Assembly: GCA_048013815.1 (NCBI GenBank)
Contig: CM106585.1
Coordinates: 22,940,001-23,004,000, forward strand
Origin: Setoptus koraiensis
Taxonomy: Eukaryota; Animalia; Arthropoda
Reading direction: 5' to 3'
Length of the DNA stretch: 64,000 nucleotides
Shown: positions 1 through 64,000 of the stretch, in pieces
Position numbering within the stretch: position 1 is the first letter of the stretch
How the letters are laid out: every line of letters begins with the position of its first letter
Notes under the pieces: model-generated
The model's database searches: none
What the model saw: the letters and a program-made list of their open reading frames with translations, nothing else
Told to the model about the DNA's origin: nothing
Translations under genes and position numbers: made by a program

Positions 1-1592
1 ATTAGTTGTTGCTTTGGATGCACAGAATTTTCACCACTATAGGAAAGAGAAGACGAAAGAATTTAACTCTTAGAAGATGTTCACTTCATTTCCAGCACTA
101 ATTCTTGATAGACGTTTGGAACTTCGCTAGTCTGCTTCTGGAATGAGGTGTATCGTTTTGAGGCTTGTTATGGCAAGTCAAGAAACAAACACTGACTTCG
201 ACAAAGAGATACAGGTGTCACTTGACATGGGAAGGGTGAATGATGAGAATCATCTATTGGACATAATTTATAAAAGTCTCTACATGAGACTATTGTAGTC
301 TATGACCACATCACTCCCGAGATAGTGAGTGATTGTTATAGTTGCACCTATGGAGATCCTGCCAAAAAAACTTGACTTCCACACGACAAGTTTCCACAGT
401 GAAACAGCAAGATGCAGTTAGGAGAAACGGAAACTGTTTGACTGAATATTGTGAGCCAAACGTGACTTCTATTCCATCAAGTTTAGATCATTATCGACGG
501 GAGGCGGATAAGAAACACCAAATTCAGTGTGTATATAATGATATTGTTCATATCTCTAGATACAGTTGGTTTGTTCATTAGCGGTATAACTTAGAAACTG
601 AATGGAAACTAGTATAACATGTCGAAGTTGGTAATATTGGAATGGCTAACTCAAGAAGAATCCGTATATCTATACTAGAGACAAACAGGCAGTAATGATG
701 CAATAGATTTTTGGTCTAGTACAAATGTATCATGTCAACTTGAAAGGGTAGTAAAGTCAAAGTGAAAGTGGAGAGTCAAAAGCAAAGAAGAGAGCAAGAA
801 ACTTCATTAGTGGACAGGTGATAAATACTAGGTATTATTAGATTATTATGTAACATGTAATGTGTGTTGTTTATAGAATAATCGCATCATTCAGGTACTG
901 CACAACAAGACAACATAACACTTGTACATCTGGTCTAGTAGAGTTATCTATCTGTTATTCATTGTTTACAGGTCTCTCAGACATGCCTCCAGATTCAATG
1001 ATGCAAATGGGTGAACATGTTGCATGCTGAATAAAAGTAAAAAGTATTCAAGTGTGACAGAAATATACCATAACTAATTTTTCTACTGATCCCTACTTTA
1101 CATACAAAACTCTTACAGTTTCTGCACCATTTGCAACAGTAGCGCCGATAAGTTGTACCCAATAGTTGCTGCCGACATGTCAGTATGTTACATTTCGCAC
1201 ATTGGTTGTGAGTAGTACAACATTCATAAAAACTACTTTTCGCTTTATTGGTTTGTATATAAAGTGTGGTGCATATAAACATAGATAAATTCCCAAATGA
1301 GTATAGAATTGAACGGTGAGCTTTTTATCAGATCAATTATTTCACTAGAAAGGAGCCCTGTTGTACTCACAATAGCGAGCTCGTAAGCGAGCACAATACC
1401 TCTATAGATGGATGGCTTATATGGAGATCCAATATTCATTGAATCATTCGATTTTATTCCGTTGATCACTGCATTGCATTACTCGGATACCCGGTTCGGG
1501 CGGATCCGGGTCGGGTTCGGGTCCAGATCTGAGCGACGCCCACGGATTCGGGTCGGTATTTTGATTTTCAAAATTTCGCGAATACAGGGGAA

Positions 1593-1824
1593 AATATCCA
1601 CGGATTTGAAATATCCACGGATTGAGAATATCCACGGATTTTACTCTGTCTCTACGGTGACACACAGGGTTCTCAAGTCCTACGGTGACACACAGGATTC
1701 TCGAGTCCTACGGTGACACGTTTGAGGTGTAGGTAACAAGTCCTACGGTGACATATTTCGAAGGCATTTACAGAGTCGTATGGTGACACGTTTTGCACTT
1801 AGATTGCCAGTCCTACGGTAACAC
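1593..1824 (+). repeat. Array of short periodic motifs (3x AATATCCACGGATT, then 6x (GTC)CTACGGTGACAC), probably subterminal repeats of a non-autonomous DNA transposon
   Basis: AATATCCACGGATT at 1593, 1610 and 1627 (period 17). CTACGGTGACAC-like motif at 1652, 1680, 1708, 1743, 1778 and 1813 (periods 28, 28, 35, 35, 35). Preceded by a CGGGT-rich tract at 1491-1523. Confidence 0.75.
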
Positions 1825-2179
1825 ACTTGATTCCATGGAACCCGCAGATTTTAGAGAAATTTGCGGATAGCCACAAAATCACGCAGAATTCGAGAAAAAA
1901 AAACAAAAAAAACAAAGACAAATTAAACAAAGAAGAAAAAAAAAGAAAAGCACTTCCGGAATACCTTTTACGGTCTCAGGGCACAGTACTCCACCCAAAA
2001 ATACCCAAAATACCCAAAATACCCAAATTGGGAGTGGTACGTGTTCCGAAGAACAACCCAGCTTCTTCATCTTTATCGATCATCTGTTGAGGGTCAAGAC
2101 CGGTGCTGTCTTCGTACGCGACTGCTTGAATTTTTCGGTGTATTAGCTTCTTCTTCATTGAAAACTTCCACATAGGGTA

Positions 2180-3590
2180 ATTTTTTAGCGCTTAATTTTA
2201 ATTAAGTGCTTATGATGTAGTGTTGTGGGATCCTGAATATCACGCATGAACATTCATGGACGGTGTGATGGTGGATACTAAATTCGGTTGTTGTAGCGAA
2301 TAGTGCCCCGCCCCGATTTTGATGAAACTTCCGGTACGGGTTCATCTTGACCCAAAACCATCGGGGAAAGTGGTCCGGAAGTGCGGAAACTTCCGGTTCC
2401 GGTTTTACAAAAAGTTGAATCTAGAGCTCTGAAATTCACTACAGAGACGTTTCAAGCTATATGAACACGATGACATAATTTTCAGCTCTGTGCGACTTCC
2501 GGTTTTCGAGATATAGAGATATTACTAGGAGTAGAAGACCGGAAGTGACCAAATTATTGCTTCGCTGCGCTCGGGGATGCACATGTGGTGTGTCTGAGAA
2601 CTCGGCCTGCGGCCTCGTATTTTGGAGGCCGTCACATCTCCGTCGTCGCTCCCGCGACGACTGCGTGCGACGGGAACCCTTCGGGTAGGGTTGATGAGCG
2701 CTTCGGGTATCGGGCTGCGCCCTCTACCCTCCGCTCACATGACTGCAATCCATACACGAATGATAGAAAAAGAACGAAATGGGGACGCATGGAAGGCTCT
2801 GAACATGTATCCGGCACAGAAAAGGAGCTGCGCATCCTTGAGTGTTGAACAGAATGGGCCTGATAGCGCACGTATTTGTTCGTGCGCGCGGGTATTCCGT
2901 CCCGTCTACGCCGCTACAGCGGTTTCATCCAGATATCTCGTCAACCGGAAGTGAGACAAATTTGAAATTGACGTTATCGTACTCTGCGTGCTCTGATTCA
3001 CATGTATAGTGAGTTTCAAGCCTGTATCTCAATTTTTTTGTAAAACCGGAACCGGAAGTTTCCGCACTTCCGGACCACCGAGGTTATTGTTTTTGGGCCC
3101 TACGGGCCCCGTGTGTGAAGTTTCATCGAAATCTGACTGGGGCACTATTCGCTACAACACCCCTAAATTCGTGCATTTCACAGGATATTCACCAATTGTG
3201 CTATGGAAAACGCGCTGTGTGCTTGTGAATATTCAAACTTCGTATGCCAGTGAATATTCACGTACCGATTTATTTGTGGCTTTCACAGTTTTCGATCTTT
3301 AGAGTCACGCGCTGTGTGCTTGCAAACATTAGCACCAGTATAATCAGTGCTTAGTGAGTGAGTAGGCTGATATGTGCTTGGGAGGCGGACGAACTTTCGA
3401 GTCTCAAGCTTGAGTGTACATACTGGCTGGAAAATCACTTCTCCTGCGCTCTGTTCACTCGCACAAAGAAGAGTGTTTTTGCGCTCTGCATGTGCGTCGT
3501 CACAGTGCCGTCTGTGACGAGGTTCGCACGACGTTAACAATGAGGCTGAGCACTTGGGGGCTGATTTTTTAGCGCTTAATTTTAATTAAG
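2180..3590 (+). repeat. 27-bp perfect direct repeat pair ATTTTTTAGCGCTTAATTTTAATTAAG (2180-2206 and 3564-3590)
   Basis: The identical 27-mer is read directly at both positions and brackets the MITE. Confidence 0.9.
2286..3162. mobile_element. MITE / non-autonomous DNA transposon with imperfect TIRs of about 130-140 bp and an 8-bp TSD (Merlin- or Mutator-like)
   Basis: Left end GGTTGTTGTAGCGAATAGTGCCCC...GGTCCGGAAGTGCGGAAACTTCCGGTTCCGGTTTTACAAAAA is the reverse complement of the right end (about 3035-3162). CTAAATTC flanks both sides (2278-2285 and 3163-3170). No transposase ORF inside. Confidence 0.85.
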
Positions 3591-3794
3591 CTGCTATTGG
3601 GGTGGTGATGATGACTAGGTTTATTCACGTGACTATGTAATCCTATGGAGGTTTGACTTAGTCAAATTTGTGAGAATCCTGCTAGATATTACACATGTAT
3701 TCCGATGTAGATTTGACTTGGTCTATTATCGCTTTACTCGAAAATATTTCGTATGCAATCCTATGGAGATTTGACTAGGTCGAATTTGTGAGGA

Positions 3795-4126
3795 GCTCGG
3801 TGGTGACAAATCGAACTTCAAAATTGAAAATTCGAATTTCTAATGGGAGTTTCAGCTGCTAGTTCGAAGTTAGTGGTTCAGTGTTCTTAGTTCTATGGTC
3901 AGAGTTCGGTGGTGACAATTCGAATTTCGAACTTCGAAATTGGAAATTGAAAATTCGATTTTCTGGAATGAGATTCAGCTGCTTCGTCGAAGTTCGATGG
4001 TCGTAGTTCCATGGTCAGAGTTCGATGGTCACAATTCGAACTTCGAACTTCGAAATTCGAAATTGAAAATTCGATTTTCTGATGATAGTTTCATCTGCTC
4101 TGTCGGAGTTCGATGGTCAGAGTTCG
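3795..4126 (+). repeat. TTCGAA-rich degenerate tandem repeat (unit of about 116-123 bp) running into the assembly gap
   Basis: AAATTGAAAATTCGA recurs at 3821, 3944 and 4060, with internal TTCGAA(A/C) heptamers. Confidence 0.8.
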
Positions 4127-4627
4127 NNNNNNNNNNNNNNNNNNNNNNNNNNNNNNNNNNNNNNNNNNNNNNNNNNNNNNNNNNNNNNNNNNNNNNNNNN
4201 NNNNNNNNNNNNNNNNNNNNNNNNNNNNNNNNNNNNNNNNNNNNNNNNNNNNNNNNNNNNNNNNNNNNNNNNNNNNNNNNNNNNNNNNNNNNNNNNNNNN
4301 NNNNNNNNNNNNNNNNNNNNNNNNNNNNNNNNNNNNNNNNNNNNNNNNNNNNNNNNNNNNNNNNNNNNNNNNNNNNNNNNNNNNNNNNNNNNNNNNNNNN
4401 NNNNNNNNNNNNNNNNNNNNNNNNNNNNNNNNNNNNNNNNNNNNNNNNNNNNNNNNNNNNNNNNNNNNNNNNNNNNNNNNNNNNNNNNNNNNNNNNNNNN
4501 NNNNNNNNNNNNNNNNNNNNNNNNNNNNNNNNNNNNNNNNNNNNNNNNNNNNNNNNNNNNNNNNNNNNNNNNNNNNNNNNNNNNNNNNNNNNNNNNNNNN
4601 NNNNNNNNNNNNNNNNNNNNNNNNNNT
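4127..4627. other. Assembly gap (about 500 N)
   Basis: Run of N. The ORFs 3940..4674, 4082..4735 and 4113..4631 that span it are artefacts. Confidence 1.
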
Positions 4628-5356
4628 TTAATGATCGCGCGGAGTGGAAGCGTGTTATGTTTGGTACTGGGTAGATGGCGTGTCGGGTGCAGAGTAAGCC
4701 CTTATGTGAAGTGTCACATAAGGTCGGTGTGGTGATGATGAGGGCTGATAAGATATCGTCCGGTATGCTTCTATCTAATATGGTCTCGCTTGTTATGAAT
4801 GAAGATGATTATGGTCACATGTATCATGGGTGGTTATGTAGTAGGTAGGTATCTCATAGGTGTGCAGTCCAAGTATCATAGGTGGCGATATCATAGGTGT
4901 GCAGTCCTGGTATCATGGGGAGGTATGAAGTGGGTTTGCAGTTCGACTACCATAGGTGATGATATCATAGGTGTGCAGCGGATACCTATGGTATGGTTGT
5001 GGGTTAATATGTTGTGACTTGGAGTGATATGGTCGAGAATGATATGGTTTAGGATGATATGGTAAGTCCGGTGTATGATGAGGTCTGGACCCTCGTGAGA
5101 AGTGAAGTTAGGCAAGTGCTGATATAAAGGGTTTATAATAAGTTTTATTTAAGAGTAGTTACTCGTATGGTGACCGATATGATAATGACTATCGAATACA
5201 GAAGTGTTTGGGTTTATATAGTAGTTGCCCTGCTGCGCTCTCTGGCGGATGCATGGGTGATAGTTGGCGTCGTGATATTACTCTCTTTGCATGAAATGCG
5301 TTGCATGCGTGTGTGTTGCTGCTGCTGGCGCCGGCTGTTGGAGCCGAATCATCACA
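4628..5356 (-). repeat. 3' LTR (distal end clipped by the gap)
   Basis: Direct repeat of 11393-12196. On the minus strand it begins TGTGATG immediately after the PPT. Contains TATATAAA (5213-5220). Confidence 0.95.
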
Positions 5357-8300
5357 GTCCACCCTTTTCTTTTTTGGGGTTAAGGATTTTACAAAAGCTA
5401 AGAATCTTTCCGGTCGCTTAATGGCCTCTCTGTTCCTCAGATTCCGTGCAACGGCGCTGGCATAGGACGTCGCTCGAGGCTGGTCCATTTTGGGTATTGG
5501 CTGCGGATGTGTCTCGTGGGTTGGTTCGTCAATTGGTTTTCTTTGTGGTTTAGGTTGAATTTCCATCATAGTCTCATGGTCACTGCTTGCTGAGTGGAAT
5601 GAATCATCCGAAGTGTCTTGATCTGGGATGCAAGAGGGTCTTGGTGTTGAGCCTGCCTCTCTGTCAAAGTGAAAAGTATTCGAAGGTAATTCTATGATTT
5701 GTTCGTCCGGAGCAGACGGATTATTGGTGCGTGGTGCATACAGCCAATCGCGATTTCCGTCGACTGTGAGGACTTGTGGTTGGTTTTCCGAAATAATCGG
5801 CGGATTGAATATGGGTAGTTGTTGTTTACGTCTGGTTCCTTGGGTAACTTGTTGCTGTCGGTTATTTCGAGGCCCCATGGAACCATCCATGTCAATTATG
5901 CATGGCTGGTCGCTGAGGGCTGGTCCTGTTAGGCTGTTGCTGCCTATGCTGTTGCTGCCTAGGCTTTGGCTGTGCTGTTGCAAACCCATGTTGTTGGTCC
6001 CCTCGTTGTTGATGGCTATGTTGTCATGGGCCATGTTACCTATGGTGTTGCTGCCTATGCTGTAGCTGCCTAGGCTTTGGCTGTGCTGTTGCAAACCCAT
6101 GTTGTTGGTCCCCTCGTTGTTGATGGCTATGTTGTCATGGGCCATGTTACCTATGGTGTTGCTGCCTATGCTGTTGCTGCCTAGGCTTTGGCTGTGCTGT
6201 TGCAAACCCATGTTGTTGGTCCCCTCGTCGTTGATGGCTATGTTGTCATGGGCCATGTTACCTATGGTGTTGCTGCCTATGCTGTTGCTGCCTAGGCTTT
6301 GGCTGTGCTGTTGCAAACCCATGTTGTTGGTCCCCATGTCGTTGATGGCTATGTTGTTATGGGTCATGTTATCTATGGTGTTGCTGCCTAGGCTTTGGCT
6401 GTGCTGTTGCAAACCCATGTTGTTGGTCCCCATGTCGTTGATGGCTATGTTGTTATGGGCCATGTTATCTATGGTGTTGCTGCCTATGCTGTTGCTACCC
6501 ATGTTGTTTGTTATGGTTACGACTGAGTCAGGCTGATTGTGGCCTTCATGGACTACGGGTGCCTGTGGCATCTCTTTATTTTGCAGGCGTGATATCGCTC
6601 GTGCTATTTGTTGATCCTTTGAGTTCTCCCTTAGTTTGTATGGCTTAATGTCCTGGATTGCAACTGATTTACATTTAAGGTTTCTCAGGTCCAGTATAAT
6701 GGCGAATCTTGGTTCTGAGTCCGTGGCTTCTCTAGGCAACTTAAGAATAACGGCGGGTCCGTCCCATTTGACGGAGAATTTCGATGCTTGATCTGGGCGA
6801 ACGGTGTGTTGTTTCAAGAGAACCGTCTGTCCCACTCGATATTGTGCTGAAGGATGGTCTCTATCATGGAATCTCTTTTGTATTTCTTGAGCCTTTTTGT
6901 TGTGGAAAATGATATCCTTTCTGATCAGTCTTCTCGACTGAGGAGCCGGTAGTGGAACTGATGGTTTCAGGTTGAGAGGAGTTCTTGGTCGGACTCCATA
7001 CATGACCTCGTACGGAGAATACTTGAGAGACTCTTGAAAAGTGGTATTATAGACGAACAAGGCCCATCGTAGGTGTTCGTCCCACCTATGCTGGTGTTGA
7101 TTGACGTAATTTCTCAGGATTTTGACGAGTGTCCCATTAAATCTCTCATCCATCCCATTGGCCTGTGGATGATATGGGGTCGTGAATTGGTGAGTGATTC
7201 CGAATTCTTCGCAACGCTTTAGATATTTTGCCGATGTGAACTGACTTCCTTGGTCGCTCACGATACGGACAGGGGTTCCATGTTGTGCGATTACATCTTC
7301 GAGGAATTCAAGGATCTCATTGGTTGTTACCTTGTCCTTGGCTCTCGCAAACCCGAAGCGCGAAAATGCGTCGATCATGGTTATAATATATCTGGCCCCC
7401 GAAGTTGCGTTAGTGTTGATCGGCCCTACTATGTCTATGTGCAGTTGCTCAAATAGTTTTGAGACTTGGATAGGATGTAATCTTCCTGGAGCAGGGCCTT
7501 TAGGTTGCTTGAACCTCTGGCATGTCGGGCATGTCTGGACATACTCTTTGATTTGGGGAGACATTGAGGGCCACCAATAGTGGTCTAGTTTCTTCTGAGT
7601 TTTTCGCACTCCTAAATGGCCTCCATAGACCTGGTCGTCATGGGCAAGCTCTAGAAGTAGGTGTCGTGACTGGCTAGGGACTGCCAGGCGAGGGTACGTC
7701 ATAGGTCCGATTATATCATGGTCTTGCATGTCATAGGTGTCATGTACTGGCTGAACGAAGTATAGGAGGTTGTCTCGTATTTCGAAGTTCTCGTGAGCTT
7801 CTATGTTGTCTATGATAGTTTTGAGCTCTGAATCCTCCATTTGATCTTCCAGAGTTATCCGCTTGAATGATAGCAGCTTCTCTATCTTGGCACTCAGGAC
7901 AGATTTTGCTAACTTATCTGCCTCCTCGTTGCCTGGGTCGTTACAATGTCCTTTGGTGTGTATCCATTCTATTTCTAAATCGTTCTTGACTTCTGCTAAT
8001 TCTAGGATAAGCTTCTCGTTTGTCAATGTTTTGTTCCTATGGTTCTTGAATCCGTCACTGAGCCAGCGGTCTAGCCAACTGGTGACCGTGTTTATGACGT
8101 ATTTGCTGTCCGAGACTATCGTGATCGTTTTCCAATTTTGTTGTTTTGCGATTCTGCAGGCCTGGATGGCGGCAGTCATTTCTCCTGTTTGATTTGATGG
8201 ATTTTCTGTGACTTCTCCTTTAGCTGAGAGTGATGGGTACTTCGGGATATGGACGGCCCAACTGGCTCTGCAGTCCGGTTTGCCGTTATGGTATGATGCA

Positions 8301-10396
8301 CCATCTATATAGATAATCGCCTCTGAGGGTTGCTTTCTCAAGAGTGACTGTTGGATGCGTTCTGCTGGTCCATGTTCCTCTACCTTGAATATGGGGATCA
8401 CGTTTGGTGGTAAATGAAGCATCAAGTTCTCGACTCTCTTAGCCTTATGCTTCATGTTGAATGCTTTCTCCAGTGCTTTGCTTGATGTAATGAAGGTGGT
8501 CATGGTGTCTGATAATATGGGTCCGAATTTATCGTAGGCAAGTATCAAGGCTAGCAAGTTCTTCTCGACGGTGGTGTAGTTTAATTCGGATGATGATAAA
8601 GTTTTGCTTGCTCGCTCTAATAAGTTGTTCGATTGTCCATAGCAAGCAACGTCTATGGAGGTTTCGAGTATATTTAGTATGACATTCTTGGGTGAATTTC
8701 TGGAAGGGATTAGCTGTGGGCTGGCTCCACGTAGCAATCCTTTAATTTTGGCACAGGCGGCTTCATGGTCGTGGGTCCAGTAGAATGGCTCCTTCTGACA
8801 TATGAGGTTATTTAAGGGACGAGTCAACTCTGAATAATTTGGTATGAACCTTGCATAGTATACCAAACTTCCGAGGAGTGATCGGACCTCGTCCTTATTC
8901 ATAGGTGGTACTTCAGACGCCAAGAAATCTAAATGTTCCGGGATGGGCTCTATACCTTTACTACTAACTTTGCGTCCCAAGAAGTCGATTTCTCTGCGGA
9001 AGAACACGCATTTATTCGGGTTAATCTTAAGATTGAATCGCCTCGCTCTCATAAGTACCCATTCAAGGTTCTCGTGGTGTTCCTTCGGCGTCTTACCGAA
9101 GACTAATATGTCGTCTATGTATACGAGACAGCGAGTGCCAATTCCTCCTTCGAATATCTTGTTCATGGCCCGTTGGAAGATGGCCGGCGAGTTCGTGAAG
9201 CCGAAAGGTAGGCATTTGTATTGCCATAGTCCTGTAGGGGTGGCGAATGCAAAGAACTTTTTGGTCCTAGGCTGGAGCTTGATTTGATGAAATCCTTCCG
9301 TAGCGTCTAGAGAGCTGAAATAATTAGCTCCTCTCGTGTATAGGAACATGTCATTCAAATTTGGTAGAGGGTACTGGTTCCTTATAGTTGCTAGGTTGAG
9401 GGGGATGTAATTGACTACTAGGCGTCTTTTCCCATTCTTTTTCGCTACAGTCCTACAGTTCGCTGAATAGGGTGACTCTGATGGTTCAATGATGTCATTT
9501 TGGAGGAGCCTTATGACTTGTTCACCTATATATTCGGTTTCTTGTAAGCTATGTCTTTTGACTTTGGCTGTTATGGGTCTGTAGTGTTTGAGCTCGATGT
9601 TTGGAAGAGGAAGGTGGATTGAAGATCCATTCAACTCCTCTGAGAAGACATCCTGGAATGTGTGCTGGAGGTCCTCGATCGCTCGGATGACAGGGCTAAC
9701 GGTTGGCTCCGTTTTGGTGATTGGTTTATGGACCGTCTCTCTATTTTCGTTTATAGGTTGAGGCAAGTAGGCCTTTGGTATGGTGAATGCTCCAAGTGTT
9801 TGTTTCTGTTCGCTTATGTTCTGGCTATTTGTTTGCATAGGTGGGCCAGGCTCTTGGTTTATGGTCGTTGAGTGAAGGTTTTCTGGTTTAGGCCAACTGA
9901 CCTTGGCAGGGACGGTCTCGAAATCTAGGATGGCTCCCATGGAGTATAGTTGAGGGAGTCCGAGTACGAGGTCGCATCCTAGTACCTCTTTATCTAGCTT
10001 GGCAAGTATTAGAAATTCTGCTGGAATAGGTGGTCTCTCACTTTTGAGAGGTTTGATGTTCAGGTAGGCTGACTTGGTAATATTGATTATGCCATGGTCT
10101 GCTGTCTGGGCCATGACATTTACTTTGGTAGTCTTTGGTCTGAGTTTACTCATTATGGTTCCACATGAAGGGATGAAAGAGGTTGTGGCTCCACAGTCTA
10201 TGACGCCTTTGAATCTGATGTTGTTGACTATGAAAGTTTCGGTGATGAGTTTTCTGGGTCCACCATCGAGGCACGATGTTGTGTGCACTACGGGCGTTGA
10301 CGTTCTGCCTCGCCTACTCAACGCCCTCGGGAGTTTAAATCTCTGGCACGCTCTTGACAGTCGGCGTTCCAATGTCCTCCTCCACAGTAATAACAT
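5189..10396 (-). CDS. pol: Pol polyprotein ORF (protease, RT, degenerate RH tether, RNase H1-like domain, integrase, long low-complexity C-tail). Probably expressed as a Gag-Pol fusion by a -1 frameshift near 10339 rather than from the listed start.
   Basis: Protease DCGA (D at 10196-10198). RT LPFG and YIDD (9110-9121). RNase H IDGAS/TGEM/SDS/KGH/EADKLA (about 7900-8320). Integrase H-H-C-C (AHDD..GGHLG..CPTC), D-D-E (HIDIVGP, VSDQG, GMDER) and a GPY/F-like WDGP. Confidence 0.95.
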   Translation of the reverse strand: MLLLWRRTLERRLSRACQRFKLPRALSRRGRTSTPVVHTTSCLDGGPRKLITETFIVNNIRFKGVIDCGATTSFIPSCGTIMSKLRPKTTKVNVMAQTADHGIINITKSAYLNIKPLKSERPPIPAEFLILAKLDKEVLGCDLVLGLPQLYSMGAILDFETVPAKVSWPKPENLHSTTINQEPGPPMQTNSQNISEQKQTLGAFTIPKAYLPQPINENRETVHKPITKTEPTVSPVIRAIEDLQHTFQDVFSEELNGSSIHLPLPNIELKHYRPITAKVKRHSLQETEYIGEQVIRLLQNDIIEPSESPYSANCRTVAKKNGKRRLVVNYIPLNLATIRNQYPLPNLNDMFLYTRGANYFSSLDATEGFHQIKLQPRTKKFFAFATPTGLWQYKCLPFGFTNSPAIFQRAMNKIFEGGIGTRCLVYIDDILVFGKTPKEHHENLEWVLMRARRFNLKINPNKCVFFRREIDFLGRKVSSKGIEPIPEHLDFLASEVPPMNKDEVRSLLGSLVYYARFIPNYSELTRPLNNLICQKEPFYWTHDHEAACAKIKGLLRGASPQLIPSRNSPKNVILNILETSIDVACYGQSNNLLERASKTLSSSELNYTTVEKNLLALILAYDKFGPILSDTMTTFITSSKALEKAFNMKHKAKRVENLMLHLPPNVIPIFKVEEHGPAERIQQSLLRKQPSEAIIYIDGASYHNGKPDCRASWAVHIPKYPSLSAKGEVTENPSNQTGEMTAAIQACRIAKQQNWKTITIVSDSKYVINTVTSWLDRWLSDGFKNHRNKTLTNEKLILELAEVKNDLEIEWIHTKGHCNDPGNEEADKLAKSVLSAKIEKLLSFKRITLEDQMEDSELKTIIDNIEAHENFEIRDNLLYFVQPVHDTYDMQDHDIIGPMTYPRLAVPSQSRHLLLELAHDDQVYGGHLGVRKTQKKLDHYWWPSMSPQIKEYVQTCPTCQRFKQPKGPAPGRLHPIQVSKLFEQLHIDIVGPINTNATSGARYIITMIDAFSRFGFARAKDKVTTNEILEFLEDVIAQHGTPVRIVSDQGSQFTSAKYLKRCEEFGITHQFTTPYHPQANGMDERFNGTLVKILRNYVNQHQHRWDEHLRWALFVYNTTFQESLKYSPYEVMYGVRPRTPLNLKPSVPLPAPQSRRLIRKDIIFHNKKAQEIQKRFHDRDHPSAQYRVGQTVLLKQHTVRPDQASKFSVKWDGPAVILKLPREATDSEPRFAIILDLRNLKCKSVAIQDIKPYKLRENSKDQQIARAISRLQNKEMPQAPVVHEGHNQPDSVVTITNNMGSNSIGSNTIDNMAHNNIAINDMGTNNMGLQQHSQSLGSNTIDNMTHNNIAINDMGTNNMGLQQHSQSLGSNSIGSNTIGNMAHDNIAINDEGTNNMGLQQHSQSLGSNSIGSNTIGNMAHDNIAINNEGTNNMGLQQHSQSLGSYSIGSNTIGNMAHDNIAINNEGTNNMGLQQHSQSLGSNSIGSNSLTGPALSDQPCIIDMDGSMGPRNNRQQQVTQGTRRKQQLPIFNPPIISENQPQVLTVDGNRDWLYAPRTNNPSAPDEQIIELPSNTFHFDREAGSTPRPSCIPDQDTSDDSFHSASSDHETMMEIQPKPQRKPIDEPTHETHPQPIPKMDQPRATSYASAVARNLRNREAIKRPERFLAFVKSLTPKKKRVDCDDSAPTAGASSSNTHACNAFHAKRVISRRQLSPMHPPESAAGQLLYKPKHFCIR
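5357..5375 (-). promoter_or_regulatory. Polypurine tract (PPT)
   Basis: Minus-strand AAAAAAGAAAAGGGTGGAC directly abuts the TG of the 3' LTR. Confidence 0.9.
5935..6503 (-). repeat. Coding tandem repeat, 111-bp / 37-aa unit, about 5 copies plus a partial, in the pol C-terminal tail
   Basis: GSNSIGSNTIGNMAHDNIAINNEGTNNMGLQQHSQSL repeated. One unit is shortened to 32 aa. Confidence 0.95.
10267..10339 (-). promoter_or_regulatory. -1 programmed ribosomal frameshift cassette: U UUA AAC slippery site, 6-nt spacer, predicted H-type pseudoknot
   Basis: Slippery heptamer at 10339-10333 is in the gag frame, and pol is in the -1 frame. Stem 1 GGGCGTTGA/TCAACGCCC (10326-10318 with 10300-10292). Stem 2 CGAGGCA/TGCCTCG (10312-10306 with 10273-10267). 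Confidence 0.85.
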
Positions 10397-11334
10397 GGAG
10401 ACGGCGGCTGACGGTTTTGTTGCATAGGCATCTGCCTATTGCCTCTATATTGCTGAGGTCTATATCGCTGAGCTGTGTTTCTTGGACTCGCGTTTGGTGC
10501 ATCTATGTTTTGCTGTATCGGGTTTTGTGGCTGTAGGGCAGGCTGAGCAGATCCATGTGGTGTGGATTCTTTTTGCTCATGGCGCTTGAACGCGGCGAGA
10601 ATTTCACTGTTTTGTTTATTCTGCTGTTCTACCAAGTCTTTCACGACTCCGGACATAATTTCCTTAAACTGGTTTACATCAAGTCCTGATGAAGTTTTCT
10701 GTTCGCTGGCTTCTGGTTCCTGGTCATATCTCTTTGTGACGACTCTTAGAGCATCTAAAGTAGATATCTCCTTGAGATCCGCTATCTGATTGAGCTTGTG
10801 TCTGACAGACGGAGTCAAATTTCTTATTATGGCCCGGACTATATCGGCCGGACTGGCTCCCGGGTAAGCCTTGGCGTATGTGTATGAATAGTCATCAATA
10901 TAGAGAGATAGCGATCCATATTGAAGAGTGTTATAGTTGAGACTCATGAGACGAGTATAACTTCGATCCTCGTGGCTTTCTGTCGAGAACTGATCGAGGA
11001 TTATTTTTCTTGCTTCCTTCCATAGGAGAGGCAGTTTCGGCTGTAAAGAACTTTTGAACCATGATCGGGCTGGGTGTGTGAATGCCTTATTGAGGAGGAT
11101 TCCTTTCTGTTCATCTGGAAAACTTAGGACCAGTTGTTCGAATTTTTCTAACCATTCGTGAACGTTTTCGCTTGAGGCTCCAGAAAATTGAGGTGGGTTC
11201 AGGTGCAGTAGTGATGAAGAGAGCGTAGCTGATGCGAGTTGGCTCGTAATCTGGCCAATTGAGTCCGTGATAATGGATGAGAATTCAATTGGATTGAGGG
11301 TGATGTTTTGCTGGTTTTGTTGGTCGTCTGCCAT
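10318..11334 (-). CDS. gag: Gag (retrotransposon capsid-like domain plus a CX2CX3HX4C zinc knuckle)
   Basis: 338 aa. PQFSG..ENVHEWLEKFE capsid-type motif and C-terminal CYYCGGGHWNADC. Lies directly downstream of the PBS. Confidence 0.92.
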   Translation of the reverse strand: MADDQQNQQNITLNPIEFSSIITDSIGQITSQLASATLSSSLLHLNPPQFSGASSENVHEWLEKFEQLVLSFPDEQKGILLNKAFTHPARSWFKSSLQPKLPLLWKEARKIILDQFSTESHEDRSYTRLMSLNYNTLQYGSLSLYIDDYSYTYAKAYPGASPADIVRAIIRNLTPSVRHKLNQIADLKEISTLDALRVVTKRYDQEPEASEQKTSSGLDVNQFKEIMSGVVKDLVEQQNKQNSEILAAFKRHEQKESTPHGSAQPALQPQNPIQQNIDAPNASPRNTAQRYRPQQYRGNRQMPMQQNRQPPSPCYYCGGGHWNADCQERARDLNSRGR

Positions 11335-11371
11335 TATGGATGGTTTGTTATCTGGTACTGGTGGATCTTAT

Positions 11372-11389
11372 AACCACGCTCTGCTACCA
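11372..11389 (-). promoter_or_regulatory. Primer binding site complementary to initiator tRNA-Met
   Basis: Minus-strand TGGTAGCAGAGCGTGGTT, 2 nt inside the LTR end. TGGTAGCAGAG is the complement of the animal tRNAiMet 3' end (..CUCUGCUACCA). Confidence 0.88.
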
Positions 11390-11391
11390 AC

Positions 11392-12196
11392 TTTAATGAT
11401 CGCGCGGAGTGGAAGCGTGTTATGTTTGGTACTGGGTAGATGGCGTGTCGGGTGCAGAGTAAGCCCTTATGTGAAGTGTCACATAAGGTCGGTGTGGTGA
11501 TGATGAGGGCTGATAAGATATCGTCCGGTATGCTTCTATCTAATATGGTCTCGCTTGTTATGAATGAAGATGATTATGGTCACATGTATCATGGGCGGTT
11601 ATGTCGTAGGTAGGTATCTCATAGGTGTGCAGTCCGAGTATCATAGGTGGTGATATCATAGGTGTGTAGTCCTGGTATCATGGGGAGGTATGACATGGGT
11701 TTGTAGTTCAACTATCATAGGTGGTGATATCATAGGTGTGCGGTCCTAGTATCATGGGGTGGTATGAAGTGGGTTTGCAGTTCAACTATCATAGGTGGTG
11801 ATATCATAGGTGTGCAGCGGACACCTATGGTTATGGTTGTGGGTTACTATGTTGTGACTTGGAGTGATATGGTCGAGAATAATATGGTTTAGGATGATAT
11901 GGTAAGTCCGGTGTATGATGGGGTCTGGACCCTCGTGAGAAGTGAATTAAGGCGAGTGTTGATATAAAGGGTTTATAATAAGTTTTATTTAAGAGTAGTT
12001 ACTCGTTTAATGACCGATATGATAGTGACTATCGAATACAGAAGTGTTTGGGTTTATATAGTAGTTGCCCTGCTGCGCTCTCTGGCGGATGCATGGGTAA
12101 TAGTTGGCGTCGTGATATTACTCTCTTTGCATGCAATGCGTTGTATGCGTGTGTGTTGCTGCTGCTGGCGCCAGCTGTTGGAGCCGAATCATCACA
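11392..12196 (-). repeat. 5' LTR (805 bp) with TATATAAA (12053-12060), AATAAA (11984-11989) and a long U5 containing CACCTATGAT-rich tandem repeats
   Basis: Direct repeat of 4628-5356 with one extra internal 74-bp unit. The boundary at 12196 is where homology ends and a TG start lies. Confidence 0.93.
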
Positions 12197-12434
12197 TCGT
12201 GTTTTCTCTTTCAAACTTTGCGCCAGTCGACGCACGTGTAGTATATGTATGAGCATGTGGCCAGCCACGAATGCGTGACTTCAATTGACGAGATATATTT
12301 GCCATCGTTTATCATTGCTTTTTTTATTCTTTTATTCAATGCCCATGAGCGATGCATCCATGTTATTAATAAAATCAATCCTCTCATTCAGATCAACTCT
12401 ATTTGGATCGACAACAGGAAGCAATCAACCAAAG

Positions 12435-14591
12435 ATGGATTTAGAAGAGACTCCGCAACAACCCGATTTAAGTAGATTGGCAGTCCACAGGGTCAACTTA
12501 TATCGTCCTTTGCCTACCTCAATAAATTGTATGGCACTGAGTCCATGTAAAAAGTTTCTTGCAATTATTAGAGGTTTTGCCAATGTTCGAGCAGCCTTGG
12601 AGCGCCTAACATGTCCAGTTTGTACTATTGAAGTCTATAAGATATACGATGGCGTACCCACTGTATGTATACTCAAGATCCATCAATTAGAATCATTGCA
12701 ATCCATTGCCTGGTTCGATGAGGTGACCGTTGTAACAGTCAGTATGAATCAAAACATAAACCTATACAGCACAAAAACTGGCAGACTATTGTTCCAAGAG
12801 ATGAGTGATTATGGCCCTATTTATTGTCTTAAACACGAGCCATCAATCTCCCTACTTTTGACAGGCACAGAATACGGATATGTTAATGTTTACAAGTGTA
12901 ATTATGAAAAGAAGAAGATTTCCTTCTTGAAGGCCATGGTCAAAGTCCCTAATAGGATTCTTTCTCTAGACTGCTACATCAAAGAGATTGATATTAGCAA
13001 ACGACTGAAAATCAGCAAAAAGAAAACCAAAAGAAGAAAAAAAAGCCCCCAAACCGACAGCTCAGACAGTAGCAGTAGCTCGGATGATGACAATGATCAA
13101 GTTGAATATCTTGATGTCAAAGTATTTGGTGGATCTTTAGGGGATGTTGTTGTTTGGGATCTGAAAACGGGATCCATACTAGAAACTATTCACATTGGTG
13201 ATGAAGACGTCGTTGCATGGGCGTTATTGACCACTAAAAGTGGCGAGTTAGTTGTTGGAGACTCAAACGGATTCACGTCTATCTACGAATCTACTTCATT
13301 GACATGTAAACAAAGAGTAAATTTGCATACAGCTGACGTATTATGTTTATCGAAGACAGATAATGAAAATGAGATTTTTATATCAGGTATTGATAATATT
13401 ATTCGCAGCATTGCAAAGTACGCAAATGATGATATGTGGGTTCCAAAAACAAAGAGGCATGTACATAGTCATGATGTTCGAAGCTTGGCCACATACAAGG
13501 ATACTGGTTTATTTTCTGGTGGATCAGACTTCTTTCTGGCGCATACATGTTATCCAGACGCAAAGAAAACCTACTTTATGCCAAACCTAACTGAACATTT
13601 AAAATTCAATAAACCCGACGAACTCATGATGCAGAATGAAGCCTCTTTGATTATATGGAAGTTAGCTGGTTACAATCTAGCAGATCTGAGTAAACATGTC
13701 AGTGGTTATGCTTTGCAAATGAATTCTGAACCCCAGAAAATAGTTGAATTGAGAACAAGAAGTTATATTTTGACATCCACATTCAACGATTCATGGATTT
13801 GTTACTACACGATTGATGCCTCTAACATAAGCCTCTACCGCAGATTGCAAAATTTCAACAAATTGCAAAGATATAGATTATCTACGAAACTAATCGACTG
13901 TTATAAAATGGAAATAGTTGTGTTTGATGATCTTCAGTTCCTTGTGGCCATCAACCCAAGCTCAATATCTCTGATTGACTTGGACCCTGAACCGTCAGAT
14001 GAGCCATGCATTTTTGTAGTTGATGAGATTGACTTTCCACACAGTGCTTCACAGATAGTCAAAGTGGATTCCAAGATAGTCTTGAGCTTCAGGGATGGCT
14101 ACCAATCTCATATCGCTCTATTGACAGTAGATTCTAAGAGCAAGTTGCAATGGATTCATACACTAAATCTTGTTGTCCATGGTATATCCTTTGTATCTGC
14201 AATCCCCAGTTGCATTCAAGGAAAAACGAGCACCCTGTTTGTTTATACACATGAAGGTACTATACTAAGAGTGAATCTAACGAATTATGAAATAACAGAG
14301 ACAAACGTGGTTGATTTACCGGAACATTCCACAGTGATAGGCATGTTTTTCATTTCCCACAACGGAACTCAGCAGTTGGCACTGTATGACTACAAAAATA
14401 TATTTAAATTAAGTCTCATCGATGGCAATTATTATAACAGTAATACTATAACAAGGTATAACCATATCCTTAAGGTTATTAACACTAGTACTAAGGATGG
14501 AACAGACGAAATTTGTCTCGTCGAACTGACACCGGAACAATTGGCCAAGTTGTTGCCGCCTGCTCTGAAGAAGCGAAGATTCGGATGCTGA
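12435..14591 (+). CDS. UTP4: U3 snoRNA-associated protein 4 / cirhin (WD40), single exon
   Basis: N-terminal VHRVNLYRPLPTSINCMA, WD40 repeats, HSHDVRSLA, and C-terminal LPPALKKRRFG match the UTP4 family. First plausible ATG is 12435; the ORF track starts upstream at a non-ATG codon. Confidence 0.88.
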   Translation: MDLEETPQQPDLSRLAVHRVNLYRPLPTSINCMALSPCKKFLAIIRGFANVRAALERLTCPVCTIEVYKIYDGVPTVCILKIHQLESLQSIAWFDEVTVVTVSMNQNINLYSTKTGRLLFQEMSDYGPIYCLKHEPSISLLLTGTEYGYVNVYKCNYEKKKISFLKAMVKVPNRILSLDCYIKEIDISKRLKISKKKTKRRKKSPQTDSSDSSSSSDDDNDQVEYLDVKVFGGSLGDVVVWDLKTGSILETIHIGDEDVVAWALLTTKSGELVVGDSNGFTSIYESTSLTCKQRVNLHTADVLCLSKTDNENEIFISGIDNIIRSIAKYANDDMWVPKTKRHVHSHDVRSLATYKDTGLFSGGSDFFLAHTCYPDAKKTYFMPNLTEHLKFNKPDELMMQNEASLIIWKLAGYNLADLSKHVSGYALQMNSEPQKIVELRTRSYILTSTFNDSWICYYTIDASNISLYRRLQNFNKLQRYRLSTKLIDCYKMEIVVFDDLQFLVAINPSSISLIDLDPEPSDEPCIFVVDEIDFPHSASQIVKVDSKIVLSFRDGYQSHIALLTVDSKSKLQWIHTLNLVVHGISFVSAIPSCIQGKTSTLFVYTHEGTILRVNLTNYEITETNVVDLPEHSTVIGMFFISHNGTQQLALYDYKNIFKLSLIDGNYYNSNTITRYNHILKVINTSTKDGTDEICLVELTPEQLAKLLPPALKKRRFGC

Positions 14592-14888
14592 GATAATAAA
14601 TTGACTGATAATTTCCTTGTTGATCTAACAACATTCTGAAGAATCTTAATTCACTCAAGTTTCGATTTGTCAATCAGTCAGTCAATCTGTCAGCTTGCTA
14701 CGTCACACCAAGCACAGGTTTTGCTCTCCAGCCGACCAGAGATTACTTTTCTATTAAAAAAGAACTAACAGAAAAGTAATAGCTCGAGTTTAATCTTGAT
14801 TACAACTTGATTATCGAGCTGAAATTCTTAGGTTTCTCAACATTATTCTTCCATCAATACGGAACCTTACTTTCTTCATTAGTTCGAA

Positions 14889-16277
14889 TTACGTGATTGT
14901 CATTGATTCATTGTGACCTGTCTCCCGACGCCTACTCATGTTGAGGGAGATAAATATGAGTGTTATGAATGTTGCTCCAATGACGTCGCCTATGGACGTC
15001 AGATATGGTATAGTTGCATTGTCTGGATCTATACAACACTGCCAAAGGGCGTAGGTTACTATATGGGCTAAATAAAGTAAAATAAACACTTGCAACTCTG
15101 CCGCTATTACATAGCAGACTAAAAATGTTACCGTTATGGGTGGGGCGTCTTTAGAAAGGTAGCTACATGTGAAAAAGAATAGAATGTGTCCAGGTATGGC
15201 AATAAGCAATAGTATTCTAGTGGTTTTATATGTGGGCCTACGCAAACACAGTTCTAGAGGATTGATGCAAACTGTTTCATCTTCCGGTAACTGGCCACAT
15301 TTAGTGTGGCCATGCAAATAAGAAGATAATTTACTTGACTGTATTGCAACTAAGTTACCACCAACACCACAAATAACTGGATGAAACAATGCAATACCAC
15401 TATAAGTCACCAGTGACGCGTCTAATATGAGACCAGAAATAGTACATACACACATAGCTGATATTAATGGATACCAGTAAGATCCGCGACACATCACACC
15501 AGCCGTGTGAACATTATCTTTAACAATTGAGAACCAGACAGGTAACAATAAAAGATACACTATTATGACACTGAAACAAACAATATTGAAAACTGTGTTA
15601 TTTGCGCCATAAGTGTTAACACTGTATAGGGCCCCCGCTAGGGAGGCGTATAAACCCAATGATGTTATATCACCCAATGAGGATGCTATAGGTGTTGCGA
15701 TGTCGTCTGGGTCGATTTTGTAAATTTGTGCACCATATATCACAAATATCATGACAATATCCAAAAATATGCTAGCTATTGAACAAGTTAATACTCCTGT
15801 CACCATAACTAATAGAGCATCATCAATTTCAAACATTTTGAAGGACAAAAATGCGTGCAAAATAATGGCAAGTGCCGATGCTAGTATACCTATAGTTGTC
15901 GATAATATCTGGTTCAAAGCTATATTCGCTATAGCTAATGATCTAAGCTCACTCCACCCATTCATTTGGCCCATATGAGAGTGAGTTGACATCCGCGATG
16001 CCAAAGTCATGTGTAAATTACCTTTGAGGGCTTGTAAAGATGGTAGCAATATCAATATCTCACTTATTTCTTTAAAAACTACCCAATCTTGAACTTCATG
16101 AAATATGACACCGGCAAAACAGGTTCCGATACCACCTATAAAAAACGGAACCACTATATGGATAAACAAAGCTAAATCAGATTCATTTTGAGGATTCGCA
16201 ACCGAAGAGCATGGCGGATTTTTCTCTAATGAACTAACTTTGGCAGATATCTGGCTTTGGTTGGATTTTACAACCAT
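14889..16277 (-). CDS. SLC41A1: SLC41 family (MgtE-like) Mg2+ transporter, single exon
   Basis: Two MgtE-type repeats with LKGNLHMTLASR, IDPDDIATPIASSLGD and IDPDNATIPYLTSIGD. The paralog number is nominal. Confidence 0.92.
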   Translation of the reverse strand: MVVKSNQSQISAKVSSLEKNPPCSSVANPQNESDLALFIHIVVPFFIGGIGTCFAGVIFHEVQDWVVFKEISEILILLPSLQALKGNLHMTLASRMSTHSHMGQMNGWSELRSLAIANIALNQILSTTIGILASALAIILHAFLSFKMFEIDDALLVMVTGVLTCSIASIFLDIVMIFVIYGAQIYKIDPDDIATPIASSLGDITSLGLYASLAGALYSVNTYGANNTVFNIVCFSVIIVYLLLLPVWFSIVKDNVHTAGVMCRGSYWYPLISAMCVCTISGLILDASLVTYSGIALFHPVICGVGGNLVAIQSSKLSSYLHGHTKCGQLPEDETVCINPLELCLRRPTYKTTRILLLIAIPGHILFFFTCSYLSKDAPPITVTFLVCYVIAAELQVFILLYLAHIVTYALWQCCIDPDNATIPYLTSIGDVIGATFITLIFISLNMSRRRETGHNESMTIT

Positions 16278-16686
16278 TATAGTATGATTTTTATCATAGC
16301 GTCCGGTTAGGCTCTATATCTAGTTTGATCTATTATTGTTGATGTACAATTGCCATCAAATATATTTGATAGTCTCAAACAGAACTAAGCGCTGTGTAGC
16401 TACCGTTGGGGGTGCATTGTCCCATCTGAGTTATTCAGGTCAACAACGATATGAGAGTTTACAATGAAAATAACCCTTTATATAGGGATTTGTCGGTTTT
16501 TAATAGCTATCTGACAAAACCATTTAATAAATTCGACTAATTGTTTGAATATCTTTAATGGCTTTCTAATATATTTTTCATCATTATCTTACAATAACAA
16601 TGTTTAACAAACAAAACTTCATATGAGATAAGGACTTTTTGCTGTGACGGCTCACTTGATTCAACATCCAAGCGCGTGCCCAAACA

Positions 16687-17389
16687 CTAATCAAGTCTAC
16701 GTCGTTTTTTAGTATTCTTCTTCAGCACTCCAGCCGAGAAATTGAATTTCTGTAAATTAATCGGAGAAGATGCACGATCAATCATTAAAGGTGTGTCATC
16801 TCTTGTCTGAGCCTCGGTGATCATGTTGCACATGACTGCTCTACTAACAGACGCCACTCTGTAGCTACAGCTTTTGTTTTTTTTTTCAGTGCAACCATCT
16901 TGAAATTTGATAGGCTCCGTTTGACATTCTTTAGTCGCCAGGGCCGGGAGCACTGGTGAATTCCTCACAGTGGATGTCACCGAGGGCTGATTTGTGTTGC
17001 TGAGTGTATTGGCTTGTTGAGTTGATTCCAGGGCTGGAGGGTCAGTGGTGATGATTTGACTCTGTGTTTCACAAATAATATCGGGACTTGAATTATTGAG
17101 TTCCGAAATCATTTGTGTTGGTGGTGCCTCATAGGCAAAACTCAGCACTGGCCTCTGAGGTGGTTGTATTATTGGCCTCATTAACATTTCGCGTAGGGGT
17201 GCGTCATTGGTCTGATGCTGAAGATTATGCCGTATTGTTGTATACGGTTGTTGCTGTCGTTGTTGTTGTAAATGTGGTTGTGGTTGTGGTTGTAGCTGTA
17301 GTTGTAGTTGTAGTTGTTGTTGATGCTGCTGCTGCTGCTGCTGTTGTTGTTGTTGTTGTTGTTGCTGCTGCTGTTGTTGTTGTTGTTGT

Positions 17390-17421
<32 letters not shown>

Positions 17422-18069
17422 TTGATGCTGCTGCTGCTGTTGTAGCTGTTGTTGCAACTGTTGTTGCAGCTGTTGTTGTTGTTGTAATTGCAATTGTTGT
17501 TGCATTTGTAGTTGTTGCTGTTGGTGCTGCTGTTGGTGCTGTTGCGGGTGCTGGTGCTGGTGCTGCTGTTGCTGTTGCGGAAAAACATTTCTCACCTGCT
17601 GTGGCGTTGTTTGAGGCGGATAGCTAAATTGTTGAGTTGCCTGGTTGTTGCTCTGCTGCAAAGGGACAGCGGGATTAAAAGAAGCAACTCGAGGTGTCGC
17701 ATATCGTGTCAACCTCGTTGGAGTTAAAAGAATGGCCCTTGGCTGGTATGGCCTTATTTGCGTTGAACCACTATATGTGTACTGGGCGGTCGTCTGTGAC
17801 TGGACGGGCATGTTATTAATATTGTGCTGTGGTCTTGTTTGATCATTGATGTTGCTAACATATTGATGCAGCACTTGTGGCTGACTGCTAGCATATTGAG
17901 GCTGATTTGGTGCACAGCAGGTGTTCGATAGAGCCTCCGCCATGCTGGATGGACCCCGACTATTCATGTTGGGAGCAACAGTCGTCATTTCAATTGGAGG
18001 TGAGGAATATTCCGGTGTTTTGAAAATACTTGTAACGTCCGGGGTATAATCGTGCCCTTCGGAGGCCAT
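16687..18069 (-). CDS. Uncharacterised poly-Q, low-complexity protein with a basic C-terminal NLS-like motif
   Basis: Open frame of 460 codons from the first ATG (18069); the frame is open from about 18165. Long CAA/CAG tract at about 17250-17580 and C-terminal KKNTKKRRR. No domain recognised. Confidence 0.7.
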
Positions 18070-20354
18070 CTCGTTAGATATTTTGGCTGTTTGTATTTGT
18101 TGAGTTTTGAGTTGTTGCTTGACATGCCGTTCCACAGAACGACCCAAACGAATATATAAATATTTCTAAATAAGTGGCAACTGTTACCATTGGTTGTAAG
18201 TAATTGAGGAAATTATTGTGAATATGTTAAGTGAAATACGCGTAATAATATGAGATCTAATTTGAGAGGGAAAACAATCCATTTACCATAATCTGCATTT
18301 GTCTGGCTCACATGTTTGTTTCTAAACAATAGTACAGTGTACATACGATATATACCATGCACTACACTGTAACAATAATACTGTTTTGTTCCATTATAGT
18401 TTATGCGCATGCGTCGAGAAGCCCGCTATTTTCAAACAACAATAAATGCGATCGCGGGAGATGCATAATACTGTATTTGTGCCCGCTCCCACACGCCGCT
18501 TGCCGAAAAATTTCTCCCGTGTGCCCCAATCACAATAATCGTTGGTAACTGTTAACACCAGCATGACTTGGTGACAATACGGCGACGCAATGAAATTGGC
18601 CAAAAATCGTTTTTCGAATGAGCCCATTGGTGTAGCTGCAACGACCATTGTGTATCCCTATCATTTGATCAGCACCTTTTCCTCTGGTATTCGTTCAGTC
18701 TGTATGATTCTCGGCCACTCGTACGCCTTTGGCGCCTCATACCCGTCTCGATTTTATACCGATTACCGTGTTCGATTACAGGAGGTGCATCAATGAAAGA
18801 TTGTGACTGACATCGGAGGATGGGAGTGCACCGGCCGGAAGTGACCTCTCTCCCCATTCAAGCAACAAATGTAGCACGATATTGTTGCTTTCATGCATTC
18901 AACCACAAGGGAAGGAATCGGGTGCCTCTCCTCTTTGGTCAGCTTACTTTGTTAGAGAGGTTCTATGAGAAAAGTGTGTTCTCAAGACAAGACACGCAGC
19001 AAAAATTCATTGCATCAATGTACAATCATTAATAAAATAGAGCATAAGTAAAGTAGAGCAGGCCAGAACATGTATGCCATAGAAAGATGACGATAACTCT
19101 CTTGAGCGTATATTCAATGTTTGTGTAGCAGAAACGGATCAATTTCAATTTAATTGCTGTTTGAATGTCTCATGCCCAATCTATTCATGTGCTCGAGTCC
19201 GTTTGTGTTGAAGAGGGCTGATAAATTGATATCCGTGTACAAGGACACACGACTACTCCGACGGAAAATCCCTCGTGGGCGGCAAACGCTCTCCCCCTCA
19301 CTATTTCTGCAATCCTTTGCCCACGAGATGCGATCGCTTGCAGTAGGAGTACACAAAGGGGCACACAAAGGACGTAGCACATCCCTTCTGAGACCCACGG
19401 CAACGACTGTATCTATTCACCTGTGAATACTCTGAATCGATTGTCGATATTCAACTGTGTCGGCCCGGTGAGCATGCTGCCGATTAGTCGTCGAGGATGA
19501 ATCATCACACAGGAAATACAACAAAAATATAATCTGCACTGTAGTTTGTATACCTCGCAGTGTACTGCTGGCATTTTGTTAACAAGTTCCTCAGTACATG
19601 TAAATATATCTGGCAGGTAAAGAAGAAAATCGTTGATCGTTTTTGGCGCGTTCTAACTGCTAACAAAGTGTGTTTTATTTGTTGGAACAGGCGCCAATTT
19701 TATTTCAGCAGATTCACACGTATCGTTGTTGCCAACCGATCGCCCGACAAACCCGATCTTCAGTGGTATTTTGGGTCGTCGGGTTGGTTCAGTTGTTTGG
19801 GTTGATTGGTTGGCTTGTCGGTTAATTGTACTAAATAGCCATGTGAGCTAATCCTAAAATCGGCGGACGACATCGCAATCTCATGTTAAATTGCAAATGC
19901 CAAAGACAAACCAAGCGCTAGACTTCGTACGCTCTTAAATCCATAATTAAATAAAGCGATTAGATAGTCGCCATCAGAGACATTCGTTTCGTCTGCGATA
20001 AGATTTATGGAGCCATAAATTTGATGAGAAGAGCAACGCGATAAAGTTAATTGTTTTATCAGTATTGATCATTTTACAAAACGAATGCTAAATGAGCACC
20101 AACTTATAAGTAGTTTGTTTACACACGTAAGCTCATTATGTAGGCCGCAAATTTGTGGTAGCAATTACATGCTGAATTGTCGTATTTATTGTCATATCAA
20201 CAAAGAGATAATAATAAGATTGAGGACATAATAGAGAAAGAGAGAAACTATACAAAAGTATCATGATATTGCATTTTCGTCTTGTATGTTAGGTATATAT
20301 ACGAACACCACTTGTATAGCCTGAATACAACTTTGTTGAAGAATATATGAGATA

Positions 20355-23300
20355 TCAGTGGTGATAATGTTTTGATTGTCTCATCTTGGGTGATTCGAAA
20401 TCTCTTTTAGCATTTTGCAAATCAATCAAGTCTGTTGGATTTGTTTGTATGGCTTGTGATATAAAATAGAAGTTGTCTAAATCTAGAGCAGACGACGAAG
20501 ACGATGATGATGAAGATTGTGACAAAAATGGTGTAGGTGTCGCAACTGCCGACCAATCTAGATCTGCTGACTTAGCTAAATGGTCTGCATTACTTTTATC
20601 ATCATTATTCTCAAACCTCTCTAATTTCATCATCATTGTGGTTGTAGACTTGTCTTCGTCTTTCCTGTTAAATTCATCATTGCGTTGCTCGTTATTAAGC
20701 GATTGTCCAGATCCATGTTGAACAGAATGTTGCTGTTGTAATTGCTGATCTATTGGTCTATAGTTGTTGAAAGATGATAGCATGTGCTCGCTAGATGATG
20801 GTTTTTGTTGTGAAATTAGAATAGTTGATGCGTCTTTATTGATAAAGTTGCTAGTTCTATTAGTATTAGTTGAGCTTGTAGTTTTATTGTGGTTGTTGTT
20901 GCTGGTGATGTTGCTGCTGCTGTTGTTGTTTAAGTTAGATTGCAAATTTAAATCTTTTGGTGCGTTGTCAGTATTTGTCCAATTTGTACTTTGTGAGGCC
21001 ATCATCTCAATTTGTGGTTTGATAGTTAAACTATCCGTTATGGTAAATATTTGCTTGTTGGAATTACTATTACTGTCCTTTTGACTATTATCTGTTGGTA
21101 ACATAGCGTTGGCATTATTACTACTAGTAGTAATACTACCGCTAGTATCAATGTTATCTAAATCCTTAGCATCATTTGCTAGACTAACTACTGTGTTATT
21201 TGAACGAACCGAAAATAAATTTGTGTCTGGCAGCGAATAATTAATAGTATCATTATTCTCACGTTGTTTGACACCACCGCCATTATCATCTATTGCTACT
21301 TTGTTGTTTGTATAGTTGTTGTTGTTCATTAGTGTTGATGTACCATTATTACTATTATTGTTATTATCACTGACCATAGCACGATCAAATGTGCTGACTA
21401 TGCCGGATTCGGCAGATGTCAAGTAGGTTATTTCTCCAGTGGGTAATGGCGGCAACTTGTTCCTGTTAGTGGAGCTAATTAGTTTAGAGGATTGAGATAA
21501 TGGACTTTTTTGTTTATAAAAAACCATTGAACCATGGCGCGTTGTATCAACCACAGGAACTAAACTCACTTCGCCATTCGAGCTACTATCACTATCATAC
21601 TCAGGGGCATTTCCATCATCAACTTTATTGCCAGTGAAATTGCCACGCTGGTTATTATTAGAGTCATTCGTTACACCATCATCTTGATGATGATAATTAA
21701 AGGATTTAAATTGCTCGTTCGTTCGTTGTGGTTTATTCGGCGTTGATGAAGCCATGAGAATTGGCGGCATATGATTCTGGTTGGTGTCAGTTTGCATATA
21801 GTTTATATTGATAATTGAAGGATTCAGATTCGCAAATTTATCATTGGAACTAGTCTTTGGCCACGATTTAGGGTATGACATTGAGACCGAAGGCCAAGTC
21901 TCTAACAGCTCACGGGAGTCGCTTTCTTTAGCTGACTCTGTTCCACTTGTCATGGATGATTTGAATGATTTAGTCTTCAAACTATTGTTGTTAGTGATAA
22001 TCGGTGTGCCTTTTGACATGTCTCTGTTAGAGGCTGCAAAAGAAGTAGCAGATAACTTGTCCTTATGGCCGCCATTGCCATCTTCTTTCGTTGGCCATTG
22101 CGGAGGTCTAGATCGTGTTGCAGCACTTTGCTTAGATTGATTATTGTCAATAAACTTAGTGCTGTCATTATTACCCTCTTTTGTAGTAGTAGATTCGTTT
22201 AGATTATCATCTCTAGTTGGTGTTGTCGGATTAGGAGCGCTTGACTTTGAAGATCCCAGCTTCACCGTAACAGAGGACGGATTGAAAATATTGGCCTTAC
22301 CACTATTACTACTACTGTAATCGTGATGTCTAGATGAAGCAAGGCTAATTTTATTTCTCTCTTTTGTTGCGCTTGATTGTTTAGATGGATTCAACATTGA
22401 TGCTTTACCTAGATATTTACGAGACACATTGCTTGTTAGTGGTCCAACATTTATAGTCGAATTATGGGCTTCATCGAGCGATTTAATAGTTTCTGTATTG
22501 GCTTCTTCCAATGATGTGTCTCTATCTTTATCTGGAATAGACGCATCAACGTTATAATCGTCGTCGTAAATCATATGCGATGCAATTGTTGTAGCTGTTG
22601 GCCCATCATTATGTTGTTCTTTAGATGTAACTAATATACTAAGTTTATGTTGGCCAGACAAATTTTTAACTGAATTACTTTTAGTTTGGCCCGAATCAAT
22701 GAACTGCTGTTTTACAGAAGTCACTAATTGACCATTCTTTAATTTGTTATTTTTAATTGTCTCACCATTAGTATTGGTGCCCTTGATTTCTCTGTATTCA
22801 AACTCTCGTAAGTGTTTGTTTTGATTTTGTTGTCGCTGTTGTTGCTGTCGTCTAACCTGGATGGGTATATCAATTTTATCATCAATGGTGAATTGTATGA
22901 ACTCACCATCACTTGGAGCTAGCTTTGAAGGATAAATAGATTCCATTTGGGAATATATGCTAGCTTTATGATTATTAGAACTGTCTCTATTTTGATTATT
23001 TCGTTGATCATCTAATTGTTGATTCGATTTGGACGACAACTGATCGGATACTGAAGAGGGATCATCATTTTCTTGTTTTATTAAAGTTTCCTCTTGATTG
23101 ATATGTAATTGATTTGCAGAGCCAATACTTTTTGATACACTAGTAGGCGATAGCGACACCAATCGTTCGGGCTTTGGGGGGCTCGACTTTTTATAATCAT
23201 TACTCTTTGGTTTGCGTGAATTTTGTTTATATTGTTGGGTGCCAATTTTCGAATTTTCTTGACTACCTGCAGTAAGATGCTTGACAGGATGTTGTGGGAT

Positions 23301-25250
23301 AAGCGGATCTTCATTGCCTGGAATTTGTTTAGCAACAGTGGCCTGTTGCTGCTGATCTTGATTGATCACCTGATTGTCCAAACCAATATTCTCTTGATAA
23401 AAGTTTTGGTTATTGTTATTGATGTTATTGTTGTTGCTGTCATCAGTTATAGGGATGTTTGACACATAAACTGGCTCTATTTGAGTTCCATATGTTGGTC
23501 TTATTGTGCTCGCGAGTTGTTGTTGCTGAAATTCTGGTGCCATATGATGATGTATGCAAATAAAGCCGTCATGATAATGAACTTGGTTATTGGCTTGATT
23601 GAGGTGCTTAGGACGCTGTTGGTATTGTTGATTTTCCATTGAATACAAAGTAGATAAAGTAACGGGAGGTGGTGTTGTCGTTGTTGTGCTACTAGTAGTA
23701 CTAGCAATAGAAGATATCAATGCTGACGGCCTCAACATAGAGATCAGTTTTGACGCATAAGACATTGGTGTTGTCGAACCTGTTTTTTTGAAATAACCAT
23801 TGATTGCGCTGTTATGGTTTAGTTGCATCGACGGGTGATATGGTTGACTTTGTGGCATCGGTATGATAGTGGCATAATCATTGGAAGTTGGCGGTGAAAT
23901 CTCTTGCATGGCATAAAAACTAGATGGATTGTCTTGTGTTTGTTGTTCACCTGTTGATGTAATTAATTGACGCACATTGATCAATTCCGTTTGGCTTTGG
24001 GGATCCACAATAGTTGCACCTTGTGGCAACGGCCCATTAGTGGTCAATCTTATAAACTGAGGCCTATGTGTCTGATACACTGACAAACTGATTGGTATTG
24101 GTGCTACAGTCAAGCTTGGTTCAGTTGTTGTGGCAACTGAATTTGAAGCGGCCGTCGTTGTGCTGGTTGTTGATTGATTCTCTTGTTGTTGTTGACCCGC
24201 TGACAGCTGCTGTAGGCGAGCTAGCGAATCTGGCCCAGATGACGATGAAGAGGTAGGTGATTGCGACTTTTGCAATTGATCAGCGGGTACATTGACCACA
24301 ACAGGTACATACTTGATAACTGTCACGAGCCGAGGTCTTTGATTGGTGAGGGACGAAGAAGACGGCAAAGAAGCACCCGACTTCCTAGGTGCTGCTAGGT
24401 AATACATGGATGAATAGACAGGCGAATTGATGGCTGAAGCATAACTTGTACCTGGTGCAATCTTTAAACTATTGATAGACATGGAACCTAAATGATCGCC
24501 TTTGCTATTTGCATCTTCTGTATCGTGTCTATACAGATTATTTTCGTCTGGTAACCGTGTCATATTACGACTATTTTGAGTGATGCCAATAAAATCATAC
24601 AAATTCTTTTGCTCGTTAACATGATGAGGCTGTTGTGGCTGATTTTGTCTTACTACACCTGACCTAGTCAATCTGGGATTCAATTGAGTAGTGAGGCCTG
24701 ATTGTGTTATAGTAAACGGTCTATTTGAACTTAAAGCTAAAATGGATGATTGTTTTGGCAAGTTGGTTAAAGCACTGGCTGGCAAAATCGAGATAGGTAT
24801 GGAATATTGGGTTCGAGGATCAGGTTGTGACCAATACAATTGTCGTTGATCTTTACTAACTTTCTCTTGGTTGGCACCGCCAAAAACGGTGAAAAAATTA
24901 GACAATTGGGCTGAATAGTCCAGTTTGGATGGCAGTGATCGTTGTTGTATCTCTGTTGGGCCTCTCACAGAGTCGAATCTATCCTGAATTGGTGCTCCAT
25001 TGATAAAACTATTTTCATCTTGATTGATGTGTTGTGCCCGATAGTTCAATGTAGAGCGACCATTTAAATCAATCAAATTAATTGGGGCGTCTGCACTAGC
25101 TTCACCCTTCACTTTTGGCCTATAAGTTCGCTGAGATTCACCGATAGTAGATTTCATTACAAGGTATCGGTCGAAAGATGATTGTTGTTGGAATGAAAAT
25201 TGGCTTGTATTCAGTAATAAGAACAATATTAGATACGTTGATTGTTGCAT
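20355..25250 (-). CDS. Large secreted low-complexity (N/S/Q/T-rich) orphan protein, 1631 aa, single exon
   Basis: 4.9-kb uninterrupted ORF with a hydrophobic N-terminus (YLILFLLLNTSQFSF) resembling a signal peptide. No recognisable domain. Confidence 0.8.
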   Translation of the reverse strand: MQQSTYLILFLLLNTSQFSFQQQSSFDRYLVMKSTIGESQRTYRPKVKGEASADAPINLIDLNGRSTLNYRAQHINQDENSFINGAPIQDRFDSVRGPTEIQQRSLPSKLDYSAQLSNFFTVFGGANQEKVSKDQRQLYWSQPDPRTQYSIPISILPASALTNLPKQSSILALSSNRPFTITQSGLTTQLNPRLTRSGVVRQNQPQQPHHVNEQKNLYDFIGITQNSRNMTRLPDENNLYRHDTEDANSKGDHLGSMSINSLKIAPGTSYASAINSPVYSSMYYLAAPRKSGASLPSSSSLTNQRPRLVTVIKYVPVVVNVPADQLQKSQSPTSSSSSGPDSLARLQQLSAGQQQQENQSTTSTTTAASNSVATTTEPSLTVAPIPISLSVYQTHRPQFIRLTTNGPLPQGATIVDPQSQTELINVRQLITSTGEQQTQDNPSSFYAMQEISPPTSNDYATIIPMPQSQPYHPSMQLNHNSAINGYFKKTGSTTPMSYASKLISMLRPSALISSIASTTSSTTTTTPPPVTLSTLYSMENQQYQQRPKHLNQANNQVHYHDGFICIHHHMAPEFQQQQLASTIRPTYGTQIEPVYVSNIPITDDSNNNNINNNNQNFYQENIGLDNQVINQDQQQQATVAKQIPGNEDPLIPQHPVKHLTAGSQENSKIGTQQYKQNSRKPKSNDYKKSSPPKPERLVSLSPTSVSKSIGSANQLHINQEETLIKQENDDPSSVSDQLSSKSNQQLDDQRNNQNRDSSNNHKASIYSQMESIYPSKLAPSDGEFIQFTIDDKIDIPIQVRRQQQQRQQNQNKHLREFEYREIKGTNTNGETIKNNKLKNGQLVTSVKQQFIDSGQTKSNSVKNLSGQHKLSILVTSKEQHNDGPTATTIASHMIYDDDYNVDASIPDKDRDTSLEEANTETIKSLDEAHNSTINVGPLTSNVSRKYLGKASMLNPSKQSSATKERNKISLASSRHHDYSSSNSGKANIFNPSSVTVKLGSSKSSAPNPTTPTRDDNLNESTTTKEGNNDSTKFIDNNQSKQSAATRSRPPQWPTKEDGNGGHKDKLSATSFAASNRDMSKGTPIITNNNSLKTKSFKSSMTSGTESAKESDSRELLETWPSVSMSYPKSWPKTSSNDKFANLNPSIININYMQTDTNQNHMPPILMASSTPNKPQRTNEQFKSFNYHHQDDGVTNDSNNNQRGNFTGNKVDDGNAPEYDSDSSSNGEVSLVPVVDTTRHGSMVFYKQKSPLSQSSKLISSTNRNKLPPLPTGEITYLTSAESGIVSTFDRAMVSDNNNNSNNGTSTLMNNNNYTNNKVAIDDNGGGVKQRENNDTINYSLPDTNLFSVRSNNTVVSLANDAKDLDNIDTSGSITTSSNNANAMLPTDNSQKDSNSNSNKQIFTITDSLTIKPQIEMMASQSTNWTNTDNAPKDLNLQSNLNNNSSSNITSNNNHNKTTSSTNTNRTSNFINKDASTILISQQKPSSSEHMLSSFNNYRPIDQQLQQQHSVQHGSGQSLNNEQRNDEFNRKDEDKSTTTMMMKLERFENNDDKSNADHLAKSADLDWSAVATPTPFLSQSSSSSSSSSALDLDNFYFISQAIQTNPTDLIDLQNAKRDFESPKMRQSKHYHH

Positions 25251-27952
25251 GGTTGCTTGTTGTGTATACTTGATTTATGCTAATTAATTTGATACTAACA
25301 CTAACTATAAACTTGTAATTCGCAACTTGCAACCTCTCAGTATTTTATGTCTGTCGAGATATAAGACATATGAATGATGTTTAATTAACACGATGAATCG
25401 CAAACAATTATAAATATTAGGCAGATGGATGTTGCCAACTATCAATAGTAATGATTCGTATTCTCGAGGAGAATTATCTTGTTAGTAATTTATCCAAGTA
25501 TTCCGATTGCAAATTACTTTCGAATAGATGAAGTAAAAGTGTCTTGGCGCTACACAGTTTTACATTTTACCTTGTTCATTCTTGTTGATGGAATAATCTT
25601 TCACTTACTAACTGGAAATATCTTGAATAATAGGGAAATAGACTCTCATCTTTGTTTACTAACTTCAGAGTATGTTTGCAATGAGTGCTTCATCTGGTGT
25701 TAAGTAGCAATAAAAATCGGTTTGATTTAACTGAATTGTTTGCCAGTGTTTTTAACTCTGCTGTTGGAATCGTTCTTTCTCTCGAATCTCCTCTGGAACT
25801 TGTTGATATCTCTATCATCATCGAGAGAATAGAGAATGGAGTTAGTTAGGTATTCTTGTCTCTTGTTCATGTAGGGTTGTCTTTCCACGACAAAACCATA
25901 AGCAAAGTGGCGGTATCTGGAATGAACGGAAATTTGTTAGTCCCTGTCATCAAGTTCGTGCCATGAGCATGACGATTTTATCACTAACAAATCAATGAAT
26001 TTGTTTTCGAGCCAACTAATAATTGAACAATGCTGGTTGCTCGGCTGACCGACTGCCAATACCTAGGTTATTTTCACGCTTACCAATTGAAGGATAATCG
26101 TGGATGGGGGTATAGATTTTATAATGTGTTGTTGTTTACTTTATTATTGTCCAACGCCTCATCCAACAAAATCAACAACTACCACCACTAGCGACGAAGA
26201 CGATTCTAATATGTACCTGACATAAGCGTTAAATGTTAACGGCGTGTTTATTGTTGGTGAAGTTGTTGTTAATATTGTTGACCACCACTTGACTCTCAAG
26301 TGAGAAGACTCGACCGGTACTTTTGCCGTTGTTGTTGTTGCTATTGGTTAAAATGTTATAGCTAGACACAAAGAAAAGTTAACGCTTCTATTTGTAGTGG
26401 ATGCGCACACATTTTTCAACTAGTTAACTCTGTTATGTAACGTTACGTCCAATTTAAAATTACAACCTAGCTGTCTTGTTGGTTAGCTACCTGGGCTTGC
26501 TGGTTATGGTTTAATGATGGCCATTCTATCACGCTCGCTTGCAAATTGTGAATCGATAATTGATGATGCTCTTCTGATGATGAAATCAATTGTTTTTTTT
26601 TTCTTCTTATTTTTTCTTTCTCTTCTGTTAACTCTGACCAATGTTTTGCTTTGTTTTAATTTAGCCACTTGACTAGAGGCACACTATTAACAATTACGCG
26701 ACATAGGTTATTAATGTAACTTGATGATGGTTCGTTCTAAAGAGCAACCACAACTAGAATAAAGTTGTTGTTGCACAGTGCTAAGATTACTATTATGACT
26801 ATATTTGTTCTAGCTCCCTTGCACAACTTCTAGTATGAGACACCGACAAAACTTTCATACTTATCTGAAGAGTAACAGGATGAGCATATTTGTGAAGCAT
26901 CCACTACTTTTTGTTGTTGTTGCTCTTCTACCTAAACGAAGCTGGTTTACACAATCAAGCACATTGTTCTACTTCTAGCAAGGCCAACAACAAAGTAGTA
27001 AGAATAAGCAATGAGAGAGGATATAGAATAAGATTTTTGCCTGTGTGACAATCTCACTCTCTAAATAGGTAATCTGAGGAGACCGTAGGGGAAAAAGAAT
27101 GCTTCAGTCTGTCTAGCTAATTTCTCTTCAGGATGACAAATTATACTTTATCTTTTATCACATAACAGCATCATCATACAGCATCCAGCTTTACTAGTAT
27201 CAATAAGCTTGGAAACAAGATTTGTGTTGCTAACACGAACTAGTCCGACATGCACAAGCGAGAGCTCTCTTACTCAATTTGGTTTCTCTCATCGCTCCTA
27301 TCATTTAATTCATGATCATCCCAACAACCACACCGTCTTTGTCCGAGGCAAAGAATGAGCGGAAAATTGTGAACAAAGAGCTATCCAATTGAGCGTATAT
27401 CAAGATGAAAAACCTGATCTCTCTCTCTCTCTCTCTCTCTCTCACTTGCATCACATGCCGTTGTCATACAATTTATACTAATTTAAACGCAACCGAGCCA
27501 AAGAATTCAAAAGTATTACAACTGAGATTTCGCAGAGTTCAAACCCTAGCTAGCCTGTTCTCACTATTTTACAGAGATTACATGATTAAGGGCACGCTAA
27601 CATCTTCTCGTCCAGTTAGTTGTATATTTACCTTTCCGTTCAGACCTTTCGCTCTCTTTTTTGCACAGTAAAACGGCACGATCTATGACAATGCCACAGG
27701 CGTCTAACTAAATTTAGACACACAGCAACTAACGATGTTAGGTAACAAAGCTAACAGTTCATGACAAGTTTTAGTGGTTAATTACTTCTTCTTTTTCACC
27801 TTATTTATTCTGATCTTAAGTGTTCGATTTATTCAATTTTCTAATCACATATAAAACATCATATCTATATTACATGAATCTATACAAGGTGATTTATTAT
27901 ACTATGGTATATGTGTTAGAATCTATCTGTGAGAGTCGAAGTATCCAAATAT

Positions 27953-28921
27953 CTATAGCGCGGTTACTCTCTTCACGTAGTCTGGTGTTGCCATTACATA
28001 GATATCTTCTACTTTGAACAGTGGGCCAGCATATTTATTAAGGTATCTCACGAGTTCGTGTATATGTCCGACGATACTTGCTATGGAATCATCCTTTAAA
28101 TATACATACTTAAGCAAAGGACCTATCCTTGTCAACAGCCTAAGTAAATGTGTTATACCATATATCGAGGCTGGACTTGTCTCCTTGCCATGATCTTTCA
28201 ATATGTTCTGATATTGTGGTCTCTCAAATTTGTATAACAATTGAGGGCCTAACATCACATCAAAATAGTCTGTGAGTCCGTGTGTCATTTCTGACAATAT
28301 CAATTCTTTCTCAGTGGACAATTTACTAACAGATTTTTTGTGTTTTACAAAGTCCTTTAATATGGTTTGAACATTGGGTTTCGCTGGCAAAAGTGCCAGT
28401 CGTTTTTGTTTGATTTGATTCTCATCATCTATGAGCCATCCGATAATTTCTTCAGATAGTTTGATCTTCACCTCAGGTCTTATCTTTTCTAATTTTGATG
28501 GCTGTTGTGAGTCCTCATCGCCTGAGGCCGGTAATGAATCAGAGACTGATTCGGTTTTTTCTTGGTTGATAGCAGCTGTTGAGGGCGTTGCATCGCCAAC
28601 ATTTGATCCAAGCGTCGAATCAGCTAATGATGTGTTTTGATTAGAATTTTTCTTCTTTTTACTTTTTGGGGCTGCCGATTGTGCAGCGTCTGACTGCAAT
28701 TTCTTTTGGAGATTCAAATTTGTTTCGTTATATTTTAGAAGTCTTTCTTCGGCGACCCATTCGTCCCAATTTTTGTTCCATCCCTGGTAATGTATCTTGT
28801 ATGGTCTGTTTTCCTCATGGTTAATGTTGGTCTCTATACATTTGGCCTCATAGATTAAATGGTTATGGTAACAGAGCAATCTTTCTCCTACTTCAAATTT
28901 GAGTTTACCTTTTTTGACCAT
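27953..28921 (-). CDS. MORF4L1: MRG15 / mortality factor 4-like (chromo-barrel plus MRG domain)
   Basis: FEVGERLLCYH..IYEAKC..HYQGWNKNWDEWV chromo-barrel; MRG domain LLYKFERPQY and IYGITHLLRL. Confidence 0.96.
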   Translation of the reverse strand: MVKKGKLKFEVGERLLCYHNHLIYEAKCIETNINHEENRPYKIHYQGWNKNWDEWVAEERLLKYNETNLNLQKKLQSDAAQSAAPKSKKKKNSNQNTSLADSTLGSNVGDATPSTAAINQEKTESVSDSLPASGDEDSQQPSKLEKIRPEVKIKLSEEIIGWLIDDENQIKQKRLALLPAKPNVQTILKDFVKHKKSVSKLSTEKELILSEMTHGLTDYFDVMLGPQLLYKFERPQYQNILKDHGKETSPASIYGITHLLRLLTRIGPLLKYVYLKDDSIASIVGHIHELVRYLNKYAGPLFKVEDIYVMATPDYVKRVTAL

Positions 28922-29666
28922 TGTGGATTGTATTGTTAGAATATAAGTTGATACTAAAAAGCTAATTATGAATGAGACTTGATTGTTCGTATACTACGAT
29001 GGGCCGAATTGTTCTTTCAGGGGTCAGAGGCAGTGTTATAATTTGCGTGATAATTTCAAGCGCGTAGATTGAATTCATCAATTCAGAATAACAGTGTGAT
29101 GTTCTCGCGACAGATGTCGCCACAACTCAACATCGCTGTAGACTGCCCAAATCACACATTTGTATCTCACAATCTTGTCAGACTAGTCTGACAGTCACAA
29201 CTTGGTACGTCGAATACTTGATGATTCAAGACCTCTTGAAACTCGAAGAATCGAGAAGCAGGCCAGCAGAGTATGTACGATCGGAATTGGTGAACACAGG
29301 ATGTTTGACCATTGCGACAGTCTGGTTAAAGAAGTCTGTGACGTAGGGCTAACAAATACGTATGTAAATATTCTTCTGACAATTGTTGGAATCCGACTGG
29401 ACAGCGTATGCATTGCATGCGCTCTTTGCTCCCTTTGGAGCGCCCCCACAAAATCCGCCGCTAGAGGCGCTATCTCTGTTCATCCAGTTTCTACATATTG
29501 TGCACTCGGAAATGCATTCAGACTGAATGATTCAGTGCAACGTGATGAATCACTTGGTATACAAGCACATTTAATAAAGCTTGATTTTTTCATCATGTAA
29601 TCCGGCCCACATTTTATTCGACAAAATTTCACATAAATTGTTTGTCTTTTACCTCAGTATCAAGCA

Positions 29667-32600
29667 ATGGATATAAATCAAGAGGACTTCTTTCCATTGC
29701 TGGAGAAACTGCTCAGCGACAATGTAGATAAGATACCAATATTGGGCTTAGATAATCTCCAACAAGTGATTCCATATCAGGTGGATCCAGTCTCTTTATT
29801 TGATGTCTCAATACTTGGTGACGTTAGCCGACTTTCTTTCAAGAGGGACTTCTCCACGGGACAACTATTAGGTTTGGAAGAAGAACCCATCAAGCCCGGC
29901 GATGATTTTCACTATGATCTTACAAGCAAATCTTCAGTATCCATGAGGAGGTGCGCAGCTTCAGATAGATCAGTTACTGGTAGTGTGGCTAATATACCAT
30001 TTAGATCACCTGCATTAGAAATAACGAACGTGTCGAAACTCAACAAGGCTTGTGGGCCACAATTCCCCGAATTTCTTTCCGACGAACTTAGCAGAATGGA
30101 AAATGAGCTACCTGGCACCGGTCTGAAATATGTGTTTCCTACAGAAGATCCACTTTTAGAATTGTACGACCTGAAAGATAATCAAGATTTCGATGAGAAT
30201 CTTGAAAAATGGGTCGATGACGAGAGCAAACAATACGACTCTCTGAGTGCTATTTTACACTCCACCAAAGATGATGATCAACCCAGTTCGTCCAAGCTTG
30301 TTTCAGATCCTAAGCCAAAGGATGCAGCGATGGAAAAAGAAGTGCAGAAACTAGTCAGTAGTGTTGTTGATGCGAAAATTACAGAGACTTCACTCGTAGA
30401 AGAAAAAAGTAATGAATTTGCCAAAGTTATCAATATAGCTAATGATCCTGCCGAGGAAATAAAAAATCCGGCAAAAACATACGATTTCAAATTGGATCCT
30501 TTTCAGAAGCAAGCGATTATTCACATGGAAAAATTTTGTAATGTTTTTGTTGCTGCTCATACATCTGCGGGTAAAACAGTTGTCGCTGAGTACGCCATCG
30601 CTATGTCACGAAGATCTATGACAAAAGTTGTCTACACTTCTCCCATCAAAGCTTTGAGCAATCAAAAATATAGAGATTTTTCACTTGAATTCGGAGACGT
30701 GGGCCTCATCACAGGCGATGTTCAAGTCAATCCAGATGCAAGTTGTCTGATTCTGACGACAGAAATTCTTCTGCAGATGCTCGATAACGGATCTGACCTT
30801 ATTAGAGATTTAGAATGGGCAATATTTGATGAAGTGCACTATGTCAACGACGAAGAACGAGGGCACGTGTGGGAACGAATATTTATTATGCTACCGGAAC
30901 ATGTCAACTTGGTCTTGTTGAGTGCAACTGTTCCTAATGTGATTAAATTCGCCGAATGGTTGGGAAGAATTCGAAAAAAACCAACAGTCGTCATAACTAC
31001 TGCCCGCAGACCGGTTCCATTAGAACACTATCTATATACAGGTTCAAATCCAAAAACTATCGATCAAAGGTACAAGTTTATAGACAAGGAATCAAATTTC
31101 GTTAATCATGGGTACGTCATGGCTCTCGAATCCAAAAAGGAGAAACCGAAGCACATTAGAGGCGCTAAAGGAGAAATGCCGAACGCAAGTTTTCACCAAG
31201 AAAAGAATATATATATTACTCTCGTGCGTCATCTGGAAAAACTAAGTCTCTTACCTGTTATTTGTTTCACATTCTCCAGGAAAAGATGCGACTCTAACGC
31301 GCGAATGTTACAATCTTTGGATTTGACCACAGCTGAAGAAAAATCTAGAATACACAGGTTTGTCACTAGATCGTTAGATAGATTCAAAGAAAGTGACAGA
31401 AAGTTGAGACAAGTCCGAAACATAAAGGAAATGTTGAAGAGAGGATTTGGTGTGCATCATTCTGGTGTGCTACCTTTACTTAAAGAAATCACCGAAATAC
31501 TGTTCTGTGACGGATTAGTAAAAGTCCTTTTCGCCACTGAAACTTTTGCCATGGGTGTTAATATGCCTGCTCGTTGTGTGGTCTTCGATAGTATCAAAAA
31601 ACATGACGGGAAGAAAAGAAGGTTCCTCATTCCCTCGGAATATATTCAAATGGCGGGGAGAGCTGGCAGGCGCGGCAAAGATGCCATTGGAACTGTGATA
31701 GTTTTGTGCAAGAATGAAATACCAGAAGCCTCAGACCTTACTGCCATTGCTTTGGGTCAAGCAACTCCATTAGAGTCCAAGTTTCAACTTAAGTATTCCA
31801 TGATTCTAACTCTGCTTAGAGCGAGGCACCATCTTAAAGTAGAGTCTGTAATTGGAAAATCATTCATCGAACATGATAGACAGTCATCGGCCACTCAAAA
31901 CCAGGATCAGCAAAAAACTTTACTCAAACAAGTAAGCTCATTTCGGCAACCAGACTGTGATTCCTGTCTTCAGGGGAAGATGGACGAATTCTGTGAATTT
32001 TATATCAATTTCATGAGTGATGATGACTGTAATCATATGAGGGATTACATATTTCAGAAAGCTATGGTCTCAAACAAACATATTTTGTATGGAAGAACAT
32101 TGCTCGTCATCGGCGGTTTGGAAAATAATCCAGCTGCACTTGGAGTGCTGGTTCAAGTTTTAAAAGATTCCATCCCCCCAAAACTTGATGTTCTGTACTT
32201 GAAAGATTACAATTCTGGCAAGGTTGAATATCGCACTATAGAATATCAAAATGTTCTCTTGATTTTAAAAGAAAAGATAAATGGAAATTGGATAGATATC
32301 TACAAAGAAAAAGATAAATTGAATCAAAGCAAACATATAGTCAAGGTAGCGCAACAGATGAGAAATTACATGCAAACGCTGGCATCACCTTTATCTCTAC
32401 TATCTGCTCCTCACTTAGACCCGTGCAAAGATCTCAAATGCATAGAATTGGAGTTTCACATAGCCCATGATAGATATCAAATAGGTTTCAGAACATTGTC
32501 GAGTTACGAATGTTGGATGTGTCCACAGTTTATTGCGCATTTTGGGTCGTTTTTCAGAAAGCACCTAAATATTCAAAGATTGAATTATATCGACAAACTG

Positions 32601-33302
32601 TTATCGCCTGAAAGTCTCCGTTTTCTCCCTGAGTACAAAATGAAATTGAAGGTTCTACGTGAGTTAAATTATATCAACGAAGAGAATGTGCCCGAGCTGA
32701 AGGCAAAAGTAGCATGCCTCATGTCTGTTCATGAGTTAATAATAACCGAAATGCTAACAGAGAATTTGCTCAGTGATTGCACTCCACCGGAAATCGCGGC
32801 TCTTTTGTCTATATTTGTGTATCAAGGAAAGAAAACTGAAGACGAAGTTGACCAATGTGATAAGCCACCTAAATCAAAACTAGAGAAGAAATGTGAAGCA
32901 ATAATCAACATAGCAAGGAAGATCGGTAACATTCAGAAAACTCATGGACTCGACCAATGCGTAGAAGATTTTGTAGATACATTAAAATTTGGTTTAGTTG
33001 AGGTAGTTCATGATTGGGCATTGGGAAAATGCTTCAATGACATCTTGAAGATGACAGACGAGCAGGAAGGTATCATTGTTAGGTGCATACAGCGCTTGGA
33101 CGAAGTATTGCGTGCAGTGAAAGCAGCTTGTAAGTTAATTGGGTATCCAGATATTGGCGAAAAAATAGAGATTGCCAATCAGTCGATCAACAGGGATATA
33201 GTTTTTGCCGCCAGCCTTTATGTTAGTGCATCCCAAGATGATTTGGAGGCAAGAGAGATTGGCCCCACGAATGAGGAGCTCGATGAACAGTCTCAAGAAT
33301 AA
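29667..33302 (+). CDS. SKIV2L: Ski2 DExH-box RNA helicase, single exon
   Basis: AHTSAGKT, DEVH, LSAT and QMAGRAGRRG motifs, Ski2 N-terminal extension, C-terminal DSHCT (RDIVFAASLY). Confidence 0.95.
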   Translation: MDINQEDFFPLLEKLLSDNVDKIPILGLDNLQQVIPYQVDPVSLFDVSILGDVSRLSFKRDFSTGQLLGLEEEPIKPGDDFHYDLTSKSSVSMRRCAASDRSVTGSVANIPFRSPALEITNVSKLNKACGPQFPEFLSDELSRMENELPGTGLKYVFPTEDPLLELYDLKDNQDFDENLEKWVDDESKQYDSLSAILHSTKDDDQPSSSKLVSDPKPKDAAMEKEVQKLVSSVVDAKITETSLVEEKSNEFAKVINIANDPAEEIKNPAKTYDFKLDPFQKQAIIHMEKFCNVFVAAHTSAGKTVVAEYAIAMSRRSMTKVVYTSPIKALSNQKYRDFSLEFGDVGLITGDVQVNPDASCLILTTEILLQMLDNGSDLIRDLEWAIFDEVHYVNDEERGHVWERIFIMLPEHVNLVLLSATVPNVIKFAEWLGRIRKKPTVVITTARRPVPLEHYLYTGSNPKTIDQRYKFIDKESNFVNHGYVMALESKKEKPKHIRGAKGEMPNASFHQEKNIYITLVRHLEKLSLLPVICFTFSRKRCDSNARMLQSLDLTTAEEKSRIHRFVTRSLDRFKESDRKLRQVRNIKEMLKRGFGVHHSGVLPLLKEITEILFCDGLVKVLFATETFAMGVNMPARCVVFDSIKKHDGKKRRFLIPSEYIQMAGRAGRRGKDAIGTVIVLCKNEIPEASDLTAIALGQATPLESKFQLKYSMILTLLRARHHLKVESVIGKSFIEHDRQSSATQNQDQQKTLLKQVSSFRQPDCDSCLQGKMDEFCEFYINFMSDDDCNHMRDYIFQKAMVSNKHILYGRTLLVIGGLENNPAALGVLVQVLKDSIPPKLDVLYLKDYNSGKVEYRTIEYQNVLLILKEKINGNWIDIYKEKDKLNQSKHIVKVAQQMRNYMQTLASPLSLLSAPHLDPCKDLKCIELEFHIAHDRYQIGFRTLSSYECWMCPQFIAHFGSFFRKHLNIQRLNYIDKLLSPESLRFLPEYKMKLKVLRELNYINEENVPELKAKVACLMSVHELIITEMLTENLLSDCTPPEIAALLSIFVYQGKKTEDEVDQCDKPPKSKLEKKCEAIINIARKIGNIQKTHGLDQCVEDFVDTLKFGLVEVVHDWALGKCFNDILKMTDEQEGIIVRCIQRLDEVLRAVKAACKLIGYPDIGEKIEIANQSINRDIVFAASLYVSASQDDLEAREIGPTNEELDEQSQE

Positions 33303-33899
33303 AATTTGTCTCTTGTACATTTGTAAATATGGTCAGAGAGGGAAGCTTTTGATTGTCAGAACTGATTATGAGGTCATAATAAAACTTTTGAACTTCTTTT
33401 TCTTTCCATCGTTCCTCATGATGAGATCGATACGCACCGGACGTGTGGTTAATGCTTATCAATGGCAACCCTGAACAGCGACATAAAACAGCGATGTTCG
33501 CCTGAAGGGAATATGTCGGAAGGGAGGTTCGTGGTCACTACAGGGGCCTGGCGATACCCTTCCCAACACGCAAACCTTTCAAGATTCTTTCAAAAAAAAA
33601 AAAATCATCACCTATTGTCTATGTGACCAATAGAGGGGCGCAATGAAGACTAGCCTATGAAGGAAATCATGCAAATGTAATTTTCTAATGGGAGCCTCGC
33701 ATCAAACTTTTTAAAAACCAACAAAAAAAAACATTAAAGTTTAACAGCAACCCTGACATACATCATTATTCTGAATAATTGTTTATCTGCTATCATTGTA
33801 GTTTACCATATTACCATGATAAACTAATAATAAGCTTATCATGTCAAGTTAAAGCCGAAGAGAAACAAAACGATCGCGTATCATTATGGCGAAATAAAT

Positions 33900-35222
33900 C
33901 AGTTTCGTAGAACCTGCTGAGGCACAAACCAAGACTAATCCCTCGGGAAAGGAATTTTATGAGCTTTTGGTATGAGCTGAGTTTAACAGAGAAATCTGCA
34001 GCAGCGTGGTAAAATTCTCTTCTTTTTTCTCTCGTACATGTAGTATTAATTACAACAGTAAGGATGAAAATGGTTCTAATAGTAATAATCCTATTCTCCT
34101 ATGTTTTAGGTCGTTTGCTCAACAGAGACGATAAATACAATCAAGATGACTGATCTATGCTTGTATGCGCCAAAACCCACTAAATTCGCATGATTCCCGA
34201 TTAGCGGATTTCTTAAGAGTTTAGAATTATCAAAAGAAGCACTCAAGCTTGACATGCAAGATCCGCTCAGCTACTGCAACCTAGCCAGAGTTTACATGTG
34301 CCTCTTCTTCACTTGAGAATGCGCTGATGACTCGCTGTTTAGGATGTCTCGGTCAGCTTTTGAGGAAGTCATTACAATGGAAAATCCAGAGAGTACGAAG
34401 AAATCAATTGTCAAGGCTATTAAACATTCGAAAGATAAGTCAACCACCATGAACGACGTAACGAAACCACTACAAGAGCAATCTGATTTCTTGTTTAACT
34501 ATGCAACAGTTTTAATCTATATGCAAAACTTTCAATTAGCTGTTGATCCTCTAGAAGAAGAGTCGAATATCGAGACGAAATGAGGTCAACCAAAAGAGAG
34601 ACTTGAATCCCTGGAGGACTATTCAAGGCAAATCAATCTTACTTTGACCGACATAGGGAAAAACTCCAAAAAGTCATCAAGACGATACAAGAAAGTTGTG
34701 GACACTCTGGCAAATGTATCTCAAATCGAAAGACATAATTGTTGATGAGCAACGTTTGCGAAGTGAGACTTCACTCAGTAACTTTGAAAACAACCAACAT
34801 CGGTAAACTCGTCAACGAAAAAATTACTCCCGAACAGACCAATCATAGCACAAGCAACGTTACTGGAGAAGGTTATATCAGTATTAACATTTTACATATC
34901 AAGCTTTACTATTCATCATAGTTACAATCGAGCTATGTATCTTACTATTATCGCCATTGATGAGGATTTTTAATTCATAGTGGTAGCAATCCACAACTTA
35001 TCTGCTCAAATCTCACCCAGCAATCGAGATGTGTTCACTATAATAGAACCAAAGGTCGATACTATTGAAGTAAGTTTCAAGAAATCTAAAGAGTCCATCT
35101 CATACAATAGAATTAACATAAAACAATTCAAATACTTCTATATCAATAGTAAACGAATATCGTTAGACCAAGTAGTCATATCACAAATCAAATTTTCAAT
35201 GATGGATGACCAATCTCAATAA
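33900..35222 (+). pseudogene. TTC5: Decayed TTC5-like gene (TPR repeats plus OB fold)
   Basis: Reading through stops and frameshifts gives SLELSKEALKLDMQDPLSYCNLARVYMCLFFT*, SDFLFNYATVLIYMQNF, LLEKVISVL, IIAIDEDF*FIVVAIHNL and FTIIEPKV..YFYINSK. These fall colinear with TTC5 motifs recalled from memory. In-frame stops at 34314, 34581 and 34971. The 5' boundary is approximate. Confidence 0.7.
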
Positions 35223-36118
35223 AGTCAGACCAGGGCATGATAGTAGATATTAGCACCATTAAATATTTTTTTTCTACAACTTCAACTTATTTTATTAAAC
35301 CATGACTGAATGTGAGTTAATGAGGAAATCAAAATATCTAAAATCCAATCATCTATTGTCATGTTGGTACTTACTGTTCGAGCCCTCCTCTTCTCTCTGA
35401 AGTTGTGTACAAACTACTCGATGAGGCGTTAGAATTCAAACTGAAGAAAGATCCAATATGACGAGTATGGTAGAAAGACAACAACTAATGCGGGTTTTTA
35501 TTGATAGGAGACTAACACATGCTATTTAGAATAAATGATTGAGTCATTGAGCTAGTGAATTACATAGACAGATACAGTAAAGAAAGATTGTCAGCAAGGA
35601 GAGACAGATCTTTGATGAGAGGTTCACCTTTAGTTAGTGCCTTTATAATTAAACTGCAAGAGAGGGAGAGTGGGTGAAAGAAAAACCGGAACTGCGCAGG
35701 TTTTTCTTGCGTGCACCTCTTCCGGCGAACAATCGGCAAATGGCAACTAAATAAGGCTCTTTTGTATAGCGGCTATACCATGGCCCATTCTTCATTGTAC
35801 TAGCAGTATTTGCCGATAATATGTGTGGGTGTGGGGATAGAGAGAGAGAGGAGGAGAGAGGCTGGATTTGGAAACAGCCTAGAGAGCGTGACTGCAACAT
35901 GTCTTCTTTTTTTGTGTTCTGACTAGATGATAGCTTGATGAATGAAATGTCTCCATTTTTGTTCTTTATGTGAACAAATGAGCACCTTTCGTATTGATTG
36001 TCAACATGATTGTTTCTTCTTATCATTAATAATGTATGATGAATAAGTTGTTACAGGTTATTCTTATCTTGGCTTGCTCTTGAGGCAATGCTTGTGTGAT
36101 TAATCAGGCAGCAAATGA

Positions 36119-37108
36119 TTAGACTCCAAATAAGAAACTTGGATTCGCTTGTAAGCAAATCTTCTGATTCAAAGGTTCCGGGCTGTCGGTCCAATACATT
36201 AGATAAAAGTTGCACATCTCATCTTGGCCTGTCATACCAATATTAATAACACGACCCATTGTATTGTTGTAATTACAATTAGCAAATATCATGTCGCCCT
36301 TGGTTAATGACAGATTTTTGTTCTTGATTGGATAAAACATTTGAGGGAGTTGAGGATTTCCCTCACCAATGAGTGTATTTACACCATCCTTTGTCAACTT
36401 GTACCCACTAACCAATGTGCCCAGCTTATGAGTATGTGTTCTAAATCTAAACGGGTGTATTGTCTTGTCCTCTGCTATCGTGCAAGATATCTCATGTTTA
36501 CTTCGTCCTTTTAGAACGCGACCATAAGATGCCAGCAATAAAACTCCTGCTTGCTTTTGAATACTTGGATCACTTGCTGGCACTGTGTTTATGAATATAC
36601 CAGAATTGTCTGTAAGCATGGGATTCTTAGCGAACATTTTTGTTGATCCGTAATGTACTTGCAACACAATAAAGTTTATCTTGCTTTGCCCGCCAATCCT
36701 AAAACCAACTCCTTTGGGCAGCTCGATTGATGGGGCATCCATGGCCCAGCTAAACAAAATGGATTGTTCGGTGCCTGGGGCACATATCGGGCCCTGTTCG
36801 TAACTGCTAAATCTGTCCTCTGAGGTGTGCATCTCGCCGCACTCCCATACGTAATGGGGACTATCGCGTTCTACAACACCTGGCCATTGGCATCCATACA
36901 TGAGTATATGGTGAACTTTGTCCGCGGTGGCGTTCGGTGTGAAACCAACAATATATTCGTCTTGATTTTGTGACAATCTATGCGCCATACACAAATAGTG
37001 TTCATCATGATCAGGTCTAACATTGGGCAGATTAACGCGTATTTCACGTGCATCGATGGCGCTCGATGCAACGATTATTGATAACAGCAGTATTAACATC
37101 AGCGACAT
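36119..37108 (-). CDS. Phm: Monofunctional peptidylglycine alpha-hydroxylating monooxygenase
   Basis: Signal peptide; copper ligands VHHIL, RTHTH and DEMCNFY; no PAL domain, which is the arthropod-type architecture. Confidence 0.95.
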   Translation of the reverse strand: MSLMLILLLSIIVASSAIDAREIRVNLPNVRPDHDEHYLCMAHRLSQNQDEYIVGFTPNATADKVHHILMYGCQWPGVVERDSPHYVWECGEMHTSEDRFSSYEQGPICAPGTEQSILFSWAMDAPSIELPKGVGFRIGGQSKINFIVLQVHYGSTKMFAKNPMLTDNSGIFINTVPASDPSIQKQAGVLLLASYGRVLKGRSKHEISCTIAEDKTIHPFRFRTHTHKLGTLVSGYKLTKDGVNTLIGEGNPQLPQMFYPIKNKNLSLTKGDMIFANCNYNNTMGRVINIGMTGQDEMCNFYLMYWTDSPEPLNQKICLQANPSFLFGV

Positions 37109-38196
37109 GATGAAGTTGCCCCCGTTCCCATTTATAAATGATACGATATAGGATATATTTTTGTTTTATTGTTGTTGCACTTGGTTACTGGACTGACTTG
37201 TTTACTATGATTGACTTGTTTAATATGGGCAAAATTAATTCACAATGGGAAGAGCAATATTGACACTAATCAATTATTGATTAGTGCGTTTAGTCTATAC
37301 TGTACAGTGTACAGTGTATGCAGTGTTGCATAAGTTGCGTTAGTCAAATTTGTTCGATTATGATCAATTCACGTGTAAGGTGGCGCAAGAACTTTGTGTG
37401 TGTGTGTGTGTCGCAAGTATCGAACATTGCAACACTATCACAACCACAACAACAACAAGCTTGCCATCGTAACAGCAGCCACTACGTCACGTTGAGTTGA
37501 ACACCAACGTGCTGCTGCCACTACCGATTTTATTTCTAAACAGACACTCGGCGCGGCATTTGCAGTACCGATTTCGAGTGCCAGAAGGCGCACTGAAAGG
37601 CAGCCTGGTCTAGGCACTTGCAAATGGTGGATTTGATTGAACCACATCCTCTGGTGTGCATTCTCATACTAACCACCCCACACTGTACCAGTGGTAGTAA
37701 AGTAACCACACTACATTGTGCTGTGCATACACACAACGCGAGTGTTCTCAATGCGAAACTCGAGCGCCATTCCACCGAATTCTCGAACGCCACACGTCTC
37801 ATGTGATGATGTCTTGCCTACAACTACCGCTTCGCCTGTGCGGCCTATAATGGAATGCGTTCAATAACCCGCATCAACCAACTTGTGTCCACTATGCGCA
37901 CCCTCACAAGACCTCACAAGAGGGAAATTTAAAGTTTGTTGTGCAAAAAATGCCTCGAAATGCCAATATTCATGAATATTCAACTCAATATTCACCAGTT
38001 CAAAGTTGGCGCTCAAATTGGTGAATAATGGTGTAGAATATTTTGAAGCGAATCACATCAACAGCTGACCGTTGTTAATCCGTAATAGAAAATAAACTTA
38101 CACAACTTGTTAAAGTTCCTCACATTATTAGTTATACAATTATCGACATTAACATATTCAATGTTCATGCAATCAATTTCCTAAAAAACTACCACT

Positions 38197-39462
38197 ATGG
38201 CTGCAGATGATGAATTTGATTTTCCATACTGTCACGAAGTTTCTAAATATGAACAATTGAACAAGATAGGTCAAGGCACTTTTGGTGAGGTTTTCAAGGC
38301 TAGAGATAAGAAGACAAGAAAACTGGTTGCATTGAAGAAGGTCCTAATGGACAGTGAGAGGGAAGGATTCCCCATAACAGCTTTAAGAGAAATTAGGATA
38401 TTGCAATTACTCAAAGATCAGAACATAGTAAATCTAATTGAAATTTGTCGATCAGCTAACAGCCCAAGAGGTAGAGCCAACTTCTATCTGGTTTTCGATT
38501 TTTGCGAACATGACCTAGCTGGTCTTCTAATTAACAATAATGTGATATTTTCCCTAGAGAGCATAAAAGCAATTATGAAGCAACTTCTACATGGCTTGTT
38601 CTTCATTCATAAAAACAAAATACTACATCGAGATATGAAAGCTGCCAACATACTGATAAATAAAAATGGCAGTCTCAAAATTGCAGATTTTGGTCTTGCT
38701 CGAGCCTATTCAGTACCCCTGGATGAAACAGACGGAAATAAAAAAGATAGCCTCAAAGTCAAACTCCCTAGATATACAAACAGAGTGGTTACACTTTGGT
38801 ATAGACCACCGGAGCTTCTACTTGGAGAGAGAGCTTACGCAACAGCTGTAGATATCTGGGGTGTTGGATGTATAATGGCAGAGATGTGGACGAGAAGCCC
38901 GATCATGCAAGGTAGTTCTGAAATTAATCAATTACATTTGATAACTGGATTGTGTGGAGAAATAACACCGGAGGTTTGGCCAGGTTGCGAAAAGCTAGCC
39001 CTGTATGAAAAGCTAAAAAACGAATGTGCTAATAACAAGCCACGTGTCTTAAAAAATCGTTTAAGCAGAGAAGTAAAGCACGAAGAAGCTCTGAACCTCA
39101 TAGATGCGATGCTTACCTTGGATCCCAACAAAAGGATTGGTGCAGAAAAAGCCTTAGACCACGGGTTTTTCTGGAGTGAACCTATACTCATTTCGACGGA
39201 TGCCATAATTCAGCGTACCGATCACCTAAAGCCATGTAGGGATCAGCTATCCAAAATGTTAGCAAAGTATAATAATTCTATGTTTGAGTTCACAGCTCAA
39301 CGCAACAGACATCCTCGTCACGCTCCACACCCACAGGGCAACTTTCCTCAACGCGGAGCCCCATCTCAATATCGCCACGGGTACCACCCACATAGGACCA
39401 CGAATCAAAGACCAAACCAAAACAACAACAACGATGGTCAATACCGGGACCATATATTTTAG
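38197..39462 (+). CDS. CDK9: Cyclin-dependent kinase 9 (P-TEFb kinase)
   Basis: PITALRE signature, HRDMKAAN, ADFGLAR, YTNRVVTLWYRPPELLLG. Confidence 0.97.
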   Translation: MAADDEFDFPYCHEVSKYEQLNKIGQGTFGEVFKARDKKTRKLVALKKVLMDSEREGFPITALREIRILQLLKDQNIVNLIEICRSANSPRGRANFYLVFDFCEHDLAGLLINNNVIFSLESIKAIMKQLLHGLFFIHKNKILHRDMKAANILINKNGSLKIADFGLARAYSVPLDETDGNKKDSLKVKLPRYTNRVVTLWYRPPELLLGERAYATAVDIWGVGCIMAEMWTRSPIMQGSSEINQLHLITGLCGEITPEVWPGCEKLALYEKLKNECANNKPRVLKNRLSREVKHEEALNLIDAMLTLDPNKRIGAEKALDHGFFWSEPILISTDAIIQRTDHLKPCRDQLSKMLAKYNNSMFEFTAQRNRHPRHAPHPQGNFPQRGAPSQYRHGYHPHRTTNQRPNQNNNNDGQYRDHIF

Positions 39463-39760
39463 TCTGCTTTCGAAAATATTTATTGCTCGCCTCGTAAAAA
39501 TCCGTATTTAAACTTGGATCTCCTATTGTGCTTGAATAATGACAATATTCAACTAATGAACGTTTACGTTAATAATAGATACTGAATCACTTCCATGAAT
39601 TTTCATGCTGTAAATAAAGGCAATTCAGTTGTTGCTCAAAAAAGTGTCCCGTAGGTGATATTAAACATATGTGAAATCCGACAAGGCGGAATCTTTAATT
39701 TTTTATTTTTTTGTAGGTGCTATCATTTGTTAGTTATTCAAAAAATCATGATCGCTGTTT

Positions 39761-41518
39761 TTAGTCTTCATTGTCCCACGCAGCGCCTTTACTCGGAGGC
39801 GGCTTGGGACCTTGAGCAGGTTTAGCACAAATGATCTGATCAACTTGTAGAATGGTGCAAGCTGCATGCACTGCAAATTTCAGCCCCCAATACTTAGCCA
39901 GATAAAGATCGTACAATTTGGCAAGGGTCGAATCAATAGTCGAGGGAGAATCTTTATCGATGTCCAGACCGGCATATTTTTGAGTTTGATGTGACGCTAA
40001 CAGAGTAGTTAAAGCTTCATTCGATTTGATACCTGAATTTTCCGCAATAGCCCCGACGAGAGACAGTAGCGCTTCACCAAACTTGGCCACAGCGTATTGC
40101 TCGAGACCAGTGAGGGTTCTAGAGAATTCAGCTAATAGACGAGCAAGCTCAACTTCTGTAGCACCGGCTCCAGCTAGTAGCTTTCCATCTCTTGTGATCA
40201 TTTTGAATACGTTGATGCCATCGTCTAAAGCTCGCTCAACATCGTCCATAATATTGTCAGTAGATCCACGCAGGACAATGGTGGCAATCTTAGATTTTTC
40301 TTCGTTCAACTTGAAAATGACTACAGGTGTGTCGCCTACCTCGTCGACAGTTATTTCATCGCAGAATCCGGCTTCATCGGGTGTAGGTGGTCTAAGTTTA
40401 AGTAGCGCTGAGGCACCAATTGAACGACATAGACGTTTGACATCAAATTTTGAGCTCAAACGTAAAGCTGTCAATTTATACTTGTCACAGTAATGGAGAC
40501 CCAATTCGCCAAATTTTGCACCAGAAACTACAACTTTAACTCCCGAGTCAGCAATGGCTTTGATTTGTGATTCTAGAAGCTCCTCTTCGCCTCTTGAAAA
40601 ATTTACTAATTCATCAGCGCTTTTTATGAGGACGGTGCCTTTTGTTTCTGGAGCAGCGGTATCGACCGGACATGTGTAAACAGCGATCTTGGCATTGCTA
40701 ACACTCGAGAAATTTCCCTCCACGTGTTTCTTGAACACCATACCATGCACTACGTGGGACAGATTGATACCTCCTCCCAGTATCTTACAAACTCTTATGT
40801 TGTCAACATTAAATGATATTTGTTGATCGGGTAGATCACCGCTGGTTTGAGCTGCAGGAAGTACCGATATGCAAGCCTCCGCAACAAGTTTGGCTAAAAA
40901 CTCCTCATTCCCATACTGTTTGCTCATGATTGCTGTCTTGAGTGCTGGTAAGACTTCATCCAGATTACGAATATCTTTAATTTCATATGCTATGAGCTGT
41001 GACAAATATTGAGTTGTGATCTTTTCTAATGCCAGCTCATAACCATCAATTATCTCTGTTGGTTTAAGTCCCATTCTGATCAATTCACCGGCTCGATCAA
41101 GCAAGGCGCCCGACATTTGCATGACAAAGTTACTACCATCTCCGATCTGAAATATAAAACGTTAGTTAGAATCATGTTAGTTTTTTTATGTAAAAGAGAT
41201 AGGATTGCACTTTTAAGTTAAACCACTTACTTCTTGTTCCTGCATTTGAGCAGCCATTACGATTATCTTGGCTGCTGGGTGTTCTATTTGTAGCTCGCGT
41301 AAGATAGTTCCAGCGTCACTGGTGACAAATAATTTGTCCAGGTGATTGACAATCATCTTGTTCAATCCTTTTGGTCCGTATGCTGATTTGAGTGTTGAAC
41401 ATAATTCTGTACAAGCCTCAATATTACGTAAAACCGCCTCATCGATGCCTCTGAAGTATTTGGATCCCTCTTTCATCATCGATTGGAAGCCGGGCGGCCT
41501 GGGTACTGGTAAAGCCAT
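39761..41518 (-). CDS. CCT8: T-complex protein 1 subunit theta; two exons (41518-41231 and 41146-39761), 84-bp intron, about 557 aa
   Basis: MALPVPRPPGFQSMMKEG N-terminus. A GTAAGT..TTTCAG phase-0 intron (41230-41147) joins QEQE to IGDGSNFV. Confidence 0.96.
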
Positions 41519-41869
41519 ATTTGAGTTGATTTTTTAATTCTATATACTCCAGATCAATAGTAAAATATATTGTACCAAGTGTTACAATTCAATAAGAAAG
41601 TGGGACCAGTGAGAATAATTGTTAATTTATCAAATGATATTATGTGATGCTACAGATTTTTTATGGGAGTGGACATGATAATAAATCAGACATGCAAAAC
41701 ACAGAGAATGGCTGCATCTGAAATGGAGAAAAACGTGCTCAAATCGTTCTCCTCACGGTTGCGCCTGCGCATTGCTCAATATATATTTGAAGTCTACGAA
41801 GCGCGAAATCGAACTGAAATGTTGTTTCAAACAACTTTGTAACAAAAAGATTTGTTGATCTAATTAACT

Positions 41870-42176
41870 TCTTTCGAAAACAAACTGGATCTATTCATAG
41901 GTAAGCCACAGAATCTCAGGTAGCATCTCTTAGCCGACCAAAATCAATTCTTTCTTCGGAAAGAAAAACATTCACATTGTTTAGCATTCAGTTATCAACA
42001 ACAAGTCAGCAAGTCAGGATTCACCACACAATCATGGGAGAGAGCATAACTATTTGATGAGAATTAAGATTTGTTACCGAGGATCATCACCAGACGTTTT
42101 GTTTGTTTCATGAGCAAACCAAGCATCAGACATTTCTAGCATGCTTCAGTATCATGAACTCGCTTTTTTTAGTTAA
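41870..42176 (+). pseudogene. Decayed fragment of the POLRMT 3' end, co-duplicated with V-ATPase a
   Basis: CAGTTATCAACAACAAG matches POLRMT CAGTTATCACAACAATT. Terminal TTTTTTAGTTAA matches the POLRMT stop region, and the last frame ends ..AFFS* versus ..YFFS*. The left boundary is uncertain. Confidence 0.6.
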
Positions 42177-42354
42177 AATCATGATAATGTCATTAATAAA
42201 ACTAACTTGTAGAGCTACCTCAGAACAATTGACGAAGAGTTGTTTGTAGACAGGTAGATTTTCTGATTGATTTCACCGTGATCAACATATAAAGTTGGTT
42301 TCTCTTGATCATTGCGAGACGAACGTGGTAATGATTATTTGCTATGATTGATCA

Positions 42355-44859
42355 TCATTCTACGGCTCCTTGCGAATGTTCCAACTGTAGACTGCTGTTG
42401 AATGAAAATGGCATAAAGATGTGACCTTCGCCTTTGTAAAATTTACTTTGAAATTCGACCCAATGAAGTCTAAGTGCATGCAAGAATGCTGAGAGTCCCT
42501 CCATGACTAGTAGCACAGCTACGGTTACTACAGCCCAAAAGGCAAACACCACATACATCGCAACACCACCAAATATACCTGGTGAGGTCAAGCCTTTACG
42601 CATAACTGACCATAGTACCTCGCTGAGTTGTGCGTGGGCAAGACTAAGAGCCCACAAACGCAGATAACTTGCAGTATGGGATATAGAACCCAGACAATAT
42701 TCTATGGTATGGATAGATTGATGAATAAATAAGTCCATCAGGCCATGCTCTTCATCATTGTGTTTGTCAGTTGATCGACTAGTTGAGTTTTGATCTATAG
42801 TAACTACTACATCACCATCCGTTCCACCATTATCCTGTCGCTGCGAATTATATGCAGCCGATGGTTCTGCAGCTTGTTTATCACGTTGCTTCTTAACTAA
42901 AAACGGTTTCAACAATAACATCCATGGGATGCACACCAATGCAGACAATAGTAAGAATGTCTGCATCGCTTGCTGACCGGGATAAATAGGTGCTAAATGA
43001 CATGGAGCATCGGGGTACTTGTAAAGGAACATATTGATCAACATAATCAATATGGAGGGTGCGCAACTTGAGTTTGAGTAATCATAGAAGAGCCATTTAG
43101 CTACTATCAGTAGCACCATATAACCGAATATTGCAGCCAACCATATAACTCGCGGAATGAATTCAGTTATTATGTCGATTTTGCTGTTGAAAAATTTATG
43201 ATTGACTAATGATAGAGCAACACCGAAGCCCATTTGTGATATGCCTAATATAACGGAAAGTTTCATCTTGAAACTATTATAGAATAAGATTTTGTTCTGC
43301 GAGATGGCCCAAATAGGGTCCATACCAAGTGGATATGGAGATCCTGAAAATGTGTACTGTGGATCAAGTGTGAGATGTTCCGGGTAAAAAGTTGTATTGG
43401 CACCTAGTTTAGGTGGTGACCATGATGTACCAAATATGTTCATAGATTTGGAAAATACATCATTGTAAATGAATCCTGTGTAAATGGAAAATATGCCCAT
43501 GAACAGTATCATGTATCTGCCATTAAAAAACGTTAGCCATATCTCGGATCCGCCAGCTTGCATTAGATTTTTCTCCTTCAGCACCATCCACAAAGCAAAC
43601 AATGACATAATAACTCCGTGACCGGCATCTCCAAACATAACAGCAAATAAAAATGGAAATGTTATTATTGTGTAGGGAGCCGGATTGACCTCTCTATATG
43701 ACGCGATACCGTAGGAATTCACAATTCCCTGAAAACTGCTAGTGACTTTGTTTGTACGATTGTAGGTTGGTGGTGTCTCGTTCGTTTCCATTCTATTCAT
43801 GATTGACGGAACGTTTGAACCCGATCGTTGAGCCGCATTCGCCAAAGCTAGCTGTATTCTTTGAACATCATCAGTGGCGCACCAACATTCGGCAATCAAA
43901 CATTTTTGTGTTACATCTAAATTGAACATGTTCATTGTGTGATAAATTGCTTTCATTTTGTGAACTTTAATGAACCAGGCCTTCATGTTTTTTGCTGCCG
44001 CAACTAAAACGCGGTGCCTATGTTCGTTTGTTTGGCTGAGTACAGTATTTAAGTCTTCGATACGAGATATGACACCACCTATCATCTCTCTTCGCTCTGG
44101 TGGAGTCTCTGGGCACGGATATAGAGAGGCCCTAAAACCTTCACAAATCTTTTTTACTCTGGCCTTCAGTTGTTCTCCTTGGAAAAATATGATGAATACC
44201 GACTTGTAAACATTGTCGCCCGTGTGAGGATCCTCGAGAGGCTGCTCAATTTCCGCTTGTCGCAAAAACACATTACCTCGACAAACTCTCCATAACATAC
44301 GCTCAAAAGCGTGTAATCGTTCTCTCAAGATGACGCCTGCAACAAATCCGAGCCTCGTTTGTGTCTGACCTCCAGCTCTGAGTCCTTCCTCACATAGTAG
44401 CTGTATGCTATCATCAGCCAACGCGCTATCTTGCATCTCATCAAAAAATTGTTGGGTCTTCTTTAGAATGTGACGCAACTCACTTAACTCAAGGTATGAT
44501 TTCTTCAGAACCTCAGCATTTGAATTGACTTCTCTGAGTTCACTTTCTAATTTTTCAAAGTTAGCCTCCAAATCTATCATCTCTCTTTGATGAGGTGCTT
44601 CTGGATTATCTCCTGTTTCAAGCATTGGTATACCATCCTTTTTTATTTCTTTTTCAAGGTAACGCAATTTTCTTTGAATTTCATCGCAACGTCTAACCTC
44701 ATTGACAAATTTACGCTGAAATGCATTGGTATCTGGGTTTAAATCACGGAATTGTACTAGACCCAACTCTCCTAATTCCGACACCGTGTTGTAAGCTGAT
44801 TCCGATTGGAGGAACAACTGCGACAGTTGCATCTCCTCACTCCTGAAGAGAGCCCCCAT
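42355..44859 (-). CDS. ATP6V0A1: V-type proton ATPase 116-kDa subunit a (copy 1), single exon
   Basis: MGALFRSEEMQL, ASYLRLWALSLAHAQLS and LRLHWVEFQSKFY motifs. Confidence 0.96.
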   Translation of the reverse strand: MGALFRSEEMQLSQLFLQSESAYNTVSELGELGLVQFRDLNPDTNAFQRKFVNEVRRCDEIQRKLRYLEKEIKKDGIPMLETGDNPEAPHQREMIDLEANFEKLESELREVNSNAEVLKKSYLELSELRHILKKTQQFFDEMQDSALADDSIQLLCEEGLRAGGQTQTRLGFVAGVILRERLHAFERMLWRVCRGNVFLRQAEIEQPLEDPHTGDNVYKSVFIIFFQGEQLKARVKKICEGFRASLYPCPETPPERREMIGGVISRIEDLNTVLSQTNEHRHRVLVAAAKNMKAWFIKVHKMKAIYHTMNMFNLDVTQKCLIAECWCATDDVQRIQLALANAAQRSGSNVPSIMNRMETNETPPTYNRTNKVTSSFQGIVNSYGIASYREVNPAPYTIITFPFLFAVMFGDAGHGVIMSLFALWMVLKEKNLMQAGGSEIWLTFFNGRYMILFMGIFSIYTGFIYNDVFSKSMNIFGTSWSPPKLGANTTFYPEHLTLDPQYTFSGSPYPLGMDPIWAISQNKILFYNSFKMKLSVILGISQMGFGVALSLVNHKFFNSKIDIITEFIPRVIWLAAIFGYMVLLIVAKWLFYDYSNSSCAPSILIMLINMFLYKYPDAPCHLAPIYPGQQAMQTFLLLSALVCIPWMLLLKPFLVKKQRDKQAAEPSAAYNSQRQDNGGTDGDVVVTIDQNSTSRSTDKHNDEEHGLMDLFIHQSIHTIEYCLGSISHTASYLRLWALSLAHAQLSEVLWSVMRKGLTSPGIFGGVAMYVVFAFWAVVTVAVLLVMEGLSAFLHALRLHWVEFQSKFYKGEGHIFMPFSFNSSLQLEHSQGAVE

Positions 44860-46022
44860 GTTTTTGAATTGAGAAGGCTATGCTAGTTTTCTCACAAGAT
44901 GAATCTCATTTACGGGCACGAGTCTTTCCTATAATCTGTAGCCTGAATTTTCTACCCTGTTCAAGCTGAGGAAGGAAATGTATACCAAAACCTCAACTAA
45001 AGTTCAATTTTTCGAATAATTATACTATTTTCTCGAACTCAATCTTGTTGCTTTTGTTTGATTACTGGGTATATATTTAAGAGATTAAAGTTGAAAATTA
45101 GTGGATATTTTGTCAATCTTTCATGTTTGAAATATTGACGTAATAATCAATCTGACCAGGTAGACCAGTCATATATTAGCACAATAATCTCAAATCAGAG
45201 GGATTATTACGTATGTACATAGTAAATTCATGATTTGTTGAAACAAGCCCCCCGCAGATGATAGATCTCGCTGTATTTAGTACGCTAGAAATCGCCAATC
45301 AACTAACTAACCACTAACTAACAATCAACCAAACAATCAAAATTAGCACTGGCAATCCTGATATTTTCGAAACATTTTTTCTTTATTAATGCATTATCCG
45401 TAGATGCTCAGGAGACAATTGTGAATTTAAATAGAGGGTACAACTTCAGAAGATACTAGGAGAGGTTTCGATTTTTTTTCTGCCGGAGTTGGGAACAGGG
45501 CCTTGTCTTGTTCCTGGTACACTGGAGAGTTCAAAAAGACTCACCAGCGGGAAAACGAAGTTTCTGAGACCCTGACTAATGTGCTTCCAATTAACCTCTC
45601 CGTTTCACGGTGAAACTTTCACCTCATTTCTGTCCTATCACCATGATCTCTATTCTTGATCTGCCTAATGTTCGAATCGCCTTAGTTCAGAATGGTAACA
45701 TTGTTCGTTTTCCTTATCTAGCCCGATCGTTTCCGCACAATGGCCGCTTCTGATGCAGTTAAAATTTGTTTGTTTGAAAATAGCGCTCTAGTCGCGAAAA
45801 TAGGTACTACTGATCATATGGTTGTTCATTATTCATTTTCATTCCAAATCCATTCTTTAAATGCCTCATTCGCATCTAACAAATTGTAAACAAGTCAATC
45901 TTGGGCTCTGCATCACAGACCCGGAGCATTATCGATCTCTAATATCAGTTCGAACTGACTATTCTCTTTTCATTATTGACTAATAATTTTCTAGTTAGAC
46001 CGAGAAGCATTGTAGTTCAATC

Positions 46023-47303
46023 ATGTATATACACGACGATATTAGGGATAACAGACTTTTAGCTCCCGAGCTCAAGTCAATGGAATACCCAACATTGAAG
46101 GTACCTTATGAAATCTTAAACAAAAAATATAGAACATCTCAGAAGATCATTGATCGTGAAGTTAGTTATCTCAGCCAATCGTTACAAGAATCAGAGATCC
46201 TTGTTCAATCACTTAGTAATGCAAACGGGTACCAAAGACAATCAGATGAGAAAAATTCCAGTTCCAGTATTTCTCAGGAACCAGAACCGGCTAGGGAAGT
46301 CATAACAAAACTGTTCGACGGGGTAGTTGACAAACTAGGAGTGCTAAAGCGAAAGGCTGACGATTCATTATTAGACGAGCAAGGAGCTGCACAGGTATGT
46401 AAACGTAGATTAGAGCATCTAAAGGATGGTTGTTACAATGCTTCAAACGAAATTTCATTTAATGCTTGGAAAAAGAAACGTCTGGATCGGATGCTGGTTG
46501 ATTATCTGCTTCGTAATGGATACTATGAGTCGGCCATGAAGTTAGCTCGTCACTCAAATATCGGTGATATCACCAATATAGAGTTGTTCATAGCGTCTAG
46601 GCAGGTCGAAGATAGTCTGATGGCGAGGGAGACGGACAAATGCTTAGCTTGGTGTCACGAGAATAGATCTAAGCTTAGAAAAATCAAGTCAACTTTAGAA
46701 ATTCAGCTTCGACAACAAGAATTCATTGAGCTTATTCGTCAACGTGATTCGATTGGTGCCATCAAACATGCACGAAAGTATTTCCCATCCGCAGATGAGT
46801 CACAACAACAAGAATTGCAACATGTAATGGGAATGTTAGCTTTTCCAAATGATAGAACTAAGGAGCCATACAGATCATTACTGGCCGACTCCAGATTAGA
46901 GCAGCTCAAGGAGCAATTTCGTCGCGAGAACTACACATTATTTGGCTTGAACTCAGTATCTGTATTTTCGGTAATACTTCAAGCTGGACTTTCGGTTTTG
47001 AAAACACCCCATTGTTATAAAAAATCTGGCGGTAGGAATCCCGAGTGTCCGATTTGTGGCAAGATGCTTAACGACTTGGCGAAAGAGCTACCTTACCCTC
47101 ATTGTTCTAGTTCTAAATTGATATGCGCTATAACCGGAGAGCCTTTAAATGAATATAATGCCCCTTTGATGCTACCTAATGGATGTGTCTATGGCGAAAT
47201 AGGACTAAAGTCGATGGCCGAAAAGAATCAGGGTACTGTAATCTGCAAGAGAACTCAGGATAGATTCAAGTTGAGCGAAGCAGAAAAAGTTTACGTAATG
47301 TAA
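46023..47303 (+). CDS. MAEA: Macrophage erythroblast attacher (CTLH/GID E3 ligase subunit)
   Basis: EYPTLKVPYE, LisH (LDRMLVDYLLR), CTLH/CRA, and degenerate RING CPIC..LPYPHCSSSKLIC..P..LPNG. Confidence 0.95.
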   Translation: MYIHDDIRDNRLLAPELKSMEYPTLKVPYEILNKKYRTSQKIIDREVSYLSQSLQESEILVQSLSNANGYQRQSDEKNSSSSISQEPEPAREVITKLFDGVVDKLGVLKRKADDSLLDEQGAAQVCKRRLEHLKDGCYNASNEISFNAWKKKRLDRMLVDYLLRNGYYESAMKLARHSNIGDITNIELFIASRQVEDSLMARETDKCLAWCHENRSKLRKIKSTLEIQLRQQEFIELIRQRDSIGAIKHARKYFPSADESQQQELQHVMGMLAFPNDRTKEPYRSLLADSRLEQLKEQFRRENYTLFGLNSVSVFSVILQAGLSVLKTPHCYKKSGGRNPECPICGKMLNDLAKELPYPHCSSSKLICAITGEPLNEYNAPLMLPNGCVYGEIGLKSMAEKNQGTVICKRTQDRFKLSEAEKVYVM

Positions 47304-47364
47304 ATTTTATTATATCACACTCTGGACTTTAAACTAACAATAAAACGTAGACAAAATGAGAGTA

Positions 47365-48605
47365 TTATCGAGCCTCTTTTTCGGAAGGTTTTCTTCTCGC
47401 AGGACTATCTTTGTAGGTCTTTTGAATAGGACCAATAGCCGCTTTCTCGAAAGCTATTCTATCCAATCTACGAAGATCCTCTGGACCCTGTTGATTCCTC
47501 CTACTCTTGTTGAAGTCTTTCAGCATCTGTGAAAAAGATTTGTCAAGACCTAATGCAGATCGATCATGTTCTATCAAATCAGGTATATTAAATCTCTTCC
47601 TGATACGTTTATTCCTCAATACAGTTGCTTGCACCAAAGAATAAAAGTTGCTCGTAACCCAATAGCATAACATAGCCGCCGGAAAGTCATAGATTATATA
47701 GAAAATACCGACTGGCAAGGCTCTCATCCCCCAACGGATGGGTTTGGTAAAGCTGGCACTCGAACCACCTAGAACGATATAGAAATGCACGAAGATTAGG
47801 AATGGGCACCTAAGAAACTTGAAAAAATGTTTGTTGAGTTATTTGATATGAGCTCACCTCCTTCGGCACCTAGTTCAAGAGATAATAATAGAGTAGAACA
47901 CGTCAATATGGGCAACATGAAAGTTGGGTCCATCACCGATAAATCTTTGAACCATAATAAACCGCCCTCTTTTAGAGATTCCTGGTTTTCAGACAGCGTT
48001 TTGAGAATGGCATACATAGACATAAATATGGGGGCTTGACAAAGAGCGGGCCACATTCTTTGAAATTCAGATACTCCGTGTTCTTTATTTAAAGCTTTCA
48101 ACTTCATCCTGTAGTGTTCAGCCTCCATTGTATCTGAATTATGTAACGCGTCCATCATTTTGTTATTTAATTGAGTAGTTTTAGGCATCAGGTTCATGTA
48201 CACAGTTGTCGTTCGAAGACTATTAATTACAAGAGGTGTCATCAATGCCCGCAAAGTTAATGTTGTGATCGATATGCTAGCCCACCAAGGAAATATCTCA
48301 TGTAGGTAGTTAAGATAATACATAACGGGCCATGTCACGAAGAATATAATCTTGCCTTGCAGAGGCATGAGCTTCCATGGTATGATGCCTCCAATTACTT
48401 CTGGCTTTATTAGCTTGATCCCTGGGTCTATATTCTGAAGCTCTTGGAGATCCTTAGTTTTAGGCAGATCGGAATAATAAGAACATTGACATATCCTCGA
48501 GGCATTCGCATTGATTTTTCCGTATGTCATCGGTTTTAGTGCTACTGATTCTCGCCGAAGTGATCTCGTTGCAAGATAAGAGGTTATTCTGATTAAGGAA
48601 CTCAT
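47365..48605 (-). CDS. OXA1L: Mitochondrial inner-membrane insertase OXA1; two exons (48605-47858 and 47768-47365), 89-bp intron, about 383 aa
   Basis: PWWASISITTLTLR, QAPIFMS and WFKDLSVMDP motifs. A GTGAG..TTCTAG phase-1 intron (47857-47769) joins the two ORF-track pieces in frame. Confidence 0.93.
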
Positions 48606-48982
48606 TTTGAGGTTTCGTTCGATATTGAATTGTGTATCAGATAATGATCATAGATGATTGCAGAAGGATAAAAATAATAACATAGCAGGTTAATCTGCCG
48701 GACTATATTGCTTTATTGACCAGCCAGTCGAGATACTTCTACTGAGCTAACCACACGTTTTAAACATGTGTCATTCATTACATGACTGCACACAATCCCC
48801 ACAGAAGCTTTCAAGATTCAATTTTGCCGCTGAAAAAACAAGTGGAAGCACAAAAACGTGAGGATCTTTTTCGCATATGGCCACAGTTGCATTTGTATCC
48901 TGCAGCTGCACCACTGAGGTCCGCCTTACTTCGGTTGTATTGTATTCTGATCGACTGATATCGGCAAATTAATCTATTCAAA

Positions 48983-49564
48983 ATGGCCAAGAACAAGAAT
49001 TCGTCACAAACAGACCAGCCTGTAGTTAACACGAGCCAACAAAACAAGCAGGCCGTTCAAGAAGAGGAAATTATTGTTATTGACAAATGGGACTCAGGAC
49101 AAGTCAAAATGGTTTTGGATGAAACTGCTAAACGTCATATTTTAACCAAGTTTAACTACGAGGAATCGAACTTCTTGGTAGATATCAGACTCTTTTTGTG
49201 CTTGCTACCTGTGAGCTCGGCATTTTTCGCCTTGTTCTACGACTTTATGCATCCATTTCCAGAATCTGAACAAGTGCTACGAGGATGTGTTTACGCCTAT
49301 ATTGTCCTCATGGTCATTCTGACAGTATATTCAACATATGTGGAAAGCAATACTATTTTAATAGCCTACAAAGGAAAGAAAAAGATCAAAGTTTCATCCA
49401 TAATGAAAAGATTTAATGATAAGTATACATTGATTGTAGGTGATAAAAAATGGACGAAGTCAGTCGCGAACTATTTTGACGTCAACGGAGAGTTCTTGAT
49501 GCAAAAGTTTGAAAATGACGTGGCGAAGTTGCACAATCCATCCTCGAAGAAACACTCAGAGTAG
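48983..49564 (+). CDS. SPCS2: Signal peptidase complex subunit 2 (SPC25)
   Basis: IDKWDSGQVKMVLDE, two TM segments around DFMHPFPES, and KSVANYFDVNG. Confidence 0.93.
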   Translation: MAKNKNSSQTDQPVVNTSQQNKQAVQEEEIIVIDKWDSGQVKMVLDETAKRHILTKFNYEESNFLVDIRLFLCLLPVSSAFFALFYDFMHPFPESEQVLRGCVYAYIVLMVILTVYSTYVESNTILIAYKGKKKIKVSSIMKRFNDKYTLIVGDKKWTKSVANYFDVNGEFLMQKFENDVAKLHNPSSKKHSE

Positions 49565-49567
49565 ATC

Positions 49568-52500
49568 TTAATTATTGAGTCCTTTCTTCATGAATGTATT
49601 CCACTCGAGCTGACAATGTGCTCCACTATATACGATGTGTACGTGCATCTTGTCACTGTAAGGTAGATTCGGTAGAAGCTTAGGTGAAATAAGAAAATAT
49701 TGCGAGGCACTCGCATCTGCTGTCTTGACCAATAGTTCAAAAACTTTCCTTTCATTATCTTGATCCATACCTTGATTAATTTCATCAACACATCTAAAAG
49801 GCACGGACGTGATAGTTTGTAACGCCAACATATAAATCATGGTTGCAACACTTCTTTCACCTCCACTCTGTCGGGTTGCGGACAATGGTGTTAGTTTTTC
49901 TTCTTCGCGATACTTTACCATGATCTTTATACCGTAACCCGCAAAGTTGTCGGGATCATCTACCGGTACATCCAATTCGACTTGACCATCATAGTGGAGC
50001 TTCCTCATGAAAGATGTATACTCGTTGTTGATTACTTTCACAACCTTGTCTAGATTTGGCAACCATTGAGCTTTAATTGAACTTCTGACTTCCTTTATAT
50101 TTTCCAGTTCTGACTGCATCTTTTCTTCTTTTTCTTTCTTTTCCTGAATCTCCTTTTTTTGACGATTATATTCACTCATTAGGGTCTTGTCATTTGACAT
50201 GAATATTGACTCTATCTTAGCTTGGAGGTGCGTCAACTCGTCCTCCATCAGTTCGATAGTCTCGGGTAGGGTTGCGAACATCTCCGCCGTCTTTGGAAGC
50301 AACTTTCCTTCAGAAAATTCCTGCGCTAGAACTTGAGTGGTTTTTCTCTCCTCTGATTTCAATTCACTTTCAACATTGTGAACTTGGGCGGATATTGTGC
50401 TCAGCTCAGATTGAATCTTTGTTGTATCCTGTTTCGACATGTCATATTTCTTCTGAGCACCTCTTTGATTCTTCTCGGCCATGCGACACAAGAGCTTATT
50501 TTTGAGTAAACGACGTCTACAATCTAGATATACATCGACGTTTTCATCTAAGGTAGAGAGATAGCTGATGTATTTCGCATTGGAGTCTTCCACCGATTTC
50601 ACAAAGATCTTCCGCTCATTGACTAGATTTATTTCTTGCCTCTCAAGTTTGCTGAGCTGTTCCTGTTTGATTTGTATTTTCGCTTGCAAACTCTTTCTCT
50701 CGTCATGTTTTTGCTTGAGTTCAGTTCTTTTTTCCACCAATTTCTGCCATTCCTCACGCGTATCGTTTTGAGCTTTATGTTTTTCATCGTAGATATTTTT
50801 TGATTCAGTTAATTTTATACTAGCTTGGTGGATTCTTTCTTTGCATGTTTGTAGGAGCTTTCTGTCCATGCTGAATCTAAGAAATTGAGCTTCTCTAATT
50901 CGATCCTTGGAAGTTATTTTTTGCCTATCATAACGAGAGTGGGACAAAGCGTAAATGTCTGGTCCAACATAAAAGCGAGGACATAACTCGCTTAATTCCT
51001 GCAATTGGGCACTAGTAATGCTTTCTGAAACTGGAATGCTGTGGAAATTGTGTATAGCGCATAAATAGCTAAGTATTGGTTCTGGTGCCTCTACTAGCTC
51101 CAGTAAAGTGTATTTTACACCGCATTGCTTGAATTTTTGGACAAGAGATTCATTAATATACTCGTCTGGACATTTGGGTGGTGCTAGAATAACGTTGACA
51201 TTGACTCCCAGTTCCTCACGAACTCCTCTTGTAAAAAGGGTTAAATCGTTGGGATCCTCACAAACGAATGCACAGAGATCATGTTGTGGAATTGAATTCT
51301 CAACCTGCCGCGTAAACTGAGGATCCTTCACATCAATCTCACACAGCATTGGCATATAAATTTTTCTCTTGAATCTACTTTTATTTTTTTGCAACCATTC
51401 AGCTGCTCTGGCCACCTTTGGGAATCGTGAGCGAAGAAGTTCTGTTTTTTTATCGGCAACAGACTCTATCCGCCTGAGCTCCTCCTTCCGTTGTTCCATT
51501 TCGTTTTGGCAGTATCTTGCGGTATCATTGGCTTTTTGAGCTTGTTGAGCTAGTTTTCTCAAATCATCCTTTTTACTTTCAATATCCTTCTCTATTGAAT
51601 AAAGCTCTCTGGAACAATCTTGATCTACGAGAGTATTAAGATTCTTTTCCAGAGTAGCCAACTCCTTCTTAGACTCTTCAATGTTGTTTTTCCTTTCTTG
51701 CTCACTCTTTTCCTTCTTCTTGAATGCTGTGTAGGTTCCAGACATGGCCGACAAAACCTCTCGTATTTGATTATTACATTTATCGATATAATGAGCCTTC
51801 TCTACGGTCTCAGACTGACTCTTTTTGATGAGGTTCGTAAATTTTTCAACATTTGCTTTTGCTTCATCAACTTTTGTCTTATAAGGCAATGCTTGATCTC
51901 TGAGCTTTTTTAGGTCTACTTTGAGTGCTTTTTCTTTGTCCCTATATCCATCATATACAGATTTAATTTTGAGATATTTAGTATATTGAATTTTTTGTCT
52001 GATTGTATTTTGCTTGTCACGCAAATTTTCCCTTTCTCTGAGTCTCTTTACTTCAGCTCTACTTCGCTCATAGTTTATCTCAACTGCTCTGAGGCTCGCT
52101 CTCACTTGAGCTAGCTCCACTCCAACGGATTTAATCGTATTAGTGGTATCGACTAGCTTTTGGTGATCTTCCACCAATTGTCTATCACCAGAAGCTAATA
52201 ATGTGTTGAGCAACAGTTCGCTTGTATTCATCTTGACGAAATGGGTCACACTATCTTGAGGGAGAAATTGGCATAAATTGTCAACTTTGATGTTGAGCTT
52301 GTCAATAAATTGTTTTATCTCTGACTTTTTTGAAATTTTACCATTTAGTTTCCACTCATTCTTGTGCTCCATAGTGTGCTCTGTTTTCTTCGTGATCGTT
52401 ATCTTTCTCTCAACTATAAAGTTACTGCCTTTTGAATTGAACAACTCAATTTCCGTCTTGCATATGCGCTGGCCATTTCTGACTAAATCAGTGACAGAGT

Positions 52501-52756
52501 TGGCTCTACCAGTGAGTGATACCTCGCCGGCTAGTCCAACAATGATGGAGCAGACCACTGCGCTCTTACCAGTTCCATTTGGACCAAGCACCATATTTAG
52601 ATGAGGACCGAGGAAAATTTCCAATTGCTTGTATGTCATGAAATTCTCCAACTTTATCCTAACTATGGATCCTTCATTGAATTTATTCTCGGAGCCCTGA
52701 TGCACCTCGTCGATGCCATTATTGTCGGATAATCTAGCCCGTTTGCTCGGGCGCAT
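49568..52756 (-). CDS. SMC5: Structural maintenance of chromosomes protein 5, single exon
   Basis: Walker A GPNGTGKS, coiled coils, QSGGERSV signature, and FRCVDEINQGMD Walker B/D-loop. Confidence 0.96.
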   Translation of the reverse strand: MRPSKRARLSDNNGIDEVHQGSENKFNEGSIVRIKLENFMTYKQLEIFLGPHLNMVLGPNGTGKSAVVCSIIVGLAGEVSLTGRANSVTDLVRNGQRICKTEIELFNSKGSNFIVERKITITKKTEHTMEHKNEWKLNGKISKKSEIKQFIDKLNIKVDNLCQFLPQDSVTHFVKMNTSELLLNTLLASGDRQLVEDHQKLVDTTNTIKSVGVELAQVRASLRAVEINYERSRAEVKRLRERENLRDKQNTIRQKIQYTKYLKIKSVYDGYRDKEKALKVDLKKLRDQALPYKTKVDEAKANVEKFTNLIKKSQSETVEKAHYIDKCNNQIREVLSAMSGTYTAFKKKEKSEQERKNNIEESKKELATLEKNLNTLVDQDCSRELYSIEKDIESKKDDLRKLAQQAQKANDTARYCQNEMEQRKEELRRIESVADKKTELLRSRFPKVARAAEWLQKNKSRFKRKIYMPMLCEIDVKDPQFTRQVENSIPQHDLCAFVCEDPNDLTLFTRGVREELGVNVNVILAPPKCPDEYINESLVQKFKQCGVKYTLLELVEAPEPILSYLCAIHNFHSIPVSESITSAQLQELSELCPRFYVGPDIYALSHSRYDRQKITSKDRIREAQFLRFSMDRKLLQTCKERIHQASIKLTESKNIYDEKHKAQNDTREEWQKLVEKRTELKQKHDERKSLQAKIQIKQEQLSKLERQEINLVNERKIFVKSVEDSNAKYISYLSTLDENVDVYLDCRRRLLKNKLLCRMAEKNQRGAQKKYDMSKQDTTKIQSELSTISAQVHNVESELKSEERKTTQVLAQEFSEGKLLPKTAEMFATLPETIELMEDELTHLQAKIESIFMSNDKTLMSEYNRQKKEIQEKKEKEEKMQSELENIKEVRSSIKAQWLPNLDKVVKVINNEYTSFMRKLHYDGQVELDVPVDDPDNFAGYGIKIMVKYREEEKLTPLSATRQSGGERSVATMIYMLALQTITSVPFRCVDEINQGMDQDNERKVFELLVKTADASASQYFLISPKLLPNLPYSDKMHVHIVYSGAHCQLEWNTFMKKGLNN

Positions 52757-54605
52757 TTTGTCTAATATTTGTTTATATTATCAGGGAAAATTACCAAGGT
52801 CGGAGGAGATTAGTATAGCGGTGGCGGTAGGTGCAAAAGTATAATGAACACGTTATGACTACACTAGTAGAATTCAGGTTCTCAACAAATAATAATAACA
52901 ACAATAGAATCATACAACGCAATGCAATAAAAATAAAAAAATGCGTGCAGAACGGTATGATAACGTGTGCATTCTAGAACGTGAATGGGACCTCCTGAAG
53001 ATGAAAATCTGCTAGAGGCGGGGAAAGCGTGTTGATTTGCACGATTTGCGCGGAGTGTCTCGATGAATGTTTGAAGTTTGTTTTTCTTTCACTTTTCGAA
53101 TATTGTGAGCATTTTAATGCGTTGCTCGCGCCTCTAGCGGAATTTTAACGCACAGAGCTCATTGACATCAAAAAAGGCGCACAATTGTGGCATTCACAGC
53201 GGCACACAAGGAGAGCACACTGACGGGTTGAGCGGTCCTTGCATGATTGTTGCACCCTGTATGTATTCTTGTCGAATGTGACGCCGAGTTCGAAAATGAT
53301 GGTCATTTTCTCCTGAAATTCACGGTTTTCGAGATGTCACCCAACTTCCGACTTATGTGAAGTTTTTTTTTTTTTTGGCAAAAAACGGGCGCGCACCCGT
53401 AGATATGGCCTCGGCACGCACTAATTTGTGGAAATTATTTCAATAAAATCTCATTCATCTCAAAAACGGCTGATCTTTCAGAGAGAATGAATTGCATAAT
53501 GCATTTATTCGTACTCCCTGTTGGAAGAGCTTGCGATTTGATAGGTCGAATATAGAAAAGCGGTGTCATAGCAAATGGGCGGTCATTGTCAGCTCTCGCA
53601 AGTTGTGGGCCGCCGGATCGCGTTCAACACGTTGTGAACTGGAGTCTAAACCTTTAGAACCTAGGCAAATGGAACTGATTTTTGAACTGCGATCCTGTGG
53701 GCGTGCCAAAATCGCTATTCCCGGCCACCAAGAGGATAGTTTTTCCGAACAATTTTCATGAATCTATACGCGCTTCACTTGGTGTCTGTGATGCTCTATG
53801 AGCACATTTTTGCAAGCGACTAGAAAATTTCTTCTCGGTTTCTCAATTAGTGCGCTTGCGAGCATTGACTATGGAGGCGATAAGCGCCGCGAGAATTATT
53901 CAATTTTCCCTTCTCCCCTGCTGGATTCAAGTGTTGGCCTCTACGAGTTACCCCAAACCGAAATATTCCATTTGCCCTCTGCAGTCTTTTGTAAGTTGTG
54001 AAATCAAGTCCGACTCGGCACAGCAAGTCCATGCTCCAAGTTCAACTTAAATTGTGCTTAATTGTAAGTCTATTTCAAAGTTAGACTGGGACTCACAAAC
54101 TGGAACTTGCACCACGACGCTGCAAGTCCTACAGTCCATCCCTATGCTGCAATCTAGATTGGTTTGCGAAATCTCCGCGAGGGCGGCGCCGCACTGGATT
54201 ATCCTTTGAACGAGATGTGAGCAGCGCCTCTGGTAGATCTTCTATAAAACATCGGTGCACATTGCAAAAATCTCAAGCAGGACGCACTGTTTTAGTGCAT
54301 AGAATGCACTGTGAAAGGCAGCGCGGCATAATCTGTAGAAACTTGACTATCTGATCTTCACACCCTATACATCTACCATTCATTTCAATTGGCGCTTCAT
54401 ATTTAGTGAGTACTTCTTATTCTTTCTTGCGACTCACAAGTTGTAAGCCCACTGAACTAGATCCATTGAGCGGAAGCCCAGCTCAACAGCACAGTCCAAC
54501 AACTTGGACTGAGGCTGTGAGACTCATGTACACCGTAAAGTCTAGTCGGTTTTTCAAGTCTCAAGTCCCAAGTCCCCATCAACATTGGAACACCCTAGCA
54601 AAGTA

Positions 54606-54841
54606 CTGAGTGCGTTCTTCCCAATGCACTTGAGTGAAGTTCATTTTCGTTCCACCAGGGGCGCTCAGGGAGTGTTTAGATGCACACCCGATCAGAGAGT
54701 ATACGTTAAATGTTTATTTATTTTGATTCTATTGAACATTCACTGCACTCTTTGGTTGTTTGTGCATCCGAGTACGCTTTGCGCACTCCTAGAGGAGTAA
54801 AAATAAACTTCGCCCAAGTGCATTGGGAAAAACGCACTCGG
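54606..54841. mobile_element. 236-bp MITE with TA TSD (Tc1/mariner-type), about 200 bp upstream of V-ATPase a copy 2
   Basis: TIRs CTGAGTGCGTTCTTCCCAATGCACTTGAGTGAAGTT and the reverse complement CCGAGTGCGTTTTTCCCAATGCACTTGGGCGAAGTT, flanked by TA at 54604-05 and 54842-43. Confidence 0.8.
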
Positions 54842-55038
54842 TATAAAGGCCGCAATCATATTAACATATGCCCACTAATGAAATAGTATAATCCTGATCT
54901 AGTAGTACACAGATTGGTAACTCTTTCAATTATAATTATTATCACTATCGTTACTATTATTATTATTACTACTATTATTATTATTAACATTGATATTGTT
55001 TAAGATTAATATATTAATAGAGAATTATCATTATCATC

Positions 55039-57543
55039 ATGGGGGCTCTCTTCAGGAGTGAGGAGATGCAACTGTCGCAGTTGTTCCTCCAATCGGAATC
55101 AGCTTACAACACGGTGTCGGAATTAGGAGAGTTGGGTCTAGTACAATTCCGTGATTTAAACCCAGATACCAATGCATTTCAGCGTAAATTTGTCAATGAG
55201 GTTAGACGTTGCGATGAAATTCAAAGAAAATTGCGTTACCTTGAAAAAGAAATAAAAAAGGATGGTATACCAATGCTTGAAACAGGAGATAATCCAGAAG
55301 CACCTCATCAAAGAGAGATGATAGATTTGGAGGCTAACTTTGAAAAATTAGAAAGTGAACTCAGAGAAGTCAATTCAAATGCTGAGGTTCTGAAGAAATC
55401 ATACCTTGAGTTAAGTGAGTTGCGTCACATTCTAAAGAAGACCCAACAATTTTTTGATGAGATGCAAGATAGCGCGTTGGCTGATGATAGCATACAGCTA
55501 CTATGTGAGGAAGGACTCAGAGCTGGAGGTCAGACACAAACGAGGCTCGGATTTGTTGCAGGCGTCATCTTGAGAGAACGATTACACGCTTTTGAGCGTA
55601 TGTTATGGAGAGTTTGTCGAGGTAATGTGTTTTTGCGACAAGCGGAAATTGAGCAGCCTCTCGAGGATCCTCACACGGGCGACAATGTTTACAAGTCGGT
55701 ATTCATCATATTTTTCCAAGGAGAACAACTGAAGGCCAGAGTAAAAAAGATTTGTGAAGGTTTTAGGGCCTCTCTATATCCGTGCCCAGAGACTCCACCA
55801 GAGCGAAGAGAGATGATAGGTGGTGTCATATCTCGTATCGAAGACTTAAATACTGTACTCAGCCAAACAAACGAACATAGGCACCGCGTTTTAGTTGCGG
55901 CAGCAAAAAACATGAAGGCCTGGTTCATTAAAGTTCACAAAATGAAAGCAATTTATCACACAATGAACATGTTCAATTTAGATGTAACACAAAAATGTTT
56001 GATTGCCGAATGTTGGTGCGCCACTGATGATGTTCAAAGAATACAGCTAGCTTTGGCGAATGCGGCTCAACGATCGGGTTCAAACGTTCCGTCAATCATG
56101 AATAGAATGGAAACGAACGAGACACCACCAACCTACAATCGTACAAACAAAGTCACTAGCAGTTTTCAGGGAATTGTGAATTCCTACGGTATCGCGTCAT
56201 ATAGAGAGGTCAATCCGGCTCCCTACACAATAATAACATTTCCATTTTTATTTGCTGTTATGTTTGGAGATGCCGGTCACGGAGTTATTATGTCATTGTT
56301 TGCTTTGTGGATGGTGCTGAAGGAGAAAAATCTAATGCAAGCTGGCGGATCCGAGATATGGCTAACGTTTTTTAATGGCAGATACATGATACTGTTCATG
56401 GGCATATTTTCCATTTACACAGGATTCATTTACAATGATGTATTTTCCAAATCTATGAACATATTTGGTACATCATGGTCACCACCTAAACTAGGTGCCA
56501 ATACAACTTTTTACCCGGAACATCTCACACTTGATCCACAGTACACATTTTCAGGATCTCCATATCCACTTGGTATGGACCCTATTTGGGCCATCTCGCA
56601 GAACAAAATCTTATTCTATAATAGTTTCAAGATGAAACTTTCCGTTATATTAGGCATATCACAAATGGGCTTCGGTGTTGCTCTATCATTAGTCAATCAT
56701 AAATTTTTCAACAGCAAAATCGACATAATAACTGAATTCATTCCGCGAGTTATATGGTTGGCTGCAATATTCGGTTATATGGTGCTACTGATAGTAGCTA
56801 AATGGCTCTTCTATGATTACTCAAACTCAAGTTGCGCACCCTCCATATTGATTATGTTGATCAATATGTTCCTTTACAAGTACCCCGATGCTCCATGTCA
56901 TTTAGCACCTATTTATCCCGGTCAGCAAGCGATGCAGACATTCTTACTATTGTCTGCATTGGTGTGCATCCCATGGATGTTATTGTTGAAACCGTTTTTA
57001 GTTAAGAAGCAACGTGATAAACAAGCTGCAGAACCATCGGCTGCATATAATTCGCAGCGACAGGATAATGGTGGAACGGATGGTGATGTAGTAGTTACTA
57101 TAGATCAAAACTCAACTAGTCGATCAACTGACAAACACAATGATGAAGAGCATGGCCTGATGGACTTATTTATTCATCAATCTATCCATACCATAGAATA
57201 TTGTCTGGGTTCTATATCCCATACTGCAAGTTATCTGCGTTTGTGGGCTCTTAGTCTTGCCCACGCACAACTCAGCGAGGTACTATGGTCAGTTATGCGT
57301 AAAGGCTTGACCTCACCAGGTATATTTGGTGGTGTTGCGATGTATGTGGTGTTTGCCTTTTGGGCTGTAGTAACCGTAGCTGTGCTACTAGTCATGGAGG
57401 GACTCTCAGCATTCTTGCATGCACTTAGACTTCATTGGGTCGAATTTCAAAGTAAATTTTACAAAGGCGAAGGTCACATCTTTATGCCATTTTCATTCAA
57501 CAGCAGTCTACAGTTGGAACATTCGCAAGGAGCCGTAGAATGA
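55039..57543 (+). CDS. ATP6V0A1: V-type proton ATPase 116-kDa subunit a (copy 2), single exon
   Basis: The 834-aa translation is identical to copy 1. DNA was identical at every segment spot-checked. Confidence 0.96.
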   Translation: MGALFRSEEMQLSQLFLQSESAYNTVSELGELGLVQFRDLNPDTNAFQRKFVNEVRRCDEIQRKLRYLEKEIKKDGIPMLETGDNPEAPHQREMIDLEANFEKLESELREVNSNAEVLKKSYLELSELRHILKKTQQFFDEMQDSALADDSIQLLCEEGLRAGGQTQTRLGFVAGVILRERLHAFERMLWRVCRGNVFLRQAEIEQPLEDPHTGDNVYKSVFIIFFQGEQLKARVKKICEGFRASLYPCPETPPERREMIGGVISRIEDLNTVLSQTNEHRHRVLVAAAKNMKAWFIKVHKMKAIYHTMNMFNLDVTQKCLIAECWCATDDVQRIQLALANAAQRSGSNVPSIMNRMETNETPPTYNRTNKVTSSFQGIVNSYGIASYREVNPAPYTIITFPFLFAVMFGDAGHGVIMSLFALWMVLKEKNLMQAGGSEIWLTFFNGRYMILFMGIFSIYTGFIYNDVFSKSMNIFGTSWSPPKLGANTTFYPEHLTLDPQYTFSGSPYPLGMDPIWAISQNKILFYNSFKMKLSVILGISQMGFGVALSLVNHKFFNSKIDIITEFIPRVIWLAAIFGYMVLLIVAKWLFYDYSNSSCAPSILIMLINMFLYKYPDAPCHLAPIYPGQQAMQTFLLLSALVCIPWMLLLKPFLVKKQRDKQAAEPSAAYNSQRQDNGGTDGDVVVTIDQNSTSRSTDKHNDEEHGLMDLFIHQSIHTIEYCLGSISHTASYLRLWALSLAHAQLSEVLWSVMRKGLTSPGIFGGVAMYVVFAFWAVVTVAVLLVMEGLSAFLHALRLHWVEFQSKFYKGEGHIFMPFSFNSSLQLEHSQGAVE

Positions 57544-57719
57544 TGATCAATCATAGCAAATAGTCATTGCCGCGTTAATTTTTCAATAGTCGAGAAATCA
57601 ACTCTATATGTTAATCAAGATAAAATCAATCAGAAAAACTACCTGTCTACAAATGAGTTTTTGTCAATTGTTCTGAAGTAACTATACAAGTTAGCTTTAT
57701 TAATAACATTATTATGATT

Positions 57720-60700
57720 TTAACTAAAAAAGTAGGTTGACTTGAGCACTTGTCTTATATCTAGTTGACCAGTTTCAGGGGTTGCCTTGAAAATAACAAC
57801 AGGATCGATCGTCGGACGAGACCCTTTTATTCCCTCAAATATATCGATGGCGGTGTCCTCTTCATTTTGTTGGTAGGCTCTGTATGCTTTAGCAAGTCGT
57901 CTATCATTCGACACCTTCTGACTCGAGATCCCGCCTTTCACCGTATTTTCTTCACCCACGTAGTAAGCCATGAATTGTTGTGATAACTGTTCAATCAACG
58001 GCATTGAATGCAATGATATAAATTGCTCTCGGCATATTTTGTTCATTATGTCAACTGTGCTAGCATGAGTCCAAAAACAGTCATGCACGGAGACAAATGT
58101 GACACCATTTTTCTGGCAAAACAAAGATGTTAACATCATATGAGTTGAATCTAATGAATGGATGTAATTTGGTGGAAAGGCGCTTCTCTGTTTTGCTATA
58201 TTTGGTCTCGAAGAAATGTCACTATAAACAGTGCACTGATTTGCCTCGATAGTAGATTCCGAGCTTGCTACTCTACTACCCGAATGTGAAGGTTTGTGAT
58301 ATGGTTGAGTAACAGGGAAACCCAACGGTGTTGACCATCTCACAGGTTGATTGAAATGAACACCAATAGTGAAAGCGCACAATTTCAGCCATTCTTGGAT
58401 CCTTTGTGAAGCTTCAAAAAGTGTTCCTATTGATTGGAACACTTTGCCCACCACGTACGAGGATGCTGCCATTATTTTATGCTGAGGGAAGTCTTTCACA
58501 TCTTTCAATTGCCCGGACACTTGCTCTCTAGCTCCGAAGCGTGTCACTCCATAGACAATAGTCATAACAGTTTGCTTTATCAATTTTCTATTGATACGTC
58601 CTTTCAACAGAACAGCCATCTCGAGTCCATTTTGAGCGTCTTCATCTCTGATCTTCTCGACATGTTCGACGACTTTACTGTAAACATCTTGGGGCGAACC
58701 AAACGGGAGTAAATTGACGGAGCGACCACCTTCTAGATCACGACCTAAGGCAGCATAATGCTGTAGGCCGTTGCAAGAGCCATCCTGATGTATAGGAAAG
58801 TGGCTGACATACTCTTCAGGGTTGCCACTTTTGATCGCTTCGGAAATCTCAATACAACAGGCCAATGTTTGCCATGGCTCCTCACTTTTTCTCCACCAAG
58901 AACTTCCCTCTAAAGGTTGTTCAGCAGAATTTATAATCTCTGGGAGTATTGAGTTGGCAAATTCAAGGCGCTGCTGCAAATTGGCTCTTTTCTTGAGCCC
59001 AGTCAGATTAATGAGATGTATTTTAAGCCAATCCAAGCCTTTTTGTCCCAATGGTCTTCCTTTGGAAAAAAGAAGTAAAGATCTAGCTAAATCACCGCCA
59101 AGATGATTAAAATGGGGTGGAACAGGATATGTACGTCCTCTGAAATCTAAATTGTGTGGATACCACAGAATCCTTGACCTATACTGATTAGCTATGGATA
59201 ATCTATACAGACAATCGCACCATAATGAGTACATCTCACGTTTTTTTTGTTTGAATTTCAACCTGTCCTTTTTGAATGATCGCTTATCCTCTATGCTAGC
59301 ATCCGTTGCGAGAAAATCTGGCCCTTTCCCTAGTACAGTTTCATCTAGTGGGATTGCTAGTTCTTCATCTCCTCCATTTCGGAATATTCCTATGGCTAAA
59401 TCTAGAATTCTTTCATTAACTCGCCACGGACATAAACCCAGCGCAGTCAAGGAGTCTAGTGTTGGATACAGCTCTTGGGAAGCTACATTACCAAAGATTT
59501 CTGCCTGCGTAAGTTCTGGCTGTCTTACCAGATCAACTGTCGATGTCAGATAACCACCGATGTCAATAGATAGCCATGGCATGGGAGGCGCGAGTGATGG
59601 CAAAGATGAATAGTCAAATCTTAAATTAGATCGACAACCTTCTTCGTAGAATTGTGTGAAATTAGGATGTGCCCTAAACTCTTCCTTAACCTTGTGGGAT
59701 GATTCTACTTGTACATAGGCAGTATAAAACGCACATGTCAATCTTTCAGAATCATCTGATAGAGGGTTGAGAAAACTTGGGTTAAATTTAGCCTCCTTAA
59801 GTAAGATACTGTACAGATATTTTCCAACAGATGATGTAATGTGCCTCGGCCATCGCGATAGTTCCCGCTGTCGATCGGTATATATGGAGTAATTTTTGGT
59901 ATCACAGGCTTTTCTTTGAAGATACAACCTTGAGTTGATTTCACCCATCAAATCAGGATTATTGCAATAGTGATGAACGTAATTGTCATAAAGTTTCTGT
60001 AGTTCTTGATATGAGCCATCTCTTTGGGCTCGGTCTCTTAGGTAACGGACCATGACTTTGCGTCCCAGTTCAAAGTGGAGATGATTAGTTTGAGCGCTGT
60101 ATCTCTGACTGACAGCTCCTGCCTCTAGTTCATCAAGTAATAAATCAACAATAAACTTTCTGTCTACTGAGCAAAGATAGGGATATAGATGAACTCTATC
60201 ATCTTCCGCATACTGATTTTGCATTGCGTTCAAGTCCTTCTCTATAACATTCATAAAGTTCCGTCTCCAAATTTTTGAAGCTTTTTTCCACATCGCAGCG
60301 GCTTGTAAGGCACGATTGGAGTTGATCTTTTGGTTGGCAATCGATTTGATGGGCACACTTGAGTGGCTTTCCATGAGACGTTGCTCATTTATCCAAGTTT
60401 CGATTGAATCTAGATTCGCATCACCAGTAGGATTATATCTTTGGTTATCTACTTCTGACAGTGTTTGTAATAGATTACAGTTGTATCCCATGGGTAAATT
60501 ATAGAATTCATCTTCGAAATCATGAATAACTCTCCGTACAAGATTTTTGACTATGGTCCTCTCTGATGGATTTAAATAGATGGGTTGAAATATTTTTCTT
60601 GGGTCTACTCCACCCGATTGCATGTCATTTAGTATTTTAGTTAGATAACTAATGTCAGGTTTCTTTTGCTTCGCCAACGCCAATAATGTAAGAGTCTGTG

Positions 60701-61073
60701 TCTCGATATTGGCCTTAATATTACGGTTGGCCATGTGTGATCTTGTTTCTCTAACTTGCTCAATGGATCCCAATCGCGCCCATCCTCTAATAACTGTGTT
60801 GAAATGTGTTGTTTCCAATGCATTTTTAGATGAGAAGTATTTTGTCGATTTGGCTCTATATCTCAATAGAAAATTGAAAGCTCTATTTATTTGGCCGGAG
60901 TGCACACAAACATTTAGATAGGAACTTAGTATAGCTCTGTGTAAGTCTCTTTTTTTCTCTCTAACTTTCTCTACTCTTTTTACTTCGTGCAAATCTTTTA
61001 CACTTTTACCAGTGAGAGTTTTGTTGTTCTGCGCCTGTGTTTTGATTGACTTATACAAGACCTGACGAAACAT
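57720..61073 (-). CDS. POLRMT: Mitochondrial single-subunit (T7-like) RNA polymerase, single exon
   Basis: LDFRGRTYP, HQDGSCNGLQHY, RKLIKQTVMTIVYG, PPNYIHSLD and VHDCFW motifs, with a PPR-like N-terminus. Confidence 0.97.
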   Translation of the reverse strand: MFRQVLYKSIKTQAQNNKTLTGKSVKDLHEVKRVEKVREKKRDLHRAILSSYLNVCVHSGQINRAFNFLLRYRAKSTKYFSSKNALETTHFNTVIRGWARLGSIEQVRETRSHMANRNIKANIETQTLTLLALAKQKKPDISYLTKILNDMQSGGVDPRKIFQPIYLNPSERTIVKNLVRRVIHDFEDEFYNLPMGYNCNLLQTLSEVDNQRYNPTGDANLDSIETWINEQRLMESHSSVPIKSIANQKINSNRALQAAAMWKKASKIWRRNFMNVIEKDLNAMQNQYAEDDRVHLYPYLCSVDRKFIVDLLLDELEAGAVSQRYSAQTNHLHFELGRKVMVRYLRDRAQRDGSYQELQKLYDNYVHHYCNNPDLMGEINSRLYLQRKACDTKNYSIYTDRQRELSRWPRHITSSVGKYLYSILLKEAKFNPSFLNPLSDDSERLTCAFYTAYVQVESSHKVKEEFRAHPNFTQFYEEGCRSNLRFDYSSLPSLAPPMPWLSIDIGGYLTSTVDLVRQPELTQAEIFGNVASQELYPTLDSLTALGLCPWRVNERILDLAIGIFRNGGDEELAIPLDETVLGKGPDFLATDASIEDKRSFKKDRLKFKQKKREMYSLWCDCLYRLSIANQYRSRILWYPHNLDFRGRTYPVPPHFNHLGGDLARSLLLFSKGRPLGQKGLDWLKIHLINLTGLKKRANLQQRLEFANSILPEIINSAEQPLEGSSWWRKSEEPWQTLACCIEISEAIKSGNPEEYVSHFPIHQDGSCNGLQHYAALGRDLEGGRSVNLLPFGSPQDVYSKVVEHVEKIRDEDAQNGLEMAVLLKGRINRKLIKQTVMTIVYGVTRFGAREQVSGQLKDVKDFPQHKIMAASSYVVGKVFQSIGTLFEASQRIQEWLKLCAFTIGVHFNQPVRWSTPLGFPVTQPYHKPSHSGSRVASSESTIEANQCTVYSDISSRPNIAKQRSAFPPNYIHSLDSTHMMLTSLFCQKNGVTFVSVHDCFWTHASTVDIMNKICREQFISLHSMPLIEQLSQQFMAYYVGEENTVKGGISSQKVSNDRRLAKAYRAYQQNEEDTAIDIFEGIKGSRPTIDPVVIFKATPETGQLDIRQVLKSTYFFS

Positions 61074-61654
61074 GATAACAACAGTATCACCAAATTGTAT
61101 ACCAACTATCTAAGGCAGGTACGGTGTAGTGTCTACCTGTCTTTAGAGTGGAGCCTCTGGAAATATCTGGACTCATCCAATGCAAACAGAGACAAAATTC
61201 CAGTTATTCCCATGTGTTTTACTTGTCCGAACACACACACACACACACACACACACAAGTACCATTCTGGATCTCGTGGCGCACGCACAAAAAAAAAACA
61301 AAGATAACCCGAGAAGCGTAGACAAGAGCAGAACTGGCAGACAATCACCGTGAGGCAGTTACACGGAATTGAGCCTGCAAGCACATGCAATAATCACCGT
61401 CGAGCTTACTGCCGACTCTCAATCCTTCGATGATCCTTTTTATTAGAAGTTTTACCTTCAATTGTTTGAGGATGACACACTAGTCACCGTTGTAAGTCCA
61501 TATAGTTGTTTATTTAGTCAGATGCAGTCAGTTGTGCAATATTACTTATTACTTTATCAAGGTTAATATAAAATACTATTTAATAACAATCGATACAACA
61601 CCACAAGCCATATTAAATTTGAAAGATTCACAAAATCAATTTATTAATCAAGTT

Positions 61655-62452
61655 ATGATCATCAAAGAATATCGTATACCAATGCCATTAGGCGTTGATG
61701 AATACCAAATAGCACAATTGTACATGATAGCTAAAAAGAGTCGCTTAGAAAGTAAAGGAGAAGGCTCTGGTGTTGAAATATTGACCAACGAACCGTATCA
61801 AGATGGACCGGGCGGAAAAGGCCAATACACTGATAAGCTTTATCATATTTCTCATCATTTGCCAGTCTGGTTGAGAGGCTTCCTTCCAAAATCATTATCG
61901 ACTATTAAAGAGGAAGCATGGAATGCCTACCCGTACAGTAAAAACTCAATTTGTACTCCATTTATGGAAAAATTCAGTATAGATATTGAATCAAAGTATC
62001 TATTGGGAGGCACAGAAAAAGAGAACGTGTTTAGTTTAGAGGGAAGCGATCTCACTGAACGTATTGTTGACACCGTTGATTTTGTCAAAGAGAAACCCTA
62101 CTGTGCTGATGACTCCCCAGAAGATGATCCACTTGTCTATGAATCTACCAAAAAGAAGCGCGGCCCACTTAAAGAGGATTGGCTCACAGAGCGAACTGAC
62201 GACAATAGTCAACTTCTAATGTGTGTTTACAAATTATGTAAAGTGCAATTCGGTTATTGGCCGATGCAGTACAGAGTAGAGCAATTCATTCACGATTACA
62301 TTCGAAAGGAATTAGTGCGTGCTCACAGACAAGTCTGGGCTTGGCAGGACGAATGGGTCGATTTGACTATGGAAGATATAAGACAAATGGAGAAAGAAAC
62401 TCAAGAATGTTTGGCGAAGATGATGGACAAGGGATCTGATAAAGGGGGATAA
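61655..62452 (+). CDS. Stand-alone phosphatidylinositol transfer protein, sequence of RdgB-alpha/PITPNM type (265 aa)
   Basis: MIIKEYRIPMP..YQIAQLYMIAKKSR.ES.GEGSGVEIL.NEPY.DGPGG.GQYT and HRQVWAWQDEW. First ATG is at 61655, and the stop comes right after the PITP domain. Confidence 0.88.
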   Translation: MIIKEYRIPMPLGVDEYQIAQLYMIAKKSRLESKGEGSGVEILTNEPYQDGPGGKGQYTDKLYHISHHLPVWLRGFLPKSLSTIKEEAWNAYPYSKNSICTPFMEKFSIDIESKYLLGGTEKENVFSLEGSDLTERIVDTVDFVKEKPYCADDSPEDDPLVYESTKKKRGPLKEDWLTERTDDNSQLLMCVYKLCKVQFGYWPMQYRVEQFIHDYIRKELVRAHRQVWAWQDEWVDLTMEDIRQMEKETQECLAKMMDKGSDKGG

Positions 62453-62453
62453 C

Positions 62454-63026
62454 CTATAACTCATCAAAGTATTCATTCATATCTTCAGATGTCAATTCCA
62501 AAACTTGGGTTAGGTCACATTCAATATCCGGAAGTTTATCACTATCAAGGAATCTGGCTGATTCGGCAACTGCTGGATGCCAATGGAAGCGCAAAGGTGC
62601 GATCTCCCATAAGCAACTTTCCATGGCACTACATTTTTGAAAATCACTCTCGTTTTCATCGTATGGGTCCTGATTTTTCATATAATCTAATGTAATTCTA
62701 CTATTGTTTGGCTCCAAAGAATTAATAAACTGGTTGACCCTGTCCTTGAGTGTTATTAGAGTGGGATGTCTCATAAGTAGATTGCATATGAATGGTAGAA
62801 TCGTCATAAGACATTCTGGTGGAGCTCCGAGTGACAGCCTAGAGAGTTTTTTGATGAAAGCGGCCACAATGTAAGCCGGTAACTTGCTTGAGCTCAAAAA
62901 TGTATCCGCTTGATGAAAGAAATCTGCTCTGTCATCTATGTCTAGGCTTAAAGCTTCATAGAGTCTTACATAAAGGTCCGAGGAACCCTTTGGGTTAAAT
63001 GTACTAAGTTGTTTTAGTAAAGACAT
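62454..63026 (-). CDS. NOC4L: NOC4L (CBF/Mak21 domain) C-terminal open frame, 190 aa; N-terminal part not in frame
   Basis: FFHQADTFLSSSKLPAYIVAAFIKKLSRLSL, LPFICNLLMRHP and AMESCLWEI match the NOC4L family. Confidence 0.8.
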   Translation of the reverse strand: MSLLKQLSTFNPKGSSDLYVRLYEALSLDIDDRADFFHQADTFLSSSKLPAYIVAAFIKKLSRLSLGAPPECLMTILPFICNLLMRHPTLITLKDRVNQFINSLEPNNSRITLDYMKNQDPYDENESDFQKCSAMESCLWEIAPLRFHWHPAVAESARFLDSDKLPDIECDLTQVLELTSEDMNEYFDEL

Positions 63027-63780
63027 CCTGAAGATCCACCTAAATTATTGTAAGCTAATGTAGATGTGAATTGCCGATCCAGTTGCATGTCAACATACCA
63101 TATAAGCTGGATTTCAAACACGCAAAAACACCAACAACGTGTCCAACTCTGTCTCTATTATATGTGCAAATTTCGAAACGAACAATAGATCCAACGTGAG
63201 CACAGATCGTACTTCAGCCCAAACTATATGGATCTCAATGAACAACCGGATCGCACGCTCTTCACAGACATTAAACCCAGCTCAAGCGGCGCACAGATTT
63301 CTGCCGAACGTTCTGTGCTCTGGTGTTTCTGTTCGTGACTCAAGCAGCTTGCAGTTTTCGCTCAATGCATTGTATAGGACGGTATTGGATAGACAGCTTA
63401 GGCAGTATATATTGATATTTATAGGTTTTCGCGTGTCAATGCTACTGAGTCTCTCCACTATAACTGATTCACTCTATGACACTTTTATTTCTTCATTTTA
63501 TCTCTACAGTCTATTCTGATCCCTTGTTGGGGATGACTTAACTAGAGCGACAACAAGTTGCCAACTCAATATCTTTGAATGCATACACGCTCTAGCGGTG
63601 GTTACATATCAAGAGATTCGTCCATGTTGTTCGTGCTTCTTCTGAATATATCAACACTGATTAGGCTTGATCTTTACTTTGGTGGTTATGCGTATATCAT
63701 TCATGATGATTAACTGGCTCAGAAGTAGAGAGTAGATGGTACTTAGATCATTCATGAATAAGATTGATTGAATGAGAGTG
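63027..63780 (-). pseudogene. Probable disrupted 5' portion of NOC4L
   Basis: LAYNNLGG (compare NOC4L T.AYD.GG) lies in a different frame from the downstream ORF. Upstream, weakly NOC4L-like peptides are interrupted by several stops. No intron solution was found by eye. Confidence 0.45.
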
Positions 63781-64000
63781 AACCTGTTACTTGTTATGAT
63801 AGATTCGGATAGAGTCAAACAGTCGTGCCACAGACTTGAAAGTGGATATTGTCACGTTATTGTAATCAAAAGACAGGGTTGCTTATTTGGTTGAAGTTTA
63901 GCTAAAACACCTTTAGCTAACTGGTATCCTGTGGAAATGGTTACACAATCTATGTTAGAGGGGAGCTTACCTGAGGGAGATGGTCACAATGCGCAAACCA

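What the first reader, a model, noticed from the sequence alone, without database searches (positions are those of the whole stretch)
7900..8700. Ty3/gypsy element with a retrovirus-like dual RNase H (dead native RH plus an acquired RNase H1-like domain)
Seen in the sequence: after RT, the gypsy RH keeps its framework (ASKTLSSSELNYTTVEKNLLALILAYDKF...TFITSS) but has lost its catalytic residues. There is no TDAS aspartate, EKEL has become EKNL (8558-8560), and TDH has become TSS. A complete second RNase H follows (about 7900-8320) with cellular RNase H1-type motifs IYIDGAS, SNQTGEMTA, VSDSKY, WIHTKGH and GNEEADKLA, then a normal gypsy integrase. Established knowledge: this tether-plus-new-RH layout typifies vertebrate retroviruses and a few convergent lineages (plant Tat, oomycete Chronos/Archon, cnidarian Odin), not typical arthropod Metaviridae. 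Inference: this could be an independent RH capture, or a retrovirus-proximal lineage, in an arthropod.
Basis: partly seen in the sequence, partly recalled or inferred. Interest (0 to 1): 0.88.

Follow-up and report, generated by a model that had tools for sequence, protein, structure and literature searches.

The report
Mite retrotransposon with replaced RNase H
A gypsy-type retrotransposon in a gall-mite genome carries a dead copy of its own RNase H followed by an intact-looking cell-type RNase H, the layout that marks retroviruses, and it belongs to a large family that no source names.

Summary
On the minus strand, 4627-12196, lies an LTR retrotransposon with uninterrupted gag and pol ORFs. 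Pol reads PR-RT-RH1-RH2-IN.

- **RH1** aligns with Ty3 RNase H, but the catalytic positions read N575, N613 and S638, and the fourth Asp has no counterpart.
- **RH2** (7898-8323) is a complete RNase H with D698, E739, D763, H817 and D827. Its best match is human RNase H1, by sequence (75 bits) and by fold (TM 0.82/0.91, rmsd 1.4 A).
- **Family.** 88 of the 120 listed relatives share the layout. RH1 keeps D/E/D in 1, 16 and 3 of 88, against 23 of 23 in single-RH controls. The four RH2 carboxylates are kept in 88 of 88.
- **Second subgroup.** It includes a Dinothrombium tinctorium protein.
- **Host.** An eriophyoid mite.
- **Retroviral affinity.** RT-RH1 is no closer to retroviral RTs than ordinary gypsy controls are.

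Best reading: a mite-associated Metaviridae lineage captured a cellular-type RNase H1 catalytic domain and kept its native RH as a tether. Independence from the retrovirus/Odin lineage is likely, but no phylogeny tested it. No paper in seven searches describes such a lineage.

The parts
4627..12196 (-). Whole LTR retrotransposon (about 7.57 kb); its 3' end abuts a 500-N scaffold gap at 4127-4626
   Evidence: Direct repeats and LTR alignment. No second copy in the window by blastn or tblastn.
11392..12196 (-). 5' LTR, 805 nt
   Evidence: 24 mismatches in 730 aligned positions against the 3' LTR (96.7% identity), plus two indels of 1 and 74 nt.
11379..11389 (-). Primer-binding-site-like motif TGGTAGCAGAG, two bases after the 5' LTR
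   Evidence: Sequence printed. That it complements the 3' end of initiator tRNA-Met is recalled, not tested. No tRNA gene was found in the window.
10318..11334 (-). gag ORF, 338 aa, no interruption; ends with a Cys-His knuckle
   Evidence: Pfam Retrotrans_gag 21.3 bits, below the 24.1 cut-off.
5189..10396 (-). pol ORF, 1735 aa, no interruption; overlaps the end of gag and runs into the 3' LTR
9998..10252 (-). Protease (aa 49-133)
   Evidence: Pfam RVP_2: 18.4 bits in whole Pol; 22.1 bits, above the 20.3 cut-off, for the N-terminal 250 aa alone.
8972..9445 (-). Reverse transcriptase core (aa 318-475)
   Evidence: Pfam RVT_1 114 bits. Best solved relative is Ty3 RT, 197 bits.
8342..8779 (-). RH1: native gypsy-type RNase H fold without catalytic residues (aa 540-685); the proposed tether
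   Evidence: Pfam RT_RNaseH_2 and RT_RNaseH. Ty3 alignment gives N575, N613, S638. The fourth Asp is absent. The AlphaFold2 model keeps b1-b2-b3-a-b4-a-a-b5-a; block-mean pLDDT is 94-98 over most of the domain, dropping to 81 over model residues 381-400.
7898..8323 (-). RH2: complete cellular RNase H1-type domain (aa 692-833) with D698, E739, D763, H817, D827
   Evidence: Pfam RNase_H 94 bits. Human RNase H1 75 bits. Model TMq 0.82 / TMt 0.91, rmsd 1.4 A to 2qkk.
7166..7681 (-). Integrase: H2C2 zinc domain (aa 906-964) and catalytic core (aa 983-1077)
   Evidence: Pfam. Best solved relatives are Ty3 IN 118 bits and foamy virus IN 103 bits.
5192..6856 (-). Pol C-terminal extension (aa 1181-1735), no known domain, with 111-nt (37-aa) tandem repeats at about 5819-6580
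5362..5375 (-). Polypurine-tract-like run just before the 3' LTR
   Evidence: Sequence printed. Its function is inferred from position.
4627..5356 (-). 3' LTR, 730 nt, ending at the scaffold gap; target-site duplication cannot be checked

Best explanation
This is a Ty3/gypsy-type (Metaviridae-like) LTR retrotransposon in an eriophyoid mite genome, with uninterrupted gag and pol ORFs. Its Pol carries two RNase H domains in tandem.

The first, RH1, is the element's own gypsy-type RNase H. It keeps the fold but has lost all four catalytic carboxylates. The second, RH2, is the catalytic domain of a cellular, fungi/metazoa-type RNase H1. It lacks the hybrid-binding domain of the cellular enzyme and keeps the full D-E-D-D set, the active-site His and the basic protrusion.

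Shown: the architecture, the residue states, their conservation across a family of at least 88 relatives plus a second subgroup, and the confident fold.

Inferred: RH2 supplies all RNase H activity during reverse transcription, meaning removal of template RNA, making of the polypurine primer and removal of the tRNA primer. RH1 serves as a non-catalytic spacer that sets RH2 at the right distance from the polymerase site, as the connection (tether) domain does in retroviral RT.

Also inferred: the layout arose when an ancestral gypsy element captured a cellular-type RNase H1 catalytic domain. The native domain then lost its active site. This most likely happened independently of the event that produced retroviruses.
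For: Architecture and residues.

Family-wide pattern. 88 of the 120 listed hits carry PF00075 together with the gypsy RT, RH and IN domains. At the three RH1 sites the relatives have D in 1 of 88, E in 16 of 88 and D in 3 of 88. 68 of 88 keep none of the three, 20 keep one and none keeps two or three. The 23 single-RH controls have 23 of 23 at each site. At the fourth Asp the counts are 0 of 88 against 23 of 23. In RH2 each of the four carboxylates is kept in 88 of 88, and the His in 87 of 88.

Rates. Median pairwise distance is 1.33 for RH1, against 0.82 for RT, 0.88 for RH2 and 0.79 for IN. RH1 is therefore relaxed and RH2 is constrained like a core enzyme. RT and RH2 distances correlate (Spearman 0.64) about as well as RT and IN (0.70), which fits co-inheritance.

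Origin. RH2's nearest proteins outside Pols are metazoan RNase H1 (Holothuria, Antedon, Diadema, Acanthaster, snakes, a tortoise) at 33-38% identity. 46 of the 110 RH2-only hits carry the RNase H1 N-terminal domain, and only 1 of 110 carries an endonuclease domain of non-LTR type.

Structure. The RT-RH1-RH2 model has mean pLDDT 92.9 and pTM 0.81. Full-length matches of 570-598 aligned columns are retroviral RT-connection-RNase H chains (foamy 7o0g, MoMLV 5dmq, HERV-K, HIV-1). Ty3 and CaMV RT cover only RT plus RH1, 394-408 columns. RH2 alone superposes on human RNase H1 at rmsd 1.4 A.

No special retroviral affinity.
Against: - No enzymatic or expression evidence exists. The roles of RH1 and RH2 are inferred from residues and fold.
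- The full-length structural matches to retroviral RTs have rmsd 12-17 A. Domain order is the same, but the predicted relative orientation is not shown to be the same.
- Independence from the retrovirus/lokiretrovirus/Odin lineage rests on similarity scores, not on a tree. Those lineages also have a His-type acquired RH (paper passages).
- The donor of RH2 is not identified. The margin between the best cellular RNase H1 (93 bits) and an endonuclease-bearing non-LTR-type protein (76.5 bits) is modest. Mite RNase H1 was not specifically compared.
- 16 of 88 relatives keep the RH1 glutamate.
- The hosts of nearly all relatives are unknown. They come from Logan, JGI and ENA contigs without names.
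Confidence: 0.78

Rival explanations
1. The family shares its dual RNase H by descent with retroviruses, lokiretroviruses and Odin. It would then be a retrovirus-proximal lineage living in mites, not an independent capture.
For: Same domain order and the same His-type (fungi/metazoa-type) acquired RH as retroviruses and Odin (H817, with His in 87 of 88 relatives; paper passages). The best full-length structural matches are foamy virus and MLV RT. IN scores 103 bits to foamy virus IN, close to Ty3's 118.
Against: RT-RH1 scores Ty3 197, CaMV 163.5, foamy 85, MLV 52-55, HERV-K 28 and HIV about 25 bits. Two ordinary single-RH gypsy Pols give foamy/Ty3 ratios of 0.42 and 0.49, against 0.43 here, and higher MLV/Ty3 ratios of 0.43-0.47, against 0.27 here. 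RH2 is much nearer to human RNase H1 (75 bits; rmsd 1.4 A) than to any retroviral RH (40 bits or less; XMRV RH at rank 45, rmsd 3.2 A). RH1 is still recognised by the gypsy RT_RNaseH Pfam models. Wang and Han screened 1,710 protostome genomes for retrovirus-related elements and report Odin only in sea anemones (Results section read).
Confidence: 0.12
2. RH2 was taken from a non-LTR retrotransposon RNase H, which is also His-type, and not from a host RNase H1 gene.
For: Non-LTR-type proteins appear among the RH2 hits: P0264 with an endonuclease domain (76.5 bits), and P0282 and P0283 with RT plus RNase H. By mean distance to the family, P0264 ranks 32nd of 102. Malik and Eickbush proposed such a source for some retroviruses (cited in passages; paper not read).
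Against: The nearest proteins outside Pols are named cellular RNase H1. 46 of 110 carry the RNase H1 N-terminal domain, against 1 of 110 with an endonuclease domain. P0282 and P0283 rank 100th and 95th of 102. The fold match to human RNase H1 is very close.
Confidence: 0.15
3. The tandem RH is an artefact: a chimeric assembly, or a nested insertion of an unrelated RNase H-coding piece into an ordinary gypsy element.
For: A 500-N scaffold gap abuts the 3' LTR, so the region was hard to assemble.
Against: RT, RH1, RH2 and IN lie in one uninterrupted 1735-aa ORF. The same order is found in 88 relatives at 39-54% identity on separate contigs, and in a second subgroup at 29-33% identity. RH2 distances track RT distances.
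Confidence: 0.02

Closest known systems
Retroviral RT with connection (tether) domain and RNase H (Retroviridae)
   Same: Same order: RT, a degenerate RNase H-like domain, then an acquired His-type RNase H, then IN. Foamy virus, MLV, HERV-K and HIV-1 RT chains are the only solved structures that align over the whole RT-RH1-RH2 model (570-598 columns).
   Different: RT sequence is Ty3-like (197 bits, against 85 or less). There is no env ORF, and the host is a mite. RH1 keeps a fuller RNase H fold, including b5 and the last helix, than the partial fold described for the retroviral connection (passage). RH2 is far closer to cellular RNase H1 than any retroviral RH is.
Odin retrotransposons of sea anemones and lokiretroviruses (Wang and Han 2021, 2022)
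   Same: Odin is env-less, has gag and pol, a tether derived from gypsy RH and an acquired RH of fungi/metazoa type (Results section and passages).
   Different: Odin is reported only from Actiniaria, at 1-6 copies per genome, and groups with lokiretroviruses. This family sits in acariform mites and shows no raised similarity to retroviral RT.
Tat (plants) and Chronos and Archon (oomycetes) Ty3/gypsy elements with an additional RNase H
   Same: Convergent 'native RH degraded, added RH complete' layout within Metaviridae (passages).
   Different: Their added RH is the archaeal type with an active-site Arg. Here the position is His (H817; 87 of 88 relatives), and the nearest relatives are metazoan RNase H1. 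The hosts are plants and oomycetes, not animals.
Ty3 of yeast and ordinary single-RH Metaviridae
   Same: Closest solved RT (197 bits) and IN (118 bits). LTRs, gag, and PR-RT-RH-IN order. The PBS-like motif may match initiator tRNA-Met, as I recall for Ty3.
   Different: Ty3 and 23 of 23 single-RH controls keep D-E-D-D in the native RH and have no second RH.
Insect errantiviruses with an RNase H followed by a 'pseudo' RNase H (eLife 2026, PMC13524379)
   Same: Two RNase H-like folds in tandem between RT and IN in arthropod Ty3/gypsy elements (passages).
   Different: There the canonical RNase H comes first and the downstream fold is the 'pseudo' one. Here the order is reversed and the downstream domain is of cellular RNase H1 type. 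Errantiviruses carry env; this element does not.
Human RNase H1 catalytic domain (PDB 2qk9, 2qkk)
   Same: Best sequence match (75 bits) and best structural match (TMq 0.82 / TMt 0.91, rmsd 1.4 A over 141 columns). It shares D-E-D-D, the His and the basic protrusion, and aligns without a gap.
   Different: About 30% identity. RH2 has no hybrid-binding N-terminal domain and is embedded in Pol.

Membership tests
Ty3/gypsy (Metaviridae-type) LTR retrotransposon | Two long terminal repeats flanking the coding region | tested here: met
   805-nt and 730-nt LTRs, 96.7% identical.
Ty3/gypsy (Metaviridae-type) LTR retrotransposon | Pol domain order PR-RT-RH-IN, with IN after RT | tested here: met
   Pfam order in one ORF.
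Ty3/gypsy (Metaviridae-type) LTR retrotransposon | RT and IN most similar to Ty3/gypsy references | tested here: met
   Ty3 is the best solved relative of RT-RH1 (197 bits) and of IN (118 bits). No tree with named clades was made.
Ty3/gypsy (Metaviridae-type) LTR retrotransposon | gag with capsid and zinc knuckle | tested here: inconclusive
   Retrotrans_gag 21.3 bits, below the 24.1 cut-off. A Cys-His knuckle is visible in the translation.
Ty3/gypsy (Metaviridae-type) LTR retrotransposon | Target-site duplication | not testable with these tools
   The 3' LTR ends at a 500-N gap.
Dual-RNase-H LTR retroelements (tether plus acquired RH), as a kind | Native RH retained as a fold but without catalytic residues | tested here: met
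   N575, N613, S638 and no fourth Asp. The fold is kept; block-mean pLDDT is 94-98 over most of RH1, dropping to 81 over model residues 381-400.
Dual-RNase-H LTR retroelements (tether plus acquired RH), as a kind | Second RH directly downstream with a complete active site | tested here: met
   D698, E739, D763, D827 and H817. Each carboxylate is kept in 88 of 88 relatives.
Retroviridae, lokiretroviruses and Odin clade | RT groups phylogenetically with retroviruses | not tested
   No tree: comparators could not be fetched. The proxy of PDB bit scores shows no raised retroviral affinity over single-RH controls.
Retroviridae, lokiretroviruses and Odin clade | Acquired RH of fungi/metazoa type with active-site His | tested here: met
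   H817, with His in 87 of 88 relatives.
Retroviridae, lokiretroviruses and Odin clade | env gene (retroviruses and lokiretroviruses; Odin lacks it) | tested here: not met
   gag and pol are the only sense-strand ORFs of 80 aa or more in the element. Pol runs into the 3' LTR.
Retroviridae, lokiretroviruses and Odin clade | Host range: vertebrates, or sea anemones for Odin | tested here: not met
   The host's V-ATPase a subunit is 83% identical to that of Fragariocoptes setiger, Eriophyoidea.
Tat, Chronos and Archon | Acquired RH of archaeal type with active-site Arg | tested here: not met
   His at that position. The nearest relatives are metazoan RNase H1. The definition comes from passages.
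Insect errantiviruses with 'pseudo' RNase H | Canonical RH followed by a degenerate RH-like fold; env present | tested here: not met
   The order is reversed here and there is no env. The definition comes from passages.

The most novel reading that the evidence does not exclude
Acariform mites harbour a large, so far unnamed Metaviridae lineage that re-ran, independently and in animals, the event that created the retroviral RT-tether-RNase H. It would have captured the catalytic domain of a cellular RNase H1 and let the native RH decay into a spacer. This may have happened twice. The RH2 of the main family is as far from the RH2 of the zinc-finger subgroup (mean distance 1.36) as from cellular RNase H1 (1.31-1.35), while the subgroup's RH2 sits nearer to cellular RNase H1 (1.0-1.1).
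Probability: 0.5. Interest if true: 0.72.

Novelty: new variant of a known kind. Interest (0 to 1): 0.64.

Why it matters
Replacement of the native RNase H by a captured one, with the old domain kept as a tether, is treated as a hallmark step from LTR retrotransposon to retrovirus. The cases named in the papers I read are:
- retroviruses, lokiretroviruses and Odin, with a His-type RH;
- Tat, Chronos and Archon, with an archaeal Arg-type RH (passages).

A further lineage with an ordinary gypsy-like RT, living in animals and using the same His-type cellular RH as retroviruses, would be an extra natural replicate. It would help ask why this rearrangement keeps arising. It would also show that the retroviral layout does not by itself mark kinship with retroviruses.

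This lineage offers at least 88 diverse members for comparative sequence and structure work. It may be useful for annotation too: two JGI relatives are named only 'ribonuclease HI' or 'ribonuclease HI/transposase InsO family protein', and the one NCBI relative found is named 'hypothetical protein'.

A looser point, and speculative: eriophyoid genomes are thought to have lost introns through reverse-transcriptase-mediated recombination (passage). RT-encoding elements with uninterrupted ORFs in such a genome are therefore of some interest.

Tried and rejected
**Host.** Long intronless ORFs first suggested yeast or an oomycete, where Chronos and Archon live. I rejected this. The V-ATPase a subunit scores 1140 bits to mammalian a1 against 656 to yeast, and is 83% identical to that of an eriophyoid mite.

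**Fourth RH1 Asp.** The global MAFFT alignment forced the controls' motif onto the start of RH2. I realigned that stretch alone and use only that result.

**Strict monophyly of all Pol-linked RH2.** It was not recovered: 0 of 100 bootstraps. The cause was four short unlinked proteins and eight proteins of a second subgroup. The redefined main cluster has 161 of 200. The tree is neighbour-joining on 142 columns and is weak evidence.

**Named relatives.** A search with the RH1-RH2 part alone gave only 8 hits, none with an organism name. Cluster look-ups of 22 Pol-like relatives gave one organism name.

**Literature.** Seven searches found no description of an arthropod gypsy lineage with a dead native RH plus a cellular-type RH. 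The library holds open-access papers and bioRxiv only. Repbase and GyDB could not be consulted.

**Caps that left questions open.**
- No metagenome scan is allowed, so the contigs holding the relatives could not be read. These include a 55-kb and a 102-kb contig. Their hosts, LTRs and gag genes are unknown.
- Supplements are closed. The Odin sequences and the genome list of Wang and Han (Tables S1-S3) were not seen. They bear on whether mites were screened.
Full report
**What is at the locus**

The finding sits inside one minus-strand ORF of 1735 aa (5189-10396). A 338-aa ORF (10318-11334) precedes it and overlaps it.

Two direct repeats flank them: 11392-12196 (805 nt) and 4627-5356 (730 nt). 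They differ by 24 substitutions in 730 aligned positions (96.7% identity) and by two indels of 1 and 74 nt.

On the element's strand, the 5' repeat is followed after two bases by TGGTAGCAGAG, a primer-binding-site-like motif. That it complements initiator tRNA-Met is my recollection, not a test. The 3' repeat is preceded by a purine run.

The 3' LTR ends exactly at a 500-N scaffold gap (4127-4626), so the target-site duplication cannot be checked.

gag and pol have no interruptions. They are the only sense-strand ORFs of 80 aa or more, so there is no env. The window holds no second copy.

**Checking the observation**

Pfam finds the following in Pol:

| Domain | Pol residues | Bits |
|---|---|---|
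| Protease (RVP_2) | 49-133 | 22.1 (N-terminal 250 aa alone) |
| RVT_1 | 318-475 | 114 |
| RT_RNaseH_2 / RT_RNaseH | 540-662 | 32.5 / 36.2 |
| RNase_H PF00075 | 692-833 | 94 (E 1.2e-26) |
| Integrase_H2C2 | 906-964 | 67.2 |
| rve | 983-1077 | 63.6 |

Against solved structures, RT-RH1 is closest to Ty3 RT (197 bits). In that alignment the three Ty3 active-site positions fall on N575, N613 and S638. One of the three is recognisable because the 4ol8 chain has N where the 7q5b chain has D. The Ty3 residue numbers D358, E401, D426 and D469 are recalled from Nowak et al. 2014, which I did not read.

RH2 (nt 7898-8323) aligns without a gap to the human RNase H1 catalytic domain (75 bits). The alignment runs through the basic protrusion, and RH2 has D698, E739, D763, H817 and D827. 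Other RH2 scores are E. coli RNase HI 47 bits, HIV RNase H constructs 38-40, and foamy virus RH 30-33. No Ty3 RH hit appears at E up to 0.01.

**Host**

The neighbouring genes are long uninterrupted ORFs: a SKI2-like helicase, mitochondrial RNA polymerase, an SMC-like protein, and V-ATPase subunit a.

The V-ATPase protein is animal-type. It is 99% identical to an unnamed Logan protein and 83% identical to that of Fragariocoptes setiger. It is 64-69% identical to the named proteins of other mites, ticks and spiders. F. setiger is an eriophyoid mite.

Intron-poor, gene-dense DNA fits what is described for the eriophyoid Aculops lycopersici (passages).

**It is a family, not a one-off**

A search with Pol residues 250-1100 gave 534 hits among 8000 scored candidates, of which 120 were listed.

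- 88 of the 120 (P0001-P0086, P0088, P0089) carry PF00075 together with the gypsy RT, RH and IN domains. They are 39-54% identical to the query over 67-100% of the searched region. Two of them, P0086 and P0089, are N-terminally incomplete and cover 83% and 67%.
- The other 32 lack PF00075. They match only RT-RH1 and IN, at 28-38% identity.
- The 88 come from Logan, ENA and JGI contigs, mostly 4-9 kb long. None comes from NCBI.
- The only names are 'ribonuclease HI' and 'ribonuclease HI/transposase InsO family protein', from JGI.

I aligned the query, the 88 relatives and 23 single-RH controls. The controls came from P0095-P0120; three of those 26 were dropped for non-colinear matches. P0087 and P0090-P0094 were not used because they hold duplicated domains.

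| Site | Dual-RH relatives | Single-RH controls |
|---|---|---|
| RH1 first Asp | D in 1 of 88 | D in 23 of 23 |
| RH1 Glu | E in 16 of 88 | E in 23 of 23 |
| RH1 second Asp | D in 3 of 88 | D in 23 of 23 |
| RH1 fourth Asp (stretch realigned alone) | D in 0 of 88 (86 gaps) | D in 23 of 23 |
| RH2, each of four carboxylates | kept in 88 of 88 | domain absent |
| RH2 active-site His | H in 87 of 88 | domain absent |

Per protein, 68 of 88 keep none of the first three RH1 residues, 20 keep one, and none keeps two or three.

Median pairwise distances within the family are RT 0.82, IN 0.79, RH2 0.88 and RH1 1.33. RT-RH2 distances correlate (Spearman 0.64) about as RT-IN distances do (0.70). RH2 therefore behaves like a constrained, co-inherited core domain, and RH1 like a relaxed one.

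**Where RH2 comes from**

An exhaustive search of 1.84 billion representatives with RH2 gave 10,548 hits at E up to 1e-3, and 23 at E up to 1e-30.

Of the best 150, 40 also match the query's RT, RH1 or IN. These, plus short fragments, fill nearly all of the first 44 ranks.

The other 110 match RH2 only. All 110 have PF00075. 46 have the RNase H1 N-terminal (hybrid-binding) domain, and one has a non-LTR-type endonuclease domain.

The best of the 110 for which an organism name could be looked up (ranks 45, 48, 51, 52, 55, 66 and 69 of the 150) are cellular RNase H1 of Holothuria, Protobothrops, Antedon, Gopherus, Diadema, Acanthaster and Python/Liasis. They score 85-93 bits at 33-38% identity.

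I made a neighbour-joining tree of 221 RH domains on 142 columns. 12 of 232 proteins were dropped for partial domains.

- It puts 107 of the 115 Pol-linked domains, plus 4 short proteins, in one cluster. Bootstrap support is 161 of 200.
- The other 8 Pol-linked domains are each other's nearest neighbours.

I scanned seven of these eight (P0157 was not scanned); the six full-length ones have the same PR-RT-RH1-RH2-IN order. Five of those six also have C2H2 zinc fingers at the C-terminus. The eight are 29-33% identical to the query across RT to IN. All 8 lack the third RH1 Asp. The first three RH2 carboxylates and the His are kept in 8 of 8; the last Asp reads D in 5, N in 1 and H in 2, and the two H are in short partial proteins.

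One of the eight is RWS01320.1, a 'hypothetical protein' of the velvet mite Dinothrombium tinctorium.

The RH2 of the main family is as far from this subgroup's RH2 (1.36) as from cellular RNase H1 (1.31-1.35). The subgroup's RH2 is nearer to cellular RNase H1 (1.0-1.1). This fits either two captures or one capture followed by faster change. The distances cannot decide.

**Structure**

AlphaFold2 on Pol 290-850, with 77 relatives as the alignment, gave mean pLDDT 92.9 and pTM 0.81.

RH1 keeps an RNase H-like b1-b2-b3-a-b4-a-a-b5-a. Block-mean pLDDT is 94-98 over most of RH1, dropping to 81 over model residues 381-400. RH2 follows directly.

In the PDB, only retroviral RT-connection-RNase H chains align over the whole model: foamy virus 7o0g (E 2.9e-36, 583 columns, TMq 0.60), MoMLV 5dmq (596 columns), HERV-K and HIV-1. 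Their rmsd is 12-17 A, so the domain order is shared but the orientation is not shown to be.

Ty3 (394 columns, rmsd 3.8 A, 28% identity) and CaMV RT (408 columns, rmsd 3.3 A) fit RT plus RH1 closely and stop there. The viral library gives the same picture, with foamy virus Pol first.

RH2 modelled alone (pLDDT 93.0) superposes on human RNase H1 with TMq 0.82 / TMt 0.91 and rmsd 1.4 A over 141 columns. E. coli RNase HI gives TM about 0.7. XMRV RNase H is at rank 45.

**Is it retrovirus-proximal?**

Retroviral, lokiretroviral and Odin sequences may not be fetched here, and the Odin supplements are closed.

As a proxy I compared bit scores to the same solved RTs:

| Query | Ty3 | CaMV | Foamy | MLV |
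|---|---|---|---|---|
| This element, RT-RH1 | 197 | 163.5 | 85 | 52-55 |
| Single-RH control P0095 | 298 | 211 | 124 | 139-144 |
| Single-RH control P0103 | 301 | 203 | 148 | 129-132 |

The element is not relatively closer to retroviruses than ordinary gypsy elements are. IN is nearest to Ty3 (118 bits), then foamy virus IN (103 bits). The controls show the same pattern.

I rate shared descent with the retroviral dual RH as unlikely (about 0.12), but not excluded.

**What is known**

The papers I read name these dual-RH lineages (passages and one Results section):
- retroviruses, lokiretroviruses and Odin (sea anemones), with a fungi/metazoa His-type RH;
- Tat (plants), Chronos and Archon (oomycetes), with an archaeal Arg-type RH.

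A 2026 eLife paper describes insect errantiviruses with a canonical RNase H followed by a 'pseudo' RNase H, which is the reverse order (passages). Troyka lacks a tether (passages).

Seven searches found no arthropod gypsy lineage with a dead native RH plus a cellular-type RH. Repbase and GyDB were not available, and subscription journals are not covered.

**How it most likely works**

Shown: the architecture, the residue states, the family-wide conservation and the fold.

Inferred from what is established for retroviral RT and Ty3 RT: RH2 is the only active RNase H. It degrades the RNA template, makes the polypurine primer and removes the tRNA primer. RH1 is a structural spacer between the polymerase and RH2.

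The origin is also inferred: a cellular-type RNase H1 catalytic domain was captured without its hybrid-binding domain, and the native active site then decayed.

**Verdict**

This is a real and well-supported feature. It is a new variant of a known kind, a further and probably independent case of the tether-plus-new-RH rearrangement. It sits in animals and uses the same RH type as retroviruses. It is one member of a large family that no source names and whose hosts are unknown apart from two acariform mites.

Interest 0.64. The main open points are the phylogenetic test of independence, the number of captures, and the host range. Caps and bars left all three open.

Noticed in passing
window 42303-44860 and 55038-57595: A perfect (100% complementary) 2558-nt inverted repeat, 10,177 nt apart. 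Each arm holds a whole 834-aa V-ATPase subunit a ORF. It is either a very recent inverted duplication or an assembly artefact.
   Followed up: partly
window 4127-4626 and 3888-4125: A 500-N scaffold gap abuts the element's 3' LTR. Just beyond it lie 116-nt tandem repeats. The element's downstream junction is therefore unknown.
   Followed up: partly
window 5192-6856 (-): The last 555 aa of Pol have no Pfam domain. They contain 111-nt (37-aa) tandem repeats at about 5819-6580, and the ORF ends inside the 3' LTR.
   Followed up: partly
window 20355-25250 (-) and 16687-18147 (-): Long ORFs of 1631 aa and 486 aa with no Pfam family at E up to 0.001.
   Followed up: no
window 29667-33302, 49568-52756, 57720-61073: The SKI2-like helicase, SMC-like protein and mitochondrial RNA polymerase are each a single uninterrupted ORF. 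This fits the intron-poor genomes described for eriophyoid mites (passages).
   Followed up: partly
protein P0095 (single-RH gypsy Pol from a Logan contig), residues 699-819: Between RH and IN it matches the OARD1-type macro domain (PDB 4j5r, 45 bits). This looks like a different accessory-domain capture in a related gypsy element.
   Followed up: no
proteins P0148, P0153, P0156, P0188, P0259 (second dual-RH subgroup): C2H2 zinc fingers at the C-terminus of Pol, after the integrase.
   Followed up: no
BFVD entry A0A7S8ZX98 (rank 4): A protein named 'Putative RNA-dependent RNA polymerase [Aedes aegypti To virus 1]' aligns with the RT-RH1-RH2 model (E 1.4e-38, TMq 0.59). Its fold therefore looks like a reverse transcriptase with RNase H.
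   Followed up: no
proteins P0128, P0131, P0142, P0145: Proteins of 509-804 aa with two or three separate RNase H stretches matching RH2 and no match to RT or IN. They look like tandem RNase H proteins of unknown source.
   Followed up: no

What the first reader, a model, noticed from the sequence alone, without database searches (positions are those of the whole stretch)
42336..57562. Two V-ATPase a genes form an apparently perfect 2.5-kb inverted repeat with diverged flanks, a signature of gene conversion
Seen in the sequence: 42336-44860 is the reverse complement of 55038-57562. The proteins are identical and the DNA was identical in every block checked, synonymous sites included. Identity starts 1 nt before the ATG and stops 19 nt after the stop codon. 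The next ~170 bp of 3' flank are homologous but only about 85% identical by hand count, the POLRMT relic beyond is far more decayed, and the 5' flanks are essentially unrelated. Inference: an old duplication whose coding sequences are still being homogenised by intrachromosomal conversion. This would keep a dosage-duplicated, stoichiometric subunit uniform while regulation diverges.
Basis: partly seen in the sequence, partly recalled or inferred. Interest (0 to 1): 0.78.

Follow-up and report, generated by a model that had tools for sequence, protein, structure and literature searches.

The report
Twin mite proton-pump genes kept identical
A tiny plant mite carries two mirror-image copies of its only V-ATPase subunit a gene, 10 kb apart. 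Their coding DNA is identical letter for letter while the neighbouring DNA is 17% diverged or unrelated, which is a clean but ordinary case of one gene copy overwriting the other (gene conversion).

Summary
Window 42336-44860 is the reverse complement of 55038-57562, 2525 nt with no mismatch. The identity runs from 1 nt before the ATG to 19 nt after the stop of two intronless 834-aa V-ATPase subunit a ORFs.

Outside that tract, about 170 nt of 3' flank is homologous at 83% identity (JC distance 0.19, transitions to transversions 23:6). This homology ends abruptly 12 nt inside the 3' end of the POLRMT gene. No further POLRMT relic exists. The 5' flanks are unrelated, and both carry MITEs or simple repeats.

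The host is an eriophyoid gall mite, probably Setoptus koraiensis. These two ORFs are its only V-ATPase a genes.

The best reading has two steps:
- An older inverted duplication, copied from the right site to the left.
- A later non-reciprocal homogenisation of the whole ORF (gene conversion).

Selection alone cannot explain zero differences at about 536 synonymous sites. Several points remain unproven:
- That both copies are expressed.
- That conversion is still ongoing.
- That the identity survives a check against raw reads.

The parts
42336..44860 (-). Left arm of the exact inverted repeat. It holds V-ATPase subunit a ORF 42355-44859 (834 aa) and is the derived (daughter) copy.
   Evidence: Exact match to the reverse complement of 55038-57562. 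ORF. PF01496 matches residues 27-820 against profile positions 1-815 of 815, 1100 bits.
55038..57562 (+). Right arm of the exact inverted repeat. It holds V-ATPase subunit a ORF 55039-57543 (834 aa) and is the parental copy, convergent with POLRMT.
   Evidence: The own-genome search finds only these two places, both at 100% identity.
42165..42335 (-). Diverged homologous 3' flank of the left copy. It ends with a 12-nt copy of the POLRMT 3' end (3 codons plus the stop codon).
   Evidence: Alignments A1 and A3. 141 of 170 aligned sites are identical, JC distance 0.19, ts:tv 23:6. The proximal 31 alignment columns are 65.5% identical and the distal 140 nt 86.5% (Fisher p = 0.012).
57563..57731 (+). 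Diverged homologous 3' flank of the right copy. It is the intergenic spacer between the V-ATPase a stop and the POLRMT stop, plus the last 12 nt of POLRMT.
   Evidence: The flank occurs only at these two places in the genome.
57720..61073 (-). Mitochondrial RNA polymerase (POLRMT/RPO41-like), 1117 aa, single copy.
   Evidence: PF00940 matches residues 673-1117, covering the profile to its last position, and PF14700 also matches. One place in the genome.
44861..55037 (.). 10,177-nt unique spacer between the 5' ends of the two copies. It carries a CTLH-domain gene (46023-47303 +), an OXA1/60KD_IMP-like gene (47796-48605 -), SPC25 (48983-49564 +) and an SMC/AAA_23 gene (49568-52756 -).
   Evidence: It contains no N run.
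44891..45595 (.). Old MITE copy 31 nt upstream of the left copy's ATG. The family's terminal inverted repeat is CTNACAAGGTAAACCTCC.
   Evidence: At least 40 related places genome-wide at 70-79% identity. Alignment A4 defines the ends.
54929..55037 (.). ATT-rich simple repeat that abuts the right copy's ATG.
   Evidence: Tandem Repeats Finder reports 54929-54986. Genome-wide simple-repeat matches cover query positions 627-738.
54604..54843 (.). MITE-like inverted repeat (97-nt arms, 74% complementary) in the right copy's upstream region. A further dispersed repeat lies at about 54145-54373.
   Evidence: repeat I3. Searches find at least 15 and at least 30 dispersed places respectively.
39761..41518 (-). 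CCT/TCP-1 chaperonin gene in two exons. It is the outer neighbour of the left copy. Its upstream region, 41519-42164, is unique DNA.

Best explanation
The locus holds a real inverted duplication of the mite's single V-ATPase subunit a gene.

Step 1 (inferred from sequence): a segment of at least 2.7 kb was copied in reverse orientation from the site next to POLRMT into the CCT-CTLH intergenic region about 10 kb away. The segment comprised the ORF, the 176-nt intergenic spacer and the last 12 nt of POLRMT.

Step 2 (inferred): the copies diverged. The only flank that still aligns now differs by about 0.19 substitutions per site.

Step 3 (inferred): one or more non-reciprocal recombination events between the inverted copies (interlocus gene conversion by double-strand-break repair or synthesis-dependent strand annealing) overwrote one ORF with the other. 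This left 2525 nt with no difference. The tract could not run past the ATG because no homology exists upstream; MITE and microsatellite turnover have remodelled both upstream regions. On the 3' side it ended 19 nt after the stop.

The outcome is two identical proteins behind unrelated upstream regions. Because the repeats are inverted, a crossover between them would flip the 10-kb spacer rather than delete it, which makes the pair stable.
For: - Exact identity over 2525 nt, with sharp edges.
- The adjacent homologous flank is 82.9% identical, with 29 substitutions and ts:tv 23:6. That bias is typical of real evolution and not of long-read error.
- The chance of no synonymous difference at flank-like divergence is about 1e-38.
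- The flank occurs only at these two places in the genome, so it is not a transposon.
- Both copies lie in one gap-free stretch. The only N run is at 4127-4626.
- Each copy has unique outer neighbours, and five real genes lie between them.
- The POLRMT Pfam match runs to the protein's last residue. The 12-nt POLRMT end beside the left copy is therefore the copied piece, which gives the direction right to left.
- Only two PF01496 places exist in the 48.76-Mb genome.
- The nearest public relative, P0001, differs from both copies at the same 12 residues.
- The protein tree shows one eriophyoid lineage and no second deep paralogue clade.
- Earlier notes of this scan report many similar tracts in this genome. 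These are leads only.
Against: - No reads could be examined. If the genome is the Setoptus koraiensis assembly, it was built from noisy CLR reads of a pool of more than 100,000 mites with Flye 2.6 and short-read polishing (PMC11920263). A few true copy-specific differences could have been lost.
- No genome of a sister species was available, so 'copies cluster by species' was not tested.
- GC3 of the gene (0.387) is no higher than its neighbours' (0.36-0.47), so recurrent GC-biased conversion leaves no trace.
- The coincidence of the 5' edge with the ATG is explained only by the limit of homology, and that explanation is itself an inference.
Confidence: 0.8

Rival explanations
1. Assembly or polishing artefact. 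Either the two loci exist but their true ORFs differ slightly, and consensus building or short-read polishing made them identical, or one copy is a false duplication created by mixing haplotypes of an inversion polymorphism.
For: - The probable source assembly used CLR reads, Flye 2.6, two rounds of NextPolish and a pooled sample with 1.13% heterozygosity.
- C2 is 24,533,333 nt long, which matches that paper's 24.53-Mb scaffold N50.
- The window's 500-N gap fits 3D-DNA scaffolding.
- Zero differences in 2.5 kb is lower than that heterozygosity would suggest.
Against: - A 2.5-kb repeat is fully spanned by reads from a 30-kb CLR library at about 496x coverage, so each copy gets its own consensus.
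- The 170-nt flanks are paralogous, 17% diverged with a transition bias, so two loci truly exist.
- A haplotype chimaera of an inversion would give both copies the same 5' flank. Instead, the left copy joins to 31 nt plus a MITE plus the CTLH promoter, and the right copy joins to a microsatellite plus the SMC-like gene's upstream region.
- Even if a few differences were erased, the ORF would still be far more alike than its flank, so conversion would still be needed.
Confidence: 0.1
2. Homogenisation templated by RNA or cDNA. A reverse-transcribed mRNA of one copy recombined with the other copy, so the identical tract follows the transcript or ORF and not a random conversion tract. The same process is proposed for the massive intron loss in these mites.
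For: - The tract matches the ORF almost exactly, from -1 to +19.
- Both genes are intronless.
Against: - A cDNA would carry the 5' and 3' UTRs. A boundary at -1 and +19 would need almost no UTR.
- The 5' edge is explained equally well by the absence of homology upstream.
- There is no poly(A) trace and no target-site duplication.
- Nothing in these data separates this reading from ordinary DNA-DNA conversion.
Confidence: 0.05
3. A single very recent duplication with no conversion. The diverged 170-nt flank would be unrelated or fast-evolving DNA.
For: The ORFs are identical, as a brand-new duplicate would be.
Against: - The flank is clearly homologous: E = 2e-52, only two places in the genome.
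- It has 29 substitutions and includes the POLRMT stop region. One event cannot yield 0% and 17% divergence side by side.
Confidence: 0.03

Closest known systems
Arm-to-arm gene conversion in inverted repeats and palindromes, such as the human Y and X chromosome palindromes (PMC3723533, PMC8981503, listed; abstracts only)
   Same: - Inverted duplicates carrying genes.
- Arm identity close to 100%, maintained by non-reciprocal intrachromosomal recombination.
- A unique spacer between the arms.
- Inversion, not deletion, as the crossover outcome.
   Different: - The arms here are 2.5 kb, one autosomal-type housekeeping gene, not tens to hundreds of kb of testis genes.
- The spacer is four times longer than an arm.
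- No GC-bias signal.
- No population data.
Interlocus gene conversion between young paralogues in small animal genomes, such as Caenorhabditis paralogues (PMC3966223, listed; abstract only)
   Same: - Conversion is confined to the stretch of high identity, often the coding region.
- Flanks are diverged.
- The effect makes duplicates look younger than they are.
   Different: The whole ORF is converted with no residual mosaic, so neither donor, direction nor number of events can be read from the sequence.
V-ATPase subunit a isoform pairs, such as yeast VPH1/STV1 and Drosophila Vha100-1 to -5 (from general knowledge)
   Same: More than one gene for the 100-116 kDa a subunit in one genome.
   Different: Known isoforms are diverged proteins that send the pump to different membranes. 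Here the two proteins are identical, so any difference can only be regulatory. No other a gene was found in the genome.
Other conversion-homogenised duplicates noted in this same genome by this scan (XRN1, POU, EGFR, PMCA, SoxD)
   Same: The same pattern of an identical core with diverged flanks, often in inverted pairs. One of these tracts also starts at a start codon.
   Different: Those are AI notes that were not re-tested here. This case converts a complete ORF, and it involves the genome's only gene of that family.

Membership tests
V-ATPase 116 kDa subunit a (Pfam PF01496, V_ATPase_I) | Full-length match to the family profile above the curated cut-off | tested here: met
   1100.5 bits against a cut-off of 30.7. 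Residues 27-820 cover profile positions 1-815 of 815.
V-ATPase 116 kDa subunit a (Pfam PF01496, V_ATPase_I) | Orthology with arthropod subunit a | tested here: met
   83% identity to Fragariocoptes setiger subunit a and 64-69% to other mites, ticks, spiders and insects. It sits inside a single eriophyoid clade.
V-ATPase 116 kDa subunit a (Pfam PF01496, V_ATPase_I) | Conserved proton-path arginine segment in the C-terminal membrane domain (motif recalled from knowledge of yeast Vph1p R735) | tested here: inconclusive
   The segment ASYLRLWALSLAHAQLS is present at about residues 730-746 (sequence printed). Its equivalence to R735 rests on memory and not on an alignment made here.
Interlocus (ectopic) gene conversion / concerted evolution of duplicates | Two paralogous loci with independent flanks | tested here: met
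   The outer neighbours differ (CCT versus POLRMT), the 5' flanks are unrelated, and five genes lie between the copies.
Interlocus (ectopic) gene conversion / concerted evolution of duplicates | A tract much more similar than adjacent homologous DNA, with sharp borders | tested here: met
   0 differences in 2525 nt against 29 in 170 nt. The borders are at 42335/42336 and 44860/44861.
Interlocus (ectopic) gene conversion / concerted evolution of duplicates | Identity includes synonymous and non-coding sites, so selection alone does not explain it | tested here: met
   About 536 synonymous sites and 19 nt of 3' non-coding DNA are identical.
Interlocus (ectopic) gene conversion / concerted evolution of duplicates | Paralogues group by species while the duplication predates the species split (recurrent conversion) | not testable with these tools
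   - No sister genome with both loci was reachable.
- The only DNA orthologue fetched (L003/L004) is single-copy on 32 kb, sits in different synteny, and has saturated dS.
Interlocus (ectopic) gene conversion / concerted evolution of duplicates | The identity is real at the level of reads | not testable with these tools
   No read data can be reached from here. The reads of the probable source assembly are named in PMC11920263.

The most novel reading that the evidence does not exclude
In this intron-poor gall-mite genome, identical tracts between duplicates may be bounded by ORF or transcript limits. Here the tract runs from -1 of the ATG to +19 after the stop, and another case starting at a start codon is noted elsewhere in the genome. 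This could arise because homogenisation is templated by reverse-transcribed mRNA, the same process thought to have stripped the introns. It would be a live, genome-wide RNA-mediated conversion mechanism in an animal.
Probability: 0.05. Interest if true: 0.7.

Novelty: new member of a known kind. Interest (0 to 1): 0.22.

Why it matters
The practical point concerns dating. Anyone who dates duplicates or counts 'recent' gene duplications in eriophyoid genomes will be misled by pairs like this one. The ORFs look brand new, yet the flank shows a divergence of about 0.19.

The locus also shows that this streamlined mite has a single type of V-ATPase a subunit, present as two identical genes behind unrelated upstream regions that transposons have remodelled. 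Other arthropods have several diverged isoforms. If both copies are expressed, any division of labour must be purely regulatory. That can be tested with copy-specific UTR reads.

As a mechanism it adds nothing new. Gene conversion between inverted duplicates is textbook biology, and by this scan's earlier notes it is frequent in this genome.

Tried and rejected
- POLRMT relic left of 42165. blastn with word size 7 and tblastn with word size 2 and E up to 10 found nothing in the right orientation, and POLRMT is single-copy. Rejected.
The copies could not be grouped by species.
- Metagenome scan. It gave one other eriophyoid locus (L003 and L004, identical ORFs at 84% aa identity). That locus is single-copy on a 32-kb contig and lies between Sec10 and a DEAD-box helicase, so it shares no synteny with either window copy. 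dS to it is saturated, with fourfold sites 28% identical, so it cannot be used for dating.
- Sec10 from L003 was not found in the own genome with that query. This is uninformative.
- Composite-transposon capture of the left copy. A MITE lies 31 nt upstream, but the distal flank 41519-42170 is unique and the 3' flank is not a repeat. Rejected.
- GC-biased conversion signal. GC3 equals that of the neighbouring genes. None seen.
- Rfam scan of the whole window. No hits.
- Haplotype-chimaera (inversion polymorphism) artefact. Rejected on junction logic, because the 5' flanks differ and the 3' flanks are paralogous.
- A splice acceptor at the ATG that could explain the 5' border. The base at -1 is C and no AG precedes it in either copy. 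Rejected.
- The large representative-protein search, structure prediction and the protein atlas were not used. The protein's identity was never in doubt.
Full report
**What is there**

The window is intron-poor eukaryotic DNA with about 40% GC. Two ORFs of 834 aa lie at 42355-44859 (-) and 55039-57543 (+). Both match Pfam V_ATPase_I (PF01496) over the whole profile at 1100 bits.

A direct string comparison shows that 42336-44860 equals the reverse complement of 55038-57562, 2525 nt with no mismatch. The first mismatches fall at 42335/57563 and at 44861/55037. The repeat finder listed 2558 nt at '100%', but that figure is rounded. The extra 33 nt hold 11 mismatches.

**The flanks**

On the 3' side the two copies stay homologous for about another 170 nt, 42165-42335 against 57563-57731. 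There are 141 identities, 29 substitutions and one 2-nt indel, giving 82.9% identity. The Jukes-Cantor distance is 0.19 and transitions outnumber transversions 23:6.

The 31 alignment columns next to the border are more diverged than the distal 140 nt, 65.5% against 86.5% (Fisher p = 0.012). I cannot explain this.

The homology ends abruptly 12 nt inside the 3' end of a 1117-aa mitochondrial RNA polymerase gene, 57720-61073 (-), which matches PF00940 and PF14700. Beyond that point the left flank shows nothing related to POLRMT, by blastn or by tblastn in the expected orientation. POLRMT has one place in the genome. What exists is 3 codons plus the stop codon.

The Pfam RNA_pol match reaches the last residue of the intact POLRMT. 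Its C-terminus is therefore original, and the 12 nt beside the left copy are the copied piece. The duplication went from the right site to the left.

The 3' flank occurs only at these two places in the genome, so it is not a mobile element.

On the 5' side there is no homology at all:
- Left copy: 31 nt, then an old MITE of about 705 nt at 44891-45595. The family's terminal inverted repeats are CTNACAAGGTAAACCTCC, and it has at least 40 related places in the genome. The divergent CTLH-domain gene follows.
- Right copy: an ATT-rich simple repeat touches the ATG (54929-55037). Two further MITE-like dispersed repeats follow at 54604-54843 and about 54145-54373.

Both upstream regions have thus been remodelled by mobile and simple repeats. 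This is enough to explain why a conversion tract cannot pass the ATG. Whether the original duplication ever included upstream DNA cannot be told.

**Organism and assembly**

The best named relative of the protein is Fragariocoptes setiger, an eriophyoid gall mite, at 83% identity. Other mites, ticks, spiders and insects follow at 63-69%.

The genome has 48,755,295 nt in two pieces of 24,221,962 and 24,533,333 nt. The larger piece equals the 24.53-Mb scaffold N50 reported for the two-chromosome assembly of Setoptus koraiensis (PMC11920263). The window's single 500-N run at 4127-4626 fits the 3D-DNA scaffolding used there. I take this as the probable source, not a proven one.

That assembly was made from about 496x PacBio CLR reads of a pool of more than 100,000 mites. 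It used Flye 2.6, two rounds of NextPolish, purge_dups and 3D-DNA.

**Is the duplication real?**

No reads were available, so the argument rests on the sequence.
- Both copies lie in one gap-free stretch.
- Their outer neighbours are different real genes, a CCT chaperonin and POLRMT. Four more genes sit in the 10,177-nt spacer.
- The 170-nt flanks are paralogous and not allelic. They are 17% diverged with a natural transition bias, which sequencing error or polishing would not produce.
- A chimaera of two haplotypes of an inversion polymorphism would give both 'copies' the same 5' flank. They have unrelated ones.
- A 2.5-kb repeat is easily spanned by reads from a 30-kb library, so each copy should have received its own consensus.

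What cannot be excluded is that a handful of true copy-specific differences were lost in polishing. Even so, the ORF would remain far more alike than its flank.

**Mechanism**

One event cannot leave 0% and 17% divergence side by side. At flank-like divergence, the roughly 536 synonymous sites of the ORF would stay identical with a probability of about 1e-38, so purifying selection is not the cause.

The simplest history has two steps:
1. An older inverted duplication of at least 2.7 kb.
2. One or more later non-reciprocal transfers between the copies, covering the whole ORF. This is interlocus gene conversion.

The data do not show whether there was one event or many, which copy was the donor, or whether the process is ongoing. 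GC3 of the gene (0.387) is the same as in its neighbours (0.36-0.47), so long-running GC-biased conversion has left no trace.

Because the arms are inverted, a crossover between them would invert the spacer and not delete it. This is expected, but it was not observed.

**Comparative evidence**

The nearest public protein, P0001, comes from a Logan assembly on a 3023-nt contig. It differs from both window copies at the same 12 of 834 residues. All others are 83% identical or less.

A tree of 36 eriophyoid-type proteins and 4 outgroups shows a single eriophyoid lineage. The window protein plus P0001 sit alone on a 0.15 branch, and there is no second deep paralogue clade. It is a quick tree with SH-aLRT support only.

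The one other eriophyoid locus I could fetch (L003 and L004, from JGI metagenomes) carries a single copy on a 32-kb contig. That copy lies between Sec10 and a DEAD-box helicase, so it shares no synteny with either window copy. Its synonymous sites are saturated against the window gene.

**Function**

The genome holds no V-ATPase a gene other than these two (six-frame search with the protein and with PF01496). Other arthropods have several diverged a isoforms (one search lists more than one for Tetranychus and Panonychus). Here any division of labour could only be regulatory.

No expression data exist here, and a silent copy would also stay intact if the active copy keeps overwriting it.

**Comparison with what is known**

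This is the same process that keeps the arms of sex-chromosome palindromes and many young paralogues identical (PMC3723533, PMC8981503 and PMC3966223, abstracts only).

Earlier notes of this scan describe the same pattern at many other loci of this very genome, including XRN1, POU, EGFR, PMCA and SoxD. One of those tracts also starts at a start codon. These are unchecked AI notes and I use them only as context.

The most novel reading still open is that such ORF-bounded tracts are templated by cDNA, which would link them to the intron loss of these mites. I give it about 5%.

**Verdict**

Gene conversion is supported as the mechanism. The claims of function and of ongoing conversion are unproven. 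It is a new instance of a known process and of low interest.

Noticed in passing
whole genome G000; window 42355-44859 and 55039-57543: Six-frame searches with the protein and with PF01496 find no V-ATPase subunit a gene other than these two identical ORFs. This streamlined mite therefore seems to lack the diverged a isoforms that other arthropods use for organelle-specific pumps.
   Followed up: partly
window 44891-45595: An old copy of a MITE family of about 650-700 nt. The terminal inverted repeats are CTNACAAGGTAAACCTCC...GGAGGTTTACCTTGTNAG, and the family has at least 40 places in the genome. Most other copies are much more alike to each other than to this one.
   Followed up: partly
window 54604-54843 and about 54145-54373: Two further short dispersed repeat families lie upstream of the right copy. 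One is a MITE-like element with 97-nt inverted arms. Each has 15-40 places genome-wide at 70-85% identity.
   Followed up: partly
window 42305-42335 / 57563-57591: The 31 alignment columns just outside the 3' border of the identical tract are 65.5% identical, against 86.5% for the next 140 nt (Fisher p = 0.012). This is a hyper-diverged patch at the tract edge with no explanation so far.
   Followed up: partly
window 4127-4626: A run of 500 N next to a Ty3/gypsy-like 1735-aa ORF (5189-10396). It is probably a scaffolding gap of the 3D-DNA type.
   Followed up: no
window 61532-62452: A class-I phosphatidylinositol transfer protein gene (PF02121). Together with the other neighbours it shows that nearly all genes here are intronless. 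The CCT gene (39761-41122 plus 41213-41518) keeps one short intron.
   Followed up: no
L003 9998-12553 and L004 5344-7899: Two JGI metagenome contigs (Ga0268249_1000266 and Ga0058699_1000643) carry nucleotide-identical V-ATPase a ORFs of another eriophyoid mite, with the same neighbours. Mite DNA therefore recurs in these plant-associated metagenomes.
   Followed up: no
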